Sequence record: DRR378314_1470
Length of the DNA stretch: 46,270 nt
Reading direction: 5' to 3' (one strand)
The position numbers and the translations under genes were made by a program. The notes beneath the pieces are model-generated. The model ran no database searches, was not told the origin of the DNA, and worked only from the letters and a program-made list of their open reading frames with translations. Shown piece after piece: positions 1 through 46,270 of this stretch; position 1 is the first letter of the stretch; each line of letters opens with the position of its first letter.

Positions 1-1233
1 CCATTTGGCGATGACCACCTTCTGCTGGTTCCCACCCGAAAGCAGGCGAACTTCCTGCACATCTGAAGGTGTACGAATGCCCAACTGCTTGATGTAGGTT
101 TTGGCGCTGTTGCTGATTTTGCCGTCGTTCAGAACGCCGCCCGCACCAGTGAACAGGTCCATCGAAGCAAGCGCGATGTTGTCGCGCACGTTCATGCCGG
201 TGGCGAGGCCAAAGTGCTTTCGGTCTTCTGAAAGATACCCAATCCCCGCTTTGACGGCGTCGGTAGGGGATTTGATGGAAATCACCCGACCATGCACCCG
301 GATTTCGCCGCTATCCTTGGGGTCAGCTCCGAAGATGGCGCGCGCGACCTCGGTTCGGCCCGCGCCCATCAGGCCGGCAAGGCCGAGAATTTCACCCTTC
401 TGAACTGAAAAACTAACATCCTGTATCTCTTTGCCTCGGCTCAGTCCGCTGACCTGCAAAGACATCTCGGCGTCGCCCAGATCAGGCACATCCAACGGCT
501 CTTCCTTGACCTCTCGGCCCACCATCATGGCGATAATCTGGCTGATTGGGGTTTCCGCGGCGACTACCGTACCGACGTATTCACCATCGCGCATCACTGT
601 CACGCGGTCCGATATCTGTTTCAGCTCGTCCATTTTGTGGCTGATATAGACGATGCCAACACCTTCAGCCTTGAGGCGGCGGATGATCACGAACAGCTCG
701 GCAATCTCGGCGTCGTTCAGGGCCGCCGTCGGCTCATCCATGATCAGCACCTTGGATCGAAAGGATAACGCCTTGGCGATCTCGACCATCTGCTGTTTTG
801 CGATGGTCAGGCTGCCCACCAGCGCCCTGGGATCAAGGTTCAGGTTCATCGAGGCAAATATCTCGGCTGTTTGCGCATTCAACGTGGCCTCATCCAGGCG
901 GCCAAAGCTCTTGCGTGGTTCACGCCCAATGAAGATGTTTTGCGCCACGGTCAGATCGTTCATCAGGCTCAGTTCCTGATGGATGATCCCGATGCCCAGA
1001 TCCTGCGCTTCGCGCGGGGATTTCGGGCTGACCTCTTGCCCTTCGATCATGAGGGTCCCGCCGTCGCGTTGATAGATACCCGACAGGATCTTCATCAACG
1101 TGCTTTTTCCGGCACCGTTCTCCCCCATCAGCGCGTGAACTTCGCCCGGATCAAGATCGAACTGCACGGATTTGAGCGCGTGCACACCGGGGAAAAACTT
1201 ATCAATCCCCGTCATGTCGACCAGTTTGGACAT
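1..1233 (-). CDS. Monosaccharide ABC transporter ATP-binding protein (RbsA/MglA-type, two ABC domains); 3' end runs off the window
   Basis: Not in the ORF track (no stop in window). Manual translation from ATG at 1233 (SD GGGAGGG): [20 protein letters not shown]...[14 protein letters not shown] (Walker A)...[10 protein letters not shown]...[15 protein letters not shown] at the window edge. Confidence 0.93.
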
Positions 1234-1269
1234 ATTCCCTCCCATTTGCGCCTTTGTTCCAGTTGCGGA

Positions 1270-2823
1270 TTACATGACGGCGCCGATTTGCCAGGGGACG
1301 AATTCGACGCCTCCAAAGCCAAGCGTCTCGCTTTTGGTTTTCTCGCCCGAGGCGACCCGGATCAGGATTTCGAACAACTCTTCGCCCTTGGTTTCGATGC
1401 TGATCCCGTCGGTCACGATGTCGCCGCAGTTCAGGTCCATGTCGTCAGCCATGCGGGCATACATCTCGGAATTGGTGGCCAGCTTGATGCAGGGCGTGGG
1501 CTGATAGCCCGAGACCGAGCCACGACCGGTGGTAAACACGATGAGGTTCGCGCCAGAAGCCACCTGCCCGGTTACCGAACACGGATCAAACCCGGGGCTG
1601 TCCATAAAGACGAACCCGTGCTTGTCGATCCTTTCACCGAACATATAGACATCACGCAGCGGCGCTGTGCCGCCTTTGGCGACTGCGCCCAGCGATTTTT
1701 CCAAAATGGTCGTCAGCCCGCCGCGCTTGTTGCCGGGGCTTGGATTATTGTCCATCTCACCGCCATTGCGGGCGGTGTAATCCTCCCACCAGTGGATGCG
1801 CTCGATCAGCTTTTCACCAACATCAACTGTCTCGGCCCGGCGGGTCAGCAGGTGCTCTGCACCGTAGATCTCTGAGGTTTCCGACAAGATGGTCGTGCCC
1901 CCGTGGCGCACCAGCAGATCCGAGGCATATCCCAGCGCCGGGTTCGCGGTGATCCCCGAATACCCGTCCGACCCCCCGCATTGCATACCAACCGTGATGG
2001 CACTGACAGGGGCTGGGCTGCGTTCTGCCTGATTGGCCAGTTCCGCAATGCCCCGCAGCTCATCCAGCCCCCGCTCGATTGTGCGGCGGGTTCCACCTTC
2101 GGTCTGAATGGTCATATAGCGCAGGACGCCATCGGCGCGGATCGGGCGACCATCAACAAGGTCTGCAATCTGCATGACTTCACATCCCAGCCCGATCAGT
2201 AGAATGCCGCCGAAATTTGGATGCTGGGCATATCCGGCCAATGTGCGGAACAAGGTAGCATAGCCCTCATCTTTGCCCGACATCCCACAGCCTGTGCCAT
2301 GCACGATCGGAACCACACCGTCCACATTTGGGAAGCTGTCCAAAAGCCCGGATTTTTCGGCCGCTTCCGCGATGAACCGCGCCACCGAACCCGAACAGTT
2401 CACGGTTGTCAGAATGCCGATATAGTTGCGGGTGCCCACTTTTCCGTCGGTCCGGTGAAATCCCGCAAATGTCCGCCCTTCCGACAGGACAGGCAAAGGC
2501 GTGTTCGCGCTGGCATGTGCATAGTCCTGCTGATGCGCGCCCATACCCAGATTGTGCACGTGGACATGCGCGCCCGGCTCGATATCGCATGTGGCCTGCC
2601 CGATAATCTGGCCATAGCGGATGACGTTCTCACCGGCCTGAATAGGGGCCACGGCAATCTTATGACCCCGGGCGACAGAGGCGGCCAACGGCACGGAAAC
2701 AGGCGCTGGCTGCTCACCCGCCTGCAAATCGCGCAGCGCAATAACGATATTATCTTGTGGGTTAAGCCGCACGACATCACGCGCTGCACCCTCAAGAACA
2801 TTTATACCGCTGCGTGCTTGCAT
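1270..2823 (-). CDS. UxaA/GarD-family (D-altronate dehydratase-like) sugar-acid dehydratase with N-terminal SAF domain
   Basis: SAF motif GHKIA...VIRYGQIIG...HVHVHN, then GTRNYIGI, HGTGCG, QCGGSDGYSGITANPALG, NNPSPGNKRGGLTTILEKSLG, FTTGRGS. Start moved to ATG 2823 (purine-rich GGGGAAGAG upstream). Confidence 0.9.
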   Translation of the reverse strand: MQARSGINVLEGAARDVVRLNPQDNIVIALRDLQAGEQPAPVSVPLAASVARGHKIAVAPIQAGENVIRYGQIIGQATCDIEPGAHVHVHNLGMGAHQQDYAHASANTPLPVLSEGRTFAGFHRTDGKVGTRNYIGILTTVNCSGSVARFIAEAAEKSGLLDSFPNVDGVVPIVHGTGCGMSGKDEGYATLFRTLAGYAQHPNFGGILLIGLGCEVMQIADLVDGRPIRADGVLRYMTIQTEGGTRRTIERGLDELRGIAELANQAERSPAPVSAITVGMQCGGSDGYSGITANPALGYASDLLVRHGGTTILSETSEIYGAEHLLTRRAETVDVGEKLIERIHWWEDYTARNGGEMDNNPSPGNKRGGLTTILEKSLGAVAKGGTAPLRDVYMFGERIDKHGFVFMDSPGFDPCSVTGQVASGANLIVFTTGRGSVSGYQPTPCIKLATNSEMYARMADDMDLNCGDIVTDGISIETKGEELFEILIRVASGEKTKSETLGFGGVEFVPWQIGAVM

Positions 2824-2854
2824 CTCTTCCCCGCTTGCTTGTCTCATGTTGCTA

Positions 2855-2889
2855 AGGTGAACTTCACCTCTTGTCAACTAACATGTTAG
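2855..2889. promoter_or_regulatory. Candidate operators in the divergent dehydratase/gntR promoter
   Basis: Perfect 12-bp palindrome CTAACATGTTAG (2878-2889) and AGGTGAA-C-TTCACCT (2855-2869) in an 83-bp divergent gap. Confidence 0.5.
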
Positions 2890-2906
2890 AATGTTAATTA
2901 GGAAAC

Positions 2907-3644
2907 ATGACCAAACACCAAGATATTGACGCGACACTATTGCCCGAGATCACGACGACCGAAGGGTCGCTGAGCCAGCGGGTTCACCACGCTATGAAGC
3001 AAGCAATCCTGGCGCTGGACTTTCCGCCCGGTGCAAACCTGCGCAAGGCACCGGTTTGCGAACGACTTGGCGTATCGCGCGCGCCTGTGGCGGATGCGAT
3101 TGCCCGCCTGGCCTCGGAAGGGTTGGTGGATGTGGTGCCGCAATCGGGTACGCGCGTGTCCTACTTTTCTATGGACGAGATCCGCGAAGGTGCTTTCCTG
3201 CGCGAGGCGCTGGAACTTGCTACAGTTGCCAAGGTAACGCGCGACCTGACCGACGATCAGCGCAAAAGGCTGAGCCGCAACATGCGCCTACAGGAGCTGT
3301 TGATCGAAGACGACGATATCCCAGGATTCTATCAGGCAGATGAAGAGTTCCACGGCTTACTGATGGAATTCACAGGCTTTCGCCGCCTCGCTGATGTCTC
3401 TCAGACTGTCTCGCTGCAGGTGAGCCGCGCCCGGATGCTGTTGTTGCCGACGCCGGGTCGGATCGCCGAAACCCTTGCAGAACATCGGGCCATCTTTGAG
3501 GCGATCAGCAACCGTGATGAGCGGGCAGCCCAGGACGCGATGCGCGCGCATCTGGGACAGTTGATGCCACGTATCGAACAGCTGGAACAACAAAAGCCAC
3601 AATTGTTCAATCTTACCCCACAGCTGCAGAGCGAGGCAGGATGA
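2907..3644 (+). CDS. GntR-family transcriptional regulator (FCD domain)
   Basis: wHTH LGVSRAPVADAIARLASEGLVDVVPQSGT; FCD features DEEFH and EHRAIFEAI...AMRAHL. Confidence 0.92.
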   Translation: MTKHQDIDATLLPEITTTEGSLSQRVHHAMKQAILALDFPPGANLRKAPVCERLGVSRAPVADAIARLASEGLVDVVPQSGTRVSYFSMDEIREGAFLREALELATVAKVTRDLTDDQRKRLSRNMRLQELLIEDDDIPGFYQADEEFHGLLMEFTGFRRLADVSQTVSLQVSRARMLLLPTPGRIAETLAEHRAIFEAISNRDERAAQDAMRAHLGQLMPRIEQLEQQKPQLFNLTPQLQSEAG

Positions 3645-4693
3645 CCGTTTCCCGGACAGAATTACTGAACGACCGCACCACGCGACCCGTCCCCCTGACC
3701 CGCATGGGTTTTGGCGGGGCGCCGCTGGGAAACCTCTATCGCAAAGTGTCCGATGAGGATGCACAAGCGGCCTTGCAAGCCGCGTATGATACAGGCATCC
3801 GGTTTTTTGATACCGCCCCGCAATACGGGCTGGGCCGTTCTGAGCATCGGTTCGGAGAGGCAATCGCCCGATTTGGTCGCGACAATATTCAACTGTCGAC
3901 CAAGATCGGCCGCTTGCTGCTGGATTGTGAACCACATGAGGTAACGCCCGAGGCCTTCGTGGATGTTCCCCAGAAACGCATCGTGTTCGATTACACCTAT
4001 GACGGGGTGATGCGATCTTATGAGGCCAGCCGCGAACGGATCGGGGCTGCCAACGCGGATATTCTGTTGGTGCACGATGTCTGTGCCTTCAGCCAAGGCA
4101 GTCAGGAAAAGTCGGACGCAAAGGTGCGCGAGTTGTTCGATGGCGGCGGCTACAAGGCGCTGGTTGAATTGCGCGATGCCGGTGAAATTGCGGCCATCGG
4201 TGCAGGCGTAAATGAATGGCAGGTCTGCGAAAGGCTGCTGGGGTTGGGCGACTTTGACGGCTTCCTGCTGGCCGGGCGCTACACGTTGCTGGAACAAGAG
4301 GCGTTGGACAGTTTCCTACCCCTTTGTGAAAAGCGGGATGTAGGGATCATTCTGGGCGGGCCCTATAATTCAGGAATTCTAGCTACCGGCGCTGTTCCAG
4401 GAGCCAAATACAACTACGCCGATGCACCCGAGGCCATTCTGGATCAGGTGCGCAAGATTGAGGCAATCTGCACCGCGCATGACACGCCACTGATCGCCGC
4501 CGCGTTGCAGTTCGTTCTGGGCCATCCGTGCGTCAAAACCGTGGTTCCCGGTGCGGTTAACGTTGCCGAAGTGCAGGCCAATGTCGCCCTGCTGGACCAT
4601 GAAATCCCCACCTCGCTTTGGTCGGATCTGCGCACCGAAAACCTGATCCGTCCCGATGCCCCCTTACCGAAAGAGGCCGCCAATGCTGCGTGA
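3641..4693 (+). CDS. Aldo/keto reductase, L-fucose/D-threo-aldose 1-dehydrogenase-like
   Basis: GFGGAPLGNLY, FFDTAPQYGLGRSE, STKIGRLL, FDYTYDG, LLAGRYTLL; ATGA overlap with gntR. Confidence 0.85.
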   Translation: MTVSRTELLNDRTTRPVPLTRMGFGGAPLGNLYRKVSDEDAQAALQAAYDTGIRFFDTAPQYGLGRSEHRFGEAIARFGRDNIQLSTKIGRLLLDCEPHEVTPEAFVDVPQKRIVFDYTYDGVMRSYEASRERIGAANADILLVHDVCAFSQGSQEKSDAKVRELFDGGGYKALVELRDAGEIAAIGAGVNEWQVCERLLGLGDFDGFLLAGRYTLLEQEALDSFLPLCEKRDVGIILGGPYNSGILATGAVPGAKYNYADAPEAILDQVRKIEAICTAHDTPLIAAALQFVLGHPCVKTVVPGAVNVAEVQANVALLDHEIPTSLWSDLRTENLIRPDAPLPKEAANAA

Positions 4694-5111
4694 TATCGAC
4701 CCGATCCTGTCGCCAGAACTGCTCTACACTCTCCGCGCAATGGGCCATGGCGACGAAATCGTGATCGCGGATGCGAACTTTCCGGGTTCCAGCGCCGGGC
4801 CAGAATGCATCCGCGCCGACGGGTCCTCGGCCAGTGAGATATTAAAGGCGGTGCTGTCGGTGATGCCATTGGACACGTTCGTACCTGATCCAGCGCTGAC
4901 AATGCAGGTGGTTGGTGATCCCGAGGCCGTGCCTGTAGCCGTGGCCGATTTTCAGAGCATCATCGACGCAACGGCGGACAATCCCCAGCGCATTCAGGGA
5001 TTGGAGCGGTTCGCTTTCTACGACCGCGCTGCCAATGCGTTCGCCATCGTCCAGACAGGTGAACGCAGGCTCTACGGCAACATCATCCTGAAAAAAGGCG
5101 TCATCGGATGA
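4683..5111 (+). CDS. fucU: RbsD/FucU-family mutarotase (probable L-fucose mutarotase)
   Basis: MLRDIDPILSPELL...MGHGDEIVIADANFP...ERFAFY...TGERRLYGNIILKKGVI; start moved to ATG 4683. Confidence 0.88.
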   Translation: MLRDIDPILSPELLYTLRAMGHGDEIVIADANFPGSSAGPECIRADGSSASEILKAVLSVMPLDTFVPDPALTMQVVGDPEAVPVAVADFQSIIDATADNPQRIQGLERFAFYDRAANAFAIVQTGERRLYGNIILKKGVIG

Positions 5112-5938
5112 AAATCGACGCGCATCAGCATTTCTGGGCTTTGGCGCGAGGCGACTATGGCTGGCTGACGCCCGCGCTGGGTGCGATCCACCGGGATTTC
5201 ACACCAGACGAACTGACACCTTTGCTCAGTGCGGCCGGGATTGACGGCACGGTGCTTGTGCAGGCCGCCCCGACAGTGGCCGAAACTGAATACTTGCTTT
5301 CTTTGGCCGATGAGAATGCGTTCATCAAAGGTGTTGTCGGTTGGGTTGACTTTGAAGCAGCGAATGCGCCAGCGCAAATCTCGGCCTTGGCGGCACACCC
5401 GGCATTTGTTGGCCTGCGTCCGATGATACAGGACATCGCCGATCCTGTGTGGATGCTTGGCGACACGTTGACCCCAGCCTTTGAAGCCCTTCAACTGGCT
5501 GATCTGACCTTCGATGCCTTGACGTTGCCCGAACATCTCAAACCGCTCAGGACCCTGCTTGCGCGCCACCCTGATATGCGTGTGGTGATCGATCATGGAT
5601 CGAAGCCGTTGATCAAAGATGCAATCATACGCGACTGGGCAGATGATATGGCTGTGTTGGCCCGCGAAACCAACGCCTGGTGCAAGCTCTCTGGTCTTGT
5701 CACCGAGGCAAAGGCGGATTGGTCACTTGAAGATCTGAGTCCCTATGTGGATCATTTGCTCGACAGCTTCGGCCCGTCTCGTTTGATCTGGGGCAGCGAC
5801 TGGCCCGTTTGCACTTTGGCCAGCACTTACGACCGCTGGTTAGAAACCACCGACGCATTGCTGAGCCAGCTAAGCCACGCAGAACGTCAGGCAATCATGG
5901 GCGGCAATGCCACCCGAGCCTATAGTCTCAGGGATTGA
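5108..5938 (+). CDS. Amidohydrolase_2 family lactonase (L-fuconolactonase-like)
   Basis: IDAHQHFW, VLVQAA, VVGWVD, VIDHGSKP, CKLSGLVTEA, WGSDWPV. Confidence 0.85.
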   Translation: MKIDAHQHFWALARGDYGWLTPALGAIHRDFTPDELTPLLSAAGIDGTVLVQAAPTVAETEYLLSLADENAFIKGVVGWVDFEAANAPAQISALAAHPAFVGLRPMIQDIADPVWMLGDTLTPAFEALQLADLTFDALTLPEHLKPLRTLLARHPDMRVVIDHGSKPLIKDAIIRDWADDMAVLARETNAWCKLSGLVTEAKADWSLEDLSPYVDHLLDSFGPSRLIWGSDWPVCTLASTYDRWLETTDALLSQLSHAERQAIMGGNATRAYSLRD

Positions 5939-5939
5939 A

Positions 5940-7052
5940 ATGATCATACCGACACTGGATTCAGACGGCCTGTGGCTTGGGCGCGTTGAACGCGCCGGGA
6001 TCGGCCCCAGCATAGTGACCCTGCGCCAGGGACGTGTCGTGGATATCACCTCAGCCACGGCGCCCACCGCCCGGGATGTATTGGAACGTGACGACGCGGC
6101 GGACTATCTGCGTGCTGCCAAAGGTGAAGACGTCGGCCCGTTGGAGGCAGATCATCGCTGGCTCGCCCCGTGCGACCTGCAAGCTGTGAAAGCCTGTGGC
6201 GTGACCTTTGCCGGTTCGATGGTCGAACGCGTGATCGAGGAACAGGCCGCGGGCGATCCCGCCAAGGCAGATGCGATCCGAGCGCGCATCGGCGACAGGA
6301 TTGGCGACAGCCTGTCCAACATCGTACCGGGGTCAGAGGCAGCCGCGCAAGTCAAAGAGGCACTGGTCACCGAGGGCCTCTGGAGTCCGTATCTTGAGGT
6401 CGGCATTGGCCCCGATGCCGAAGTTTTTTCCAAGGCACAGGTCTTATCCTCGGTTGGGTTCGGCGCGGATATCGGGCTTCACCCGATTTCAACCTGGAAC
6501 AACCCTGAACCCGAAGTGGTTCTGGCCGTGACATCGCAGGGCCAGATCAAGGGCGCAACACTTGGCAATGACGTCAATCTGCGCGACGTCGAAGGGCGAT
6601 CAGCCCTGTTGCTAAGCAAGGCCAAGGACAACAACGCGTCTTGTGCGATCGGGCCCATGATACGGCTGTTTGACGAAACCTTTTCGTTGGACGACATACG
6701 TCAGGCCGAATTGACGCTTACCGTCTCTGGACCGGAAGGTTTTGTGCTGAATGGCAGTTCGTCCATGTCCCAGATCAGCCGCGATCCGGCAGATCTGGTG
6801 GGGCAAACCATCGGGCGTCATCACCAATATCCTGACGGGTTGATGCTGTTTCTCGGCACGCTGTTTGCCCCAACCCAGGACCGCGACACACCCGGCGGTG
6901 GGTTCACCCATAAATTGGGCGATATCGTCACCATTGCCAATGACCAGCTTGGAACGCTGACCAATACCGTGCGCCTGTCGACAGAATGCCCTGAATGGAC
7001 TTTCGGGGCGTCTCACCTGATGCGAAACCTCGCCCAACGGGGCTTGATATAA
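5940..7052 (+). CDS. FAH-family protein, XylX-like 2-keto-3-deoxy-D-pentonate dehydratase
   Basis: LAPCDLQAVKACGVTF..SMVERVIEE, YLEVGIGPDAEVFSK, WNNPEPE, GNDVNLRDVEGRSALLLSKAKDN, GFTHK; start moved to ATG 5940. Confidence 0.78.
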   Translation: MIIPTLDSDGLWLGRVERAGIGPSIVTLRQGRVVDITSATAPTARDVLERDDAADYLRAAKGEDVGPLEADHRWLAPCDLQAVKACGVTFAGSMVERVIEEQAAGDPAKADAIRARIGDRIGDSLSNIVPGSEAAAQVKEALVTEGLWSPYLEVGIGPDAEVFSKAQVLSSVGFGADIGLHPISTWNNPEPEVVLAVTSQGQIKGATLGNDVNLRDVEGRSALLLSKAKDNNASCAIGPMIRLFDETFSLDDIRQAELTLTVSGPEGFVLNGSSSMSQISRDPADLVGQTIGRHHQYPDGLMLFLGTLFAPTQDRDTPGGGFTHKLGDIVTIANDQLGTLTNTVRLSTECPEWTFGASHLMRNLAQRGLI

Positions 7053-7065
7053 GAGAAGTTTGAAC

Positions 7066-8568
7066 ATGTTAACCGGAAAACACCTGATCGCTGGCGAATG
7101 GATCAGCTCAGAACATACCTTCACATCAGACCCCGCCCATGGCCCCAGCCATGACTTTGCCATCGGGACACCCGCACTTGTCGACACTGCCGTGGAGGCC
7201 GCCGAAGATGCGTTTGCATCCTTCGGCTGGTCGACCCGTGCCGACCGTGCCGCATTGCTGCGCAAAATCGCCGACGAGATTGACGCGCGCGGAGATGCGA
7301 TCACTGAAATCGGAACTCAGGAAACCGGCCTGCCCGAGGCCCGTTTACAAGGAGAGCGGGGCCGCACGGTGGGTCAATTGCGCCTGTTTGCCGATCATAT
7401 CGAGGCCGGAGATTATCTGGACCATCGCCACGACCCTGCCCTGCCGGATCGTGCCCCCCTGCCCCGACCCGATTTGCACATGATCCAGCGCCCTCTGGGC
7501 CCGGTCGCGGTTTTTGGTGCGTCCAACTTTCCGCTCGCCTTTTCGGTCGCAGGCGGTGACACAGCCGCAGCCTTGGCCGCAGGTTGCCCCGTGGTGGTCA
7601 AAGGCCACCCGGCGCATCCCGGCACTGGAGAGATCGTAGCGCAGGCCATCGACGCCGCAATCAAGTCCACCAACACCCACCCCGGCGTGTTTTCATTGAT
7701 CCAGAGCAACGGGATCGAGGTCGGCACGGCATTGGCGAAGCACCCTTTGGTCCGCGCGGTCGGTTTCACCGGGTCTCTGCGTGCGGGTCGCGCCCTGTTT
7801 GACCTGTGCGCGCAGCGCGACGAACCCATTCCCTTCTTTGGTGAGCTGGGCTCGGTCAATCCGATGTTCATATTGCCGCAAGCTGCAGCCGCGCGCGGGG
7901 CTGAGATCGGCGCTGGGTGGGCCGCTTCGCTCAGCATGGGTGTCGGCCAATTCTGCACCAACCCAGGTATCGCGGTCATCATCGACGGGCCCGACGCGGA
8001 CGCGTTCCAGGCGGCAGCCCGGACCGGCCTGTCAGCAGTAGGCAGCCAAACCATGCTGACCGATGGCATTGCTGCCGCTTACCGGGATGGTGTTTCCCGT
8101 TTGGCCGCTGGAACAGGTGTTTCCAAGATTATGGGTACCAGCTGCGATGCGCGCGATGCGGCCCCCAATCTGTTCACGGTTTCAGGTGACGATTGGCTGG
8201 CGGATCATGCATTACAGGAAGAGGTATTTGGCCCGTCGGGCATCATCGTTCGCGTGAAAGATGCCGCGCAGATGAACCAGATCGCCCGTGCCACCCAAGG
8301 GCAACTGACGTGTACACTGCATCTGGACGAAGGCGACAAACCGGCGGCCCGGGCCCTCGTTCCACTCCTCGAACGCAAGGCAGGACGCCTGCTTGCCAAC
8401 AGCTTCCCCACCGGGGTCGAAGTCTGTGACAGCATGGTCCATGGCGGCCCCTATCCCGCATCAACCAACTTTGGCGCGACGTCCGTCGGCACGTTGTCGA
8501 TCCGGCGCTTTTTGCGGCCCGTTTGCTATCAAGATATTCCAACTGACCTTCTGCCCAACAACCTGTGA
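7066..8568 (+). CDS. NADP-dependent aldehyde dehydrogenase, alpha-ketoglutaric semialdehyde dehydrogenase-like
   Basis: VFGASNFPLAFSVAGGDTAAALAAGCPV, GFTGS, GELGSVNP, GQFCTNPG (catalytic Cys), EEVFGP, HGGPYPAST. Confidence 0.87.
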   Translation: MLTGKHLIAGEWISSEHTFTSDPAHGPSHDFAIGTPALVDTAVEAAEDAFASFGWSTRADRAALLRKIADEIDARGDAITEIGTQETGLPEARLQGERGRTVGQLRLFADHIEAGDYLDHRHDPALPDRAPLPRPDLHMIQRPLGPVAVFGASNFPLAFSVAGGDTAAALAAGCPVVVKGHPAHPGTGEIVAQAIDAAIKSTNTHPGVFSLIQSNGIEVGTALAKHPLVRAVGFTGSLRAGRALFDLCAQRDEPIPFFGELGSVNPMFILPQAAAARGAEIGAGWAASLSMGVGQFCTNPGIAVIIDGPDADAFQAAARTGLSAVGSQTMLTDGIAAAYRDGVSRLAAGTGVSKIMGTSCDARDAAPNLFTVSGDDWLADHALQEEVFGPSGIIVRVKDAAQMNQIARATQGQLTCTLHLDEGDKPAARALVPLLERKAGRLLANSFPTGVEVCDSMVHGGPYPASTNFGATSVGTLSIRRFLRPVCYQDIPTDLLPNNL

Positions 8569-8575
8569 GACACTC

Positions 8576-9331
8576 ATGACAACATTCAAAGCATCAAACC
8601 GTCTTGCGGGTAAAACCGTGCTTATTACCGCCGCTGGCCAAGGCATTGGCCGCGCAACAGCCGAGCTGTTTGCCGCCGAAGGGGCGCACGTCATCGCCAG
8701 CGATATCAACGATGCGGCCCTTGCGGAAATCGGCGATATAGATGGTATCCAACCCCTGAAACTGGACGTGACAGATGATGGCGCAGTAAAGGCTGCTGTG
8801 GCCGCCCTACCCAATCTGGACGTTTTGTTCAACTGTGGCGGTTACGTTGCGGGGGGGTCGATACTTGAATGCGCGGAAAGAGATTGGGACTTCAGCTTTG
8901 ACCTTAACGTCAAGTCCATGTTCCGCCTGATCCGACTGACCCTTCCCGGAATGCTAGAGGCGGGTGGTGGGTCAATTATCAACATGTCCTCGGTCGCGTC
9001 CTCAATGAAGGGTGTTCCAAACCGGTTTGCCTACTGTGCCTCGAAAGCGGCGGTGATCGGTCTGACGAAATCTGTAGCTGCCGATTTTGTCACGCAGGGC
9101 ATTCGCTGCAATGCCATCTGCCCCGGAACCGTCGACAGCCCGAGCCTGCATGACCGGCTGCGCGCCACCGGCGACTACGATCAAGCGATGTCCGATTTCA
9201 TCGCACGACAACCCATGGGGCGCATCGGAACAGCCGACGAAATCGCCGAACTTGCCCTGTACCTGGCCAGCGATGCCAGCAAATACACAACCGGACAGCC
9301 CTTTGCCATTGATGGCGGCTGGACGATCTAA
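8576..9331 (+). CDS. SDR oxidoreductase, 2-keto-3-deoxy-L-fuconate dehydrogenase-like
   Basis: TAAGQGIG, NMSSVASS..GVPNRFAYCASK (YxxxK), NAICPGTVDSPSL, ARQPMGR; start moved to ATG 8576. Confidence 0.85.
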   Translation: MTTFKASNRLAGKTVLITAAGQGIGRATAELFAAEGAHVIASDINDAALAEIGDIDGIQPLKLDVTDDGAVKAAVAALPNLDVLFNCGGYVAGGSILECAERDWDFSFDLNVKSMFRLIRLTLPGMLEAGGGSIINMSSVASSMKGVPNRFAYCASKAAVIGLTKSVAADFVTQGIRCNAICPGTVDSPSLHDRLRATGDYDQAMSDFIARQPMGRIGTADEIAELALYLASDASKYTTGQPFAIDGGWTI

Positions 9332-9350
9332 GCGACAAAGGATCAATACT

Positions 9351-10193
9351 ATGAAACTGCTACGCTTTGGCCCGAAAGGGGCTGAAAAACCCGGATTGCT
9401 GGACGCAGACGGCGCGATCCGTGACCTTTCTGGCGTGATCGACGACATCGCAGGCGATACGCTTGGGGATGAAATCATCGGACGACTGAAAGGAACGGAC
9501 CCCTTCAGCCTTCCGAAGGTCGAGGGCGAGCCGCGGATTGGCGCCTGCGTTGGTCAGGTCGGCAAGTTCATTTGCATTGGTCTGAACTATGCCGATCACG
9601 CCGCCGAGGCCGGAATGGAGCTGCCAGCCGAGCCCGTGATCTTCTTCAAAGCAACATCAGCCATCATCGGCCCCAATGACACAGTCGAAATCCCGCGCGG
9701 CTCGGTCAAGACGGATTGGGAGGTTGAACTGGGCGTCGTCATTGGTAAAGAGGCCAAATATGTCTCAGAAGCCGAAGCCTTAGATCATGTCGCCGGTTAT
9801 TGCGTAATCAACGACCTGTCAGAGCGTGACTTTCAGCTCCATCGCTCGGGCCAATGGGTCAAAGGTAAATCGGCTGACACCTTCGGCCCAATTGGTCCTT
9901 TTCTGGTGACACGGGATGAGGTCCCTGATCCGCAGAACCTGCCGATGTATCTTGAGGTCAACGGCCACCGCTATCAGGACGGATCAACCAAAACGATGCA
10001 TTTCAGTGTGGCAACCATCATTTCCCATCTGTCGCAATTCATGTCGCTGCAACCCGGTGATGTGATTTCTACCGGGACCCCTCCGGGTGTTGGAATGGGG
10101 CAGAATCCTCAGACCTATCTGAAACCCGGCGACAGGATGGAGCTGGGTATTGAAGGGCTGGGCGTCCAACAACAGGATGTCGTTGCGGGATAA
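9351..10193 (+). CDS. FAH-family hydrolase, 2,4-diketo-3-deoxy-L-fuconate hydrolase-like
   Basis: MKLLRFG..G.EKPG, CIGLNYADH, KTDWEVELG, NDLSERDFQ, GQWVKGKS, TGTPPGVG; start moved to ATG 9351. Confidence 0.85.
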   Translation: MKLLRFGPKGAEKPGLLDADGAIRDLSGVIDDIAGDTLGDEIIGRLKGTDPFSLPKVEGEPRIGACVGQVGKFICIGLNYADHAAEAGMELPAEPVIFFKATSAIIGPNDTVEIPRGSVKTDWEVELGVVIGKEAKYVSEAEALDHVAGYCVINDLSERDFQLHRSGQWVKGKSADTFGPIGPFLVTRDEVPDPQNLPMYLEVNGHRYQDGSTKTMHFSVATIISHLSQFMSLQPGDVISTGTPPGVGMGQNPQTYLKPGDRMELGIEGLGVQQQDVVAG

Positions 10194-10285
10194 CCCGAAA
10201 GGGGTCTCGCAAACCGACAATCCACCTCGACGCAACTCCAGATGCGTGTGCATGCTGCCGCGCAGGATTCATTGAATGATAGATG

Positions 10286-10333
10286 TATCGCGTAGGCAGA
10301 TTTCGAAAACGACGACCATCAGCCTACGCGATA
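10286..10333. terminator. Strong hairpin between convergent genes (possible terminator)
   Basis: TATCGCGTAGGCAGAT ... ATCAGCCTACGCGATA, 15/16 inverted match; no clear U-tract. Confidence 0.45.
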
Positions 10334-10489
10334 ACTGCAAGTTTGGTCTACGAACGCAGACCTATTTGCAGCCGATAACTGGCGCAGTCTTGCCACGCCA
10401 ATTTTTGTGAGGTCGCGATGTCAGAAACTTGCCCCGCACATTCCTAAGGAAAGGCACCATTGCCAACACGTCAGCATGGCGGTTTGGCT

Positions 10490-10520
10490 GATTGTCCCGG
10501 GGCACAACCTCGGGACAATC
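10490..10520 (-). terminator. Hairpin immediately after the CMD-family gene stop
   Basis: GATTGTCCCGGGG-CACAA-CCTCGGGACAATC. Confidence 0.5.
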
Positions 10521-10522
10521 CC

Positions 10523-10909
10523 CTAAGACGCGTTTTCTTCTATTACCTTACGCGCCGCGCGGAAACATTCCAGCGCCTGTGGAACCCCACAATAGATGCC
10601 GATAACATGGATGATGGCACGGATTTCCTCGGTCGTGACGCCGTTGTTGATCGCCCCGCGACAGTGGAGTTCCCATTCATGCATTTTTCCCAGCGCACCG
10701 ATCATCGATAGGTTCATCATTGAACGCGTCTTGGCGTCGATCACATCGTCACCCCAGCCGAAGCCCCAGCACCAGGCGGTCATCGCCTCCTGAAACGGGC
10801 GCGTAAAGTCGTCGGCGGCGGCCAGATTCTTTTCAACATACTCTGATCCCAGCGTTGCCTTGCGCTGCTCAAGACCTTTCAGGAACAGGTCTTCGTCAAA
10901 TGCACTCAT
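10523..10909 (-). CDS. Carboxymuconolactone decarboxylase (CMD/PcaC-like) family protein
   Basis: GLEQRKATLG..YV, WCWG..WG, TRSMMNLSMIGALG..HEWELHCRGAINNG, IYCGVP. Confidence 0.85.
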   Translation of the reverse strand: MSAFDEDLFLKGLEQRKATLGSEYVEKNLAAADDFTRPFQEAMTAWCWGFGWGDDVIDAKTRSMMNLSMIGALGKMHEWELHCRGAINNGVTTEEIRAIIHVIGIYCGVPQALECFRAARKVIEENAS

Positions 10910-11125
10910 GCTTTTGTCCTTCTATTTCCGGCATTCATCTGACCTTCATACGCCATCCACGGCGTTACGCATCCATTTTTGCGGGTGCATGGTCGGATGT
11001 TCCAAATTTACGCCCCTTTTATCTGGATCACCTGCCTCTACCTGCCGCGCCGGATCAGACAAGGTTGACCTTGCTGCCTTGCCATGGGAACGATGCGCAA
11101 AAGCTCAAGCAGGCAGGATAGCGCG

Positions 11126-12247
11126 ATGAAGATCGAACCCTTTGGTGTCGAAATCTGGATGGACGAATGGGAAACCAGATGCGCCTATAATCTTGCGGAA
11201 ACCTGCGTCGAAAGCCTGACCATAGCCGAGCTTTTGCAGCTTGCTGGTCGAAACTCGGATGATTTGTCCGGATTGCTGGGGATGAAGATGACCTATGGCG
11301 CGATCCGGGGCTCGGATCGGCTGCGCGATGCGATCTGCGGCCTGTATGACCAGCAAAAGCGCGAGAATGTCATCGTCACCCACGGCACGATCGGCGCCAA
11401 CATGCTGGTCCACAAGACGCTGGTCGAACGCGGCGATAAAGTGGTGGCCGTGGTGCCGACCTATCAGCAGCACTATTCGATCCCTGCCAGCATCGGAGCC
11501 GAGGTGGCACAGGTGCATCTGCGAGCTGAAAACGCCTATCTGCCTGATCTAGACGAACTGCGCGCTGCTGTAACCCCGGACACCAAGCTGATCGCCATCA
11601 ACAACCCCAACAACCCGACCGGCGCGGTAATGGATCGCGATTTCCTGCTTGAGATCGTCGAGATCGCGCGCAGTGCCGGGGCGTGGTTACTATGTGACGA
11701 AGTCTATCGCGGCACCGGGCAAGAAGGCGCTGGCATGACGGACGCGATTGCGGATCTCTATGAGAAAGGGATTTCCACAGCGGGCATGTCCAAGGCGTTC
11801 TCGTTGGCGGGACTGCGACTGGGTTGGATTGCGGCGGATCCAGAACTGATCGAAGCTGTTTCGATCCATCGCGATTACGATACGATCTCGGTTGGCATGA
11901 TTGATGACCATTTCGCAGCACTTGCGCTGGAACATCACGACAAGGTCTTGACCCGCAGCCATGCCATCACGCGCGGCAACCTCGCCATGCTGGAAGAATG
12001 GGTTGAGAAAGAACCAAAAATCAGTTGGGTCAAACCCAAGGCAGGAACAACCGCGCTGCTGCATTATGATCTCGATATGCCCTCGCGCGAATTCTGCGTG
12101 AGATTGCTGCAGGAAACCGGCGTGATGTTCACACCGGGCTCGGCGCTCGGGCTCGAAGGGTGTGTTCGGATTGGGTACGCCAATACACCGTCAATCCTTC
12201 TCGAAGGATTGACGAAGGTCTCCGATTTCCTCGCAAAGCTGGATTGA
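11126..12247 (+). CDS. PLP-dependent aminotransferase class I/II
   Basis: NNPNNPTG, LLCDEVY, GMSKAFSLAGLRLGW (PLP lysine), VRIGYA; start moved to ATG 11126. Confidence 0.9.
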   Translation: MKIEPFGVEIWMDEWETRCAYNLAETCVESLTIAELLQLAGRNSDDLSGLLGMKMTYGAIRGSDRLRDAICGLYDQQKRENVIVTHGTIGANMLVHKTLVERGDKVVAVVPTYQQHYSIPASIGAEVAQVHLRAENAYLPDLDELRAAVTPDTKLIAINNPNNPTGAVMDRDFLLEIVEIARSAGAWLLCDEVYRGTGQEGAGMTDAIADLYEKGISTAGMSKAFSLAGLRLGWIAADPELIEAVSIHRDYDTISVGMIDDHFAALALEHHDKVLTRSHAITRGNLAMLEEWVEKEPKISWVKPKAGTTALLHYDLDMPSREFCVRLLQETGVMFTPGSALGLEGCVRIGYANTPSILLEGLTKVSDFLAKLD

Positions 12248-12249
12248 AC

Positions 12250-13332
12250 TTAACGCCGCATCGTCTGCCCGTTGTGGAACAGATGCACTTTGTCCGGGAC
12301 AGCGGTGACCGAAACGGTTTGCCCCCGCAAATTGCGCTGAACGCCCGGCAGTTTTGCAATCGCCGCTTCTCGGCCTTCTGATGCTGCGAAATAGAGCAAT
12401 GTGACCTCACCCAGGGCCTCGGTGAAGTCCACCATGCCCGAATAGATCGGGCGATCCTCGGTCATCACCAGATCCTCGGGCCGGATACCGATGTTGACGG
12501 TCTTGCCTTCATCACCCGCCTCGGTCGGGACCGAGGAGACCGCCACACCACCATCATCCAAGGTCACAGTCGTCGTCTCACCGGTGGCAGTAACAGTACC
12601 CGGCAGCAAGTTCATGGCGGGTGAGCCTATGAACTGCGCAACGAATTCATTGTCGGGTGTTTCATACAAGTCCAGCGGGGTGCCGACCTGCGCGATCCCC
12701 TTGTCTGCCAGAACCACGATACGGCTGGCCAGCGTCATCGCCTCGACCTGGTCATGGGTGACATAGATCATCGTGCTATCTGGCATTGCTTCCTTGAGCC
12801 GTGCGATCTCGATCCGCGTCGCCACACGCAGGGCGGCATCAAGGTTCGAGAGTGGCTCGTCGAACAGATAAACCTTCGGGTCGCGCACGATGGCGCGGCC
12901 AATCGCAACCCGCTGGCGCTGACCGCCAGACAGCGCCTTGGGCAGACGGTCGAGCAATGGTTCAAGCTGTAGGATCTGCGCGGCACGGTCCACGGCGGCA
13001 TCAACCTCAGCACTGGGCATCTTGGCAATCTTGAGCGCGAAGGCCATGTTCTCGCGTACCGTCATATGTGGATAGAGCGCATAGGACTGGAACACCATCG
13101 CGATGCCCCGCTGTGCTGGCGGAACATCGTTCACAACCAGCCCTTCGATCTCAAGCGTGCCGCCCGTGATCTTTTCGAGGCCCGCAATCATCCGCAGCAA
13201 AGTGGATTTACCGCATCCAGACGGACCGACAAAAACAATCAGTTCGCCCTGCTCGATTTCAAGATCGATATGTTTCAGAACATCGACCGGGCCATAAGAT
13301 TTGGCCACATCCGTGAGTTTGAGTTCCGACAT
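12250..13332 (-). CDS. aglK: Alpha-glucoside ABC transporter ATP-binding protein
   Basis: GPSGCGKST, LSGGQRQRVAIGRA, FDEPLSNLDAALR, YVTHDQVEAM; aglEFGAK gene order. Confidence 0.9.
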   Translation of the reverse strand: MSELKLTDVAKSYGPVDVLKHIDLEIEQGELIVFVGPSGCGKSTLLRMIAGLEKITGGTLEIEGLVVNDVPPAQRGIAMVFQSYALYPHMTVRENMAFALKIAKMPSAEVDAAVDRAAQILQLEPLLDRLPKALSGGQRQRVAIGRAIVRDPKVYLFDEPLSNLDAALRVATRIEIARLKEAMPDSTMIYVTHDQVEAMTLASRIVVLADKGIAQVGTPLDLYETPDNEFVAQFIGSPAMNLLPGTVTATGETTTVTLDDGGVAVSSVPTEAGDEGKTVNIGIRPEDLVMTEDRPIYSGMVDFTEALGEVTLLYFAASEGREAAIAKLPGVQRNLRGQTVSVTAVPDKVHLFHNGQTMRR

Positions 13333-13335
13333 AGT

Positions 13336-14991
13336 TTACCTCTTTTCCCGAGCCAGTAGACAGAATTGAGCGGCGTTCAACGTTACTGTGCCTTCCCCGC
13401 GAACGCCGCCCAACTCCTCCCCGATTACACGCCAGTCGCCGCCGGGCAGTTCAAGTTCTGCGGGCTGTGACCCCATGTTGAAGGCACAAAACACCTGCTC
13501 TGCTGCATCCTCGCGAGTGAAGGCCAGAACCGATCCGATCTGTGACATCCCGGTCTGCGCCCCGGACATCAGCGCCGAATGCGTATGGCGCAGCGCAATT
13601 GCCCGGCGGTAATGGTGCAGCGTTGATTGCGGATCCTGCTCCAATCTGTCCACAGCCCGTTCAGCTTGTGCAGAACTGACGGGCAACCAAGGACGATTTG
13701 AACTGAACCCGGATTGTTCATCCTGCGCAGCCCAAACCATCGGCGTGCGGCATCCATCACGGCCCTTGAACTCGGGCCAGAATTCAATGCCATAGGGATC
13801 TTGCAGATCCTCGAATGCCACATCCGCCTCGGGTAAACCCAGTTCCTCTCCCTGATACAGGCAGGCGGAGCCGCGCAGGCACATCATCAGAACGGCGTGC
13901 TGCCGGATGGCCGCATCGTCCAGACCCCAACGCGACGCATGGCGTTGAACGTCGTGGTTCGAAAAGGCCCAGCAGGGCCACGCATCACCCGCCTTTTCCT
14001 CTAGCTGATCAAAAACCTGTTTTGCATAAGCCGCTGTAAGGGCTCGCTTTTCGAGAAACTCGAAGGCATAGCACATGTGCATCCGCTTATCGCCGCTGGT
14101 GTATTCGCCCATGATCTCAAGCCCGCGCTGCGCGTCACCGACCTCACCCAGACAGGCGCGACCTTCGTATTCGTCAGTCAGCGCACGCAGGCGTTCGAGG
14201 AAGGCGATGTTCTCGGGCTGGCTTTTGGAAAACAGGTGATCCTGATGATTATAGGGGTTCACCATTGGCGCAATGGATGCGTTGCGCTGCTCCATGGGAA
14301 GGCCAGGATTGTCGCGCAGTTGAGCGTCGTGGAAATAGAAGTTGATCGTGTCCAGACGGAACCCGTCGACGCCCAGATCCAACCAGAACCGGGCCACATC
14401 CAACAACGCATCTTGAACATCCTTGCAATGGAAGTTCAGATCCGGCTGCGAGGTCAAGAAATTGTGCAGGTAATATTGAAGACGCCGTGCATCCCACTGC
14501 CAGGCCGAACCGCCAAAGATCGACAGCCAGTTATTCGGCGGCGTCCCATCCGGCTTAGGATCGGCCCAGACGTACCAGTCAGATTTCGGGTTCTCACGGT
14601 TGGCGCGGCTCTCACCAAACCACGCGTGCTGATCCGAGGTGTGAGACAACACGAGGTCGATCATGACTTTCAAGCCGTGCGAATGCGCCTGATCCAACAA
14701 ATCCCTGAAATCCGCCATCGTGCCGAACATCGGATCAACATCGCGATAGTCGCTGACATCATATCCAAAGTCCTTCATCGGAGATTTAAAGAACGGCGAA
14801 ATCCAGATTGCATCAACGCCCAGAGAGGCAATATAGCCCAGCCGCTGAGTGATACCCTTAAGGTCTCCGATCCCATCGCCGTTGCTGTCCTGAAAGCTGC
14901 GCGGATAGATCTGATAGATCACACAGCCCCGCCACCAGTCCGATGTCGCTTTGGTTGATTTGGAAAGTGTTGGGTTGTTCTGCACGTTCAT
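13336..14991 (-). CDS. aglA: GH13 alpha-glucosidase
   Basis: WWRGCVIYQIYPRSFQDSNGDGIGDL, DLVLSHTSDQH, DGFRLDTIN, LGEVG, FSNHDV, YQGEELG, GRDGCRTPM. Confidence 0.92.
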   Translation of the reverse strand: MNVQNNPTLSKSTKATSDWWRGCVIYQIYPRSFQDSNGDGIGDLKGITQRLGYIASLGVDAIWISPFFKSPMKDFGYDVSDYRDVDPMFGTMADFRDLLDQAHSHGLKVMIDLVLSHTSDQHAWFGESRANRENPKSDWYVWADPKPDGTPPNNWLSIFGGSAWQWDARRLQYYLHNFLTSQPDLNFHCKDVQDALLDVARFWLDLGVDGFRLDTINFYFHDAQLRDNPGLPMEQRNASIAPMVNPYNHQDHLFSKSQPENIAFLERLRALTDEYEGRACLGEVGDAQRGLEIMGEYTSGDKRMHMCYAFEFLEKRALTAAYAKQVFDQLEEKAGDAWPCWAFSNHDVQRHASRWGLDDAAIRQHAVLMMCLRGSACLYQGEELGLPEADVAFEDLQDPYGIEFWPEFKGRDGCRTPMVWAAQDEQSGFSSNRPWLPVSSAQAERAVDRLEQDPQSTLHHYRRAIALRHTHSALMSGAQTGMSQIGSVLAFTREDAAEQVFCAFNMGSQPAELELPGGDWRVIGEELGGVRGEGTVTLNAAQFCLLAREKR

Positions 14992-15000
14992 CACACGCCC

Positions 15001-16149
15001 TTATTTTACGGAACCGGCCAACAGGCCGCGAACCAGATATTTTTGCATTGCAAAGAAGACCACCAGCGGCACCGCGATTGAGACAAACGCCGCCGTGGCA
15101 AGGATTTCCCAGTTGCCACCCCGTGTGCCCAACAGCTCGACAATGCGGTTGGTCATCACCGTGGTCTGGCCTGTGGCATCGATCAGGAACACCTTGGCAA
15201 CCAGCAGATCGTTCCATGTCCAAAGGAACTGGAAGATCGCGAACGAGGCCAGCGCGGGGAAGCTGAGCGGCAGGATCAGTTTGGTAAATATCTGAAACTC
15301 GGTCGCGCCATCGACCCGCGCGTTTTCAATCAAATCGCGGGGCAGCCCGGCCATGTAATTGCGCAGCAGATAGATCGCCAGTGGCATCCCAAAGCCGGTA
15401 TGCGCGAGCCAGACGCCCAGATATCCTTTGGGGATACCAATGCTCAGATGAAGTTTCAGCAGCGGGATCAGCGCCAGTTGCAAAGGGACAACCAGCAGAC
15501 CGACCACCGCTGCAATCAGCAGGGCGCGACCCGGAAAATCCATCCATGCCAGCGCATAGGCCGCAAAAGCGGCGACAAGGATCGGGATGATCGTCGCCGG
15601 GATCGTCACGGTGAGTGTATTGAAGAAGGCCTTGCCCATGCTGTCGGTGCTGTCTTCGGCCAGCAGCACCTTGTGATAATTGCCCAACGTAAACTCGGGT
15701 GGAAGCTCGGCGGTGACAAATACACGCGCACCTCGACTGCCCGAGAATTCTTCGGTGTTTTCCATGCGGTAGTTGCCATCGGCGTCGACGGTGATCTCGC
15801 CACCACGGCGCAATTCAGCGGTTTCACCCGGTTTAAATGCATCAATCGCGCGAGAGCTGACGCCCCATTGCGAAATCTTGGCCGTAACACCGGCGTCAAA
15901 CAGATTACCCTCGATCACATAAAGCCCGTTCTCAAGCACCTGCGTCTCGGGCGCGGCGCTGCGCAGGGTCAGGTTCTGCTCGGACGGGAACAGTGATCTC
16001 CACCAGCCGCTGGTCGCAATCTGATCCGCCGTCCTGAATGACGAGATCAGCAAACCCAGTGTCGGGAAAACCCACAGCACCACCAAAAGAAGGACCGAGG
16101 CATGGACCACCCATCTGAGGGCCGGTTTGGCTCCTGCAATATCGTTCAT
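15001..16149 (-). CDS. aglG: Alpha-glucoside ABC transporter permease
   Basis: Hydrophobic segments; EAA-loop LPRDLIENARVDGA; WTWNDLL; LVRGLLAGSVK. Confidence 0.9.
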   Translation of the reverse strand: MNDIAGAKPALRWVVHASVLLLVVLWVFPTLGLLISSFRTADQIATSGWWRSLFPSEQNLTLRSAAPETQVLENGLYVIEGNLFDAGVTAKISQWGVSSRAIDAFKPGETAELRRGGEITVDADGNYRMENTEEFSGSRGARVFVTAELPPEFTLGNYHKVLLAEDSTDSMGKAFFNTLTVTIPATIIPILVAAFAAYALAWMDFPGRALLIAAVVGLLVVPLQLALIPLLKLHLSIGIPKGYLGVWLAHTGFGMPLAIYLLRNYMAGLPRDLIENARVDGATEFQIFTKLILPLSFPALASFAIFQFLWTWNDLLVAKVFLIDATGQTTVMTNRIVELLGTRGGNWEILATAAFVSIAVPLVVFFAMQKYLVRGLLAGSVK

Positions 16150-16160
16150 GCCGCCCTCCG

Positions 16161-17168
16161 CTACTGCATTTCTTTGCGCGCATTGCGCACGTTCCAGATC
16201 AGGATCGGTGTCACCAGCAGCATGATCACCATGGCCGAAGCCGACCCGACACCCCAGTCATTGGCGCGGAACAGCTTGTCGAACATGTAATTGGCCAAAA
16301 CCTGCGTTTCCCATTGCCCGTTGGTCATGGCAAAAACGATGTCGAAAACCTTGAGGACGGTGATGGTGATCGTCGTCCAGACCACCAGAATGGTTGTCTT
16401 GATTTGCGGCACCTTGATCCGGAAGAATATCTGGAACGGGTTTGCGCCGTCCAGAACGGCGGCTTCAATGGTTTCCTCGGGGATGCCGCGCAAGGCGGCA
16501 GAGAGGATGACCATGGCAAAACCGGTTTGTATCCAGACCAGAACGATCATCAGGAAAAAACTGTTCCAGAACGGAATTGTCAGCCATGTCTGCGGATCGC
16601 TGCCGCCAAAGAAGATGTAAAGCGCGTTCAGGATGCCGATCTGATCTTGTTCCGCAGGTCGCGTGTCATAGACCAGCTTCCAGATCACCGACGCCCCCAC
16701 GAACGAGATCGCCATCGGCATGAAGATCAGCGCCTTGGCCACGTTGCCCCATCGGATACGGTCAGTGAGCTGCGCTACCAGAAGTCCAAATGCGGTCGAC
16801 ATCGCCGGAACCACAATCAGCCAGAGCATATTGTTGCGCATGGCTTCCCAGAATTTAGGCTCTGCCGCCATCTGGCGGTAATTGTCGAGGCCAACCCACT
16901 TATAACCGCCTCCGGGGATGCGATCCGTTAGCGAAAGGCGCAGCGTCTCGAAGACCGGATAGGCCAGGTACAGGCCCAGGGCGAGCAACGCGGGCAACAG
17001 GAACAGCCAGGGCCGGATCATGTTGGCGCGGTTGATATTCCGGCCCGCATTCGGACCACGTGCAGGGAACAGAACCTTATCCAGAACCTGATTTGACAGA
17101 TAGAAATAGCCCACACAGCCCGACACGCCGATGGCGATGGTCAGCAGGCCTTGAAATGCCGGATGCAT
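16161..17168 (-). CDS. aglF: Alpha-glucoside ABC transporter permease
   Basis: FMPMAISFVGASVIW, IPEETIEAAVLDGA, VFDIVFAMTNGQW. Confidence 0.9.
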   Translation of the reverse strand: MHPAFQGLLTIAIGVSGCVGYFYLSNQVLDKVLFPARGPNAGRNINRANMIRPWLFLLPALLALGLYLAYPVFETLRLSLTDRIPGGGYKWVGLDNYRQMAAEPKFWEAMRNNMLWLIVVPAMSTAFGLLVAQLTDRIRWGNVAKALIFMPMAISFVGASVIWKLVYDTRPAEQDQIGILNALYIFFGGSDPQTWLTIPFWNSFFLMIVLVWIQTGFAMVILSAALRGIPEETIEAAVLDGANPFQIFFRIKVPQIKTTILVVWTTITITVLKVFDIVFAMTNGQWETQVLANYMFDKLFRANDWGVGSASAMVIMLLVTPILIWNVRNARKEMQ

Positions 17169-17196
17169 GACGCTCTCCGTTGCGAAAGGGGGATTT

Positions 17197-17221
17197 GGGC
17201 GGCCTGATGTGCAGACCGCCC
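17197..17221 (-). terminator. Intercistronic hairpin after aglE (mRNA stabiliser or attenuator)
   Basis: Minus strand GGGCGGTCTG-CACAT-CAGGCCGCCC. Confidence 0.45.
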
Positions 17222-17235
17222 GATCTAAAACACAC

Positions 17236-18504
17236 TTAGTTCAACGCATCCCATGAGGACTGGATTTCGTCGGCGACCTCTTGGGCAGGCTTGCCACCAG
17301 TATAGTCGACCATGCCGGTCCAGAATGTACCCGCACCAACACCGCCCGGCATCAGGTCGGAACCATCAAACCGGAATGTGGTTGCGCCCAGAAGAATGTC
17401 GTTCATCTTCTTCAGCGTCGGATCCGAGAACAACGAGGTGTCGACGCCTTTATGGGGGGTCAGGAAACCGGTCAATTGCATCCAGATCTCATGCGCCTCG
17501 GGCGTCTGCAGATACTCGATCAGCGCATGTGCGCCGGGGCTGTCATTGGTGACCGCCCAGAGCGTGCCTGCACCCAGAACCGGGCTGCCGAGGTCCTTGC
17601 CCGCATACGCCGGGAAGTAGAAGAAATCAGCATCTTCACCCACCACTGTTCCTTCGGGGAAGAATGCAGGGATAAATGACGCCTGACGGTGCAAGTAACA
17701 CTGCGGGGGTGAACTGAACATGCCCTTTGGGCTATCGCGGAAGTCCGTGGTTGCCACTGCACCTGCGCCGCCTGCAACATAATCGTCATTGCGAGCGAAA
17801 GCTCCGAATTCCTCGATGGCTTCGATCACCTTGGGGTCGTTGAACTTCATTTCGTTGGCGACCCATGCGTCGTAGTCTTCGGGCGACTGGGTACGCAGCA
17901 TCATGTCCTCGACCCAGTCCGTCGCGGGCCAACCGGTTGCGCCGCCAGACCCCAGACCGATGCACCAGGGTGTATCTCCGTCGGCGACGATCTGATCGGT
18001 CAGCGCCTTGAGCTCTTCCATCGTGGTCGGCACTTCATAGCCCGCATCTTCGAAATTCTCAGGCACATACCAGACCAGCGATTTCACATCGACCTTGTAG
18101 AAGAAGCCATAAAGGTGATCATCGCCATCAGCACCGGGATAAGTGCCCAGATCAACCCAGGACTGACCGGCGGCATAGTTGTCACGAATCCAATCCCCAG
18201 TGCCATCGTTCAGCGGTGTCAAGAATCCCGACTTTGCCATATCCGCCGCCAGACCGGGCTGAGGGAAGACAGCCACGTTTGGTGCAGACCCGGCTTCGGC
18301 ATCAATTCTGATCTGCTGTTCGAAGCTGTCGGAACCGACATAGGCATATTCATGACCCGTCGCTGCGGCAAAGCCATCCAGAACCTTTTCGACATTTTCC
18401 TGGTCCGGCCCAAGCCAGGGCCCGAACACGGTCACTTTGTCGGCCTGCGCCGCGCCCGCCATCAGGGCGAACGTGGCCGCGCCTGCGTAAAGCGAGTGTT
18501 TCAT
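17236..18504 (-). CDS. aglE: Alpha-glucoside ABC transporter periplasmic binding protein
   Basis: Signal peptide MKHSLYAGAATFALMAGAAQA; KSLVWY, WCIGLGSGGATGWPATDWVED, FRFDGSDLMP; GGAGGAG SD before ATG 18504. Confidence 0.9.
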   Translation of the reverse strand: MKHSLYAGAATFALMAGAAQADKVTVFGPWLGPDQENVEKVLDGFAAATGHEYAYVGSDSFEQQIRIDAEAGSAPNVAVFPQPGLAADMAKSGFLTPLNDGTGDWIRDNYAAGQSWVDLGTYPGADGDDHLYGFFYKVDVKSLVWYVPENFEDAGYEVPTTMEELKALTDQIVADGDTPWCIGLGSGGATGWPATDWVEDMMLRTQSPEDYDAWVANEMKFNDPKVIEAIEEFGAFARNDDYVAGGAGAVATTDFRDSPKGMFSSPPQCYLHRQASFIPAFFPEGTVVGEDADFFYFPAYAGKDLGSPVLGAGTLWAVTNDSPGAHALIEYLQTPEAHEIWMQLTGFLTPHKGVDTSLFSDPTLKKMNDILLGATTFRFDGSDLMPGGVGAGTFWTGMVDYTGGKPAQEVADEIQSSWDALN

Positions 18505-18547
18505 GAACTTCTCCTCCCAACTGAGTTCAGCGCCAAGAGAATCGTTT

Positions 18548-18563
18548 TTCAAAGCGCTTTGAA
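18548..18563. promoter_or_regulatory. LacI-type (AglR) operator
   Basis: Perfect 16-bp palindrome TTCAAAGCGCTTTGAA with central CG; degenerate copy GAAGGCGCTTTG at 18705-18716 just upstream of aglR. Confidence 0.75.
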
Positions 18564-18722
18564 TGTCTGATGTTATCCGCTAACATTTGAGCGCTGTCAA
18601 TATTTCGTTACCGTTACCTCTATTAATATAATTATTTTGACTCCCCTTCAAAACAGGTTGACGGAGATGAAATTTCACAACACAACAATAAGAGGAAGAA
18701 TTTTGAAGGCGCTTTGGAAGCC

Positions 18723-19754
18723 ATGAACCTTAAGAAACTCTCGGAGATCCTCGGTCTTTCACAGACGACTGTCAGCCGTGCGCTGAATGGCTATCCCGAA
18801 GTGAATGAGGATACGCGCATCCGGGTTCAGGCTGCCGCCGACAAGCACGGATACCGTCCAAATAGCCGCGCCAAAGGGCTGGCCACCGGACGCTCGATGG
18901 TGATCGGACACGTGATTCCCACATCTTCCCAACATGAAATGGTCAATCCGATTTTCGGGGATTTCGTGGCGGGGGCCGCGCGAACCTATGCTCAGAATAA
19001 CTATGACATGATGTTCACACACACACCTGATACCTCAGTCGAAGACTCTTATCGCAGACTGTTCAACCGAGGCGTTGTGGATGGCATCGTGCTTCAAGGA
19101 CCCAAGGTGATCGAGCCGCGGATCTCAGCACTGTCGCAAATGGGTGTGCCATTCATCGTACATGGCCGTTCGACCTGTGCAGATGTGCCTTACGACTGGA
19201 TCGACGTGAACAACCAGCGCTCATTCGAAAGGGCGACACAGTTTCTGATCGATCTCGGCCACCGGCGCATTGCGCTGATCAACGGGCTCGAAGAGATGGA
19301 TTTTGCCCAACGCCGGCGAAATGGTTACTTGGCGGCGATGACGAATGCCGGGATCAAGATCGACCCGGACCTGTTGCGAAGCGCCGAGATGACCGAAATT
19401 TACGGGCATCAAACCGCATGCGATATGCTGAAACTGGACGATCCCCCGACGGCTATCCTTGCCTCATCAATCATTTCAGCGGTTGGTGTCAGGCGCGCTC
19501 TGGAAGAGCGTGGATTGAAGATGGGGCGCGATATCTCTGTCATCGCCCATGATGATGAACTGTCCTACATGCGCAACGGCATGGATGTGCCGATATTTAC
19601 TGCTACACGATCCTCGGTCAGGCACGCCGGAGAACTTGCCGCCGAAATGCTGATCGATCGAATAAACGCCCCGGATGACCCGCCCAAAACACGCCTGCTG
19701 GAAGCTGAGCTGGTCGTGGGCAGTTCGACGGGTCCGGTGCCTCAAAGGTCCTGA
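18723..19754 (+). CDS. aglR: LacI-family transcriptional regulator
   Basis: MNLKKLSEILGLSQTTVSRALNGYPEV...GYRPN..AKGLATG; divergent from aglE. Confidence 0.88.
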   Translation: MNLKKLSEILGLSQTTVSRALNGYPEVNEDTRIRVQAAADKHGYRPNSRAKGLATGRSMVIGHVIPTSSQHEMVNPIFGDFVAGAARTYAQNNYDMMFTHTPDTSVEDSYRRLFNRGVVDGIVLQGPKVIEPRISALSQMGVPFIVHGRSTCADVPYDWIDVNNQRSFERATQFLIDLGHRRIALINGLEEMDFAQRRRNGYLAAMTNAGIKIDPDLLRSAEMTEIYGHQTACDMLKLDDPPTAILASSIISAVGVRRALEERGLKMGRDISVIAHDDELSYMRNGMDVPIFTATRSSVRHAGELAAEMLIDRINAPDDPPKTRLLEAELVVGSSTGPVPQRS

Positions 19755-19755
19755 C

Positions 19756-21066
19756 ATGAAGCATAAAAGATCAGACTTTCCACAAGGGTTCCAGTTTGGT
19801 GTGGCAACGTCGTCCTACCAGATCGAAGGGCATGCGCAGGGCGGTGCTGGCGCAACTCATTGGGATAGTTTTTCGGCCACGCCCGGTAACGTCGCAAATG
19901 CCGAAAACGGAGATATCGCCTGTGACCACTACAACCGGTTCGAGGCCGATCTGGATCTGATCAAGGACGCAGGCTTCGACGCTTATCGATTTTCGACAAG
20001 CTGGGCGCGCGTACAACCCGAGGGCCGTGGGCCTGCCAATCCACAGGGGCTCGACTTTTATGACCGCCTGACCGACGCGCTGCTGGACCGCGGCATCAAG
20101 CCCTGCGCGACGTTGTATCATTGGGAACTGCCCTCACCGCTTGCTGATCTGGGCGGATGGCGGAACCGGGATATCGCGAATTGGTTCGCAGACTTCACCG
20201 AGATCATCATGGGTCGTATCGGCGATCGGATGTTTAGCGTAGCACCGATCAACGAACCGTGGTGTGTAAGCTGGCTCAGCCATTTTGAGGGGCATCACGC
20301 CCCCGGTCTGCGCGATATCCGCGCGACCGCTCGTGCGATGCATCATGTCCTGCTGGCCCATGGCCGGGCAATCGAGGTTATGCGCGGATTGGGCATGTCC
20401 AATCTGGGTGCGGTTTTTAATCTGGAATGGTCAGAGCCCGCAGATAACAGCCCCGAGGCGCAGTCTGCAGCTGCACTTTATGATGGAATTTATAACCGGT
20501 TCTTTCTGGGTGGTGTTTTTAACAAAGCTTACCCCCCGAATGTCTTGGAAGGGTTGGCCCCTCATTTACCGCGGGGCTGGCAGGACGATTTCGACATAAT
20601 CGGCGCACCCGTCGACTGGTGCGGGCTGAATTATTATACCCGCAAGCTAATCACGCGTGCTGACACCGCGTGGCCTGCTTTGAAAGAGGTGCCCGGCCCC
20701 CTGCCCAAAACGCAAATGGGGTGGGAAATTGATCCCGCTGCGCTTTCCCGGTTCCTGATACGCACCGCACGCGACCACACGGGCGACCTGCCCATCTATG
20801 TCACCGAAAACGGTATGGCGAGCCCCGAGCGCAGGCAAGATGAAGACCGGATTGACTATATTGATCGTCATCTGGCCGAGGTGCGCCGGGCGTTGGATCA
20901 TGGTGTTCCGGTCAATGGTTACTTTGTGTGGTCGCTGCTCGACAATTACGAGTGGGCGCTGGGCTACGAAAAACGCTTTGGGCTGGTCGATGTGGATTTC
21001 GACACCTTGGAGCGAAAGCCCAAAGCGTCATATTTCGCGCTGAAAAATGCGCTGTCTCGAAGCTAG
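19756..21066 (+). CDS. GH1 beta-glucosidase
   Basis: FGVATSSYQIEG, YRFSTSWAR, TLYHWELP, INEP (acid/base), VTENG (nucleophile), WSLLDNYEW..GYEKRFG. Confidence 0.93.
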   Translation: MKHKRSDFPQGFQFGVATSSYQIEGHAQGGAGATHWDSFSATPGNVANAENGDIACDHYNRFEADLDLIKDAGFDAYRFSTSWARVQPEGRGPANPQGLDFYDRLTDALLDRGIKPCATLYHWELPSPLADLGGWRNRDIANWFADFTEIIMGRIGDRMFSVAPINEPWCVSWLSHFEGHHAPGLRDIRATARAMHHVLLAHGRAIEVMRGLGMSNLGAVFNLEWSEPADNSPEAQSAAALYDGIYNRFFLGGVFNKAYPPNVLEGLAPHLPRGWQDDFDIIGAPVDWCGLNYYTRKLITRADTAWPALKEVPGPLPKTQMGWEIDPAALSRFLIRTARDHTGDLPIYVTENGMASPERRQDEDRIDYIDRHLAEVRRALDHGVPVNGYFVWSLLDNYEWALGYEKRFGLVDVDFDTLERKPKASYFALKNALSRS

Positions 21067-21072
21067 GACACG

Positions 21073-21612
21073 CTAGTCGCCCAAGGTCAATACAGGCGCA
21101 TCGCGGTATACCGTATAGCTGCGCTCACCGGCTGCTGAGATCAAGTTGACGTCAAGTTTCTGGGCACCAGAAAACACATCAAAATACGTGAAACGGATCG
21201 ATGTCACCAACTGGATTTCCTGGCATCGCATCATGTAATCCGCCTGGAATTCAGTATGCACCTCGGTTCGATTACCGGTCTGGTCGTCAACTTGCCCGAA
21301 GGCGTCACCGACAAGACCCACATTTGCAGTCGCTGTTTCACACTCGGCATCAGGCGACACCTCGAACAATTCCAATGGCTTGGACAGGTCCGACATCGCG
21401 GCGGCAACCTCGGTACGCTCTTCCTTATTTTCGGCAGCGTGCTCAAAGCCGACGATATCAGCCCCGGGAACCGCGAGAATCACGGTGAACTCATTGCTTT
21501 CGAATGAAATAGCCACCCGTCCTACGCCATGAGTATGAGTTTCAATCTCTGTCAGTTTCTGCGCCATAGGAGTGGCAGGCAGAAGCGCCAAAAGGACAGC
21601 CACGCTTTTCAT
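21073..21612 (-). CDS. ZrgA/DUF2796-like exported zinc-binding protein
   Basis: Signal-like N-terminus, THTHG, PGADIVGFEH, HTEFQADY...C, F..F.GAQKL; start placed at ATG 21612. Confidence 0.7.
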   Translation of the reverse strand: MKSVAVLLALLPATPMAQKLTEIETHTHGVGRVAISFESNEFTVILAVPGADIVGFEHAAENKEERTEVAAAMSDLSKPLELFEVSPDAECETATANVGLVGDAFGQVDDQTGNRTEVHTEFQADYMMRCQEIQLVTSIRFTYFDVFSGAQKLDVNLISAAGERSYTVYRDAPVLTLGD

Positions 21613-21651
21613 TACAATCACCATTAACCAAAACAATCATATATTATTCTA

Positions 21652-21677
21652 GTGCAATTGCACCCGGGTGCAATTGC
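21652..21677. repeat. Nested perfect palindrome
   Basis: GCAATTGCACCCGGGTGCAATTGC (21654-21677) is a perfect 24-bp palindrome; GTGCAATTGCAC (21652-21663) is itself palindromic. Confidence 0.85.
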
Positions 21678-21732
21678 TACACGAGGGCTCCGAACCCGCT
21701 AGATATGGGGAGGTCGGGGCATACCTTAATAT

Positions 21733-21776
21733 CCGACAATAAAAGTCAGGTTGACTTTGTTGACTAAATCACTCAG
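21733..21776. promoter_or_regulatory. Two tandem Iron-Rhodo-box-like sites upstream of irpA
   Basis: CCGACAATAAAAGTCAG (21733-21749) and TTGACTAAATCACTCAG (21760-21776) resemble the recalled 17-bp consensus cTGACt-N5-agTCAg. Confidence 0.65.
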
Positions 21777-21841
21777 TTAATTTCGCATCTGCCCCGCTTC
21801 GCTGCGGGGTTCGAATCCCGTTCAGCAGGAAAGAGCTCCAA

Positions 21842-23110
21842 ATGACCAGATTATTCGCAGCGGCTAGTGCGCTGACCTTGTGTATCGCAAGTGCCGTTGT
21901 TGCAGACGCCCCGTCCAAGGCAGACGTTCTGAACACGTACTCCAATATCGCGGAAGCCAAATATGACGACAGCCTGATTGCTGCAAAAACACTGCAGGCT
22001 GCGGTCAACGCGCTGATCGCCGACCCGTCGGATGCAACCCTGAACGCTGCCCGTGCCGCGTGGGTTGCTGCGCGCGTGCCCTATCAGCAAACCGAGGTTT
22101 ATCGATTTGGCAACGCCATCGTCGACGACTGGGAAGGCAAGGTCAACGCGTGGCCTCTGGATGAGGGCCTGATCGATTACGTGGACGCCTCGTACGGTGG
22201 CCCCAGCGACGAGAACGAACTCGCTGTGCTGAACGTCATCGCAAACCCCAGCTTTGAGCTGTCGGGTAAGACCATCGACGCCGGTGAAATCACTCCGGCC
22301 CTGCTGTCGGGCACTCTGCACGAAGCTGACGGGATCGAGGCGAACGTCGCGACCGGCTATCACGCCATCGAATTCCTGCTATGGGGTCAGGACCTTAATG
22401 GCCACAATGCAGGCGCGGGCAACCGTCCCTATACCGACTATGTTCAAGGTGATGACTGCACTGGCGGTAATTGCGATCGTCGCGCCCAGTATCTCAGCGC
22501 CGCAACTGATCTGCTGGTCAGCGACCTGGAGTGGATGACCACCCAATGGGCCGAGGGTGGTGAAGCGCGTGCTGCTTTAGAAGTGGATGAGACTGCTGGT
22601 GTCAGCGCGATCCTGACCGGAATGGGTTCGCTGTCCTACGGTGAACAGGCCGGTGAACGTATGCGTCTTGGTCTGATGCTGAATGACCCCGAGGAAGAGC
22701 ATGATTGCTTTGCCGACAACACCCACAACAGCCATTACTATGATGGCCTGGGCATCCAGAACGTCTATCTGGGCAGTTATACCCGCATCGACGGGACCCC
22801 GATTTCAGGCGTATCGCTATCGGAACTGGTTGCTGCAACTGATCCAGCGCTGGACGCCGAAATGAAAGCCAAGCTGGCAAACACCATGCTTGCATTGGGT
22901 CGCATCAAATCAACCGCCGAAGCGGGCTTTGCCTATGACCAGATGCTGGAGCGCGGCAATGAGGGCGGCGAAGTACTGATCATGGGGGGCGTCAACGGCC
23001 TGGTCGATCAAACCAAGACCATCGAACGCATTGTGACGGTGCTGGACCTTGAACAGCTCGAATTCGAAGGCTCGGACAGCCTGGATAACCCCGACGCGGT
23101 GTTCCATTAG
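21842..23110 (+). CDS. irpA: Imelysin-family iron-regulated protein (IrpA-like)
   Basis: Signal peptide; ARVPYQQTEVYRF, VNAWPLDEGLIDYV, TGYHAIEFLLWGQD (GxHxxE), EEEHDCFADNTH. Confidence 0.88.
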   Translation: MTRLFAAASALTLCIASAVVADAPSKADVLNTYSNIAEAKYDDSLIAAKTLQAAVNALIADPSDATLNAARAAWVAARVPYQQTEVYRFGNAIVDDWEGKVNAWPLDEGLIDYVDASYGGPSDENELAVLNVIANPSFELSGKTIDAGEITPALLSGTLHEADGIEANVATGYHAIEFLLWGQDLNGHNAGAGNRPYTDYVQGDDCTGGNCDRRAQYLSAATDLLVSDLEWMTTQWAEGGEARAALEVDETAGVSAILTGMGSLSYGEQAGERMRLGLMLNDPEEEHDCFADNTHNSHYYDGLGIQNVYLGSYTRIDGTPISGVSLSELVAATDPALDAEMKAKLANTMLALGRIKSTAEAGFAYDQMLERGNEGGEVLIMGGVNGLVDQTKTIERIVTVLDLEQLEFEGSDSLDNPDAVFH

Positions 23111-23142
23111 ACTTATCGGTTGGGCCCACTCACCCGACCACT

Positions 23143-23171
23143 CCGGAAGCGCGATTCCATTGCGCTTCCGG
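23143..23171 (+). terminator. Hairpin downstream of irpA
   Basis: CCGGAAGCGCGA-TTCCA-TTGCGCTTCCGG. Confidence 0.5.
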
Positions 23172-23222
23172 CCCATCCAGTCACGAAGAATTGCGTCTTG
23201 TCGCTGGACGTTAATCGAATAA

Positions 23223-23239
23223 CCTACTATTTAAATCAG
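23223..23239. promoter_or_regulatory. Degenerate Iron-Rhodo-box-like site upstream of bfd
   Basis: CCTACTATTTAAATCAG, same 17-bp geometry as the irpA sites. Confidence 0.4.
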
Positions 23240-23264
23240 AAATACCTGAGCAGGCGGAGTCGCC

Positions 23265-23558
23265 ATGATCATATGCCACTGCACGCACATCTCTGACCAT
23301 GACATCCGGGCCGCTATCGACTGGATGCGAACGGCCGACCCACAGACCGTCATTACTCCCGGCAAGATTTATCATGCCCTTGGAAAATCAGCGGATTGTG
23401 GCGGATGCATGCCGCTTTTCCTAGACACAATGCGATCCAGCGATAATCTGGAAGTCCCCATGCAGCTTCGAACATTACGGTCCGAAGCATCACAGGAGAG
23501 AGCACATGAAGGGCGATCCCAAAGTCATCGAATACCTAAACAATTCTCTGCGGCATGA
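23265..23558 (+). CDS. bfd: Bacterioferritin-associated [2Fe-2S] ferredoxin
   Basis: MIICHC...CGGC cysteine pattern; directly upstream of bfr and overlapping it by 53 nt. Confidence 0.85.
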
Positions 23559-23991
23559 ACTGACGGCAGTCAGCCAGTACTGGCTGCATTACCGTCTGCA
23601 GGAGGATTGGGGGCTTGGCCACATGGCCAAGAAAAGCCGCGAGGAATCCATCGAAGAGATGGGGCATGCGGACAAGCTAATAGAACGCATTATCTTTCTT
23701 GAAGGTCACCCCAACCTGCAAAAACTTGATCCCCTGCGGATCGGCCAGACACCGAAGGAAACCCTTGAATGCGATCTGGCCGCTGAAATTGATGCAAGAG
23801 CACTTTACAAGGAAGCGCGCGAATACTGCCGGGAAGCCGGTGATTATGTGTCGATGGCTCTGTTCGAGCAGTTGATGTCCGATGAAGAGGGACATATCGA
23901 CTTTCTCGAAACGCAGCTCGACCTCTATGAAAGGATCGGCGAAGCCAATTATGCGCAACTCAACGCATCAAAAATGGATGAGGGCGAGTAG
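23506..23991 (+). CDS. bfr: Bacterioferritin
   Basis: [53 protein letters not shown]. Confidence 0.96.
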
Positions 23992-25498
23992 ACTTGCCCT
24001 AGCATCGGTGGCCGCGCTGTCGGCCACCCCTTCCCTGGCGACCGAGCTGCGGGACTTACACCTAAATATCCTGCCCAGAACGACTGATGAGCGCGCGCGG
24101 ATCGAAACAGTTACCGCCGCACCCAATGATTTCAGTGCACCGCAAAAGTTCGAAGAATTGCCCGCAGGTGCCGCGACCGTTCGGGTTCGCACCGACGCGG
24201 ACGCGTTTTCCCAGCCGTCTGCCAATATCAGTTTCGAACAGGAATTGGATTTCAAAGTCGGCAACGGGTTGTTCAAAAAGATCTGGGTTTCGTCGCCATC
24301 TTCCACTTTGGCCTCCGACGGGTTGGGCCCGCTTTACAACGCCCGTTCGTGCCAGCGCTGCCACATAAAGGACGGGCGCGGTCATACACCCAACGGGCCG
24401 GATGACAATTCGGTTTCAATGTTTCTGAGGATTTCGATTCCAGGCAACCCCGAAGATGCTCCTGCAGGGATTGAGGATTACATCGCCACCCTGCCCGACC
24501 CGAATTACGGCAGGCAGATGCAGGATTTTGCATTGGCGGGCCACCCCGCCGAATACCAGCTTGATATCACCTACGAAGAGATTCCGGTTGAACTGTCCGA
24601 TGGCGAAATGGCCTCGCTCCGCCGTCCTGCGTACAAAGCTGCCAATCTCGGCTACGGACCACTGCATCCCGACGCGATGCTAAGCCCTCGTGTCGCCCCG
24701 CAAATGATTGGGTTGGGGTTGCTTGAATCCATTCCGGTTGAAGATCTGTTAGCAAATGCCGATCCCGGAGATGAAGATGGCGATGGTATATCGGGGCGTC
24801 CCAACGTTGTGTGGTCGGCCGAATTCGGTGAACCCATGATGGGCCGATTTGGTCACAAGGCCGGAATCCCCACTGTGATGGAACAATCGTCCGCCGCATT
24901 CGCAGGTGATATCGGCATCTCAAGCCCGCTTTATCCCGCCCCATACGGTGATTGCACCGAGGCGCAGGTCAACTGCATCGACGCTCCGCACGGAGATAAC
25001 GATGTGCGCGGTTTCGAGATTGACGAAGTTGGCATGGACCTTGTGGCCTTTTACAGCCGCAATCTGGGTGTCCCTGCCCGCCGAGATACCGGTGATCCAA
25101 TGGTGCTGCGTGGCAAAGAAGTGTTCCACACCTCCGGCTGTGCATCCTGCCACACTCCTGCTTATGTCACCCACAGGATGCCGGATCGACCCGAACACAG
25201 TTTTCAATTGATCTGGCCCTATACCGACCTGCTGTTGCACGACATGGGTAATGGTCTGGCCGACAACCGCCCAGAAGCGCGTGCTACGGGCCGTGAATGG
25301 CGCACACCACCCCTGTGGGGTATTGGCCTGACAGAACGGGTCTCTGGTCACACACAGTTTCTGCACGATGGGCGCGCCCGATCCCTGCTTGAGGCCATCT
25401 TGTGGCACGGAGGTGAAGCACAGGCTGCCCGAGACAAAGTAGTCTCAATGCCCAAATCCGATCGCGACGCCCTGATCCAATTTCTAGAGAGCCTCTGA
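23978..25498 (+). CDS. Di-heme oxidoreductase-like protein (DUF1111)
   Basis: Two CxxCH motifs (CQRCH, CASCH); [44 protein letters not shown]; signal-like [10 protein letters not shown] from ATG 23978. Confidence 0.88.
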
Positions 25499-25500
25499 CC

Positions 25501-26511
25501 ATGCGTATCCTTGCATATCTCACTGCCCTGCTGGTGCCTTTGGGTGCCTATGCACAGGACCCCGCTCCGATCCTGATGGATGTAACCGAAACACACATAC
25601 TGCCGCGCTTTGCAAAATTAGCAAATGCAACCGAAACCTTGGAAACCACTGCACAAACTGATTGTGATCCGACATCAGATGACCTGCGCGCAGCCTACGG
25701 AGCAGCCTTCGATAGCTGGATTTTGGCCAGCCATTTACGTTTTGGTCCGACCGAGACAAACGACCGAGCCTTTGCCATGGCCTTTTGGCCAGATACCAAA
25801 GGCTTCACACCCAAAGCATTATCTCGACACATTGAATCTGAAGACGCCGCGGTAGACACCCCTGAAGCCTACGCCGAGACCTCGATTGCCGGGCGTGGCT
25901 TCATGGCTCTGGAACGGATGCTTTACGATCAGGCCTTTGCCGAGCAGGGGCGCGCCGCCTATCGCTGCGCGCTGATCCGCGCCATTGCCACCGATATCGA
26001 CCAAAATGCCAAAGCAATGAACACTGACTGGCAAACCTACGCACCAAACCTGACACAGCCTGGTGGCGACAGCCCCTATCGCACGGGTGATGAAGCGATG
26101 CAGGAGTTGTTCAGGGCACTGACAACAGGCCTCGAATTCACCGCCGATACGCGGCTAGGGCGTCCAATGGGTACGTTTGAGCGCCCTCGTCCGAACCGTG
26201 CCGAAGCACGCCGGTCTGCGCGATCATTGCGCCATGTAGAGCTTTCGCTGATTGCGCTGCGTGATCTGGCCGCCCGGCTGTCGTTTGATCACCCCGAAAT
26301 TGCTGCCGATTTGGATGCCGCTTTTGCGCAGGCCATCGACCGTGCGCAGTCACTGGACGATCCCGCCTTTGCCGGTGTTGGCACAGCACAAGGCCGCATC
26401 CGGGTCGAAGCGCTGCAACAGTCGGTCAATGACATTCGCCAGATCGCCTCAGCCGAGCTTGGACCGACGCTTGGCATCAGCGCCGGGTTCAATTCTCTTG
26501 ATGGGGATTGA
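25501..26511 (+). CDS. Second imelysin-like periplasmic protein
   Basis: Signal peptide; LRFGP, FWPD.KG, RGFMALE, RLGRPMG, C-terminal GFNSLDGD. Confidence 0.83.
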   Translation: MRILAYLTALLVPLGAYAQDPAPILMDVTETHILPRFAKLANATETLETTAQTDCDPTSDDLRAAYGAAFDSWILASHLRFGPTETNDRAFAMAFWPDTKGFTPKALSRHIESEDAAVDTPEAYAETSIAGRGFMALERMLYDQAFAEQGRAAYRCALIRAIATDIDQNAKAMNTDWQTYAPNLTQPGGDSPYRTGDEAMQELFRALTTGLEFTADTRLGRPMGTFERPRPNRAEARRSARSLRHVELSLIALRDLAARLSFDHPEIAADLDAAFAQAIDRAQSLDDPAFAGVGTAQGRIRVEALQQSVNDIRQIASAELGPTLGISAGFNSLDGD

Positions 26512-26514
26512 TCC

Positions 26515-27603
26515 GTGACGAACCGCCGAGGGTTCATTGCAGGGCTCGCCGCCGCCGCTAGCCTTGCCCCCGTGCCAGCCTGGGCGTCTGTCGGCGCACC
26601 AAGCTTTCTTGCGGCCGCGCTGTTCCCTGATGGCAGCTATCGGCTTTCCGGGCTCGATCAGGCAGGGGTTATCTTGTTCTCGATTCCGTCGCCCGCCCGG
26701 GGTCACGCGGCTGCGGCGCATCCGTTCAAGGCACAAGCCGTCGCCTTCGCCCGCCGTCCCGGCACGTTTGCAATTGTAATCGACTGTCAAAGCGGGACCA
26801 TCATCCGGCCTTTAGAGGCCCCGAAAGGCCGCCACTTTTACGGTCACGGCACTTTTTCGGCCGACGGCACCCGGTTCTTTACAACAGAAAACGATTATGA
26901 AGCCGCGGAAGGCGTGATCGGGGTTTGGGACGCGGTCAGCTTCAAACGGCTTGGAGAGTTTTCTTCAGGTGGCACCGGCCCACATGACATGCAATTGCTG
27001 CCCGATGGCAACACACTGGTGATTGCCAATGGCGGTATCGAGACCCACCCAGACACCGGCCGAACCAAACTAAACCTGCCTACGATGCAGCCTAACCTGT
27101 CTTACATCGACCTTTCGGGATCGATCCGGGCACAGGTGGAATTGCCGCCTGCGTTGCGCAAAAACTCGATCCGCCATCTCGCAGTGCGCGGCGACGGCCT
27201 TGTGGGCTTTGCAATGCAATGGCAAGGCGGCCTGACCGAATATCCCCCACTGCTGGGCTTACACGCACTGGGCAAAGACCCGCTTTTGTTATCGGCGCCA
27301 GAAGCGGATCAAAGCACATTGCAAGGTTACGCAGGCAGCATTGCCTTTTCTGCTGATGGCCAATCAATTGCAATCACATGCCCACGTGGCGACGCATTGC
27401 ATCGGTTCGACGTCTCAAGCGGCGCATTCGCTGAGGCGTTTGCGCTCAAAGATGTATGCGGACTAGGTAGTGGCAGTAAAGGCTTGGTATTCACCACTGG
27501 GACTGGAGCATTTGGCGCCCTGGACCCTGCAGGCGCTGAAATCTCTGCCCGATCGGATTGCCAGTGGGACAACCATCTGATCCCGATCCGTTCCTTTGGA
27601 TAA
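26515..27603 (+). CDS. DUF1513 protein with Tat signal
   Basis: NRRGFIAG twin-arginine; RGH, FARRPG, HFYGHG, TTENDY, GPH, ANGGIETHP, SIRHL, WDNH. Confidence 0.88.
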   Translation: MTNRRGFIAGLAAAASLAPVPAWASVGAPSFLAAALFPDGSYRLSGLDQAGVILFSIPSPARGHAAAAHPFKAQAVAFARRPGTFAIVIDCQSGTIIRPLEAPKGRHFYGHGTFSADGTRFFTTENDYEAAEGVIGVWDAVSFKRLGEFSSGGTGPHDMQLLPDGNTLVIANGGIETHPDTGRTKLNLPTMQPNLSYIDLSGSIRAQVELPPALRKNSIRHLAVRGDGLVGFAMQWQGGLTEYPPLLGLHALGKDPLLLSAPEADQSTLQGYAGSIAFSADGQSIAITCPRGDALHRFDVSSGAFAEAFALKDVCGLGSGSKGLVFTTGTGAFGALDPAGAEISARSDCQWDNHLIPIRSFG

Positions 27604-27704
27604 TTCTCAGCAGCAACCTGTTTCATAGATTACACTTGGACGAATCAAACCGCTGCCGTATTGGCGGGCGCGAAACTGGCATCCAAAGCTAAGGACTGAT
27701 TTGA

Positions 27705-29594
27705 TTGAAACAGACGCCCGACGCACCGCATTCCATCTACGGGGTTGAGAAATGGGGCAAAGGCCTCATCGAGGTGACAGAGCAGGGCGAGATCGGTCTG
27801 CGCAACCCAATCGTGCCCGAAGCCCATGCAATCAGCCTGCCGGGTATTCTAAGCGATCTGGATGATCGGGGCATCAAGGCCCCGATGGTATTGCGCGTGA
27901 CCTCGTATCTGGAACACGAGATTACGCATCTGAACGAAAGCTTCCGCCAAGCCATCGACCGTGTGGGGTACAACGGCAAATATCGCGGCGTGTTCCCGAT
28001 CAAGGTAAACCAACAGGCGCAGGTGATCGACCGGATCGTCGAGTTTGGGAAGCAGTACAACTACGGCCTTGAAGCAGGATCAAAGCCCGAACTGGTAATC
28101 GCTCTGGCGCACCGTCTGGCCTCGGAAGCCCTGATTGTCTGTAACGGTGTTAAGGATGCCGAATTCATCCGGCTGGCCATCCTAAGCCGCAAGATTGGGT
28201 TCAACACGGTCATCGTTCTGGAAAGCCCGAAAGAGGCCGACACGGTGATCGAGGTCTATAACGAACTGAATATCGAACCCCTGATCGGCGTGCGGGTGAA
28301 ACTGACCAACCAGATCAGCGGTAAGTGGGAAGAAAGTTCAGGCGATCGCTCGGCTTTTGGCATGAACACCGACCAGCTTGTGGCCACAGTGGACAAGCTG
28401 AAAGCGGCAGGCCTGCTACATTGCCTGAAGCTGCAGCATTCGCATCTGGGTTCTCAGGTGCAGGATGTGAACGACGTTCGCCGCGCCGTGGGCGAGGCGT
28501 GCCGCTATTACACCGAACTGACCCGCGAGGGTGTGCCTCTAACCCATCTGGATCTGGGCGGCGGTATGGGCGTGGACTATACCGGTGAAAAGAAAGCGGC
28601 TGAGAATTCAATAAACTACACGGTCGAGGAATACTGCGCCAACGTGGTCGAAACTGTGGCCTATGCCATGGACGAGGCTGAAATCGCCCACCCGACGCTG
28701 GTCACCGAAAGTGGCAGGGCTGTGGTGGCAACCTCTTCGATGTTGGTATTCAACGTGCTGGAAACTACGCTCTACGACGCACCCAACGGACCTGAGGTTG
28801 AACCGGACGATCATCACATGGTCGCTGACCTCGCCGCCGTTCACAGCTATCTCAGCAAAGACCGCCTGCAGGAATGCTGGAACGACGCTGGCTTCTATCG
28901 CAACGAATTGCGCGCCCTATTCCGCCGCGGTTATGTTGACCTGCGCCAAATGGCGCGCGCCGAACGCATCTATCTGTCATTGATGGCCCGGCTCAAGGCG
29001 CTGGCCGCCAGTGATGATCTGGAAACAGATGTGGATGATCAGCTAGAGAAAGTCGCTGATATCTATCATTGCAACTTCTCTCTGTTCCAATCCCTTCCCG
29101 ATGTCTGGGCCATTGATCAATTGCACCCCATCGTGCCGCTGCAGGGTCTGAACGAAACACCCGACCGTCGCGCAGTCCTGTCTGACATCACCTGCGACAG
29201 CGATGGCAAGATCGATCGGTTCATTCTGGCCGATGGCGTCTCACCCAGTCTGCCCGTGCATTCCTTGCCCGAGGATCAGGAGTACTTGATGGGCGTCTTC
29301 TTCGTCGGGGCCTATCAGGAAACGCTGGGTGATCTGCACAACCTGTTCGGCGACACCAACGTCGTCACCATCGATCTGCGCCCTGATGGTGGCTTCGACC
29401 TGTTGCACGAGCAGGAAGGCGACACGATCAGTCAGGTTCTGTCTTACGTGGAATTCGACCCCAACGACTGCGTCGCCGCCTTCCGTAAAATGGTGGACGA
29501 GGCGATCTCGACCGGTACTCTGAAAGCCAAGGACCGCAAAACCCTGATGAGCGCCTATCGCGACTCAATCAACGGCTACACCTATTACGAATAA
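27705..29594 (+). CDS. speA: Biosynthetic arginine decarboxylase
   Basis: YGVEKWG, FPIKVNQ (PLP lysine), GLEAGSKPEL, CNGVKD, HLGSQ, DLGGG, TESGRA, NFSLFQSLPD.WAIDQ, DITCDSDG, GAYQE.LGDLHNLFG; TTG start after AAGGA. Confidence 0.93.
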   Translation: MKQTPDAPHSIYGVEKWGKGLIEVTEQGEIGLRNPIVPEAHAISLPGILSDLDDRGIKAPMVLRVTSYLEHEITHLNESFRQAIDRVGYNGKYRGVFPIKVNQQAQVIDRIVEFGKQYNYGLEAGSKPELVIALAHRLASEALIVCNGVKDAEFIRLAILSRKIGFNTVIVLESPKEADTVIEVYNELNIEPLIGVRVKLTNQISGKWEESSGDRSAFGMNTDQLVATVDKLKAAGLLHCLKLQHSHLGSQVQDVNDVRRAVGEACRYYTELTREGVPLTHLDLGGGMGVDYTGEKKAAENSINYTVEEYCANVVETVAYAMDEAEIAHPTLVTESGRAVVATSSMLVFNVLETTLYDAPNGPEVEPDDHHMVADLAAVHSYLSKDRLQECWNDAGFYRNELRALFRRGYVDLRQMARAERIYLSLMARLKALAASDDLETDVDDQLEKVADIYHCNFSLFQSLPDVWAIDQLHPIVPLQGLNETPDRRAVLSDITCDSDGKIDRFILADGVSPSLPVHSLPEDQEYLMGVFFVGAYQETLGDLHNLFGDTNVVTIDLRPDGGFDLLHEQEGDTISQVLSYVEFDPNDCVAAFRKMVDEAISTGTLKAKDRKTLMSAYRDSINGYTYYE

Positions 29595-29608
29595 AAGGAG
29601 ACGACCCC

Positions 29609-30820
29609 ATGGGAAAAACACTGGTTGTCGGCGCAGGTGGCGTATCCCACGCCGCTGTGCACAAGATGGCGATGAATTCGGACATCTTCACCGAAATCAC
29701 TCTGGCCAGTCGCACCAAATCGAAATGCGACACCATCGCCAAAGCGGTGAAGGAACGCGTGGGTGTTGATATCGCAACCGCTGAGCTAGACGCTTACAAG
29801 GTCGAAGACACGGTCAAACTGATCAAGGACACCGGCGCCGAGCTGCTCGTGAACCTTGCCCTGCCCTATCAGGATCTGGTGCTGATGGATGCCTGTCTTG
29901 AGGCTGGCATCCACTACCTCGACACCGCGAACTATGAGCCCGAGGATGAAGCCAAGTTTGAATACCATTGGCAGTGGGCCTATCAAGAGCGGTTCAAACA
30001 GGCCGGTCTGACCGCCATCCTCGGCTCGGGCTTCGATCCGGGCGTCACGTCCGTCTTCGCCACCTGGCTGAAGAAACACAAACTGGACACCATCCGCCAG
30101 ATCGACGTGCTGGATGCCAATGGCGGCTCAAACGATCAGGAATTTGCCACCAACTTCAACCCCGAGATCAACCTGCGCGAAGTGCTGGCAGAGGTCCGCC
30201 ACTGGGAAAACGGCGCGTGGCATACCAGTCCAGCGATGACCACAAAGGTCGAATACGACTTCCCCGCCATCGGCCAGAAGAACATGTATCTGATGTATCA
30301 TGAGGAGCTGGAATCGCTGTCGACCCACTTCCCCGAGATCGAGCGCGCCCGCTTCTGGATGACGTTCGGAGATGCCTATATCACCCATGCCAAAGTGCTG
30401 GAAAATGTCGGCATGACGCGCATCGACCCGGTGATGCATGACGGCCAGGAAATCATCCCGATCCAGTTCCTGAAAACCCTGCTGCCCGATCCCGGCGATC
30501 TGGGTGCGGAAACCAAGGGTAAGGCCTGCATCGGCGACATCGCCACAGGTCAGGCCAAAGACGGCTCGGGCGAGAAGACTTATTACATCTACAACATCTG
30601 CGACCACGAAGAATGCTACGCCGAGGTCGGATCACAGGCCGTCAGCTATACAACCGGCGTTCCGGCAATGATCGGTGCAGCCCAAGTGCTGAAGGGCAAC
30701 TGGACCAAGCCGGGTGTATGGAACATGGAACAGCTCGACCCGGACAACTTCATGGACATGCTCAACGAACACGGCCTTCCGTGGCAGGTCCACGAACTCG
30801 ACGGCCCCGTCGAATTCTGA
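29609..30820 (+). CDS. Carboxy(nor)spermidine dehydrogenase (saccharopine dehydrogenase family)
   Basis: GAGGV, NLALPYQDL..MDAC, YLDTANYEP, GSGFDPG, FATNFNPEINLRE, HEELESL, SYTTGVPAMIG. Confidence 0.9.
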   Translation: MGKTLVVGAGGVSHAAVHKMAMNSDIFTEITLASRTKSKCDTIAKAVKERVGVDIATAELDAYKVEDTVKLIKDTGAELLVNLALPYQDLVLMDACLEAGIHYLDTANYEPEDEAKFEYHWQWAYQERFKQAGLTAILGSGFDPGVTSVFATWLKKHKLDTIRQIDVLDANGGSNDQEFATNFNPEINLREVLAEVRHWENGAWHTSPAMTTKVEYDFPAIGQKNMYLMYHEELESLSTHFPEIERARFWMTFGDAYITHAKVLENVGMTRIDPVMHDGQEIIPIQFLKTLLPDPGDLGAETKGKACIGDIATGQAKDGSGEKTYYIYNICDHEECYAEVGSQAVSYTTGVPAMIGAAQVLKGNWTKPGVWNMEQLDPDNFMDMLNEHGLPWQVHELDGPVEF

Positions 30821-30830
30821 TCTGCTTCAG

Positions 30831-30878
30831 CTTCATCTGGCTAAAAATATCTCGGGGGTCCGGGGGCAGAGCCCCCGG
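30831..30878. repeat. Short intergenic REP-like element of a type I recall from Rhodobacteraceae
   Basis: CTTCATCTGGCTAAAAATATCTCGGGGGT followed by hairpin CCGGGGGC-AGA-GCCCCCGG; single copy in this window. Confidence 0.5.
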
Positions 30879-30904
30879 CCTCGCCCACTAAGGAGACGCC
30901 GGAC

Positions 30905-32074
30905 ATGTCCGACATGATGACCACACAGGCAGGCGACGCCGGGGCCTTCCGCGATTTTGATCTAAGTCGCGTGCCGTCCCCCTGCTTCGTGGTCAACGAA
31001 AAAGCGGTTGAACGGAACCTCCGCATCCTCTCCGAAATCGGTTCTCGGTCCGGCGCGCATGTCCTCAGCGCCCTCAAGGCGTTTTCCATGTTCTCGCTGG
31101 CGCCGCTGGTGCGTCAACATCTCGACGGCACTTGCGCCAGTGGCATCTACGAGGCCCGACTTGGCCGTGAGGAATATGGGGGCGAGGTCGCAACTTTCTG
31201 CGCCGGGTACAAAGACGCTGATATTGACGAAATCCTGTCGCTGTCCGACCACATCATCTTTAATTCATCGGCTCAAAAGGACCGGTTCGTCGAAAAGGCC
31301 CAAGCCGCAGGCGTTCAAGTTGGTCTGCGCATCAACCCGGAACATTCCGAAGGCGAGGTTCCCAAATATGACCCCTGTGCGCCGTGTTCACGTTTGGGAA
31401 CGCCTGTCAGCCAATTGACCCCCGACGCTCTGACCGGCGTGGATGGCCTGCATATGCACACCCTCTGCGAACAGGGGTTCGAGCCCTTGCAGCGCACATG
31501 GGCCGCTGTCGAACCAAAGCTCAGGCCATTCCTTGGTCAGATCAAATGGCTGAATTTCGGCGGTGGCCATCACATAACCCGCGACAACTATGACCGCGAT
31601 GGGCTGGTAGCCTTCATCAAGACCATCCGCGCCGAACACAATATCGACGTTTACCTTGAACCCGGAGAGGCCGTCGCACTGGATGCAGGTATTCTGGTCG
31701 GAGAAATCCTGGACCTGCCAACCAATGGCATGAACCTTGCGATCACCGACATCTCGGCCACCTGCCATATGCCCGACGTGATCGAAGCCCCTTATCGCCC
31801 TGCCCTGATGAATGAGACCGAAGCGGGCCACACGTACCGGCTGGGCGGTCCCTCCTGTTTGGCAGGCGATGTGATCGGGGATTACACTTGGGATATACCG
31901 CTGGAAATTGGCCAACGCTTTGCCTTTCTGGATCAGGCCCATTACTCGATGGTCAAAACCAATACTTTCAACGGTGTTCCCCTGCCGACCATCGCGCTGT
32001 GGAATAGCGAAACGGACGCGCTGAAGATCATCAAGCAGTTCAACTACGACGACTTCAAAGAGAGACTCTCATGA
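30905..32074 (+). CDS. nspC: Carboxy(nor)spermidine decarboxylase
   Basis: PSPCFV, ALKAFS (PLP lysine), GLRINPE, YDPCAP.SRLG, GLHMHTLCE, NFGGGHHIT, EPGEA, CHMPDV, CLAGD, YSMVKTNTFNG. Confidence 0.92.
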   Translation: MSDMMTTQAGDAGAFRDFDLSRVPSPCFVVNEKAVERNLRILSEIGSRSGAHVLSALKAFSMFSLAPLVRQHLDGTCASGIYEARLGREEYGGEVATFCAGYKDADIDEILSLSDHIIFNSSAQKDRFVEKAQAAGVQVGLRINPEHSEGEVPKYDPCAPCSRLGTPVSQLTPDALTGVDGLHMHTLCEQGFEPLQRTWAAVEPKLRPFLGQIKWLNFGGGHHITRDNYDRDGLVAFIKTIRAEHNIDVYLEPGEAVALDAGILVGEILDLPTNGMNLAITDISATCHMPDVIEAPYRPALMNETEAGHTYRLGGPSCLAGDVIGDYTWDIPLEIGQRFAFLDQAHYSMVKTNTFNGVPLPTIALWNSETDALKIIKQFNYDDFKERLS

Positions 32075-32913
32075 GCACTTTCCTCGACAGTGAACTTTCG
32101 GCCTCAGAACGCACTGAAGACGCCCGGTTCCACGTGATACCTGTGCCGCTTGAGCGCACGGTCTCCTACGGGTCTGGTACTGCTAAGGGCCCCGACGCCA
32201 TCATAGAGGCCAGCAACGAACTGGAACGCATCACTGGCCACGCCGAACCCTGCGTCGAGGGCATTTTCACCGAAGCGCCCGTCGATTGCGATGCCTCTCT
32301 GTCTGAGATCATGGAGCGCATCGCCCAGCGCACCGAGGCCGCCACCCGCGCGGGCAAAGTACCGGTCACGCTGGGCGGAGAGCATTCGCTCAGCTATGGT
32401 GCTGTGATGGGTGTGGCGCGCGCGCTTAATCAGCCTATCGGCATCGTTCAGATCGACGCCCATGCCGACCTGCGCAACGCCTATCAGGGTGAGAAACACT
32501 CTCACGCGTCGGTCATGCACCTGCTGGCCGAAGAAGGTATCCGTCTGGCGCAGTTCGGTGTCCGTGCCTTTTCGACCGAAGAAGCCCAAAGCCGCCTGAA
32601 AAACCATGTCTTCCACGTGGATGCCGAAGAACTTGTGACTGGCAACATCCACTCAGTCGACCTGCCCGATGATTTCCCCGAACTCATCTATGTCAGCTTT
32701 GATGTCGACGGTCTGGACCCATCGCAGATGCCTGCAACGGGCACACCTGTTCCGGGTGGGTTGGGTTACTATCAATCACTACGCCTCGTGGAACACGCCT
32801 TGAAGGGTCGCAGGTGCGTCGGTTTCGACGTGGTGGAACTGGCCCCCGATGGCAATGCCGCCTGGGATTTCACTGCGGCGCAGATCGTCTATCGCCTTAT
32901 GGCAGCCTGTTAA
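32071..32913 (+). CDS. speB: Agmatinase-type ureohydrolase
   Basis: GGEHS, DAHADLR, SHASVM, SFDVDGLDPS..PATGTPVPGG, FDVVELAP. Confidence 0.85.
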   Translation: MSTFLDSELSASERTEDARFHVIPVPLERTVSYGSGTAKGPDAIIEASNELERITGHAEPCVEGIFTEAPVDCDASLSEIMERIAQRTEAATRAGKVPVTLGGEHSLSYGAVMGVARALNQPIGIVQIDAHADLRNAYQGEKHSHASVMHLLAEEGIRLAQFGVRAFSTEEAQSRLKNHVFHVDAEELVTGNIHSVDLPDDFPELIYVSFDVDGLDPSQMPATGTPVPGGLGYYQSLRLVEHALKGRRCVGFDVVELAPDGNAAWDFTAAQIVYRLMAAC

Positions 32914-33500
32914 TCCTTGGACGTCTCGTTCAGCTCCATGTGCCCGTCGCCCTTGTTCAACACGCGGCGCAGCATAGGCTCAAAAAACTCCAGCGGTTTG
33001 GTCGGGTAATTCGAATCAAACGCCTTTTGATCGTATTCGTGACAGAAATAACGGCAGTCCTCCCAATAGGGGCTGTCGCGATACTTGTCGCGGGCGTTTC
33101 GATCACCGCCAAGGTGGTGGTTGTAGTAATACCCCTGAAACACACAATGATGCTTGAGGATCCAATGTGTTTTCTCGCTGACATACGGCTTCATCATCGC
33201 CGCTGACAATTCTCCATGATTATAGGGCGACAGAATATCGCCGGTGTCGTGGATCAATGCAGCCACAACCAATTCTTCATCCGCACCATCTTCATAGGCC
33301 CGTGTCGCGGCCTGCAGGCTGTGCTGATAACGATTGACGGGATAGGGTGTCCATTCTTCGTCCAGGGATCGGATCGCATCCAGAATCCTGTCCGGCAAAG
33401 CGGCATTATAGGCCTCTTCATACTCCATCACGGCGTCCCAGTCCGCTTTGGTGGCTTCTTCAAAACTGGTCCAGGTAGGTTTGTGGCTTTTGTCCAACAT
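32910..33500 (-). CDS. HD-domain metalloprotein (PhnZ/TmpB-like ligand pattern)
   Basis: QHSLQAATRA, AALIHDTGD, NHGE, KHH, YDQKAFD; stop shares TTAA with the convergent speB stop; start placed at ATG 33500. Confidence 0.8.
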   Translation of the reverse strand: MLDKSHKPTWTSFEEATKADWDAVMEYEEAYNAALPDRILDAIRSLDEEWTPYPVNRYQHSLQAATRAYEDGADEELVVAALIHDTGDILSPYNHGELSAAMMKPYVSEKTHWILKHHCVFQGYYYNHHLGGDRNARDKYRDSPYWEDCRYFCHEYDQKAFDSNYPTKPLEFFEPMLRRVLNKGDGHMELNETSKD

Positions 33501-33586
33501 GGCGCGTTCCTGTGGCGGGTTACCCAATCAGGTTAGCGGGGCTGGAGAGCAACGCAAAAGGAATTCTGACCCATATGCGCCGGCAG

Positions 33587-34726
33587 TCACATGGATGGGA
33601 TCGCATCCCTCTGGCCGGCGGTTGACCGACGAAATAGCGGCCGTCCTGCAATGGTCAGAAAAAGGCCGGACAATATGACGCCCAGCATCGCCGGAAGGTA
33701 AAGCAATATCCAAAGCTGGGGGTTTCCAATCACTACAGGAGAGACAAACCCCCGCACGCCTTCCAACAACACCAGAATCGTGAAAGCTCCCAATATCTGA
33801 GGCCACAATCCAAAACGCGAAAAGCTACCAAGCATAAGCGCCGAATACCCAACCAACGCAACCGCGATACATATGGCAACCCACGAGAACCTCTGATGCA
33901 GCTCATCAACCAAATGGCCGATGCTGTGATCATCTTGAACTGCGACAGCTTCCCGGTCCCAGATCAGCTCCATCGTCGGGATCGCTTCAAGGCTACGATG
34001 ACCCATGCCAGATTCCTTCGTCAGCTCTGAGATATCGTAAGACGCATCTTCGAATAAGGTGGAAGACAACGTATTGCCTGCCTGATCATACCGCAGGGCA
34101 ATACCGTCCAACATCACCAGATGTAGGCCCGAAGCCTGATTTACCAGATAGGCCGTTGTGCTTGAGTAACTAACAGGGTTCACCGCATCGCGCTGGTCTG
34201 AGACGAAGACCTCGTGCAGCGTTCCATCCAGATCGATACGACCGATATAGACGATGACACTGTCTGCAGGGTGCAGGAATTCACCTTCGTTCAACAATTG
34301 CGCAGTAACGTCCCCGGCGACCTCATCCTGTCTTTGTTCAAGTTGATCAACCGATGCGGGGCGCAGAAATACACTGATGACAGCCATCATCAAACCAGCG
34401 CTGAGCCCGAACATCAAAACGGGACGCGCCAGTCGCCAGGGGCTGGACCCTGTTGCCAGCATTACCGTCATTTCACTTTCGCGGCTCAGCCTGTTGGTCG
34501 CGTAAACAGCCGCGGCAAAGACCGCCATGGGCATGACCGTCCGGATCAACGTCGGCAGGGTCAGCGCAGTGAATTCCAGAAACACCATCGCGGATTGTCC
34601 GCCGCTGATCACCCGGTCAAACAAGCTGACCGAGCGTGTGATCCAGAACACCCCGACCAGCACCAAGGTGAAAAAGCCAAACAGCACCAGCAATTGCCGC
34701 AGGAAATACCCATCAAAACGCGACAT
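33587..34726 (-). CDS. lptF: LPS export ABC transporter permease LptF (YjgP/YjgQ family)
   Basis: MSRFDGYFLRQLL..FGFF.LVLV, NRLSRESEMTVMLATGSSPWRLARP, GEFLHP, LGSFSRFGLWPQI. Confidence 0.82.
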   Translation of the reverse strand: MSRFDGYFLRQLLVLFGFFTLVLVGVFWITRSVSLFDRVISGGQSAMVFLEFTALTLPTLIRTVMPMAVFAAAVYATNRLSRESEMTVMLATGSSPWRLARPVLMFGLSAGLMMAVISVFLRPASVDQLEQRQDEVAGDVTAQLLNEGEFLHPADSVIVYIGRIDLDGTLHEVFVSDQRDAVNPVSYSSTTAYLVNQASGLHLVMLDGIALRYDQAGNTLSSTLFEDASYDISELTKESGMGHRSLEAIPTMELIWDREAVAVQDDHSIGHLVDELHQRFSWVAICIAVALVGYSALMLGSFSRFGLWPQILGAFTILVLLEGVRGFVSPVVIGNPQLWILLYLPAMLGVILSGLFLTIAGRPLFRRSTAGQRDAIPSM

Positions 34727-34798
34727 TCGACCTCTTATTTCTTGGCGGTTGGCGTTCCGGCGGACCTTATGCCATTCAGCGAGCCGAGGAAACCGTGA

Positions 34799-36214
34799 TT
34801 ACGACCGATCCCGTGTTGCAATCAGGATGCGATGATACCAAAGCCAGCGTAGAATACGGGCTGCGCGGTTGGTATCGAGCATATCAGACCAACGCGCACA
34901 GATGTCCAAACTCGTCGCGGGCCAGTCCAATCGACGCAACAAAGGACCCAGCGAGATCCCCTCCAGATTGGCGACTGGTCGAGGAAGGTTCGGGTGCGTG
35001 ACGACAAGACCGGGCTCGATACGAGAGGCAGCCTGCACGCCGGACCTGATCAGTTTTGCGGTCGGGGACAGGATCAAGGCCTGATCGTCGGGTAACATCT
35101 CGGGGTTCGGATCAGACTGGGACGACTGCAGCCAGTCCACCGGTTGCGCACGCTCGGCCCAAAAAGGTGAAGGATTATGGGCCTGCTGCCGTGCATAGAA
35201 ATCTGCGGCAAGCGCTGCATGGGTCTGAACACGCTCCGCCTGACGGTCGGCATAAAAAGACAAGGCCAGATCGCTATGTTCAGGTGTTTCCTGCAGCGTG
35301 TTCACCACAGCAGCGGCTTGCACAGCCTGCCCCATCGCCAGTTGCACCCCCTGCGATGACAAGGCGTCGACTGTGAAACTGGCTTCCCCCACCCGCAGAA
35401 GATCGTGCGCCGGAGGTGTTGTCTCGGCCCGGCTGGTCGCATCCGTGCGCCGCACGGGCCCGATCCGGCGCTGCTCTAGACAGGGCGACAGCAAAGGCGA
35501 TTGCGCCAGTAGGTTCAGATAAAGATCACGTCGCCCTGCAGGTGACAATCCGGTGCAGGTGTCAGGATTAACGAAAATCATCGCATTAACCACACCGCCG
35601 GGCAGAAGGGCACCCCAATACCAATGCGACGCCCCGGCCTCGACCCGCGCTTGTGGGCCAAAGCCCGGCGGCACCTGCCAATAGGCGTAAAGCGCCAGCA
35701 AGGGTTGGGAAGCTGCGCGAAACCGGCGTCCTAACCCGGCCTGCCGTCCGGCAGCATCGAGAAGGATCTGCGCCCGGATATGGAAGGCGTCCGTTTCGGT
35801 TCGGACCGGTATATTCCAACCAGATCGACCACGTATCGGGCGATATGCGCGCGCGGGCTGGACGATCTGAACACCCGCACCCTGCGCAGCCTGCAGAAGG
35901 ATCGCATCGAATTCGCCACGATCCACCAGAAGGCCGGGATTGTCACCATCAACTCCACGACGCTCAAACGCGCTGGCCCAATGTAGAATCGATCCGCTTG
36001 CACGTAGAAAGCCGGCGTGTGCGACGGGTTGATCAACCCCCAACAGCTTCAGGATCGGCCAGATCGAGGGGGGCAGAGATTCACCGACATGCTGGCGCGG
36101 AAACGGCTGGCGTTCAACCAGGCAGACACGGCGGCCCAGCTGCGCCAGTCTTAGCGCCACCGCGCTGCCTGCCGGTCCACCGCCAATCACGCAGATTTCG
36201 GCTTGTATCGTCAT
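34799..36214 (-). CDS. FAD-dependent monooxygenase, QhpG/LodB-like (putative Trp-modifying flavoprotein for CTQ biogenesis)
   Basis: Real start MTIQAEICVIGGGPAG at 36214 (the ORF-track extension overlaps the radical SAM gene); FPRQHVGESL, VDRGEFD..L, DAAGR, VGEASFTVDALSSQG, AAVVNTL...P....LA..FY..R...DFY......PFW..R. Confidence 0.78.
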   Translation of the reverse strand: MTIQAEICVIGGGPAGSAVALRLAQLGRRVCLVERQPFPRQHVGESLPPSIWPILKLLGVDQPVAHAGFLRASGSILHWASAFERRGVDGDNPGLLVDRGEFDAILLQAAQGAGVQIVQPARAYRPIRGRSGWNIPVRTETDAFHIRAQILLDAAGRQAGLGRRFRAASQPLLALYAYWQVPPGFGPQARVEAGASHWYWGALLPGGVVNAMIFVNPDTCTGLSPAGRRDLYLNLLAQSPLLSPCLEQRRIGPVRRTDATSRAETTPPAHDLLRVGEASFTVDALSSQGVQLAMGQAVQAAAVVNTLQETPEHSDLALSFYADRQAERVQTHAALAADFYARQQAHNPSPFWAERAQPVDWLQSSQSDPNPEMLPDDQALILSPTAKLIRSGVQAASRIEPGLVVTHPNLPRPVANLEGISLGPLLRRLDWPATSLDICARWSDMLDTNRAARILRWLWYHRILIATRDRS

Positions 36215-36218
36215 CGGG

Positions 36219-37529
36219 TCAGGCAGAGGCCGCCTGCGCGGACACGCCAAAATAGTCCGGGCGCGCTTCGGACAAGCGGACATAAGCCTGCAAGCAATGG
36301 TGCAACCAACCGCGAATATAATCGCAAGCGGGGCGTCCACGGTGGATGACTTCGTGATGACAACCGCCGCCACACAGATACCGAGCCCAACAGGTGTTGC
36401 AGGGGGATTGAGTGTGGACGTGTCGATCCGCCAGCCAGTTTTCGCGCCGCAGATCAGGGCCATCATAGACGTCGCCCATCGCTCCGGCCTCGTCCTCGAC
36501 AAAGCGATGGCAGGCGAACAACCCGCCATCGGCTGAAACGCCAAAATATCCACCACCTGCGCCGCAAGCATAGGGGCGGTGCGTGCCGCGGTGGATTTCC
36601 TGCATCGCCGCCGCCATATTCGAGAATGGATAGCGTCGCCCTTGGATCACCGCCGCCTCAAACACCTCACCACAACGGATCATCTGTGTCAGCATCTCGT
36701 CCAAATCGTTCCCGTCCAACTCATGCTGGCCGTTGGGCGACGCCAACATCGGTGAGAACCCGATCGAATGGAAACCCATCCCGACAAACCGATCCAGCGT
36801 TTCAGGCAGGTTCATGTTCTGCGGTGTGACCGTCACCCGGGCACCAACTTGCATGCGATGTTGTGCGGCCAGCAAAGGCTCGACCCTTTTCAGGATCGTA
36901 TCGAAACTGCCCCGCCCACCGCGATTTGGACGCAACTTATCATGCACCTCGCCCACACCATCCAGACTGATCGTGACGGCAAAGCCATGCGCTTCGAAAA
37001 AGGCAGCGTCCTCGGGGCGGAGCAAGGTGCCGTTGGTGGTGATCGAAAAGCCAACACTCAACCCGTTTGCTTGCGCCTGCTCTACTGCATAATCCGTAGT
37101 GCGCTGCACCAGATCGCGGTTAATCAAGGGTTCTCCGCCCAAATAGGCAAGGTTGATCCGTACGCCGGGCTCGGCCTCGGCCACCAGCCGATCGACCGAA
37201 GCTTTGGCGACCTCCCACTCCATATTCCTTGCAAGACCGCCAAATTCTCCGCCTGCCGCATAGCAATAGGTGCAGGCCAGATTGCATTTCTGCGCCACCG
37301 CCAACGACAGCGACCGCACCGGCATGTCCTGGGGTGGCGTATCGTCAATGAACGGCGTGCCGTCCAACCCCATCGACCTGAGGAAAGCGCTTTGGCCGGG
37401 CTGGTCCATCGACGCAAACTGATCCGCCGTTCCGCTGGGTACATCGAACACGCGCGAGCCATCAACGGCCAGCATATGGTCCCCATGCCCGCTGTCAAAA
37501 AAATGCACCTGCGCGGCGGGTGGAATCAC
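36219..37529 (-). CDS. Radical SAM/SPASM protein, QhpD/thioether-maturase-like
   Basis: CNLACTYC (CX3CX2C), GGEPL, TTNGTLL, ISLDG; SPASM CGAG...ACHRF...CNTCWARYLCGGGCHHE...C; GTGA overlap with the upstream stop. Confidence 0.88.
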   Translation of the reverse strand: MIPPAAQVHFFDSGHGDHMLAVDGSRVFDVPSGTADQFASMDQPGQSAFLRSMGLDGTPFIDDTPPQDMPVRSLSLAVAQKCNLACTYCYAAGGEFGGLARNMEWEVAKASVDRLVAEAEPGVRINLAYLGGEPLINRDLVQRTTDYAVEQAQANGLSVGFSITTNGTLLRPEDAAFFEAHGFAVTISLDGVGEVHDKLRPNRGGRGSFDTILKRVEPLLAAQHRMQVGARVTVTPQNMNLPETLDRFVGMGFHSIGFSPMLASPNGQHELDGNDLDEMLTQMIRCGEVFEAAVIQGRRYPFSNMAAAMQEIHRGTHRPYACGAGGGYFGVSADGGLFACHRFVEDEAGAMGDVYDGPDLRRENWLADRHVHTQSPCNTCWARYLCGGGCHHEVIHRGRPACDYIRGWLHHCLQAYVRLSEARPDYFGVSAQAASA

Positions 37530-39286
37530 GCCTTGCCCTCCGTCCAGAACGGAATGCCGATATTTTTGGCAGCCAGTGCTTCACCCTCGTCCCGGAACAG
37601 CTTCATGTCATCGCGCACCTGCTGAATAAAGGTTTGCGACTCTTCAAACTGGCCCTGAGCCTCCAGCGTATAGGCTTTGGCCAGCCCATCTTTGACCTTT
37701 GCATACAGATCAAGCGCCGTTTTGGCCTGCGCTTCAGTCCCGACCTCAATCGGGCGCAGATAGGCAGGTGTGCCCTCACCTGTGTCATATTTGGCCAGAA
37801 CGTCCTTCATCTGGCTGAAACGCAGGAAATGTTCATCGCCGTCCGTGTCAATCCGAACCGCCAGAGCGTACAGGCGACGTTCGGGGAACAAGTCCTCTTG
37901 CTCCAAGGTCGCCACGCATTGCGCATAAGCGCGGTCGATGTAACCGCCAGGGCGCTCGATCTCGATGAAATCCGCAAGGGCTTCGGCGGTTAAGGGACGA
38001 AGCGCGCGCGGCTGCGTCTTACCTCTGCCCGCTGGCAGGGTTTCAGACGGGGTCAGTATGGGCTCGTAATTCTCAGGCTCAAGTTCCCACAGCAGCTGGT
38101 TGGCCCAGCGCATATGGGTCATCTCGCCAATCGCGACCTCCAGAACCGAACGTCGGGCAAAGATCAGATCATCCTTCAGCGTCGGCCATTTCTTGGTATC
38201 CGCCGTATCGGGATCGGCCAGAGAGAAATAGGCATAGAGATATTGCAGGCTCAACGTCATTTCCATCGCAGCCAGACGGGTCCTGAGGTCCTTGATCATC
38301 TCCTCGGGCGTATCGTATGGCTCAACGCCCGGCATTTCGGGATCGACCTCATAAACCTCGCCGGTCTCACGGCCTTCGACCACAATTGGCAGCTCGCTCC
38401 ACATCTGGTTCACCTGATAGTGGTCGATCTGATAAGGGCGGTTCTGTTCCACTGTATTCAGTGCCGCCACATTGCCCGATGGCGACTTGTCCGAGCGTAG
38501 CCAGTCCAGATATGTCTCAGCCTCGATCGGGTTCTTCGACTGGCCCGAGGGCAGCTGATCGTCATGGGCCACCTCGGCCATCACCACGTCAGGGTGGTTC
38601 GAGGGCCAGTAGTGGCAGCCGCAGTCGCGAAAATCATGGGACCACGGGTTGCACAGGCTCTGCGTCAGTTCACCGGGATCATAGGCTTCGCTGAACACAC
38701 CCGCTTCGGTCCGGTACTGGCGTCGGAAACCGTGCAAGACAACTTGTTCAGTATCCACAACCCCTTCGTGATTGCGCCGCTCCAGAGCGATGCTGACCGG
38801 TTTGTCATCACCGTGTTCCAGACTGCGGATAAAACGCCAGATCATCAAGCCATCATAGGGCGTGCCGTCTTCCTCTTTGAAAGTGATCCGCTTGCCGCTT
38901 TGTTCAACCCATGACAGGAACCAGCGCCCCTGGCTGAGCTTTGCGCCCACCTCGCCACTATAGGCCTCCAGCAAGGTCTGCACCCAATCCTCGGTGCTGT
39001 TATCGGGCAGCATCGGGTCGTAGAAATAGTCGACGAATACCAGATGGAAGCCCTGCGAATTCTTCGGCGCTTCGGGCACAGGGCTGAGCGGAACACGCAC
39101 AGCGTTGAACACCAGACCGGGAAAGAAACGCCGGTCGAGGTTGCGCACGTCCATTTCCAGACCGGGAAAGCAATTGCCCACCGATCCGTCCAGACGCGTG
39201 TTATCGGGGTTGCCCGGCACCTTGTAAGCCGCACGAGCGGTCAGGTTACGGGGTGTGACGCGGATTTGGCCGGGTTGATCAGACAT
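37526..39286 (-). CDS. LodA/GoxA-like C-terminal (CTQ-bearing) domain fused to a ferritin-like domain
   Basis: Start MSDQ at 39286 with GGAGG SD; GNCFPGLE, PGELTQSLCNPWSHDFRDCGCHYWPSNHPDVV, MWSELPIVV; then ferritin-like LAAMEMTLSLQYLYAYFSL...IGEMTHMRWANQLL...FIEIERP...DGDEHF. Confidence 0.75.
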   Translation of the reverse strand: MSDQPGQIRVTPRNLTARAAYKVPGNPDNTRLDGSVGNCFPGLEMDVRNLDRRFFPGLVFNAVRVPLSPVPEAPKNSQGFHLVFVDYFYDPMLPDNSTEDWVQTLLEAYSGEVGAKLSQGRWFLSWVEQSGKRITFKEEDGTPYDGLMIWRFIRSLEHGDDKPVSIALERRNHEGVVDTEQVVLHGFRRQYRTEAGVFSEAYDPGELTQSLCNPWSHDFRDCGCHYWPSNHPDVVMAEVAHDDQLPSGQSKNPIEAETYLDWLRSDKSPSGNVAALNTVEQNRPYQIDHYQVNQMWSELPIVVEGRETGEVYEVDPEMPGVEPYDTPEEMIKDLRTRLAAMEMTLSLQYLYAYFSLADPDTADTKKWPTLKDDLIFARRSVLEVAIGEMTHMRWANQLLWELEPENYEPILTPSETLPAGRGKTQPRALRPLTAEALADFIEIERPGGYIDRAYAQCVATLEQEDLFPERRLYALAVRIDTDGDEHFLRFSQMKDVLAKYDTGEGTPAYLRPIEVGTEAQAKTALDLYAKVKDGLAKAYTLEAQGQFEESQTFIQQVRDDMKLFRDEGEALAAKNIGIPFWTEGKA

Positions 39287-40952
39287 TCTGAGCCTCCGAT
39301 TCCTGTGCAACCAGATAGTCGATGAACGAGATCACCAGATGATACTGCCTGCGCGACAGCGACAGCGGGTAGTAATTGGAATCGCGCATATAAGGCGGCA
39401 TCCGCGCGTCGTGCATCGAGTCGCGGATGATGCGTGGATCACGAAAATCTGGATTGGGGTCTTGATCCGGGTTCGGGTCGGTCTCAAGCTCCGTCAGGAT
39501 GCCATAAGGCGGGCGCAACAGAGTTTTTACGAAATCCGGACGACGGCGTAGGAAGTCAAGCAGGTTCGCCTCGTCAATCAGTTGTTCATGCACGAATTTG
39601 GTCGCTACCGTATAGGGCAACCGGTCATTGGGCACCGAATTCGAAAAGACCGAGACTGGCTGCGGGCGGATCAGCTCATCAATCTTGTCCGGCGGCCTTA
39701 CGTCCTTTTCTGTCATCGAGGCCGCATCGGTCGACGGTAGACCCGGTGTTGGGGAAATTCCGGTCTTCGCCTGTAGCTTGGCATTATCCTTCAGACCCTG
39801 CGCACGAATATCGTCGAGGTTGATCAGGCTGTTGGTCTCGAACGCGCGGCGGAAGATATCGACCACTTCGTTTTTGGCCTGCTGGTAATTATCTTCGGTT
39901 ACCGAAATCAGCGACAGATCGCGGTCGGCCAGATCATCCTCAAGGCTGTAGAACGGCCTTGCATCAGGCGCGAAATCGGGCGGGCCAGTCATGATCTGCG
40001 CACGCGCGGTCAAACGCTCACCGCGCACGGCCAGCGTCGCCTCGATCACACCATCGCTGGTGTCATCGGCCACGCCCCAGGATTGGTCGTTGCCCACCCG
40101 CGCGCCATCATAGCTGTCATGTGGTTCAGGATCGTCCGAGGTGCCAGACATCATGATCCATTTCGACCATGGAGTGTCGGGGTTCAGGATGCGGTTCTGC
40201 TCGGGCACGATTTCATGGATGCGACCATATTCCGATTTCGGCGGGTCGTTCTGGTATCCTGGCACCGCGAGAGTGGCAGGGCCATAAGCCGCATCGGGTG
40301 GGCCATAAACCTCACCTTTCGGGGGCAGGAAGCGCAAGCGCAGGATGCTGCGATCGATGAATTCGCCTTCCACCGGTTCATCATGTCCCTGTACCGGATG
40401 GATCGCGCGGACCGAACCTAGCGGGATCGGATTATGTTCATAGACCATCGGCTGCTGTTCGGACGTGTACGGACTGAAGGCCAACAGGGGCTTGGGTGTG
40501 AAATCCTGCCCTGCAATCTCGACCCGTGCACGAAAACCGCAGGCTGCGTCTCCGGTCCGACGCTCGGCCTTGGTGTTCCCGACAGTGACTGAATAGCGCA
40601 CGTTCTGCAGCGACAAGCCCTGATCGTCGAGTAGGTCCAGCGTCACCGGCGTCTCATATATTTCGCCCGTCTCAGCGTCGTGCATCCGCGCCCAAAGCTC
40701 AAAGAACGGCGCAACCGGCCGCAACGCACCGCCTTCGTCACGAAAGCGGATCGTGTCGGGATCGGGAAGGCAGGCGGTAACGCTGCCATCTTCGACTTCG
40801 CGCAGGGTTATGTTCGAGCGGATGACCGTCTTGTTGTTGCCATGGGCATCCAAATCCTGCTGCCACTCATAACTTTCTAGCGGTGTTTCACCCGGTCCCA
40901 AACGGGCAACCGCAATGGGTGGCAGAAAGAAAATCTCCTGAATCGTGTCCAT
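39279..40952 (-). CDS. LodA/GoxA-like N-terminal/core region as a stand-alone protein
   Basis: PPIAVARLG (LodA HPxIGxARxG-like), WGVADDTSDG.I.A (DDxSDG), GPPDFAP, MPPYMRD...LSLSRRQY at the C-terminus; lacks the D-x3-C and WP cofactor motifs. Confidence 0.72.
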   Translation of the reverse strand: MDTIQEIFFLPPIAVARLGPGETPLESYEWQQDLDAHGNNKTVIRSNITLREVEDGSVTACLPDPDTIRFRDEGGALRPVAPFFELWARMHDAETGEIYETPVTLDLLDDQGLSLQNVRYSVTVGNTKAERRTGDAACGFRARVEIAGQDFTPKPLLAFSPYTSEQQPMVYEHNPIPLGSVRAIHPVQGHDEPVEGEFIDRSILRLRFLPPKGEVYGPPDAAYGPATLAVPGYQNDPPKSEYGRIHEIVPEQNRILNPDTPWSKWIMMSGTSDDPEPHDSYDGARVGNDQSWGVADDTSDGVIEATLAVRGERLTARAQIMTGPPDFAPDARPFYSLEDDLADRDLSLISVTEDNYQQAKNEVVDIFRRAFETNSLINLDDIRAQGLKDNAKLQAKTGISPTPGLPSTDAASMTEKDVRPPDKIDELIRPQPVSVFSNSVPNDRLPYTVATKFVHEQLIDEANLLDFLRRRPDFVKTLLRPPYGILTELETDPNPDQDPNPDFRDPRIIRDSMHDARMPPYMRDSNYYPLSLSRRQYHLVISFIDYLVAQESEAQNV

Positions 40953-40991
40953 GCTGGGCCCTCCCCCGTTTGGCCTTGGCTGCCCCCGCTT

Positions 40992-42557
40992 TCAGGGGTT
41001 CGAATATGTCTCATAAGTGATAGTCGGGTCGTCGAAGATCGATTTCGACTTGTCTCGAATAATATCCGCCGGCGCGTCATCGGGCACGGGCGAGATGCTT
41101 TGCTGGTAGTGAAAGAAATTGTTCGGATCGAATTTCTGCTTCACGAACAGTAGCGAGTTGAAATACTCGCCCCAATATTGCCAGCGATAGTTCAACTGCG
41201 TCCGGCGCGGATAGTTTTGATAAACCCGGTCGATGAAATAGCCCTCATCGGTCATCAGCGCCATGAACCCGTCAAGCCAGGGCACAACTGTCTCTTTTTC
41301 CTCTTCGGACAGCCAGAATACATCGACATAGAAGTTCAGTGACACATCGCGATGAATAAAAGCGTTGCCATCTTTACCCAAAGGCATCCGGTTGATCGCC
41401 CCGCCATAAGGTTCGATCGCGACAGCACCATAGGCATTGGGCGTACTGTCGAGGTAATCGACCACGCGCTGCCATTCCGCCGTGCTAAGCTGGCGTTTGA
41501 TGTACCCGGCCTGTTTATCCTCTCGCGCCTGATCGGGCACAACAGGGATGTCGTATTTATCGTCATAGAGCCACGAGTTGATTTCCTGATAGGTGCCATA
41601 GTTCTGATCATCCTCACCCATCTCACCGGCGATTTCATCGCTGAGCAAGGGCTGGACAAACGCATCACCTTCTTGAGGCGTGCCATCATAAAGCGCTGAA
41701 AGCAGCAGCACCTTCTTGTCCCCCTGATAGGCCAAGAAAATATACGCACCAAACCTGTCATCTTTGCAGGTGCTCATGTAATTGGCCTGCAGAAACTCCA
41801 GCGCTTTTGCGGCTTTGTCTAGCGGCCATGTGATGTGGCAACCCCAGACCTTATATAGCGGATGCAGCTGATAACGAATTTCCAGCAGAATACCAAAGTT
41901 GTTACCCGTTCCGCCCCGGATCGCCCAAAACAAATCAGGGTTTGTATCCTTGTCCGCGATTACAATGCTGCCATCCCACAGCATCACGGTGACGCCCAGC
42001 ACATTGTCGCACGCCATTCCAAAACGGCGCGAGGTAAAGCCATATCCGCCGCCCATCATGAAGCCTGCAACACAGACATCCAGACATGCCCCGCCGGGCA
42101 CATGAAGATGATAGGAATTCAGAATCGAGTTCAACATTTTGAACGGCGTGCCCGGCCCCACATAGGCCATCGGCACATCCGGATCGACGCTCACATAGCG
42201 CATCTTGCTGGTGTCCAGCACCATCTGGTTGTTGACCGAATACCCTGCCGTGCTGTGCCGCCCTGATCGCGCCACAACCCAAAGCTCGTGTTCGCGGGCA
42301 AAAGCAAGACTGGCGCGTACATCGTCAATGGTTTCACAATAGACGATGATTTCAGGATAATCCTGAAACGCCGGGTTCCAGACTTGTCGGTCATTGTTGT
42401 ATTCAGCGTCGGTGGGCAGGGTGACCGTTCCGATCAGCTTTTTCTCAAAGGCGCGTATCTGCTCGGGCGAGATCGAATGATATTGCTGCAGCGTCAGATC
42501 GGTGCGGCTTTGCGCCAGGATATCTTTGGCCAGAAGGGTTTTGCTGATCTTACGCAT
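40992..42557 (-). CDS. BBE-like FAD-linked oxidase (FAD_binding_4 plus BBE domains)
   Basis: ARSGRHS (covalent-FAD His), PGGACLDVCVAGFMMGGGYG, DLFWAIRGG..NNFGI, YQNYP...YWG...VKQKFDPNNFFHYQQSI. Confidence 0.88.
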   Translation of the reverse strand: MRKISKTLLAKDILAQSRTDLTLQQYHSISPEQIRAFEKKLIGTVTLPTDAEYNNDRQVWNPAFQDYPEIIVYCETIDDVRASLAFAREHELWVVARSGRHSTAGYSVNNQMVLDTSKMRYVSVDPDVPMAYVGPGTPFKMLNSILNSYHLHVPGGACLDVCVAGFMMGGGYGFTSRRFGMACDNVLGVTVMLWDGSIVIADKDTNPDLFWAIRGGTGNNFGILLEIRYQLHPLYKVWGCHITWPLDKAAKALEFLQANYMSTCKDDRFGAYIFLAYQGDKKVLLLSALYDGTPQEGDAFVQPLLSDEIAGEMGEDDQNYGTYQEINSWLYDDKYDIPVVPDQAREDKQAGYIKRQLSTAEWQRVVDYLDSTPNAYGAVAIEPYGGAINRMPLGKDGNAFIHRDVSLNFYVDVFWLSEEEKETVVPWLDGFMALMTDEGYFIDRVYQNYPRRTQLNYRWQYWGEYFNSLLFVKQKFDPNNFFHYQQSISPVPDDAPADIIRDKSKSIFDDPTITYETYSNP

Positions 42558-42680
42558 CGGGTCTCTTTACTCCAAACGTCTCAGGAACGCGGGAGAGGTA
42601 CTCTCCGCGCCATAAATTCAAAAATTTAGGTATCATCCCATATCTGCCAGTGCCAAGCTGGCAGCAATTGACCCCACCGG

Positions 42681-45600
42681 TCAAGTAGCCGTTTCCAACA
42701 ACGCCCGCGCATCTATTAGATCCGCCTGATCCGCGTCCGGTTCGAAATGAGACAATGCATCGCGCAAGGCTTCGCCCGCTGGCTCTCCACGGCTCTGCCG
42801 CCAACGTGTCAGTGCTATGGCCGCGCGCAATTCGTACAGGCGTGCCCCCTGCCTTTGCGCCGTTTTGATTGACTGCAACAGCAAAGGTTCAGGGTCGCCA
42901 CCGGTATTGGCGACAAAGGTGGCTTCGATTCGTAGCTGCTCGGCTTCGGCCCATTTCTCTTCGGTTTCGGACAACATTTGGGCAGCGTGCGATAAAGTCT
43001 GCTCAGCCGCCTTATGATCACCCGCGTTGATTAGAAGCTCGGCGATCAGAGACGGGAAGAAACACTTATAGTTTCCTGCCCCAACGGCCCACCAGTCTTC
43101 CGAGGCTTGGCGCAAACTATCAATATGGGTGATATCAGAGGATTCTGTCGCCTTTGCCCAGCTTTCCCACAATCGCGCAATGGTGGCCATGAAGGGCAAC
43201 GAATGCTCTTCGGCGACCTTGGACAGAGCTTCGACATCTTGCTGCAACGCCGGGATGTCGCGGGCCAACAGGTGAACCTTGCACATATAGACCAGAATCT
43301 GGGCCACGCTGTGAGCGTGCTTCAGATCCTTTGCCCAGTCCAACGCGGTACGCTGAACCTGCAAGGCTTCCTGGTGCCGCCCCATCAGGCAATAACACGT
43401 CCCCAGAAAGGCCGATGTAATGGCGGCGTGATCTGTACCGTAGACATAGGCCAACTGGCTGTGTTGATCGAAATCGTACAACGACCAGGCTTGTTCAAGG
43501 TGTGTCTTCGCCTCGGGCAGATTGCCCAGATGCAATTGCACCGCACCCATCGCGCGATGGCCAACCATCCGATGCTCGGTCCTGCCGCTTTCCGCAGCCA
43601 GATCAAGTATCTGTGACGATACGTCTTGCGCCAAACGATATTCCGCGCGCACCAGATGGAAGGCATAAAGCCCATTGAGAACAGGGAACAGTCTGTCGGT
43701 CTCATCCGCGCGATGGCAGAGATCGCGCAGGCGGCCATAGGCCTCGCCCGTGGCATCCCCTGAGATTCCGCTGGTCGAGCGCAGAACACCCGCCCGCAGG
43801 ATCTGGATGTCGATCTCCTGCAGATCACGGTCTCGGCTCTTGGGCAGGTCTGCCAATTGGTCCAAAGCCGTTGATAGATGCGTCAGCGCCTCGGTCTGGG
43901 CCGAGCGTTCAATGGCCCGCTGCCCTGCACTTTGCCAATGCAAGACAGCCTCATCTGCGCGCTGGGCCAAGGTGTAATGCTGCGCAAGAACTTCGGGCTG
44001 CGTCTGGGCAAGCTGAGGTTGGTTTTCCAGCAATGCGCCTGCTGCACGGTCATGCAATACCTGCCGTTCCGTGCGCAGCAGACTGTCATATGCCATGTCT
44101 CGGATCAAAGCGTGGCGGAAGATGAATTCATCTTCTGCCTCATCGGGCGCCTGAAGGATGATACCGGCTGAAGAAAGCTGCTCTAGCCCAGCTTGCAAAA
44201 CCGTCGGAGACAGAAACGACACCGAGGCCAGCAGCGCGATGGAAAATTGTCGGCCGAAGACGGCACCAGTTTGTGCCACTTCTTTGGCTTTGCCCAAACG
44301 ATCCAGACGCTCCATCAGCGAGTCCTGCAGCGTACTGGGAACAGAAAGTGATGGCAGCGGCCCACGCAGGGCATATCCTTCATCGGTCAGCCGCAACTGC
44401 CCCGATTCCAGCAAGCCACGCGTGACTTCCTGAATAAAAAGCGGGATGCCGTCGGTTTTGGCTGCAATCAGATCGCAAACCTCGGGCGGCACCAAATTCC
44501 CTCCGGCCACTTCCGCCACGATCTCAGCGACGTCCCGATGTTCCAGACGTCTGAGCGGCAGATGCAGTGTATTGTTGTGATGCCCCCAACCTGGATCAAA
44601 GCCGGGACGTGCCGTCACAACAATAAGCACCGGCAATTCCCGAATGCGTTCAATCACCCGGTCGGTCAAAGACAAAGTGGTCGGATCAACCCAGTGGGCA
44701 TCCTCAAACAACAACAATACAGGCTTATCACGCGCCAGCGCGGCAAGTTGTTCAGTCACCGCTTCCAGCGTCTGCTCAAGCTTTGCCTGCGGCGGCAGGT
44801 CAAGTGGCCCAAGTGCTGCGTCCGCTTCGACGCTCAGCAAATCGGCGATAAGACGCACATGTTCGGGCGGGTGGTGACGCAGGAGATGCGACAGCTTTCC
44901 GAGTTTATCCTCGTCACCGTCCGATGGTGCGAACCCTGCCGCACGTTCCAGATGTTGAATGATGGGATAGAGCGCGGAATTGGCGTGAAACGGAGAGCAT
45001 TGGAAATTCAGCCTTAGCGCGCCCTGATCCTGCACCTCCTGGCTCAGCCCTTCGATCAGGCGCGATTTACCAATCCCAGCCTCACCTGAAATCAGCACAG
45101 ATTGGCCTGCACCCTGACACGCCTCGTGCCATTTGTCGGTCAGCTTGCGAAACTCGGCCTGACGCCCGACAAGTCGCCCCGCCCCCGCATCCGGCATGAT
45201 GTCAAATCTACGTTCGATACGGGCCTGCCCCGTCACGATCCAGGCTTGAACCTGTTCCGAGAATCCCTTGAGTGCGAATGATCCCCGATCCCGAAGCTCG
45301 AATGCATTGCCAATCAACCTGCGGGTTGAAGGGCTGATGATCAGGGTATTGGGCTCGGCCAGCCCCTGCAGGCGAGCGGCCAGATTGGGCGTGCGCCCCA
45401 TGACCACATCATGTTCTTTCAACCCTTCGCCATGGATCTCACCAACCACGACGAGGCCGGTCGACACACCGATCCTTGCGCTCAGCTTTTCCTCACCTTC
45501 GATGAGGGTCAGCCCGTCCAGAATATCCAGACCTGCATGAACAGCCCGCGAGGCCGCATCTTCAACTGCGTGAGGGTAGCCGAAATAAATCATCGCCCCA

Positions 45601-45995
45601 TCGCCCATGAAGCTCGCGATATGTCCGCCAAACCGAGCTACCGAAGTCGAACAGATTTCTTTGAACCGGCGCAGCAGCTCACCCAGATCTTCAGGGTCCA
45701 GACGCTCCGACAGGGCCGTCGAACCAACGAGATCCACAAACATCACAGTCAATTGACGGCGCTCGGCCACGATCTTGCCGCTGCCCTGAACGGGTGTCGG
45801 GTTTGCATCTCGTGCCCGCCCCAAGGCCGCCATCAGCCGCCGCCTCGGCCCCAATGGAAGACCCAAGTCGATGAGATCATGTTCGGTCAGGTGTCCCAGA
45901 TCAGTCAGAGAAACTTCGTTCGAAGCAAAAACGGGCGCAAACTTCGACAGTCCAAGGTCTTCAAGAAATGTGTCGATCTCTGCCATTATCCCCAT
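42681..45995 (-). CDS. SAM domain + class III adenylate/guanylate cyclase + STAND AAA ATPase + TPR-like protein
   Basis: SAM (FLEDLGL..FAPVF...DLIDLGLPLGPRRRL); ERRQLTVMFVDLVGST, MGDG, TPNLAARLQ; Walker A GEAGIGKS; Walker B LLLFEDAHW; GIPLF; C-terminal ELRAA. Start may be ATG 45986. Confidence 0.9.
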   Translation of the reverse strand: MGIMAEIDTFLEDLGLSKFAPVFASNEVSLTDLGHLTEHDLIDLGLPLGPRRRLMAALGRARDANPTPVQGSGKIVAERRQLTVMFVDLVGSTALSERLDPEDLGELLRRFKEICSTSVARFGGHIASFMGDGAMIYFGYPHAVEDAASRAVHAGLDILDGLTLIEGEEKLSARIGVSTGLVVVGEIHGEGLKEHDVVMGRTPNLAARLQGLAEPNTLIISPSTRRLIGNAFELRDRGSFALKGFSEQVQAWIVTGQARIERRFDIMPDAGAGRLVGRQAEFRKLTDKWHEACQGAGQSVLISGEAGIGKSRLIEGLSQEVQDQGALRLNFQCSPFHANSALYPIIQHLERAAGFAPSDGDEDKLGKLSHLLRHHPPEHVRLIADLLSVEADAALGPLDLPPQAKLEQTLEAVTEQLAALARDKPVLLLFEDAHWVDPTTLSLTDRVIERIRELPVLIVVTARPGFDPGWGHHNNTLHLPLRRLEHRDVAEIVAEVAGGNLVPPEVCDLIAAKTDGIPLFIQEVTRGLLESGQLRLTDEGYALRGPLPSLSVPSTLQDSLMERLDRLGKAKEVAQTGAVFGRQFSIALLASVSFLSPTVLQAGLEQLSSAGIILQAPDEAEDEFIFRHALIRDMAYDSLLRTERQVLHDRAAGALLENQPQLAQTQPEVLAQHYTLAQRADEAVLHWQSAGQRAIERSAQTEALTHLSTALDQLADLPKSRDRDLQEIDIQILRAGVLRSTSGISGDATGEAYGRLRDLCHRADETDRLFPVLNGLYAFHLVRAEYRLAQDVSSQILDLAAESGRTEHRMVGHRAMGAVQLHLGNLPEAKTHLEQAWSLYDFDQHSQLAYVYGTDHAAITSAFLGTCYCLMGRHQEALQVQRTALDWAKDLKHAHSVAQILVYMCKVHLLARDIPALQQDVEALSKVAEEHSLPFMATIARLWESWAKATESSDITHIDSLRQASEDWWAVGAGNYKCFFPSLIAELLINAGDHKAAEQTLSHAAQMLSETEEKWAEAEQLRIEATFVANTGGDPEPLLLQSIKTAQRQGARLYELRAAIALTRWRQSRGEPAGEALRDALSHFEPDADQADLIDARALLETAT

Positions 45996-46212
45996 TGCCC
46001 CCGATTGGCTCCGGGTTCCCCTACCCGGTCAGGCTTGTTGCCGCCGGAACAAAAGTCGAGCGACTTTAGCACTTTAAGCGGACACCCCTGATGGCCCGTC
46101 CACCAGCCATGATCAAGCTTTTTCTTTCTTGTCCTGAACGTCAAGTGAATTGCAGCAAACCAAACGCCGCAATTTCATGCACGTACGTGGCGAACTCATC
46201 ATTTTGTGGGAA

Positions 46213-46270
46213 TGGCAGGGGCAGCAGGGTTCGAACCCGCGACCTACGGTTTTGGAGACCGTCGCTCTAC
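46213..46270 (-). tRNA. tRNA-Trp (CCA), 5' part outside the window
   Basis: Reverse complement GTAGAGCG-ACGGT-CTCCAAA-ACCGT-AGGTC-GCGGG-TTCGAAC-CCTGC-TGCCCCTG-CCA: anticodon CCA, T-loop, encoded CCA end. Confidence 0.95.

Follow-up and report, generated by a model that had tools for sequence, protein, structure and literature searches.

The cassette analyzed here probably encodes a distant relation of the quinoprotein oxidases LodA and GoxA, in most cases made of two chains, in which a segment resembling QhpC, the gamma subunit of quinohemoprotein amine dehydrogenase (QHNDH), would carry a cysteine tryptophylquinone (CTQ) made through a radical SAM/SPASM enzyme (g4) and a flavin monooxygenase (g5). 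Judged by their sequences, g2-g5 are predicted to form a new class of CTQ enzyme; a description of this cassette or enzyme was not found in the printed literature. The cassette lies in a 46,270-nucleotide stretch of DNA (the window; record DRR378314_1470), and its host is a marine Ruegeria bacterium. The five genes recognized in the first-pass annotation are indeed co-oriented, all on the minus strand, with gaps of 39, -8, -4 and 4 nt, which are too small to accommodate a gene for a precursor peptide. The start of g3 was taken as the ATG at 39286, which fits the lengths of its homologues, and that of g5 as the ATG with a GxGxxG motif 8 residues downstream. The features are as follows.

g1, 40992-42557, minus strand: 521 aa, EncM/BBE-like FAD-linked (VAO/PCMH) flavoenzyme, accessory
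g2, 39279-40952, minus strand: 557 aa, LodA/GoxA-like fold, N-terminal half
g3, 37526-39286, minus strand: 586 aa, putative cofactor-bearing LodA-like C-terminal part fused to a ferritin-like domain
N-terminal motif of g3, 39149-39175, minus strand: residues 38-46, N-C39-x-P-G-x-E44-x-D, candidate third thioether pair
Predicted cofactor segment of g3, 38588-38671, minus strand: residues 206-233, C212-x-P-W-x-H-D218-x-x-D-C222-x-C224-x-Y-W227-x5-D233
Ferritin-like four-helix-bundle domain of g3, 37544-38323, minus strand: residues 322-581
g4, 36219-37529, minus strand: 436 aa, GTG start, radical SAM/SPASM enzyme, nearest QhpD
g5, 34799-36214, minus strand: 471 aa, QhpG-family FAD monooxygenase
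Cyclase-STAND gene, 42681-45995, minus strand: 1104 aa, candidate accessory regulator

The LodA-like protein and its conservation

The AF2 model of g2 (pLDDT 84) found its best Foldseek matches in LodA (3wev, 3weu and 2ymw) and GoxA, with E-values of 3e-10 to 5e-8, and comparison with LodA by VIA gave a Z of 13.2 and an rmsd of 4.1 over 324 aligned residues, g2 6-550 being matched to LodA 2-423. At the profile level, the g2 family aligned with 12 canonical LodA-likes by hhalign (probability 97.4%, E 1.1e-11), and all 11 matches of the g2 profile among PDB sequences were LodA or GoxA, with weak E-values. The model supports g2 as the LodA-fold N-terminal half, corresponding to ~420 LodA residues. 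The g3 family also aligned with LodA-likes, over g3 196-304 (probability 91.3%, E 9.4e-7); two of the three PDB matches of its profile were LodA/GoxA, all three being weak and the best being heme oxygenase 2 (E 0.36). The thresholds of the curated Pfam and NCBIfam LodA models were reached by neither g2 (Pfam LodA_N, 17.8 vs 26.3 bits) nor g3 (Pfam LodA_C, 19.5 vs 25 bits), these weak Pfam calls being confirmed later by the fold and profile comparisons. The family is very remote, with ~20% identity to LodA, and the 688 g3 homologues are all unnamed or called 'ferritin-like'. The structure-comparison lists of g3 were filled by matches to its ferritin domain. In its AF2 model, confidence drops under 50 right at the cofactor motif (213-216 and 223-232).

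The ferritin-like domain itself was clearly recognized by Pfam (PF12902, 45.9 vs a cut-off of 22.3 bits). Its closest structural match was 3hl1, the ferritin-like CC_0557 of Caulobacter vibrioides (VIA Z 19.4-19.6 over 223-225 residues), compared with a Z of ~12 for bacterioferritins and Dps; CC_0557 presumably neighbours a lodA-like gene. The candidate dimetal ligands are E342, E388, H391, E444, D482 and H486, five of them invariant in 75/75 sequences and position 482 always Asp or Glu, which supports a complete, conserved candidate ligand set. We know of no function for the PF12902 family, a domain of which is contained in VioB. Stand-alone PF12902 proteins accompany 2 of the 12 canonical lodA-like genes examined; their residues align with E342, E388xxH391 and E444 of g3, whereas the fourth-helix ligands D482 and H486 have no such alignment, and in g3 the domain forms one chain with the quinoprotein part. 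An earlier study had already noted such genes beside lodA-like genes in fungal loci in 2015 (PMC4417212).

Conservation of the neighbourhood was examined in 80 loci of other genomes, spanning five phyla, some of the loci being only 2-6 kb in length. ORF clustering placed g2 in 75/80, g3 in 75/80, g4 in 74/80 and g5 in 69/80; since g2-g5 recur in this manner, their arrangement is not due to chance, and the sequence comparison supports that they travel together. The first assignment of g2 as LodA-N agrees with its structural match, and that of g3 as a LodA-C/ferritin fusion with its hhalign match and PF12902 score. Two of the original descriptions held in part: the protein is usually split into two chains, but 26 clusters contain fused g2+g3, and of the five genes counted, g2-g5 constitute the core and g1 is accessory. 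g1 occurs in 52/80 loci; none of the 9 loci with the order g5(-)-g2-g4-g3 has it. The span first assigned to the cassette was too short, since the cyclase-STAND gene falls outside it and yet belongs in 54/80 loci.

Candidate cofactor and thioether residues

In the predicted cofactor segment, C212, D218, C222, C224, W227 and D233 are all invariant in the 75/75 genomic homologue ORFs. Among them, Cys222, Trp227 and Asp218 align with LodA Cys516, Trp581 and Asp512; these three do not vary in 81 database homologues either. The alignment supports these three as the positions of the LodA CTQ cysteine, CTQ tryptophan and active-site aspartate, and g3 as the carrier of the cofactor segment of the LodA-like unit.

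In addition, g3 has three extra invariant cysteines, each followed by an invariant Glu or Asp (Cys39/Glu44, Cys212/Asp218 and Cys224/Asp233), which were found in none of the 9 canonical LodA-likes examined. In the N-terminal motif, C39 is kept in 72/72 and E44 in 71/72 of the sequences having this part. The published pairs of QhpC are Cys7-Glu16, Cys27-Asp33, Cys41-Asp49 and Cys37-Trp43 (PMC8172795, PMC7876137). Compared with QhpC sequences from 11 loci, C212/D218 and C224/D233 of g3 sit where QhpC has Cys27/Asp33 and Cys41/Asp49, and g3 38-46 resembles the segment with Cys7 and Glu16, this match not being significant (E 0.069). The spacing is not identical: the first pair is 5 residues apart in g3 vs 9 in QhpC, and the third Cys lies 3 residues ahead of the Trp vs 2. 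Direct hhalign comparison of QhpC with g3 was not significant (E 0.17, in the wrong region; sub-regions 0.27, 0.069 and 0.49), and therefore the parallel rests on residue positions matched post hoc, with both sequences seen. Read in this way, the residues support a repetition in g3 of three QhpC thioether pairs.

Candidate maturation and accessory genes

Pfam recognized only Radical_SAM (64.6 bits) and Fer4_12 in g4, which has a CxxxCxxC motif at residues 82-89. The best of its 66 NCBIfam matches was QhpD (TIGR03906), at 309 bits below the cut-off of 453, followed by PapB (271), with the SCIFF maturase at 218. The first ~57 residues of g4 lie outside the alignment to QhpD. It is 33-36% identical to 8 canonical QhpD, and among solved structures CteB (5wgg, E 1e-51) is its closest relative. 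The description of g4 as QhpD-like stands as to nearest family, with a score short of membership. CteB and PapB, of the ranthipeptide/SCIFF maturases, work on short leader-bearing peptides, whereas a gene for such a peptide is absent from the cassette; nor is there a protease gene in it or any evident cleavable leader on g3. For g5, the QhpG assignment was borne out: it scored 316.6 bits against NCBIfam QhpG (NF049967, cut-off 240) and 128.8 against the LodB model (cut-off 400), its best solved relative is 7ctq (QhpG, peptidyl tryptophan dihydroxylase; E 8.4e-27), and in the tree the LodB-likes split from g5 and QhpG with an SH-aLRT of 90. As we read its alignment with 7ctq, g5 lacks the equivalents of QhpG Arg47 and Arg70. 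The window was said to lack qhpA, qhpB, qhpE and qhpF, and the Pfam families expected of their products were indeed absent from its other scanned ORFs.

The product of g1 has FAD_binding_4 (96.4 bits) and BBE (37.1 bits) domains, with EncM as its best solved relative (E 2.8e-48). The cyclase-STAND protein comprises a SAM domain, a class III nucleotidyl cyclase, a STAND ATPase and TPR (Pfam SAM_1, Guanylate_cyc, AAA_16 and TPR); it is TIGR03903-like, at 519 bits short of the cut-off of 705.75, and its homologues adjoin the cassette on either side and either strand. Both genes are accessory to the g2-g5 core.

Alternative readings and relation to known quinoproteins

From these genes we infer a quinone, thioethers, an enzymatic activity and a cytoplasmic location. 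In the mechanism that we propose, g4 would form the Cys-to-Glu/Asp thioethers in g3, and g5 would dihydroxylate Trp227 within the Cys224-Asp233 ring; Cys222 would then add to the indole, and oxidation would yield CTQ. Together, g3 and g2 would oxidise a primary amine or amino acid. More speculatively, the dimetal domain might pass electrons of the reduced quinone to O2, or handle peroxide or product, g1 might act on substrate or product, and the cyclase-STAND protein might regulate.

It is unlikely, in our estimate, that g4 and g5 modify g3 to give a product other than CTQ, such as another tryptophan-derived or crosslinked cofactor (a Trp that is hydroxylated or a quinone but not joined to Cys, another radical-SAM crosslink, or a cofactor that is shared with the dimetal site); the chemistry of the enzyme could then differ from amine oxidation. 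The exact LodA CTQ triad is invariant in g3, and g5 belongs by score to the QhpG family; on the other hand, g4 misses the QhpD cut-off and is nearly as close to the PapB, nif11 and SCIFF maturases, g2/g3 are very remote from LodA, neither the fused dimetal domain nor the EncM-like g1 has a counterpart in QHNDH, and g3 has further invariant residues in a second Trp, W215, and in H217, Y226 and H231. What is known of QhpG favours CTQ, its product from peptidyl Trp being the dihydroxy-Trp precursor of CTQ (PMC7876137).

We consider it quite improbable that the cassette is a small-molecule pathway in which g2/g3 stay unmodified while g4, g5 and g1 act on a metabolite or on a peptide encoded elsewhere. 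The four clustered invariant cysteines of g3 (39, 212, 222, 224) could in that case bind metal instead, and the pathway would parallel those of the amino-acid-oxidase/VioB type, in which the PF12902 domain processes an imine. Consistent with it, some sources label g3 homologues as 'iminophenyl-pyruvate dimer synthase domain' proteins, g1 is closest to a biosynthetic oxygenase, and PF12902 and tyrosinase genes adjoin canonical lodA-like genes. However, across the 80 loci there were no biosynthetic core genes, no conserved small ORF and, by ORF clustering, no further conserved ORF of at least 40 aa; g1 is missing from 28/80, but g4 and g5 remain beside g2/g3; every family close to g4 consists of protein or peptide maturases, and that of g5 works on peptidyl Trp (PMC7876137). 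That g4 and g5 merely adjoin g2/g3 and mature a conventional QHNDH encoded elsewhere is contradicted already and hardly credible, although NCBIfam would name g5 QhpG. The nearest genome (G001), which is 99% complete and carries the cassette, yielded neither QhpC (best E 0.25) nor a QhpA heme-binding domain, and outside the cassette itself it has no strong match to QhpD or QhpG, the best there reaching 23 and 50 bits. Moreover, QhpD and QhpG adjoin qhpC in canonical qhp loci, whereas across five phyla g4 and g5 occur linked to g2/g3.

The preferred reading, a LodA scaffold joined to QhpD/QhpG machinery as first proposed, is supported, neither of the two computational checks on it (a structural match to LodA and conservation of the cassette) having refuted it. 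With LodA/GoxA, the cassette shares the N-terminal fold in g2, the profile-level relationship of both halves, the CTQ Cys, CTQ Trp and aspartate positions in g3, an adjacent flavin monooxygenase gene (there LodB/GoxB) and the company of PF12902 genes seen at some canonical lodA-like genes. It differs in its usual two chains and fused ferritin-like domain, its Cys-to-Trp spacing (5 in g3 vs 11-33 in 9 canonical LodA-likes and 65 in LodA), its three extra invariant Cys and radical SAM gene, its flavoenzyme of QhpG rather than LodB type, and its failure to reach the curated LodA models. With QHNDH (QhpABC with QhpD, QhpE, QhpF and QhpG), it shares the QhpG-family monooxygenase, a QhpD-like radical SAM/SPASM enzyme, and the QhpC residue order of Cys...Asp, CTQ Cys, Cys, Trp and Asp. 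Unlike QHNDH, it has no small leader-bearing gamma subunit and no QhpA heme domain, g4 falls below the QhpD cut-off, and the QhpC-like segment is embedded in the 586-aa g3, where ~168 residues separate the first pair from the second; by analogy, the dimetal domain may stand in place of the QHNDH hemes. If this reading is true, an enzyme with a self-made tryptophan-derived quinone would join features of both known systems of this kind.

Layout and recurrence of the cassette

The cassette is real and conserved. As first described, it consists of five co-oriented genes on the minus strand of a Ruegeria host, separated by 39, -8, -4 and 4 nt, and it is flanked by 123 nt ahead of g1 and 72 nt past g5; with such spacings and flanks, there is no room in it for a small precursor gene. 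The nearest public locus (L001) is 99-100% identical.

The five cassette genes and their Pfam/NCBIfam assignments
40992-42557 (-): g1, EncM/BBE-like flavoenzyme; FAD_binding_4 and BBE
39279-40952 (-): g2, LodA-like N-terminal half; LodA_N match, sub-threshold only
37526-39286 (-): g3, predicted LodA-like cofactor part and ferritin-like domain; sub-threshold LodA_C (residues 199-234) and Ferritin-like PF12902
36219-37529 (-): g4, radical SAM; top family QhpD TIGR03906, under cut-off
34799-36214 (-): g5, FAD monooxygenase; QhpG NF049967, over cut-off

In a motif scan that took a single genome from each species, 211 relatives of g3 were confirmed; the 80 loci retained belong to Pseudomonadota (55), Cyanobacteriota (8), Acidobacteriota (7), Actinomycetota (5), Myxococcota (3) and unknown phyla (2). 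When the ORFs of these loci were clustered, g2 and g3 were each found in 75, g4 in 74, g5 in 69, the neighboring cyclase-STAND gene in 54, and g1 in 52. Recurrence elsewhere, the lack of which had been named as a ground for rejection in the first-pass annotation, thus extends for g2-g5 to 69-75 of the 80 loci, in five phyla. Among the 40 largest ORF clusters there was no other conserved gene save LptF (13 loci, taken as Ruegeria-type), the rest being other-frame ORFs inside the cassette genes, as judged from representative coordinates. The order g1-g2-g3-g4-g5 followed by the cyclase gene on the opposite strand occurs in 27 loci, and the window's own order in 11. In a further form, seen in 9 loci of cyanobacteria and Bryobacterales (L054, L056-L058, L062, L063, L069, L076 and L077), an opposite-strand g5 is followed by g2-g4-g3, and g1 and the cyclase-STAND gene are absent; the g5 of this form makes a separate deep clade in the flavoenzyme tree described below. 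The distribution of the cassette is patchy, since of 201 genomes, each from a different genus of the family to which the nearest genome, G001, belongs, two have g3 at E 1e-20 or better.

Fused g2+g3 chains of 1107-1255 aa are present in 26 clusters, two of which were checked. In a close relative, Ruegeria sp. HKCCA6707 (L008), g2 and g3 make one 1143-aa protein (P0241), with both matches in the same frame, and so the genus contains both the split and the fused state. The description of the enzyme as split accordingly holds for the two genes here, and not for the 26 fused clusters elsewhere. It is from these fused forms that association of g2 with g3 is argued, and not from complex prediction of g2 with g3 residues 1-330, whose median of 0.43 against 0.25 for one control (margin <0.20) speaks neither way on binding.

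Beside the cassette, the window also carries polyamine genes at 27705-32913 (+), encoding arginine decarboxylase, saccharopine-dehydrogenase-like, Orn/DAP/Arg decarboxylase-like and arginase-family proteins. They were considered as a clue to the substrate and dropped, as among the 80 loci they adjoin the cassette only in those of the Ruegeria type. Another run, at 21073-27603, encodes ZrgA, a di-haem oxidoreductase (DHOR) with an imelysin on each side, and DUF1513; it resembles a cluster for metal uptake.

The LodA-like scaffold and its predicted cofactor region

The curated family thresholds were missed by g2 with LodA_N (17.8 vs 26.3 bits) and by g3 with LodA_C (19.5 vs 25 bits), and likewise with the NCBIfam LodA/GoxA models NF038172 (18.3 vs 600) and NF038173 (14.2 vs 750). 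When PDB sequences were searched with g2 and g3, singly and as profiles, the LodA/GoxA rows returned were all weak (E 0.13-1.9). The first-pass annotation was to be abandoned if structural similarity to LodA was lacking; such similarity was found in g2, for the AF2 model of which (pLDDT 84) LodA and GoxA were the top Foldseek matches (best E 3.3e-10). In VIA-align, residues 6-550 of g2 were placed on LodA 2-423 with a Z of 13.2 and an rmsd of 4.1 over 324 aligned residues, compared with Z <=8.7 for unrelated immunoglobulin-like rows. By both methods, the fold of the N-terminal half of LodA/GoxA is present in the g2 model. Profile comparison was made by hhalign with a canonical reference set of 12 one-chain LodA-like proteins, drawn from 401 genomes of the phylum (alignment A4; loci L081-L092), which matched the g2 family with a probability of 97.4% (E 1.1e-11, 276 columns) and the g3 family with 91.3% (E 9.4e-7, 91 columns, g3 196-304). 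When the complete g3 model was used for fold searches, the ferritin domain occupied all lists, and the absence of LodA from them is uninformative on residues 1-320; an ESM Atlas search with g3 residues 1-330 gave no usable match.

In the alignment of the g3 motif with LodA (496-521 and 579-597), Cys222, Asp218 and Trp227 correspond to LodA Cys516, Asp512 and Trp581, respectively. None of the three varies among the 81 homologues from the database or among the genomic ORFs (75 of 75). In LodA, CTQ is formed by Cys516 and Trp581, with Asp512 as the nearby aspartate. The two systems differ in their organization: LodA/GoxA are single-chain proteins with a LodB/GoxB-type maturase encoded next to them, whereas the cassette has two genes and a flavoenzyme of the QhpG side.

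The region was also compared with QhpC, using sequences from 11 loci (L105-L115, alignment A5) numbered after removal of the 28-residue leader, in which the invariant Cys/Asp/Glu/Trp positions are 7, 16, 27, 33, 37, 41, 43 and 49. At one of these loci (L109:709-1725 (-), genome G402), the qhpC frame continues for 338 aa into ABC-transporter ATPase-like sequence, for which a frameshift, an error of assembly or a fusion could account. The pairs in QhpC, as described in two papers, are Cys7-Glu16, Cys27-Asp33 and Cys41-Asp49, with Cys37-Trp43 as the CTQ pair (PMC8172795; PMC7876137). When the residues were matched, post hoc and with both sequences already seen, their order in g3 was that of QhpC, and all were invariant or nearly so. 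The spacings from Cys212 to Asp218 (6), from Asp218 to Cys222 (4) and from Trp227 to Asp233 (6) are the same as those from Cys27 to Asp33, Asp33 to Cys37 and Trp43 to Asp49 in QhpC; Cys224 lies 3 residues ahead of Trp227 and QhpC Cys41 lies 2 ahead of Trp43, and an N-terminal Cys39...Glu44 motif is similar to the QhpC segment at Cys7...Glu16. Of the canonical LodA-like proteins, 9 of the 12 fitted the search pattern, the other 3 being left out, and none of the 9 has Cys at the extra sites of g3 or Asp six residues past the Trp. A profile match of g3 to QhpC, proposed earlier as a check, did not materialize: hhalign of QhpC with the g3 family, whole and in sub-regions, was not significant, though it produced the same residue pairing, and the correspondence is one of residue pattern. 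In the AF2 model of g3, pLDDT is <50 at residues 1-43, 213-216 and 223-232, within which Cys39 and cofactor motifs fall; this low confidence fits a segment shaped by crosslinks, of which it is no proof. In hhalign, the QhpC profile (A5) aligns with the cofactor region of the canonical LodA-likes (A4) at E 1.4e-4 (probability 52.7%, 48 columns), which hints that the small gamma subunit QhpC and the C-terminal region of LodA share one CTQ module.

Predicted maturases and the ferritin-like domain

The QhpG-like assignment of g5 was borne out. On the QhpG model NF049967, g5 scored 316.6 bits (cut-off 240) and covered model positions 1-423, against 128.8 bits on the LodB model (cut-off 400), and its closest solved relative is QhpG (7ctq, E 8.4e-27). 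In agreement with this, a flavoenzyme tree of 24 cassette g5, 6 canonical QhpG and 10 LodB-like proteins from canonical loci placed the LodB-likes on one side (SH-aLRT 90) and the QhpG clade (100) among the g5 groups; the tree came from a rapid search and was rooted only at its midpoint, and no direction of descent is claimed from it. The QhpD-like assignment of g4 stood in part: QhpD is its top-scoring family, and 8 canonical QhpD are 33-36% identical to it; its score on TIGR03906 was 309 bits, under the cut-off of 453, over model positions 76-463 only. It is a radical SAM/SPASM protein (Pfam Radical_SAM, 64.6 vs 29.5), with C82-x3-C86-x2-C89 and C-terminal Cys motifs in the translation, and its closest solved relative is the thioether-forming CteB, in an alignment that reaches residue 391. 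A separate 505-aa radical SAM ORF (L125:1029-2546 (+)) shares 27% identity with g4 across 193 residues; it is encoded on the opposite strand to a canonical lodB-like/lodA-like pair, ~2.4 kb away.

In a study of the QHNDH maturases, QhpD is reported to have the help of QhpG and to enter a ternary complex with QhpC, and QhpG hydroxylates the Trp within the Cys41-Asp49 ring (PMC7876137). The g3 counterpart of this ring would be Cys224-Asp233 around Trp227. The action of such a maturase on a protein has precedent in the SPASM radical SAM thioether crosslinks of methanogen proteins, as given in a 2026 paper (PMC13692751).

An alternative is that the cassette enzymes are helpers of a conventional QHNDH encoded elsewhere. 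It was examined in G001, a genome of 99% completeness in which the cassette is present, with g3 at 99% identity. No QhpC (PF08992) exceeded the cut-off in this genome (best 13.7 bits, E 0.25), the QhpA heme domain PF09098 had no match, and the only strong QhpD-like and QhpG-like matches were the cassette's own; the alternative was therefore rejected. As had been noted in the first pass, no family of the QhpA/B/E/F type occurs among the remaining scanned ORFs of the window, and QhpA, QhpB, the QhpE protease and the QhpF exporter are none of them conserved across the 80 loci.

The remainder of g3 scored 45.9 bits on PF12902 (threshold 22.3), and a four-helix-bundle fold is supported: the structural alignment of residues 322-581 has a Z of 19.4-19.6 with 3hl1 and of about 12 with bacterioferritins and Dps. 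By sequence, the domain has a full set of candidate dimetal ligands, of which E342, E388, H391, E444 and H486 are invariant in 75 of 75, position 482 being Asp/Glu in 75 of 75; the last motif is D-x3-H and not E-x2-H. In the AF2 model, the candidate ligands sit on helices 327-355, 370-402, 434-444 and 470-500. The domain may act as an electron acceptor, or in the handling of peroxide or product. In the canonical lodA-like loci, a stand-alone PF12902 gene lies directly upstream in 2 of 12 and a tyrosinase gene precedes the lodA-like gene in 2 of 12, and adjacency of PF12902 genes to fungal lodA-like genes is recorded in a 2015 survey (PMC4417212).

PF12902 or tyrosinase genes ahead of canonical lodA-like genes
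L086:2275-3672 (-)
L087:69-1412 (+)
L090:25-1464 (+)
L091:12-1472 (+)

Possible meaning for CTQ enzymes

Overall, the cassette is best read as a predicted new class of CTQ-type quinoprotein, in which a LodA scaffold is joined to QhpC-style maturation. No description of such an arrangement was found in a full-text literature search, the coverage of which lies outside subscription journals, and a 2025 review of protein-derived cofactors lists three CTQ enzymes only, namely QHNDH, LodA and GoxA (PMC11951088). These three are made by two routes, which look unrelated. A fuller reading, which we consider less likely than not, is that of a fourth kind of CTQ enzyme linking the two known lineages, with a LodA-type scaffold, a cofactor loop stapled by radical SAM thioethers exactly as in QhpC, a quinone together with a dimetal site, and leaderless maturation. 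If this were true, one CTQ module would be the common ancestor of the very small QhpC subunit and of the large LodA/GoxA oxidases; the protein would be the first to combine a quinone with a dimetal site, with an internal ferritin-like site, instead of hemes, receiving the electrons of the quinone; and the radical SAM maturase would work on a protein of ~65 kDa without a cleavable leader.

The joining of the LodA scaffold and the QhpD/QhpG route in one widespread family would offer an explanation, open to testing, of the relation between the two routes, and would add a large protein to the peptides known as substrates of thioether-forming radical SAM enzymes. It would also give a role to the PF12902 ferritin-like proteins that recur beside lodA-like genes. 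Lastly, an amine or amino-acid oxidase that is new, and probably located inside the cell, would be predicted for Bradyrhizobium, cyanobacteria, soil phyla and the Roseobacteraceae of marine habitats.

Follow-up and report, generated by a model that had tools for sequence, protein, structure and literature searches.

Can the crosslinked loop of QhpC be carried by a large enzyme of the LodA type, and if so, which enzymes would build it? The question is raised by an operon from a marine Ruegeria that lies on the stretch of DNA analyzed here (46,270 nt of DRR378314_1470, referred to as the window). Only three CTQ enzymes, QHNDH, LodA and GoxA, are recognized in the available sections of a 2025 review, and their biogenesis routes are described as distinct (PMC11951088). 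LodA is an L-lysine epsilon-oxidase and GoxA a glycine oxidase, and QhpC is the small (gamma) subunit of QHNDH, quinohemoprotein amine dehydrogenase. The first-pass annotation of the window placed a QhpC-like crosslink code in the LodA-like C-terminal domain encoded by one gene of the operon, here called P1. The combination of a split relative of LodA and GoxA, a QhpC-like loop and both kinds of QHNDH maturase suggests an undescribed class of quinone enzyme.

Gene organization of the locus

P1 (37526..39286, minus strand; 586 aa from the ATG at 39286) follows P2 (39279..40952, minus; 557 aa), which encodes the N-terminal two thirds of a LodA/GoxA fold and whose end overlaps the start of P1 by 8 nt. 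Next comes the gene of a radical SAM/SPASM enzyme (rSAM; 36219..37529, minus; 436 aa), a predicted Cys-to-Asp/Glu thioether synthase, which overlaps the P1 stop by 4 nt. The gene after that encodes a QhpG-type flavin monooxygenase (34799..36214, minus; 471 aa from the ATG at 36214), the predicted hydroxylase of Trp227. The genes run in the order P2, P1, rSAM, flavoprotein; they overlap or nearly abut, and are translationally coupled. The first gene of the operon encodes a BBE-type FAD-linked oxidase (40992..42557, minus; 521 aa; PF01565 and PF08031), and beyond it lies the gene of a SAM-domain/adenylate cyclase/AAA_16/TPR protein (42681..45995, minus; 1104 aa), likely a regulator tied to the cluster; each of these two is found at 53 of the 80 genome loci compared. 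Other neighbors in the 33-46 kb part of the window encode LptF/G and an HD protein, and no qhpA, B, E or F gene occurs in this part. With regard to other possible substrates of the rSAM, no precursor peptide gene was found in the window, a six-frame pattern search detected no QhpC-like small ORF elsewhere in it, and QhpC is absent from G001, the nearest genome compared.

A conserved cysteine-rich loop in P1

Translation from the ATG at 39286 gives L211-C212-NPWSH-D218-FRD-C222-G-C224-HY-W227-PSNHP-D233, as the first-pass annotation had numbered it, and N38-C39-FPGL-E44-MD is likewise present, the codons of C39 and D233 bounding the interval at 39172 and 38588. The loop from C212 to D233 (38588..38653, minus; CNPWSHDFRDCGCHYWPSNHPD) contains the predicted CTQ pair C222-W227, Asp218, the extra residues Cys212 and Cys224, and Asp233. 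The segment N38-E44 (NCFPGLE; 39155..39175, minus) is the counterpart of the C...PGxE segment of GoxA and QhpC.

Of 245 family proteins spanning this region, with identities as low as about 30%, 243 carry the pattern C-x-PW-xx-DF-xx-C-x-C-xx-W-xxxx-PD. The other two are P0197, in which the Pro before the last Asp is replaced by Ser, and P0261, whose sequence departs from the pattern beyond the Trp and seems to be truncated. No motif residue varies in alignment A1 (32 sequences, 45-77% identity), and D221 is an acid conserved in this family only. A pattern loose enough to admit both QhpC and P1 was then searched for in six-frame translations: it matched once in the six frames of the window and never in 200 shuffles of those frames, and across 93 loci (3.1 million six-frame residues) it gave one match in 89 and none in L051, L083, L084 and L085. 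The loop motif is more than a product of chance.

Relationship to the LodA/GoxA fold

P1 corresponds to the last third of a LodA/GoxA-fold protein that is split between two genes, and has a ferritin-like domain fused to it; the earlier placement in a LodA-like C-terminal domain was correct and can be given in this fuller form. Residues 1 to about 320 make up the C-terminal part of the fold. Scores against the LodA/GoxA family models tested (PF17990 and PF18417, NF038172 and NF038173) were all below cut-off, with 19.5 bits for LodA_C in P1 (cut-off 25), 17.8 for LodA_N in P2 (26.3), 18.3 for NF038172 (600) and 14.2 for NF038173 (750). The alignment of P2 with LodA is weak, and the best hit of P1 and P2 in a sequence search of PDB chains was to LodA, at an E-value of only about 1. 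The fold was matched by a structure model of a natural P2-P1 fusion, P0121 (residues 5-864), rather than by the window's own chains; such fusions also include P0125, P0145 and P0150. Foldseek placed the fused homologue in the LodA/GoxA fold with an E-value of 2e-8, and VIA-align superposed it on GoxA 6vmw_C (Z 16.9, rmsd 5.7, 412 aligned residues) and on LodA 2ymw_B (Z 16.5, rmsd 4.6, 407 aligned).

At the level of residues, hhalign aligned P1 with GoxA over 122 columns (E 0.0021), pairing D218 with D552, C222 with C556 and W227 with W571. In this alignment C222 and W227 correspond to the Cys and Trp of the CTQ, and D218 to the conserved Asp of tryptophylquinone enzymes, an assignment also obtained with QhpC (see below). 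In PDB chains of GoxA mutants the Asp of the D-x3-C segment is D678, a residue that has been equated with QhpC Asp33 (available sections of PMC7876137). P2 and P1 together share with LodA and GoxA the register PG-x-LT ... PW-xx-D-xxx-C ... [WY]-W-P, an N-terminal [VI]AR[LV]G start and an adjoining flavoprotein of the LodB/GoxB superfamily, and WWP or YWP also follows the CTQ Cys in GoxA-type proteins and in a second LodA-like protein. However, P2 and P1 are two genes, fused only in some species; the spacer between the CTQ Cys and Trp is 4 residues in P1, 14 in GoxA and 64 in LodA (in its published numbering); a radical SAM gene lies beside P1; a ferritin-like domain is fused to it; and P2 has no signal peptide, nor P2/P1 a Tat signal of the kind carried by the GoxA of L085.

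P1 further differs in having extra Cys at D-6 and W-3. It had been proposed that the loop combines LodA motifs with Cys at the positions where QhpC is crosslinked. The PW-xx-D-xxx-C register bears this out, as does C212, but C224 falls at +2 from the CTQ Cys, compared with +4 in QhpC. None of 120 GoxA-type proteins, all of them without a radical SAM gene, has a Cys at D-6 or in the interval from the CTQ Cys to the Trp, and L084 and LodA also lack Cys at these positions. Unrelated extra Cys do occur in the same loop, at D-1 in GoxA and at D-5 in LodA, where residues 496-516 of chain 3weu_A read CEPGDLTKRMACPWQADFFNC and so place the Cys at D-5, not D-6. GoxA, which has no rSAM, likewise conserves the acids equivalent to D218 and E44 and an Asp near W+6/+7, so that conservation of these acids is not specific evidence for thioethers.

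Comparison with QhpC

The QhpC residues of interest are the pair Cys37-Trp43, Cys7, Cys27 and Cys41, and Glu16, Asp33 and Asp49 (available sections of PMC8172795 and PMC7876137). The QhpC pattern given in the first-pass annotation agrees with seven clean QhpC genes taken from genomes, which show C-x8-E and then LC[QA]PMEADLYGC[SA]DPCWWPAQVPD. The three spacings said to be identical in the two proteins are indeed so: C-D (+6), D-C (+4) and W-D (+6). From the QhpC register C-x5-D-x3-C-x3-C-x-W-x5-D, P1 keeps C-x5-D-x3-C and W-x5-D, with the middle Cys out of place and the Trp at +5 from the CTQ Cys instead of +6. Upstream, C39 and E44 are separated by +5, compared with +9 for C7 and E16 of QhpC. 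By hhalign, C212 is equivalent to C27, D218 to D33, C222 to C37, W227 to W43 and D233 to D49, in an alignment that is short and marginal (33 columns, E 0.077). A custom QhpC HMM gave at most 9.4 bits, the highest score among 1935 shuffles being 7.6 bits, and PF08992 had no match to P1 at an E-value of 0.01.

Beyond these scores, P1 and QhpC have in common LC-x-P-xxx-D-xxx-C ... C ... W-P-xxx-PD, four Cys that are conserved among the nearer members of the P1 family (many of the distant ones lack C39), the position of the Cys N-terminal to the acid in each proposed P1 pair, and the company of a radical SAM/SPASM gene best matched by QhpD and a flavoprotein above the QhpG cut-off. The settings differ: P1 has 586 aa and forms part of a LodA/GoxA fold of about 860 residues, with no signal or export step in its system, whereas QhpC has about 80 residues with a 28-residue leader. 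This leader is required by QhpD (available sections of PMC7876137). P1 has no evident leader, and by eye its N-terminus resembles GoxA residues ~455-480.

The radical SAM enzyme and the flavoprotein

The best models for the rSAM are TIGR03906 (QhpD; 309 bits, cut-off 453) and PapB (270.9 bits, cut-off 340), both below cut-off, and QhpD was the best model for all four rSAMs tested. The protein is 31% identical to two true QhpD, with C82, C86 and C89 as the CX3CX2C motif and seven further invariant Cys. Both QhpD and PapB form non-alpha thioethers from Cys to Asp or Glu, the PapB bond joining Cys-S to Asp C-beta (available sections of PMC8172795), but in this operon the substrate would presumably be a large enzyme, unlike the short Cys-rich peptides of PapB and the ranthipeptide maturases. 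The flavoprotein passes the QhpG model (NF049967, 315.5 bits, cut-off 240) and stays under the cut-off of 400 for LodB (127.9 bits) and GoxB (121.3 bits). Divergent copies of the QhpG-type flavoprotein were present at all seven loci inspected by hand; the divergent flavoproteins of the cluster score 84.8-200.9 bits with the QhpG model, below its cut-off.

The rSAM gene lies beside P1 at 78 of 80 genome loci, as does P2 (78/80, misses at contig ends), and at 69 of 80 metagenome loci, which belong to the distant subfamily, both sets having been gathered by patterns that include the loop motif. P2-rSAM-P1 was also recovered in one genome found via Pfam, independently of the motif. All but one of the missing rSAM genes, over the two sets, fall at contig ends. 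Only L158 has 1 kb of sequence upstream yet no rSAM match; its sequence extends just 335 nt past P1, and it does not count as a counter-example. Co-occurrence of the extra Cys with the rSAM gene, which had been suggested as a check, therefore holds for C212 and C224, since the gene accompanies them at every locus with room for it except L158, and the 120 GoxA-type proteins lack both these Cys and the gene.

It does not hold for C39. This residue is invariant in A1, but it is replaced by S, T or A in 24 of 231 family proteins, and by S, T, A or N at 37 of 71 readable distant loci, 34 of which keep the rSAM gene. Conversely, the Cys before PGxE is nearly invariant in alignment A3 (14 GoxA-type and LodA-like sequences, without a radical SAM gene), the GoxA counterpart reading C467...PG-x-E477. 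A conserved C39-E44 crosslink is not supported by this distribution, and such a thioether in P1 is improbable.

Physical association of the two proteins was approached by complex prediction. The rSAM with P1 residues 1-330 scored 0.54 (runs 0.52, 0.54 and 0.60) and the best of three controls 0.00, the runs agreeing in at least 20% of contacts, with supplied alignments not used in the prediction. Of 78 solved complexes 51 attain the score mark, as do 2 of 108 mismatched pairs, but scores at the mark of no more than 0.60 comprise only 5 of the 78 solved complexes and yet all 4 of the mismatches that passed (of 180). The pLDDT of the partner was 26-27, which makes its own fold uncertain. Altogether, the models lend weak support to a putative rSAM-P1 complex.

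These data bear on the best-surviving alternative, which is that P1 is an ordinary LodA-like quinoprotein. Its CTQ would be formed by the flavoprotein alone, C212 and C224 would be free, disulfide-bonded or metal-binding, and the rSAM would do another job on P1 or P2, either at some other residue or by forming another kind of crosslink, for example to D221. LodA and GoxA do form CTQ without a radical SAM enzyme (available sections of PMC11951088), and their own extra loop Cys are not crosslinked by any rSAM; the restriction of the D221 acid to this family and the displacement of C224 from the QhpC register also fit. However, the best models for the rSAM are two Cys-to-Asp/Glu thioether synthases, its linkage to P1 spans several phyla, and C212 sits exactly where C27 of QhpC does relative to the Asp. 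The ordinary quinoprotein is accordingly a serious but rather unlikely reading, and maturation by both enzymes is preferred.

The ferritin-like domain

Residues ~325 to 586 of P1 form a PF12902 ferritin-like four-helix domain (45.9 bits, cut-off 22.3) with invariant E342, E388, H391, E444 and H486, and the domain is a probable di-metal site. VIA-align superposed P0121 on the ferritin-like 3hl1_A with a Z of 20.5 (rmsd 2.5, 219 aligned). In this half P1 is alike, by Pfam and fold, to the PF12902 proteins (CC_0557, PDB 3hl1; VioB/RebD-type by source names), but here the domain is fused to a CTQ-loop protein. In fungi, lodA-like genes are adjoined by PF12902 genes (PMC4417212). Elsewhere in P1, AF2 confidence is low: with P1 alone, pLDDT is below 50 at residues 1-43, 213-241 and 245-318, and in the fused homologue at 765-787, where the loop is poorly modeled. 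Foldseek with P1 alone returned ferritin-like folds only, and ESM Atlas gave no usable match for residues 1-325.

In a second alternative there is no quinone. C39, C212, C222 and C224 would be ligands of a metal or an iron-sulfur cluster, the LodA-like scaffold having been put to a new use, and the rSAM and flavoprotein would act on a small molecule along with the BBE oxidase and the ferritin domain of VioB-like type. Four conserved Cys with a CxC pair, an oxidase of the BBE type in the same operon, the name 'iminophenyl-pyruvate dimer synthase' given to PF12902 in some sources, and the sub-threshold LodA Pfam scores of P1 and P2 are all compatible with this. Yet many members do without C39, and D218, C222, W227 and the Pro after it match GoxA and QhpC in their CTQ register. 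The flavoprotein, moreover, is in every case a QhpG/LodB/GoxB-type protein, from a family with known roles in the maturation of peptidyl-Trp, and SPASM enzymes of this clade work on peptides or proteins. Small-molecule chemistry without a quinone is thus improbable.

Proposed maturation and evolutionary implications

The explanation we favor, by a modest margin over even, is that P2 and P1 constitute a cytoplasmic two-chain quinoenzyme whose QhpC-like loop is matured by the QhpD-like rSAM and the QhpG-type flavoprotein. Anatomy, conservation, fold, residue homology and gene linkage were computed, and the chemistry that they point to would be as follows. The cofactor loop of the P1 family would have shrunk to the size and Cys pattern of QhpC on a LodA/GoxA fold. 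The QhpD-like radical SAM/SPASM enzyme would then staple it by thioethers from Cys sulfur to Asp methylene, the best guess being C212 to D218, and C224 to D233 or alternatively to the family-specific D221. W227 would next be hydroxylated by the QhpG-type flavoprotein, after which C222 could add to the indole and oxidation would yield cysteine tryptophylquinone, with D218 as the conserved active-site Asp. The mature enzyme would oxidize a primary amine or an amino acid, and the fused ferritin-like domain might replace the haem subunit of the dehydrogenase or the direct O2 reduction of LodA. CTQ at C222-W227 is likely, with good support from homology, and thioethers from C212 and C224 are plausible. 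At least one radical-SAM thioether in P1 is somewhat probable; the chances of a C212-D218 bond appear evenly balanced, and a C224-D233 bond is more tentative. If the thioethers are real, a large enzyme would join peptides and a 9-kDa subunit as targets of radical-SAM stapling, and an architecture of quinone plus ferritin domain would be added.

No paper tying a LodA-like protein to a radical SAM enzyme was found in a literature search whose coverage took in few of the subscription journals. It is possible, though doubtful, that the family represents both a fourth class of CTQ enzyme and an evolutionary link between LodA/GoxA and QHNDH. QhpC would then have arisen by excision of the thioether-stapled cofactor loop from a LodA-like ancestor, or the change would have gone the other way. 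An rSAM of the QhpD type would staple a loop within a leaderless enzyme of 586 residues, and the quinone would pass electrons to a fused di-metal ferritin-like domain rather than to haem or straight to O2. Since one family unites the LodA/GoxA scaffold and a QhpC-like loop with maturases of the QHNDH type, it allows a direct test of where the QHNDH small subunit came from. That the likeness to QhpC is instead convergent or coincidental, with a shortened LodA loop and QhpD/QhpG-like genes recruited independently of any link to QHNDH, would suit the marginal profile scores and a register off by one residue, but it is improbable given that loop pattern, QhpD-best rSAM and QhpG-passing flavoprotein are three separate elements pointing in the same direction, and that QhpC itself matches GoxA on WWPAxxP (hhalign E 0.00075) and, by eye, shares with it a C...F-x-PG-x-E segment.

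The family is rare: a sample of 401 genomes from the phylum contained it once, and 201 stretches were matched among about 185,000 species genomes. As the records are titled, these are spread over Alpha- and Betaproteobacteria, Acidobacteria, Actinomycetota, Cyanobacteria and Myxococcota.

Cysteine motif of P1 and its likeness to QhpC

The open reading frame at 37526-39286 (minus strand) encodes P1, a product of 586 aa counted from the ATG at 39286, which is the likely start rather than an upstream TTG because close homologues share the same length and start Met. Its translation contains L211-C212-NPWSH-D218-FRD-C222-G-C224-HY-W227-PSNHP-D233 and, near the N-terminus, N38-C39-FPGL-E44-MD, as the first-pass annotation had read them. 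That annotation likened the loop to the pattern of QhpC, the small (gamma) subunit of quinohemoprotein amine dehydrogenase (QHNDH), and the QhpC pattern it gave agrees with genomic QhpC genes and with the residue numbers in PMC8172795. There, cysteine tryptophylquinone (CTQ) is formed by Cys37 and Trp43, and Cys7, Cys27 and Cys41 are linked by thioethers to Glu16, Asp33 and Asp49; the Cys41-Asp49 bond is confirmed in passages of PMC7876137. Nine QhpC loci were obtained with PF08992 from 151 and later 401 genomes, and the seven clean sequences show C-x8-E followed by LC[QA]PMEADLYGC[SA]DPCWWPAQVPD. The C-D, D-C and W-D spacings are indeed identical in P1 and QhpC, whereas the distance from CTQ Cys to Trp is +5 in P1 and +6 in QhpC, and the middle Cys stands at +2 instead of +4. 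For LodA, residues 496-516 of chain 3weu_A read CEPGDLTKRMACPWQADFFNC. One QhpC frame (genome G002, locus L083, 712-1725, minus strand) departs from the conserved sequence after CWWPA and continues for 338 aa into ATPase-like sequence, a possible result of frameshift, fusion or misassembly.

A loose pattern fitting both QhpC and P1 occurs once in the six frames of the window and in none of 200 shuffles; it is found once in 89 of 93 loci and is absent from the other four. The P1 loop pattern is not due to chance. Every residue of the motif is invariant across an alignment of 32 sequences, and the full motif is present in 243 of the 245 family proteins that cover the region (267 gathered). On one metagenome contig (L170), the P1 homologue has an in-frame stop within the motif (DFA*C), a possible pseudogene or sequencing error.

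Proposed cofactor and crosslinks

Alignment of the P1 family with GoxA-type proteins by hhalign (E 0.0021, 122 columns; a gap of 10 residues separates C224-H225 from Y226) matches D218 to D552, C222 to C556 and W227 to the invariant W571-P572. In the PDB, the D678N and D678A mutant chains of GoxA identify D678 as the Asp of PWQSD-AAS-C, and this residue is described in PMC7876137 as the counterpart of QhpC Asp33, conserved in tryptophylquinone enzymes. Against QhpC (E 0.077, 33 columns), the pairs are C212/C27, D218/D33, C222/C37, W227/W43 and D233/D49, and QhpC itself aligns with GoxA on WWPAxxP (E 0.00075). A purpose-built QhpC HMM lands on P1 residues 208-248 with at most 9.4 bits, the best of 1935 shuffles reaching 7.6. 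The sequence link between P1 and QhpC is consistent, if statistically weak. Given the hhalign equivalences to both GoxA and QhpC, the proposed CTQ at C222-W227, with D218 as its Asp, is likely.

Of the thioethers predicted along with it, those from C212 and C224 are plausible. D218, E44 and the Asp at W+7 are also conserved in GoxA, so that the specific evidence for thioethers consists of the two extra Cys and the radical SAM gene; D221, an acid specific to the P1 family, is an alternative acceptor. The tentatively proposed C39-E44 bond is unlikely. C39 is replaced by S, T or A in 24 of 231 family proteins, and in a distant subfamily this Cys is missing from 37 of the 71 N-terminal motifs that could be read; 34 of those 37 loci keep the radical SAM gene. 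Moreover, in a 14-sequence alignment of GoxA-type and LodA-like proteins, the Cys before PG-x-E is nearly invariant without any radical SAM gene. A C39-E44 link would therefore be at most a subfamily feature. The loop is modeled by AF2 with pLDDT <50, which fits a loop in need of covalent staples but is no evidence for a staple.

Putative maturase genes and co-occurrence across loci

P1 is followed, with a 4-nt overlap, by a radical SAM/SPASM gene (36219-37529, minus strand), whose best NCBIfam models are QhpD, a QHNDH maturase (309 bits, cut-off 453), and PapB (270.9 bits). CX3CX2C is retained in the enzyme, along with seven other invariant Cys, and its identity to two true QhpD sequences is 31%. 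The next gene (34799-36214, minus strand) encodes a flavoprotein of the type of QhpG, another QHNDH maturase (315.5 bits against a cut-off of 240), with lower scores for the LodB and GoxB models. No QhpC was found in G001, the nearest genome compared, nor a second QhpC-like ORF in the window. A complex prediction for the radical SAM enzyme with P1 residues 1-330 scored 0.54 (best control 0.00, partner pLDDT 26-27) and lends weak support to the pairing; scores of 0.60 or less were obtained for 5 of 78 solved complexes and for all 4 of the 180 mismatched pairs that passed.

Among 80 genome loci, 78 have the radical SAM gene and 78 have P2, the upstream gene product (39279-40952, minus strand). 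All four exceptions (P2 in L014 and L054, the radical SAM gene in L035 and L051) coincide with contig ends. Since motif patterns were used to collect these loci, the tally cannot establish that the motif is predictive of the radical SAM gene; G027, a genome identified by way of Pfam LodA_C, likewise carries the motif, with the genes ordered P2-radical SAM-P1. A QhpG-like gene was detected in 54 of 80 genome loci at E 1e-10, and the three "missing" cases inspected all contain a divergent copy with QhpG as best model. In the distant subfamily, about 30% identical to P1 and likewise pattern-gathered (80 metagenome loci), the order is P2-radical SAM-P1 and the radical SAM gene is present in 69 loci. 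Ten of the 11 misses start at most 232 nt from a contig end, and the eleventh (L158) has only 335 nt downstream of P1; a QhpG-best flavoprotein directly follows P1 in 4/4 loci inspected. In contrast, none of 120 GoxA-type proteins has a Cys at D-6 or between CTQ Cys and Trp; they have a 14-residue CTQ Cys-Trp spacer and a Cys at D-1, and the two loci read have a LodB-type neighbor and no radical SAM gene. The predicted co-occurrence is seen for C212 and C224, which accompany the radical SAM gene in all P1 loci with enough flanking sequence but L158.

Gene order varies: P2-P1-radical SAM is seen in Ruegeria and most proteobacterial loci, and P2-radical SAM-P1 in cyanobacterial and Bryobacterales loci, G027 and the distant subfamily (L056-L060, L064, L065, L071, L078-L080, L095 and most of L096-L175 bear on this variation). 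In L056, the flavoprotein gene lies upstream and is divergently transcribed. A BBE-type FAD oxidase (40992-42557, minus strand) and a protein with SAM, adenylate cyclase, AAA_16 and TPR domains (42681-45995, minus strand) each accompany the cluster in 53/80 genome loci. Directly downstream of the operon, an HD-domain (MIOX-like) protein (32910-33527) and an LptF/LptG permease (33587-34726), both on the minus strand, are probably unrelated to it.

Fold and relation to known CTQ enzymes

P1 residues 199-234 exactly give a sub-threshold LodA_C match, P2 a sub-threshold LodA_N match with a LodA-like N-terminus, and the C-terminal half of P1 matches ferritin-like PF12902 (45.9 bits). Natural P2+P1 fusions of 1110-1201 aa exist (P0121, P0125, P0145 and P0150). 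In the AF2 model of P0121 (mean pLDDT 76.3), residues 5-864 superpose on GoxA (Z 16.9, rmsd 5.7, 412 aligned), the model matches LodA (Z 16.5, rmsd 4.6, 407 aligned), and residues 877-1145 match ferritin-like CC_0557 (Z 20.5, rmsd 2.5, 219 aligned). From the domain matches, fusions and model, P2 and the first ~320 residues of P1 make up a LodA/GoxA fold divided between two genes, and the remainder of P1 is a ferritin-like bundle (residues ~325-586, window 37529-38314, minus strand). Its invariant E342, E388-x-x-H391, E444 and H486 look like a di-metal site, judging from their pattern. Some sources name PF12902-type proteins "iminophenyl-pyruvate dimer synthase" (VioB-like). Together, these features hint at amine oxidation coupled to a second oxidative step.

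The CTQ enzymes listed in a 2025 review are QHNDH, LodA and GoxA (PMC11951088). A 2015 census of LodA-like genes reported PF12902 neighbors for the fungal lodA-like genes only, and its main text mentions neither Ruegeria nor radical SAM enzymes (PMC4417212). No description of the P1 family was found in a literature search with subscription journals largely outside its reach. Among the control genomes, Caulobacter vibrioides has a LodA_C match above cut-off, and its CC_0557 (PDB 3hl1) is the closest solved structure to the C-terminal half of P1; the association of LodA-like and PF12902 proteins may therefore extend beyond the P1 family.

Follow-up and report, generated by a model that had tools for sequence, protein, structure and literature searches.

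A conserved split LodA/GoxA-like protein with a QhpC-type set of residues, encoded beside QhpD- and QhpG-like maturase genes

Cysteine tryptophylquinone (CTQ) is known in two settings, one being the single-chain proteins LodA (L-lysine epsilon-oxidase) and GoxA (glycine oxidase), for which a flavoprotein alone (LodB or GoxB) serves as the maturase, and the other being the small subunit of quinohemoprotein amine dehydrogenase (QHNDH), on which a flavoprotein and a protease act together with a radical SAM enzyme. In this small subunit, QhpC, the modified residues are Cys7, Cys27, Cys41, Glu16, Asp33, Asp49, Cys37 and Trp43, according to two reports (PMC8172795, PMC7876137). The locus analyzed here lies in a window of 46,270 nucleotides (the whole stretch of DNA that was analyzed, from sequence record DRR378314_1470) and belongs to a widespread family that appears to join the LodA/GoxA scaffold with the modified-residue set and the maturases of QHNDH. 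Its members, found in Pseudomonadota, Cyanobacteriota, Actinomycetota, Acidobacteriota and Myxococcota, carry no annotation beyond 'hypothetical' or 'ferritin-like'; no description of a split LodA-like family was found in the literature searched. All genes at the locus are on the minus strand, and its features are as follows:

39279..40952, minus strand: geneA, 557 aa, predicted N-terminal scaffold of a LodA/GoxA-like protein
39279..39297, minus strand: junction, with the geneA TGA at 39279-39281, the geneB ATG at 39284-39286 and GGAGG at 39293-39297
37526..39286, minus strand: geneB, 586 aa, putative cofactor-bearing module plus ferritin-like domain
39191..39286, minus strand: geneB residues 1-32, about 11 variable residues followed by the PRNLTARAA...GNP block
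39155..39172, minus strand: C39-F-P-G-L-E44 of geneB, the PGxE motif
38702..39115, minus strand: geneB residues 58-195, modeled as a family-specific inserted alpha/beta domain
38588..38653, minus strand: putative cofactor loop of geneB, C212-N-P-W-S-H-D218-F-R-D-C222-G-C224-H-Y-W227-P-S-N-H-P-D233
37544..38314, minus strand: ferritin-like four-helix-bundle domain of geneB (PF12902), residues 325-581
36219..37529, minus strand: radical SAM/SPASM maturase with a GTG start, best NCBIfam match QhpD (TIGR03906)
34799..36214, minus strand: FAD monooxygenase of the QhpG class, NF049967 above cut-off
40992..42557, minus strand: FAD_binding_4/BBE oxidase, 39 nt upstream of geneA
42681..45995, minus strand: regulator with SAM domain, adenylate cyclase, AAA_16 and TPR repeats, resembling TIGR03903

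The GTG start of the radical SAM gene overlaps the geneB stop by 4 nt, and the flavoprotein gene begins 4 nt past the radical SAM stop. As the gaps in the operon measure only 39 nt and 4 nt, and the genes overlap at the remaining junctions, there is no room for a separate small precursor gene, and this candidate was rejected.

The earlier note had described the two genes as a true split of a LodA scaffold and not a frameshift, with the first gene ending soon after an MP..D...LSL...QY motif and the second having its own ribosome-binding site, and these statements held throughout. The motif, M518-P-P-Y-M-R-D524 ... L530-S-L ... Q536-Y537, sits 20 residues before the stop of geneA, and it can be read directly from the sequence that the geneB ATG has a GGAGG 6 nt upstream and that the two genes overlap by 8 nt (ATGTCTGA). 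The searches yielded 512 homologues of geneA (about 550 aa) and 688 of geneB (about 580 aa). Among 62 loci with both parts, 44 have geneA directly followed by geneB, nine carry the radical SAM gene between the halves, six have geneA followed by the N-terminal part of geneB and a separate ferritin-like gene, and three are fused. The 59 split loci come from several phyla (at least six), are split at the same point, and have their own start codon in each case, mostly with an overlap. Of the 45 loci whose junction could be measured, 41 have the geneA stop 10-38 nt ahead of the conserved PRN motif, and 39 of the 45 show a stop/start overlap of 1, 4 or 8 nt; loci of the Ruegeria clade show the same junction geometry as the window.

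Could the split nevertheless be an artefact or a recent lesion of a single-ORF gene, whether by frameshift, by sequencing error or by decay to a pseudogene? Such single ORFs do exist: 16 fused proteins (1124-1255 aa) came up when longer sequences were sought, and of 35 representatives with full coverage at 50% identity, 29 stand alone (513-604 aa) and 5 run on into geneB. In a quick tree, the fusions sit at three separate places. One fused form, that of Ruegeria sp. HKCCA6707, is 87% identical, and because it is a close homologue, it formally touches the earlier note's point that single fused ORFs among close homologues would indicate a frameshift or sequencing error. However, the fused protein has an in-frame, rewritten Pro/Ala linker rather than a one-base change, and it is the only one of 15 tree rows of the Ruegeria clade that is fused, the other 14 being split. 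Together with the shared split point across phyla and the nine loci in which a whole gene separates the halves, this argues against a lesion, as does the absence of any indel across the junction (39260-39331) in the contigs of 4 sequencing runs, a check made at the level of contigs, with one of the runs possibly being the source of the window. An artefact is thus next to inconceivable and refuted to the extent that sequence data allow: the split between geneA and geneB is ancient, conserved and genuine.

The resemblance of geneA to LodA exceeds chance, and in its structure model geneA has the N-terminal scaffold fold of LodA/GoxA, corresponding to the N-terminal approximately 420-540 residues of these proteins (LodA residues ~2-420, GoxA ~4-540). 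Foldseek searches with the model returned only LodA and GoxA chains at the top ranks (best E 4.3e-9), and VIA-align superimposed residues 6..547 on LodA 2..420 with a Z of 12.7, the next unrelated fold reaching 7.5; the rmsd is 10.3 over 286 residues, and global TM-scores are low (0.26). On the sequence level, hhalign matched geneA to unsplit LodA-like proteins over 340 columns (probability 86.9%, E 4e-6), and the C-terminal block reads RDPR..RD..D.RMPPYMRD..PLSL..RQY. The split-family sequences stay below the Pfam and NCBIfam cut-offs, geneA scoring 17.8 bits with LodA_N (PF17990; gathering score 26.3), 18.3 with LodA (NF038172; cut-off 600) and 14.2 with GoxA (NF038173; cut-off 750).

For geneB, the likeness to LodA does not go beyond motifs; four comparisons show it, each of them individually weak. 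LodA_C (PF18417) matches with 19.5 bits (E 8e-4) and misses its gathering score of 25, and this family is on record for 10 of 120 geneB homologues among the matches listed; comparisons with LodA in the PDB gave E 0.88 and 0.53, and hhalign gave E 1.3e-3 at a probability of 18%. NCBIfam had no match for geneB, a protein-atlas search with residues 1-330 had no usable one, and Foldseek with the whole geneB model found the ferritin-like domain alone. No single statistic makes the match to LodA more than weak, and this counts against reading geneA and geneB as two subunits of one enzyme. When geneB was folded alone, its most conserved parts (1-44, 212-238, 255-275, 296-317) were modeled at a pLDDT below 50, which speaks for dependence on a partner, and a complex prediction of geneA with geneB 1-330 (ESMFold2 without alignments) scored 0.00, which says nothing either way on binding, as the partner's own fold is uncertain.

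The motifs nevertheless follow the LodA order across geneA and geneB, as had been claimed: PP.A.AR.G, W..DD..DG...PPD(F/Y)AP, LSL..RQ, PGxE, PG(D/E)LT....PW..D...C and W-P-x-x-x-P. GeneB indeed resumes near PGxE, just past the split, where its first cysteine, C39 (codon 39170-39172), is followed by F-P-G-L-E44; the equivalents are G581-F-H583-P-G-V-E587 in GoxA, HPGCE in LodA-like proteins and PGWE16 in QhpC. C39 adjoins the position of LodA Cys448 and GoxA His583. The assignment of C39 as the CTQ cysteine had to be rejected, since the alignments place LodA Cys516 and Trp581 at C222 and W227, and C39 corresponds to QhpC Cys7. Likewise, the description of the split as lying just before the cofactor region is right for the PGxE active-site motif, which follows immediately, but not for the cofactor Cys/Trp pair, which would lie approximately 220 residues into geneB. 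D218 aligns with LodA D512 and GoxA D678, and D218, C222 and W227, like every named residue of the cofactor loop, are present in 121/121 geneB homologues, although their alignments to LodA are individually weak. The cofactor residues of GoxA are probably C682 and W696/697, as judged by alignment anchored at D678 and H583, which are named in PDB entry titles; the residue numbers themselves were not found in the literature searched. A short LodA-like fragment compared with the PDB to locate LodA W581 gave chance-level rows only.

Unlike LodA and GoxA, the split family is encoded as two polypeptides and accompanied by a radical SAM enzyme. Its Cys-to-Trp spacing is 5 residues, compared with 65 in LodA and 14 in GoxA, and geneB has three extra invariant cysteines, the fused ferritin-like domain and a 135-residue inserted domain (58-195), which was modeled with confidence at a place where GoxA has about 60 residues between the motifs (600-660) and LodA about 30.

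The closest counterpart of the loop is QhpC. Each of the eight residues modified in QhpC has a collinear counterpart in geneB, conserved in 120-121 of 121 homologues: besides the cofactor pair, C39/E44 corresponds to QhpC Cys7/Glu16, C212/D218 to C27/D33 and C224/D233 to C41/D49, and the spacings C-x5-D, D-x3-C and W-x5-D are identical. The pattern C-x5-D-x3-C-x(1-3)-C-x(1-2)-W-x5-D, which was composed after both families had been seen, occurs once in the geneB-like ORF in 62/64 loci, in 6/6 QhpC proteins and in 0/5 unsplit LodA-like proteins; it was found nowhere else in 5,264 ORFs and in 0/13,600 shuffles. The alignment of the QhpC core with geneB is not better than shuffles (81/200 column shuffles reach its score), and geneB has no match to PF08992, the QhpC gamma subunit family. 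Canonical QhpC was not found in 6/6 genomes of the same genus. As in QHNDH, the cofactor-bearing part is its own polypeptide, and QhpD and QhpG homologues are encoded next to it. It differs from QHNDH in that geneB has 586 residues compared with about 110 for the QhpC precursor, in that the partner subunit is LodA-like, and in that no export signal was noticed in the N-termini read by eye. A Pfam scan of 31 window ORFs, with all ORFs of at least 200 aa included, also revealed no genes for the QhpA dihaem protein, the QhpB propeller, the QhpE protease or the QhpF exporter; the statement that the window has no QhpE-like protease thus stands, as none of the 31 is subtilisin-like.

Homologues of the two maturase genes accompany the split genes almost everywhere, the radical SAM cluster in 61/64 and the flavoprotein cluster in 59/64 related loci, and no further conserved gene cluster, a protease included, was found in the 64 loci. 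The flavoprotein matches QhpG (NF049967) over the full profile length with 315.5 bits, passing the cut-off of 240; as in the LodA/GoxA systems, it is a same-superfamily flavoprotein encoded in the operon, but it is nearer to QhpG than to LodB (127.9 bits; cut-off 400) or GoxB (121 bits). The radical SAM enzyme found six QhpD proteins in a local phmmer search with E values of 5e-65 to 6e-75. Its score with TIGR03906 misses the curated QhpD cut-off (309 against 453 bits), and this, together with the position of geneB outside the QhpC Pfam family, counts against the two-subunit model.

On balance, we consider it probable that geneA and geneB encode two subunits of one LodA/GoxA-fold enzyme whose QhpC-type cofactor loop is matured by QhpD- and QhpG-like enzymes. 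GeneA would supply the N-terminal scaffold and geneB the PGxE motif, the cofactor loop and the appended ferritin-like domain, the conserved N-terminal block (residues 12-37) presumably being part of the cofactor module. The QhpD-like enzyme would form up to three Cys-to-Asp/Glu thioethers (C39-E44, C212-D218, C224-D233), the QhpG-class flavoprotein would then hydroxylate W227, and cross-linking to C222 would yield a cofactor resembling cysteine tryptophylquinone. After maturation, the geneB protein would assemble with geneA to an amine or amino-acid oxidase or dehydrogenase, and encoding the cofactor polypeptide separately, with translational coupling, probably lets the maturases act before assembly, as on QhpC.

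A narrower idea about the N-terminus of geneB, taken up from the earlier note, is that the split exists to free a leader (approximately residues 1-38) that recruits the QhpD-like enzyme and would be retained, because no QhpE-like protease is present; we regard this as arguable and lean slightly against it. Residues 1-32 are collinear with the 28-residue QhpC leader, which they resemble in length and in one short motif, and which is needed for QhpD binding according to one report (PMC7876137). The QhpC precursor (1-48) aligned end to end with geneB 1-47 at E 0.016, sharing P-x-N-x-[KT]-A, V-x-x-C and PG-x-E-x-D; 5/200 column shuffles matched the score, as was also the case for the leader part alone, so that with a short shared motif and 6 QhpC sequences sampled, p is only about 0.025. 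The first cysteine is residue 35 in the QhpC precursor and 39 in geneB, in most lineages only 5-12 residues of geneB precede the PRN motif, and within the block R13, N14, N26 and P27 are present in 120/121 and R18 in 114/121 homologues. The radical SAM enzyme, judged by eye, keeps an N-terminal strand-helix domain comparable to that of QhpD, and a conserved protease gene was not found. However, the fused proteins of loci L007, L042 and L058 hold the segment internally behind a linker of 15-25 residues and keep both maturases; these three natural fusions imply that a separate cofactor polypeptide is not required. Unsplit LodA-like proteins that lack a radical SAM gene are also conserved at this place, in a block before HPGCE, and the segment may therefore be a scaffold element. 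Moreover, the folded inserted domain lies between the segment, which itself is modeled at a pLDDT below 50 when geneB is folded alone, and three of the four cysteines. We take seriously, without presuming it, the possibility that the conserved block binds the radical SAM enzyme in the manner of the QhpC leader and stays on.

The ferritin-like domain invites a very different interpretation, in which the protein is not a quinoprotein at all: catalysis would fall to the di-metal domain, with the LodA-like parts serving as a non-catalytic or substrate-binding scaffold, and the radical SAM and flavin enzymes would introduce other modifications or have a different substrate. The domain itself is well recognized (PF12902, 45.9 bits with a gathering score of 22.3), and it matches 3hl1_B with a Z of 19.7 and an rmsd of 2.6 over 218 aligned residues; its E342, E388, H391, E444 and H486 are invariant and are putative ligands of a di-metal site. 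PF12902 proteins such as Caulobacter CC_0557 (PDB 3HL1) correspond to the C-terminal 260 residues of geneB, with the difference that the domain is here fused to a quinoprotein-like module or, in cyanobacteria, encoded beside it. Two remote relatives, P0257 and P0258, join a geneA-like part to a ferritin-like domain without the Cys/Trp cofactor loop, so the geneA-like scaffold can serve another chemistry; PF12902 genes also lie near fungal lodA-like genes, as reported in PMC4417212, and the homology of geneB to CTQ proteins is all at motif level. Against this, the equivalents of the CTQ Cys, Trp and Asp and three more Cys/acid pairs are invariant (121/121 or 120/121), the flavoprotein scores above the curated QhpG cut-off, and cyanobacteria keep the loop module while the ferritin-like domain is a separate gene. 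We consider a non-quinoprotein improbable.

Since geneB has the set of Cys, acid and Trp residues that is cross-linked in QhpC, the family with its two-subunit enzyme may link two systems that have been studied separately. In the most far-reaching version, the QhpC gamma subunit and the LodA/GoxA cofactor region would be homologous with the split family as the link, and a LodA-fold enzyme would carry a QhpC-type knot (three thioethers and CTQ) made by QhpD/QhpG homologues recruited through a retained leader, with the di-metal ferritin-like domain as a second redox site; this is speculative and, as a whole, rather unlikely. If the two-subunit model holds, the origin of QhpC would become open to testing, a protein of 586 residues would be shown to be a radical SAM substrate, and natural split, fused and three-part versions would be at hand for asking why cofactor modules are encoded apart. 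The family also adds many candidate oxidases of amines or amino acids. Of the other neighbors, the regulator, which reaches 519 bits with TIGR03903 (cut-off 706), has a homologue adjoining the operon in 39/64 loci, and the BBE oxidase has one in 37/64.

The putative LodA-like quinoprotein is encoded by two overlapping genes, termed geneA and geneB, which stand in a compact minus-strand operon.

42557-40992, minus: FAD_binding_4/BBE oxidase gene
40952-39279, minus: geneA, 557 aa
39297-39293, minus: GGAGG in Shine-Dalgarno position before geneB, 6 nt upstream of its ATG
39286-37526, minus: geneB, 586 aa, start ATG 39286-39284
37529-36219, minus: radical SAM gene, GTG start
36214-34799, minus: FAD monooxygenase gene (QhpG-like)

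The BBE oxidase gene ends 39 nt before geneA, the geneA stop overlaps geneB by 8 nt (ATGTCTGA), the GTG start of the radical SAM gene overlaps the geneB stop by 4 nt, and the FAD monooxygenase gene starts 4 nt past the radical SAM stop. A separate small precursor gene within the operon was considered and rejected, as no intergenic gap is big enough. The GGAGG and the 8-nt overlap, on which the earlier note had based its claim of a genuine split, can both be read in the sequence, and geneA indeed ends soon after the MP..D...LSL...QY motif: the block RMPPYMRD-x5-LSL-x3-QY lies 20 residues before its C-terminal end.

The split is genuine, and it is both old and conserved. Word-indexed searches returned 512 homologues for geneA and 688 for geneB, and nearly all of the 120 matches listed for each are about 550 aa (geneA) or 580 aa (geneB) long, with sources in Ruegeria, Bradyrhizobium, Aquabacterium, Ideonella, Microcoleus and Actinomycetota. 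When the search was confined to longer proteins, it gave 16 fused forms (1124-1255 aa) and two remote proteins of about 1000 aa. The exhaustive search of 50%-identity representatives listed 150 proteins, and 35 of these matched geneA over its full extent (from query residue 25 or earlier to 540 or later): 29 are 513-604 aa long, five run on into a geneB-like part, and one carries an unrelated N-terminal extension. Furthermore, 64 loci from one-genome-per-species contigs were classified by local BLAST; two contain geneA only, as their contigs end there. In 44 of the remaining 62, geneA is directly followed by geneB; in nine the radical SAM gene intervenes, in six (all cyanobacterial) geneB is additionally split before its ferritin-like domain, and only three (L007, L042 and L058) are fused. 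The break also falls at the same point, since in 41 of the 45 measurable adjacent loci 10-38 nt separate the geneA stop from the conserved geneB PRN motif downstream of it, against 129-235 nt in the other four. Stop/start overlaps of 1, 4 or 8 nt were found in 39 of the 45, a count that is biased to small gaps because the start nearest the stop was taken.

A quick maximum-likelihood tree, built from the geneA parts, groups the loci with an intervening radical SAM gene in one clade (support 100) and the three-part loci in another (support 99), and it places the three fusions at three separate positions. A frameshift or sequencing error would have required close homologues to be single fused ORFs; this holds for L007, which is, however, nested in the Ruegeria clade with 14 split rows around it. 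What sets the fused Ruegeria gene apart from its split relatives is an in-frame linker that is rich in Pro/Ala and rewritten, not a single-base shift, and 59 of 62 loci are split, which argues for a genuine split. Contigs of four public runs, one of which is possibly the source of the window, cross 39260-39331 with no insertion or deletion. As the equivalent region of unsplit LodA-like proteins is a variable proline-rich stretch flanked by conserved blocks, it offers a natural place for such a break. In the full texts of open-access papers and preprints, we found no description of a split LodA or of any radical SAM partner of a LodA-like protein. GeneB is broken in two relatives, one being L006 (9622-11439, from an uncultured Ruegeria genome and among the 44 loci in which geneB directly follows geneA), where the frame changes near residue 126, and the other P0260, a fused metagenomic protein and one of the five continuing representatives, which runs out of frame within the cofactor loop; both may reflect decay or assembly errors.

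GeneA scores below the LodA cut-offs of Pfam and NCBIfam. Its AlphaFold model (mean pLDDT 76) has only LodA and GoxA chains as top PDB matches (best E 4.3e-9), and VIA-align places model residues 6..547 on LodA 2..420 with Z 12.7 and the model on GoxA 4..532 with Z 12.3, the next unrelated fold reaching Z 7.5. By hhalign, geneA matches five unsplit alphaproteobacterial LodA-like proteins (from the 5 of 301 genomes with a match) with a probability of 86.9% and E 4e-6 over 340 columns. Because of these fold and profile matches, geneA is predicted to be the counterpart of LodA up to about residue 420.

The resemblance of geneB to LodA and GoxA appears at motif level and is consistent across comparisons. 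Its N38-C39-F-P-G-L-E44 aligns to GoxA G581-F-H583-P-G-V-E587 and to HPGCE of LodA-like proteins, so that the PGxE motif described in the earlier note is real and lies directly past the split. The GoxA H583 position corresponds to LodA residue 448 in the same alignment, and an H583C mutant is named in a PDB entry title. Further on, PGELTQSLCNPWSHDFRDC aligns to LodA 498-516 (PGDLTKRMACPWQADFFNC), with D218 on D512 and C222 on the cofactor residue Cys516, and H-Y-W227-P aligns to Y579-W-W581-P, with W227 on the cofactor Trp; PMC4417212 gives C516 and W581 as the CTQ residues of LodA. C39 is thus rejected as the cofactor cysteine, as C222 aligns to Cys516 and C39 adjoins the active-site position. 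The claim that the split falls just before the cofactor region holds insofar as the break precedes the cofactor-bearing module, but the Cys/Trp pair itself follows some 220 residues into geneB, after a confidently modelled inserted domain of about 135 residues (58-195).

The putative cofactor-bearing module of geneB turns out to be QhpC-like. According to PMC8172795 and PMC7876137, CTQ of QhpC is formed by Cys37 and Trp43, and Cys7, Cys27 and Cys41 bear cross-links to Glu16, Asp33 and Asp49. Pseudomonadota genomes yielded eight QhpC loci; after removal of two near-identical ones, we compared the remaining six precursors, whose residue numbering agrees with the literature. All eight modified residues have counterparts in geneB, in the same order.

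Modified residues of QhpC and their geneB counterparts
QhpC C7: geneB C39
QhpC E16 (in PGWE): geneB E44 (in PGLE)
QhpC C27: geneB C212
QhpC D33: geneB D218
QhpC C37: geneB C222
QhpC C41: geneB C224
QhpC W43: geneB W227
QhpC D49: geneB D233

The two families share the spacings C-x5-D, D-x3-C and W-x5-D, and each of the eight geneB residues is kept in 120 or 121 of 121 sequences (the window protein and 120 listed homologues). A residue pattern that was designed post hoc around both families is present exactly once in the geneB-like ORF at 62 of the 64 loci and nowhere else in 5,264 six-frame ORFs; it matches 6/6 QhpC, 0/5 unsplit LodA-like proteins and 0/13,600 shuffled geneB-like ORFs. The hhalign score of the QhpC core with geneB 195-310 is no higher than expected from column shuffles, as 81 of 200 reach it. 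GeneB has four invariant cysteines, and three of them (C39, C212 and C224) are not shared by LodA and GoxA in general; these three are what we would expect of donors for a QhpD-type enzyme. PGxE, C-x-P-x3-D-x3-C and W-P-x3-P-D of QhpC (L072-L079) are common to the LodA family (compared through A3 and geneB) in the same order, and the small gamma subunit QhpC therefore looks like a shortened LodA C-terminal cofactor region, a likeness to which hhalign lends no statistical support.

The putative maturases were compared with those of QHNDH. The flavoprotein passes the curated NCBIfam cut-off for QhpG (315.5 bits against 240; LodB score 128), and the radical SAM enzyme matches QhpD best, at 309 bits and under the cut-off of 453. 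Radical SAM genes are present in 61, QhpG-like genes in 59, the regulator in 39 and the BBE oxidase in 37 of the 64 loci. Canonical QhpC was found neither in six of six same-genus genomes nor in the nearest genome searched, and the maturases there therefore serve no ordinary QHNDH.

The earlier note had further suggested that the 38 residues before C39 could act like the QhpC leader, which recruits QhpD. We rate a leader-like role of the geneB N-terminal segment in docking the radical SAM enzyme as somewhat less likely than not. In its favour, QhpC precursor 1-48 aligns end to end with geneB 1-47 by hhalign (E 0.016), and 5 of 200 column shuffles reach this score, as they do for the leader part alone. 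Both proteins have P-x-N-x-[KT]-A near the start, V-x-x-C ahead of the first cysteine (position 35 in the QhpC precursor, 39 in geneB) and PG-x-E-x-D after it, and the radical SAM enzymes of the family, judged by eye and unscored, retain an N-terminal strand-and-helix domain of the QhpD kind that is about 25 residues shorter. Although geneB 1-44 is disordered in the model of geneB alone, other conserved geneB segments are equally low, and the low confidence may merely reflect a need for geneA. Two further points speak against the role: in the three natural fusions the segment is internal, yet both maturase genes still follow, and unsplit LodA-like proteins that lack a radical SAM gene carry a conserved block there too, albeit with a sequence unlike geneB. 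The observation of the earlier note is confirmed, and its interpretation is partly supported.

GeneB ends with a PF12902 ferritin-like bundle (325-581; Z 19.7 to PDB 3HL1), in which E342, E388, H391, E444 and H486 are invariant in 39/39 aligned sequences; we read these as a putative di-metal site. Since PF12902 genes adjoin fungal lodA-like genes, as PMC4417212 states, the association of ferritin-like and LodA-like proteins has precedent. In the remote relatives P0257 and P0258, an N-terminal ferritin-like domain is combined with a geneA-like part and the Cys/Trp loop is missing, and P0285 has a long unrelated N-terminal region with a GSSGSGKS P-loop motif before its geneA-like part. The three-part cyanobacterial clade (L037, L038, L039, L041, L044 and L051; for example L041:7977-14687) encodes geneA, a cofactor module of about 330 aa and a ferritin-like domain of about 310-340 aa, followed by the radical SAM and QhpG-like genes.

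The clade with an intervening radical SAM gene (L015, L018, L019, L021, L023, L054, L055, L056 and L064) comprises Acidobacteriota, some Cyanobacteriota and one Acidimicrobiales genome. A member of the flavoprotein cluster stands beside the core genes in 7/9 of these loci; in six, the QhpG-like gene lies upstream of geneA and runs in the other direction, and in L021 it lies downstream. None of the nine gave a match to a BBE oxidase or regulator homologue.

In the window, the regulator (42681-45995, minus) has a SAM domain, adenylate cyclase, AAA_16 and TPR repeats and scores 519 bits against the 'TOMM system kinase/cyclase fusion' family (cut-off 706); its homologues adjoin the operon in 39/64 loci, on either strand. 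A few kb from the putative amine-oxidising operon lie apparent polyamine-metabolism genes (27705-32913, plus), namely arginine decarboxylase, saccharopine-dehydrogenase-like, Orn/DAP/Arg decarboxylase-like and arginase-family genes. LptF/LptG permease and HD-domain genes separate this set from the operon, and their homologues were matched only in Ruegeria-group loci (L001-L013 and L020). A further cluster of four genes (21842-27603, plus) encodes two imelysins, with a di-haem oxidoreductase (DHOR) between them, and then a DUF1513 protein, which may be an iron-uptake-like set.
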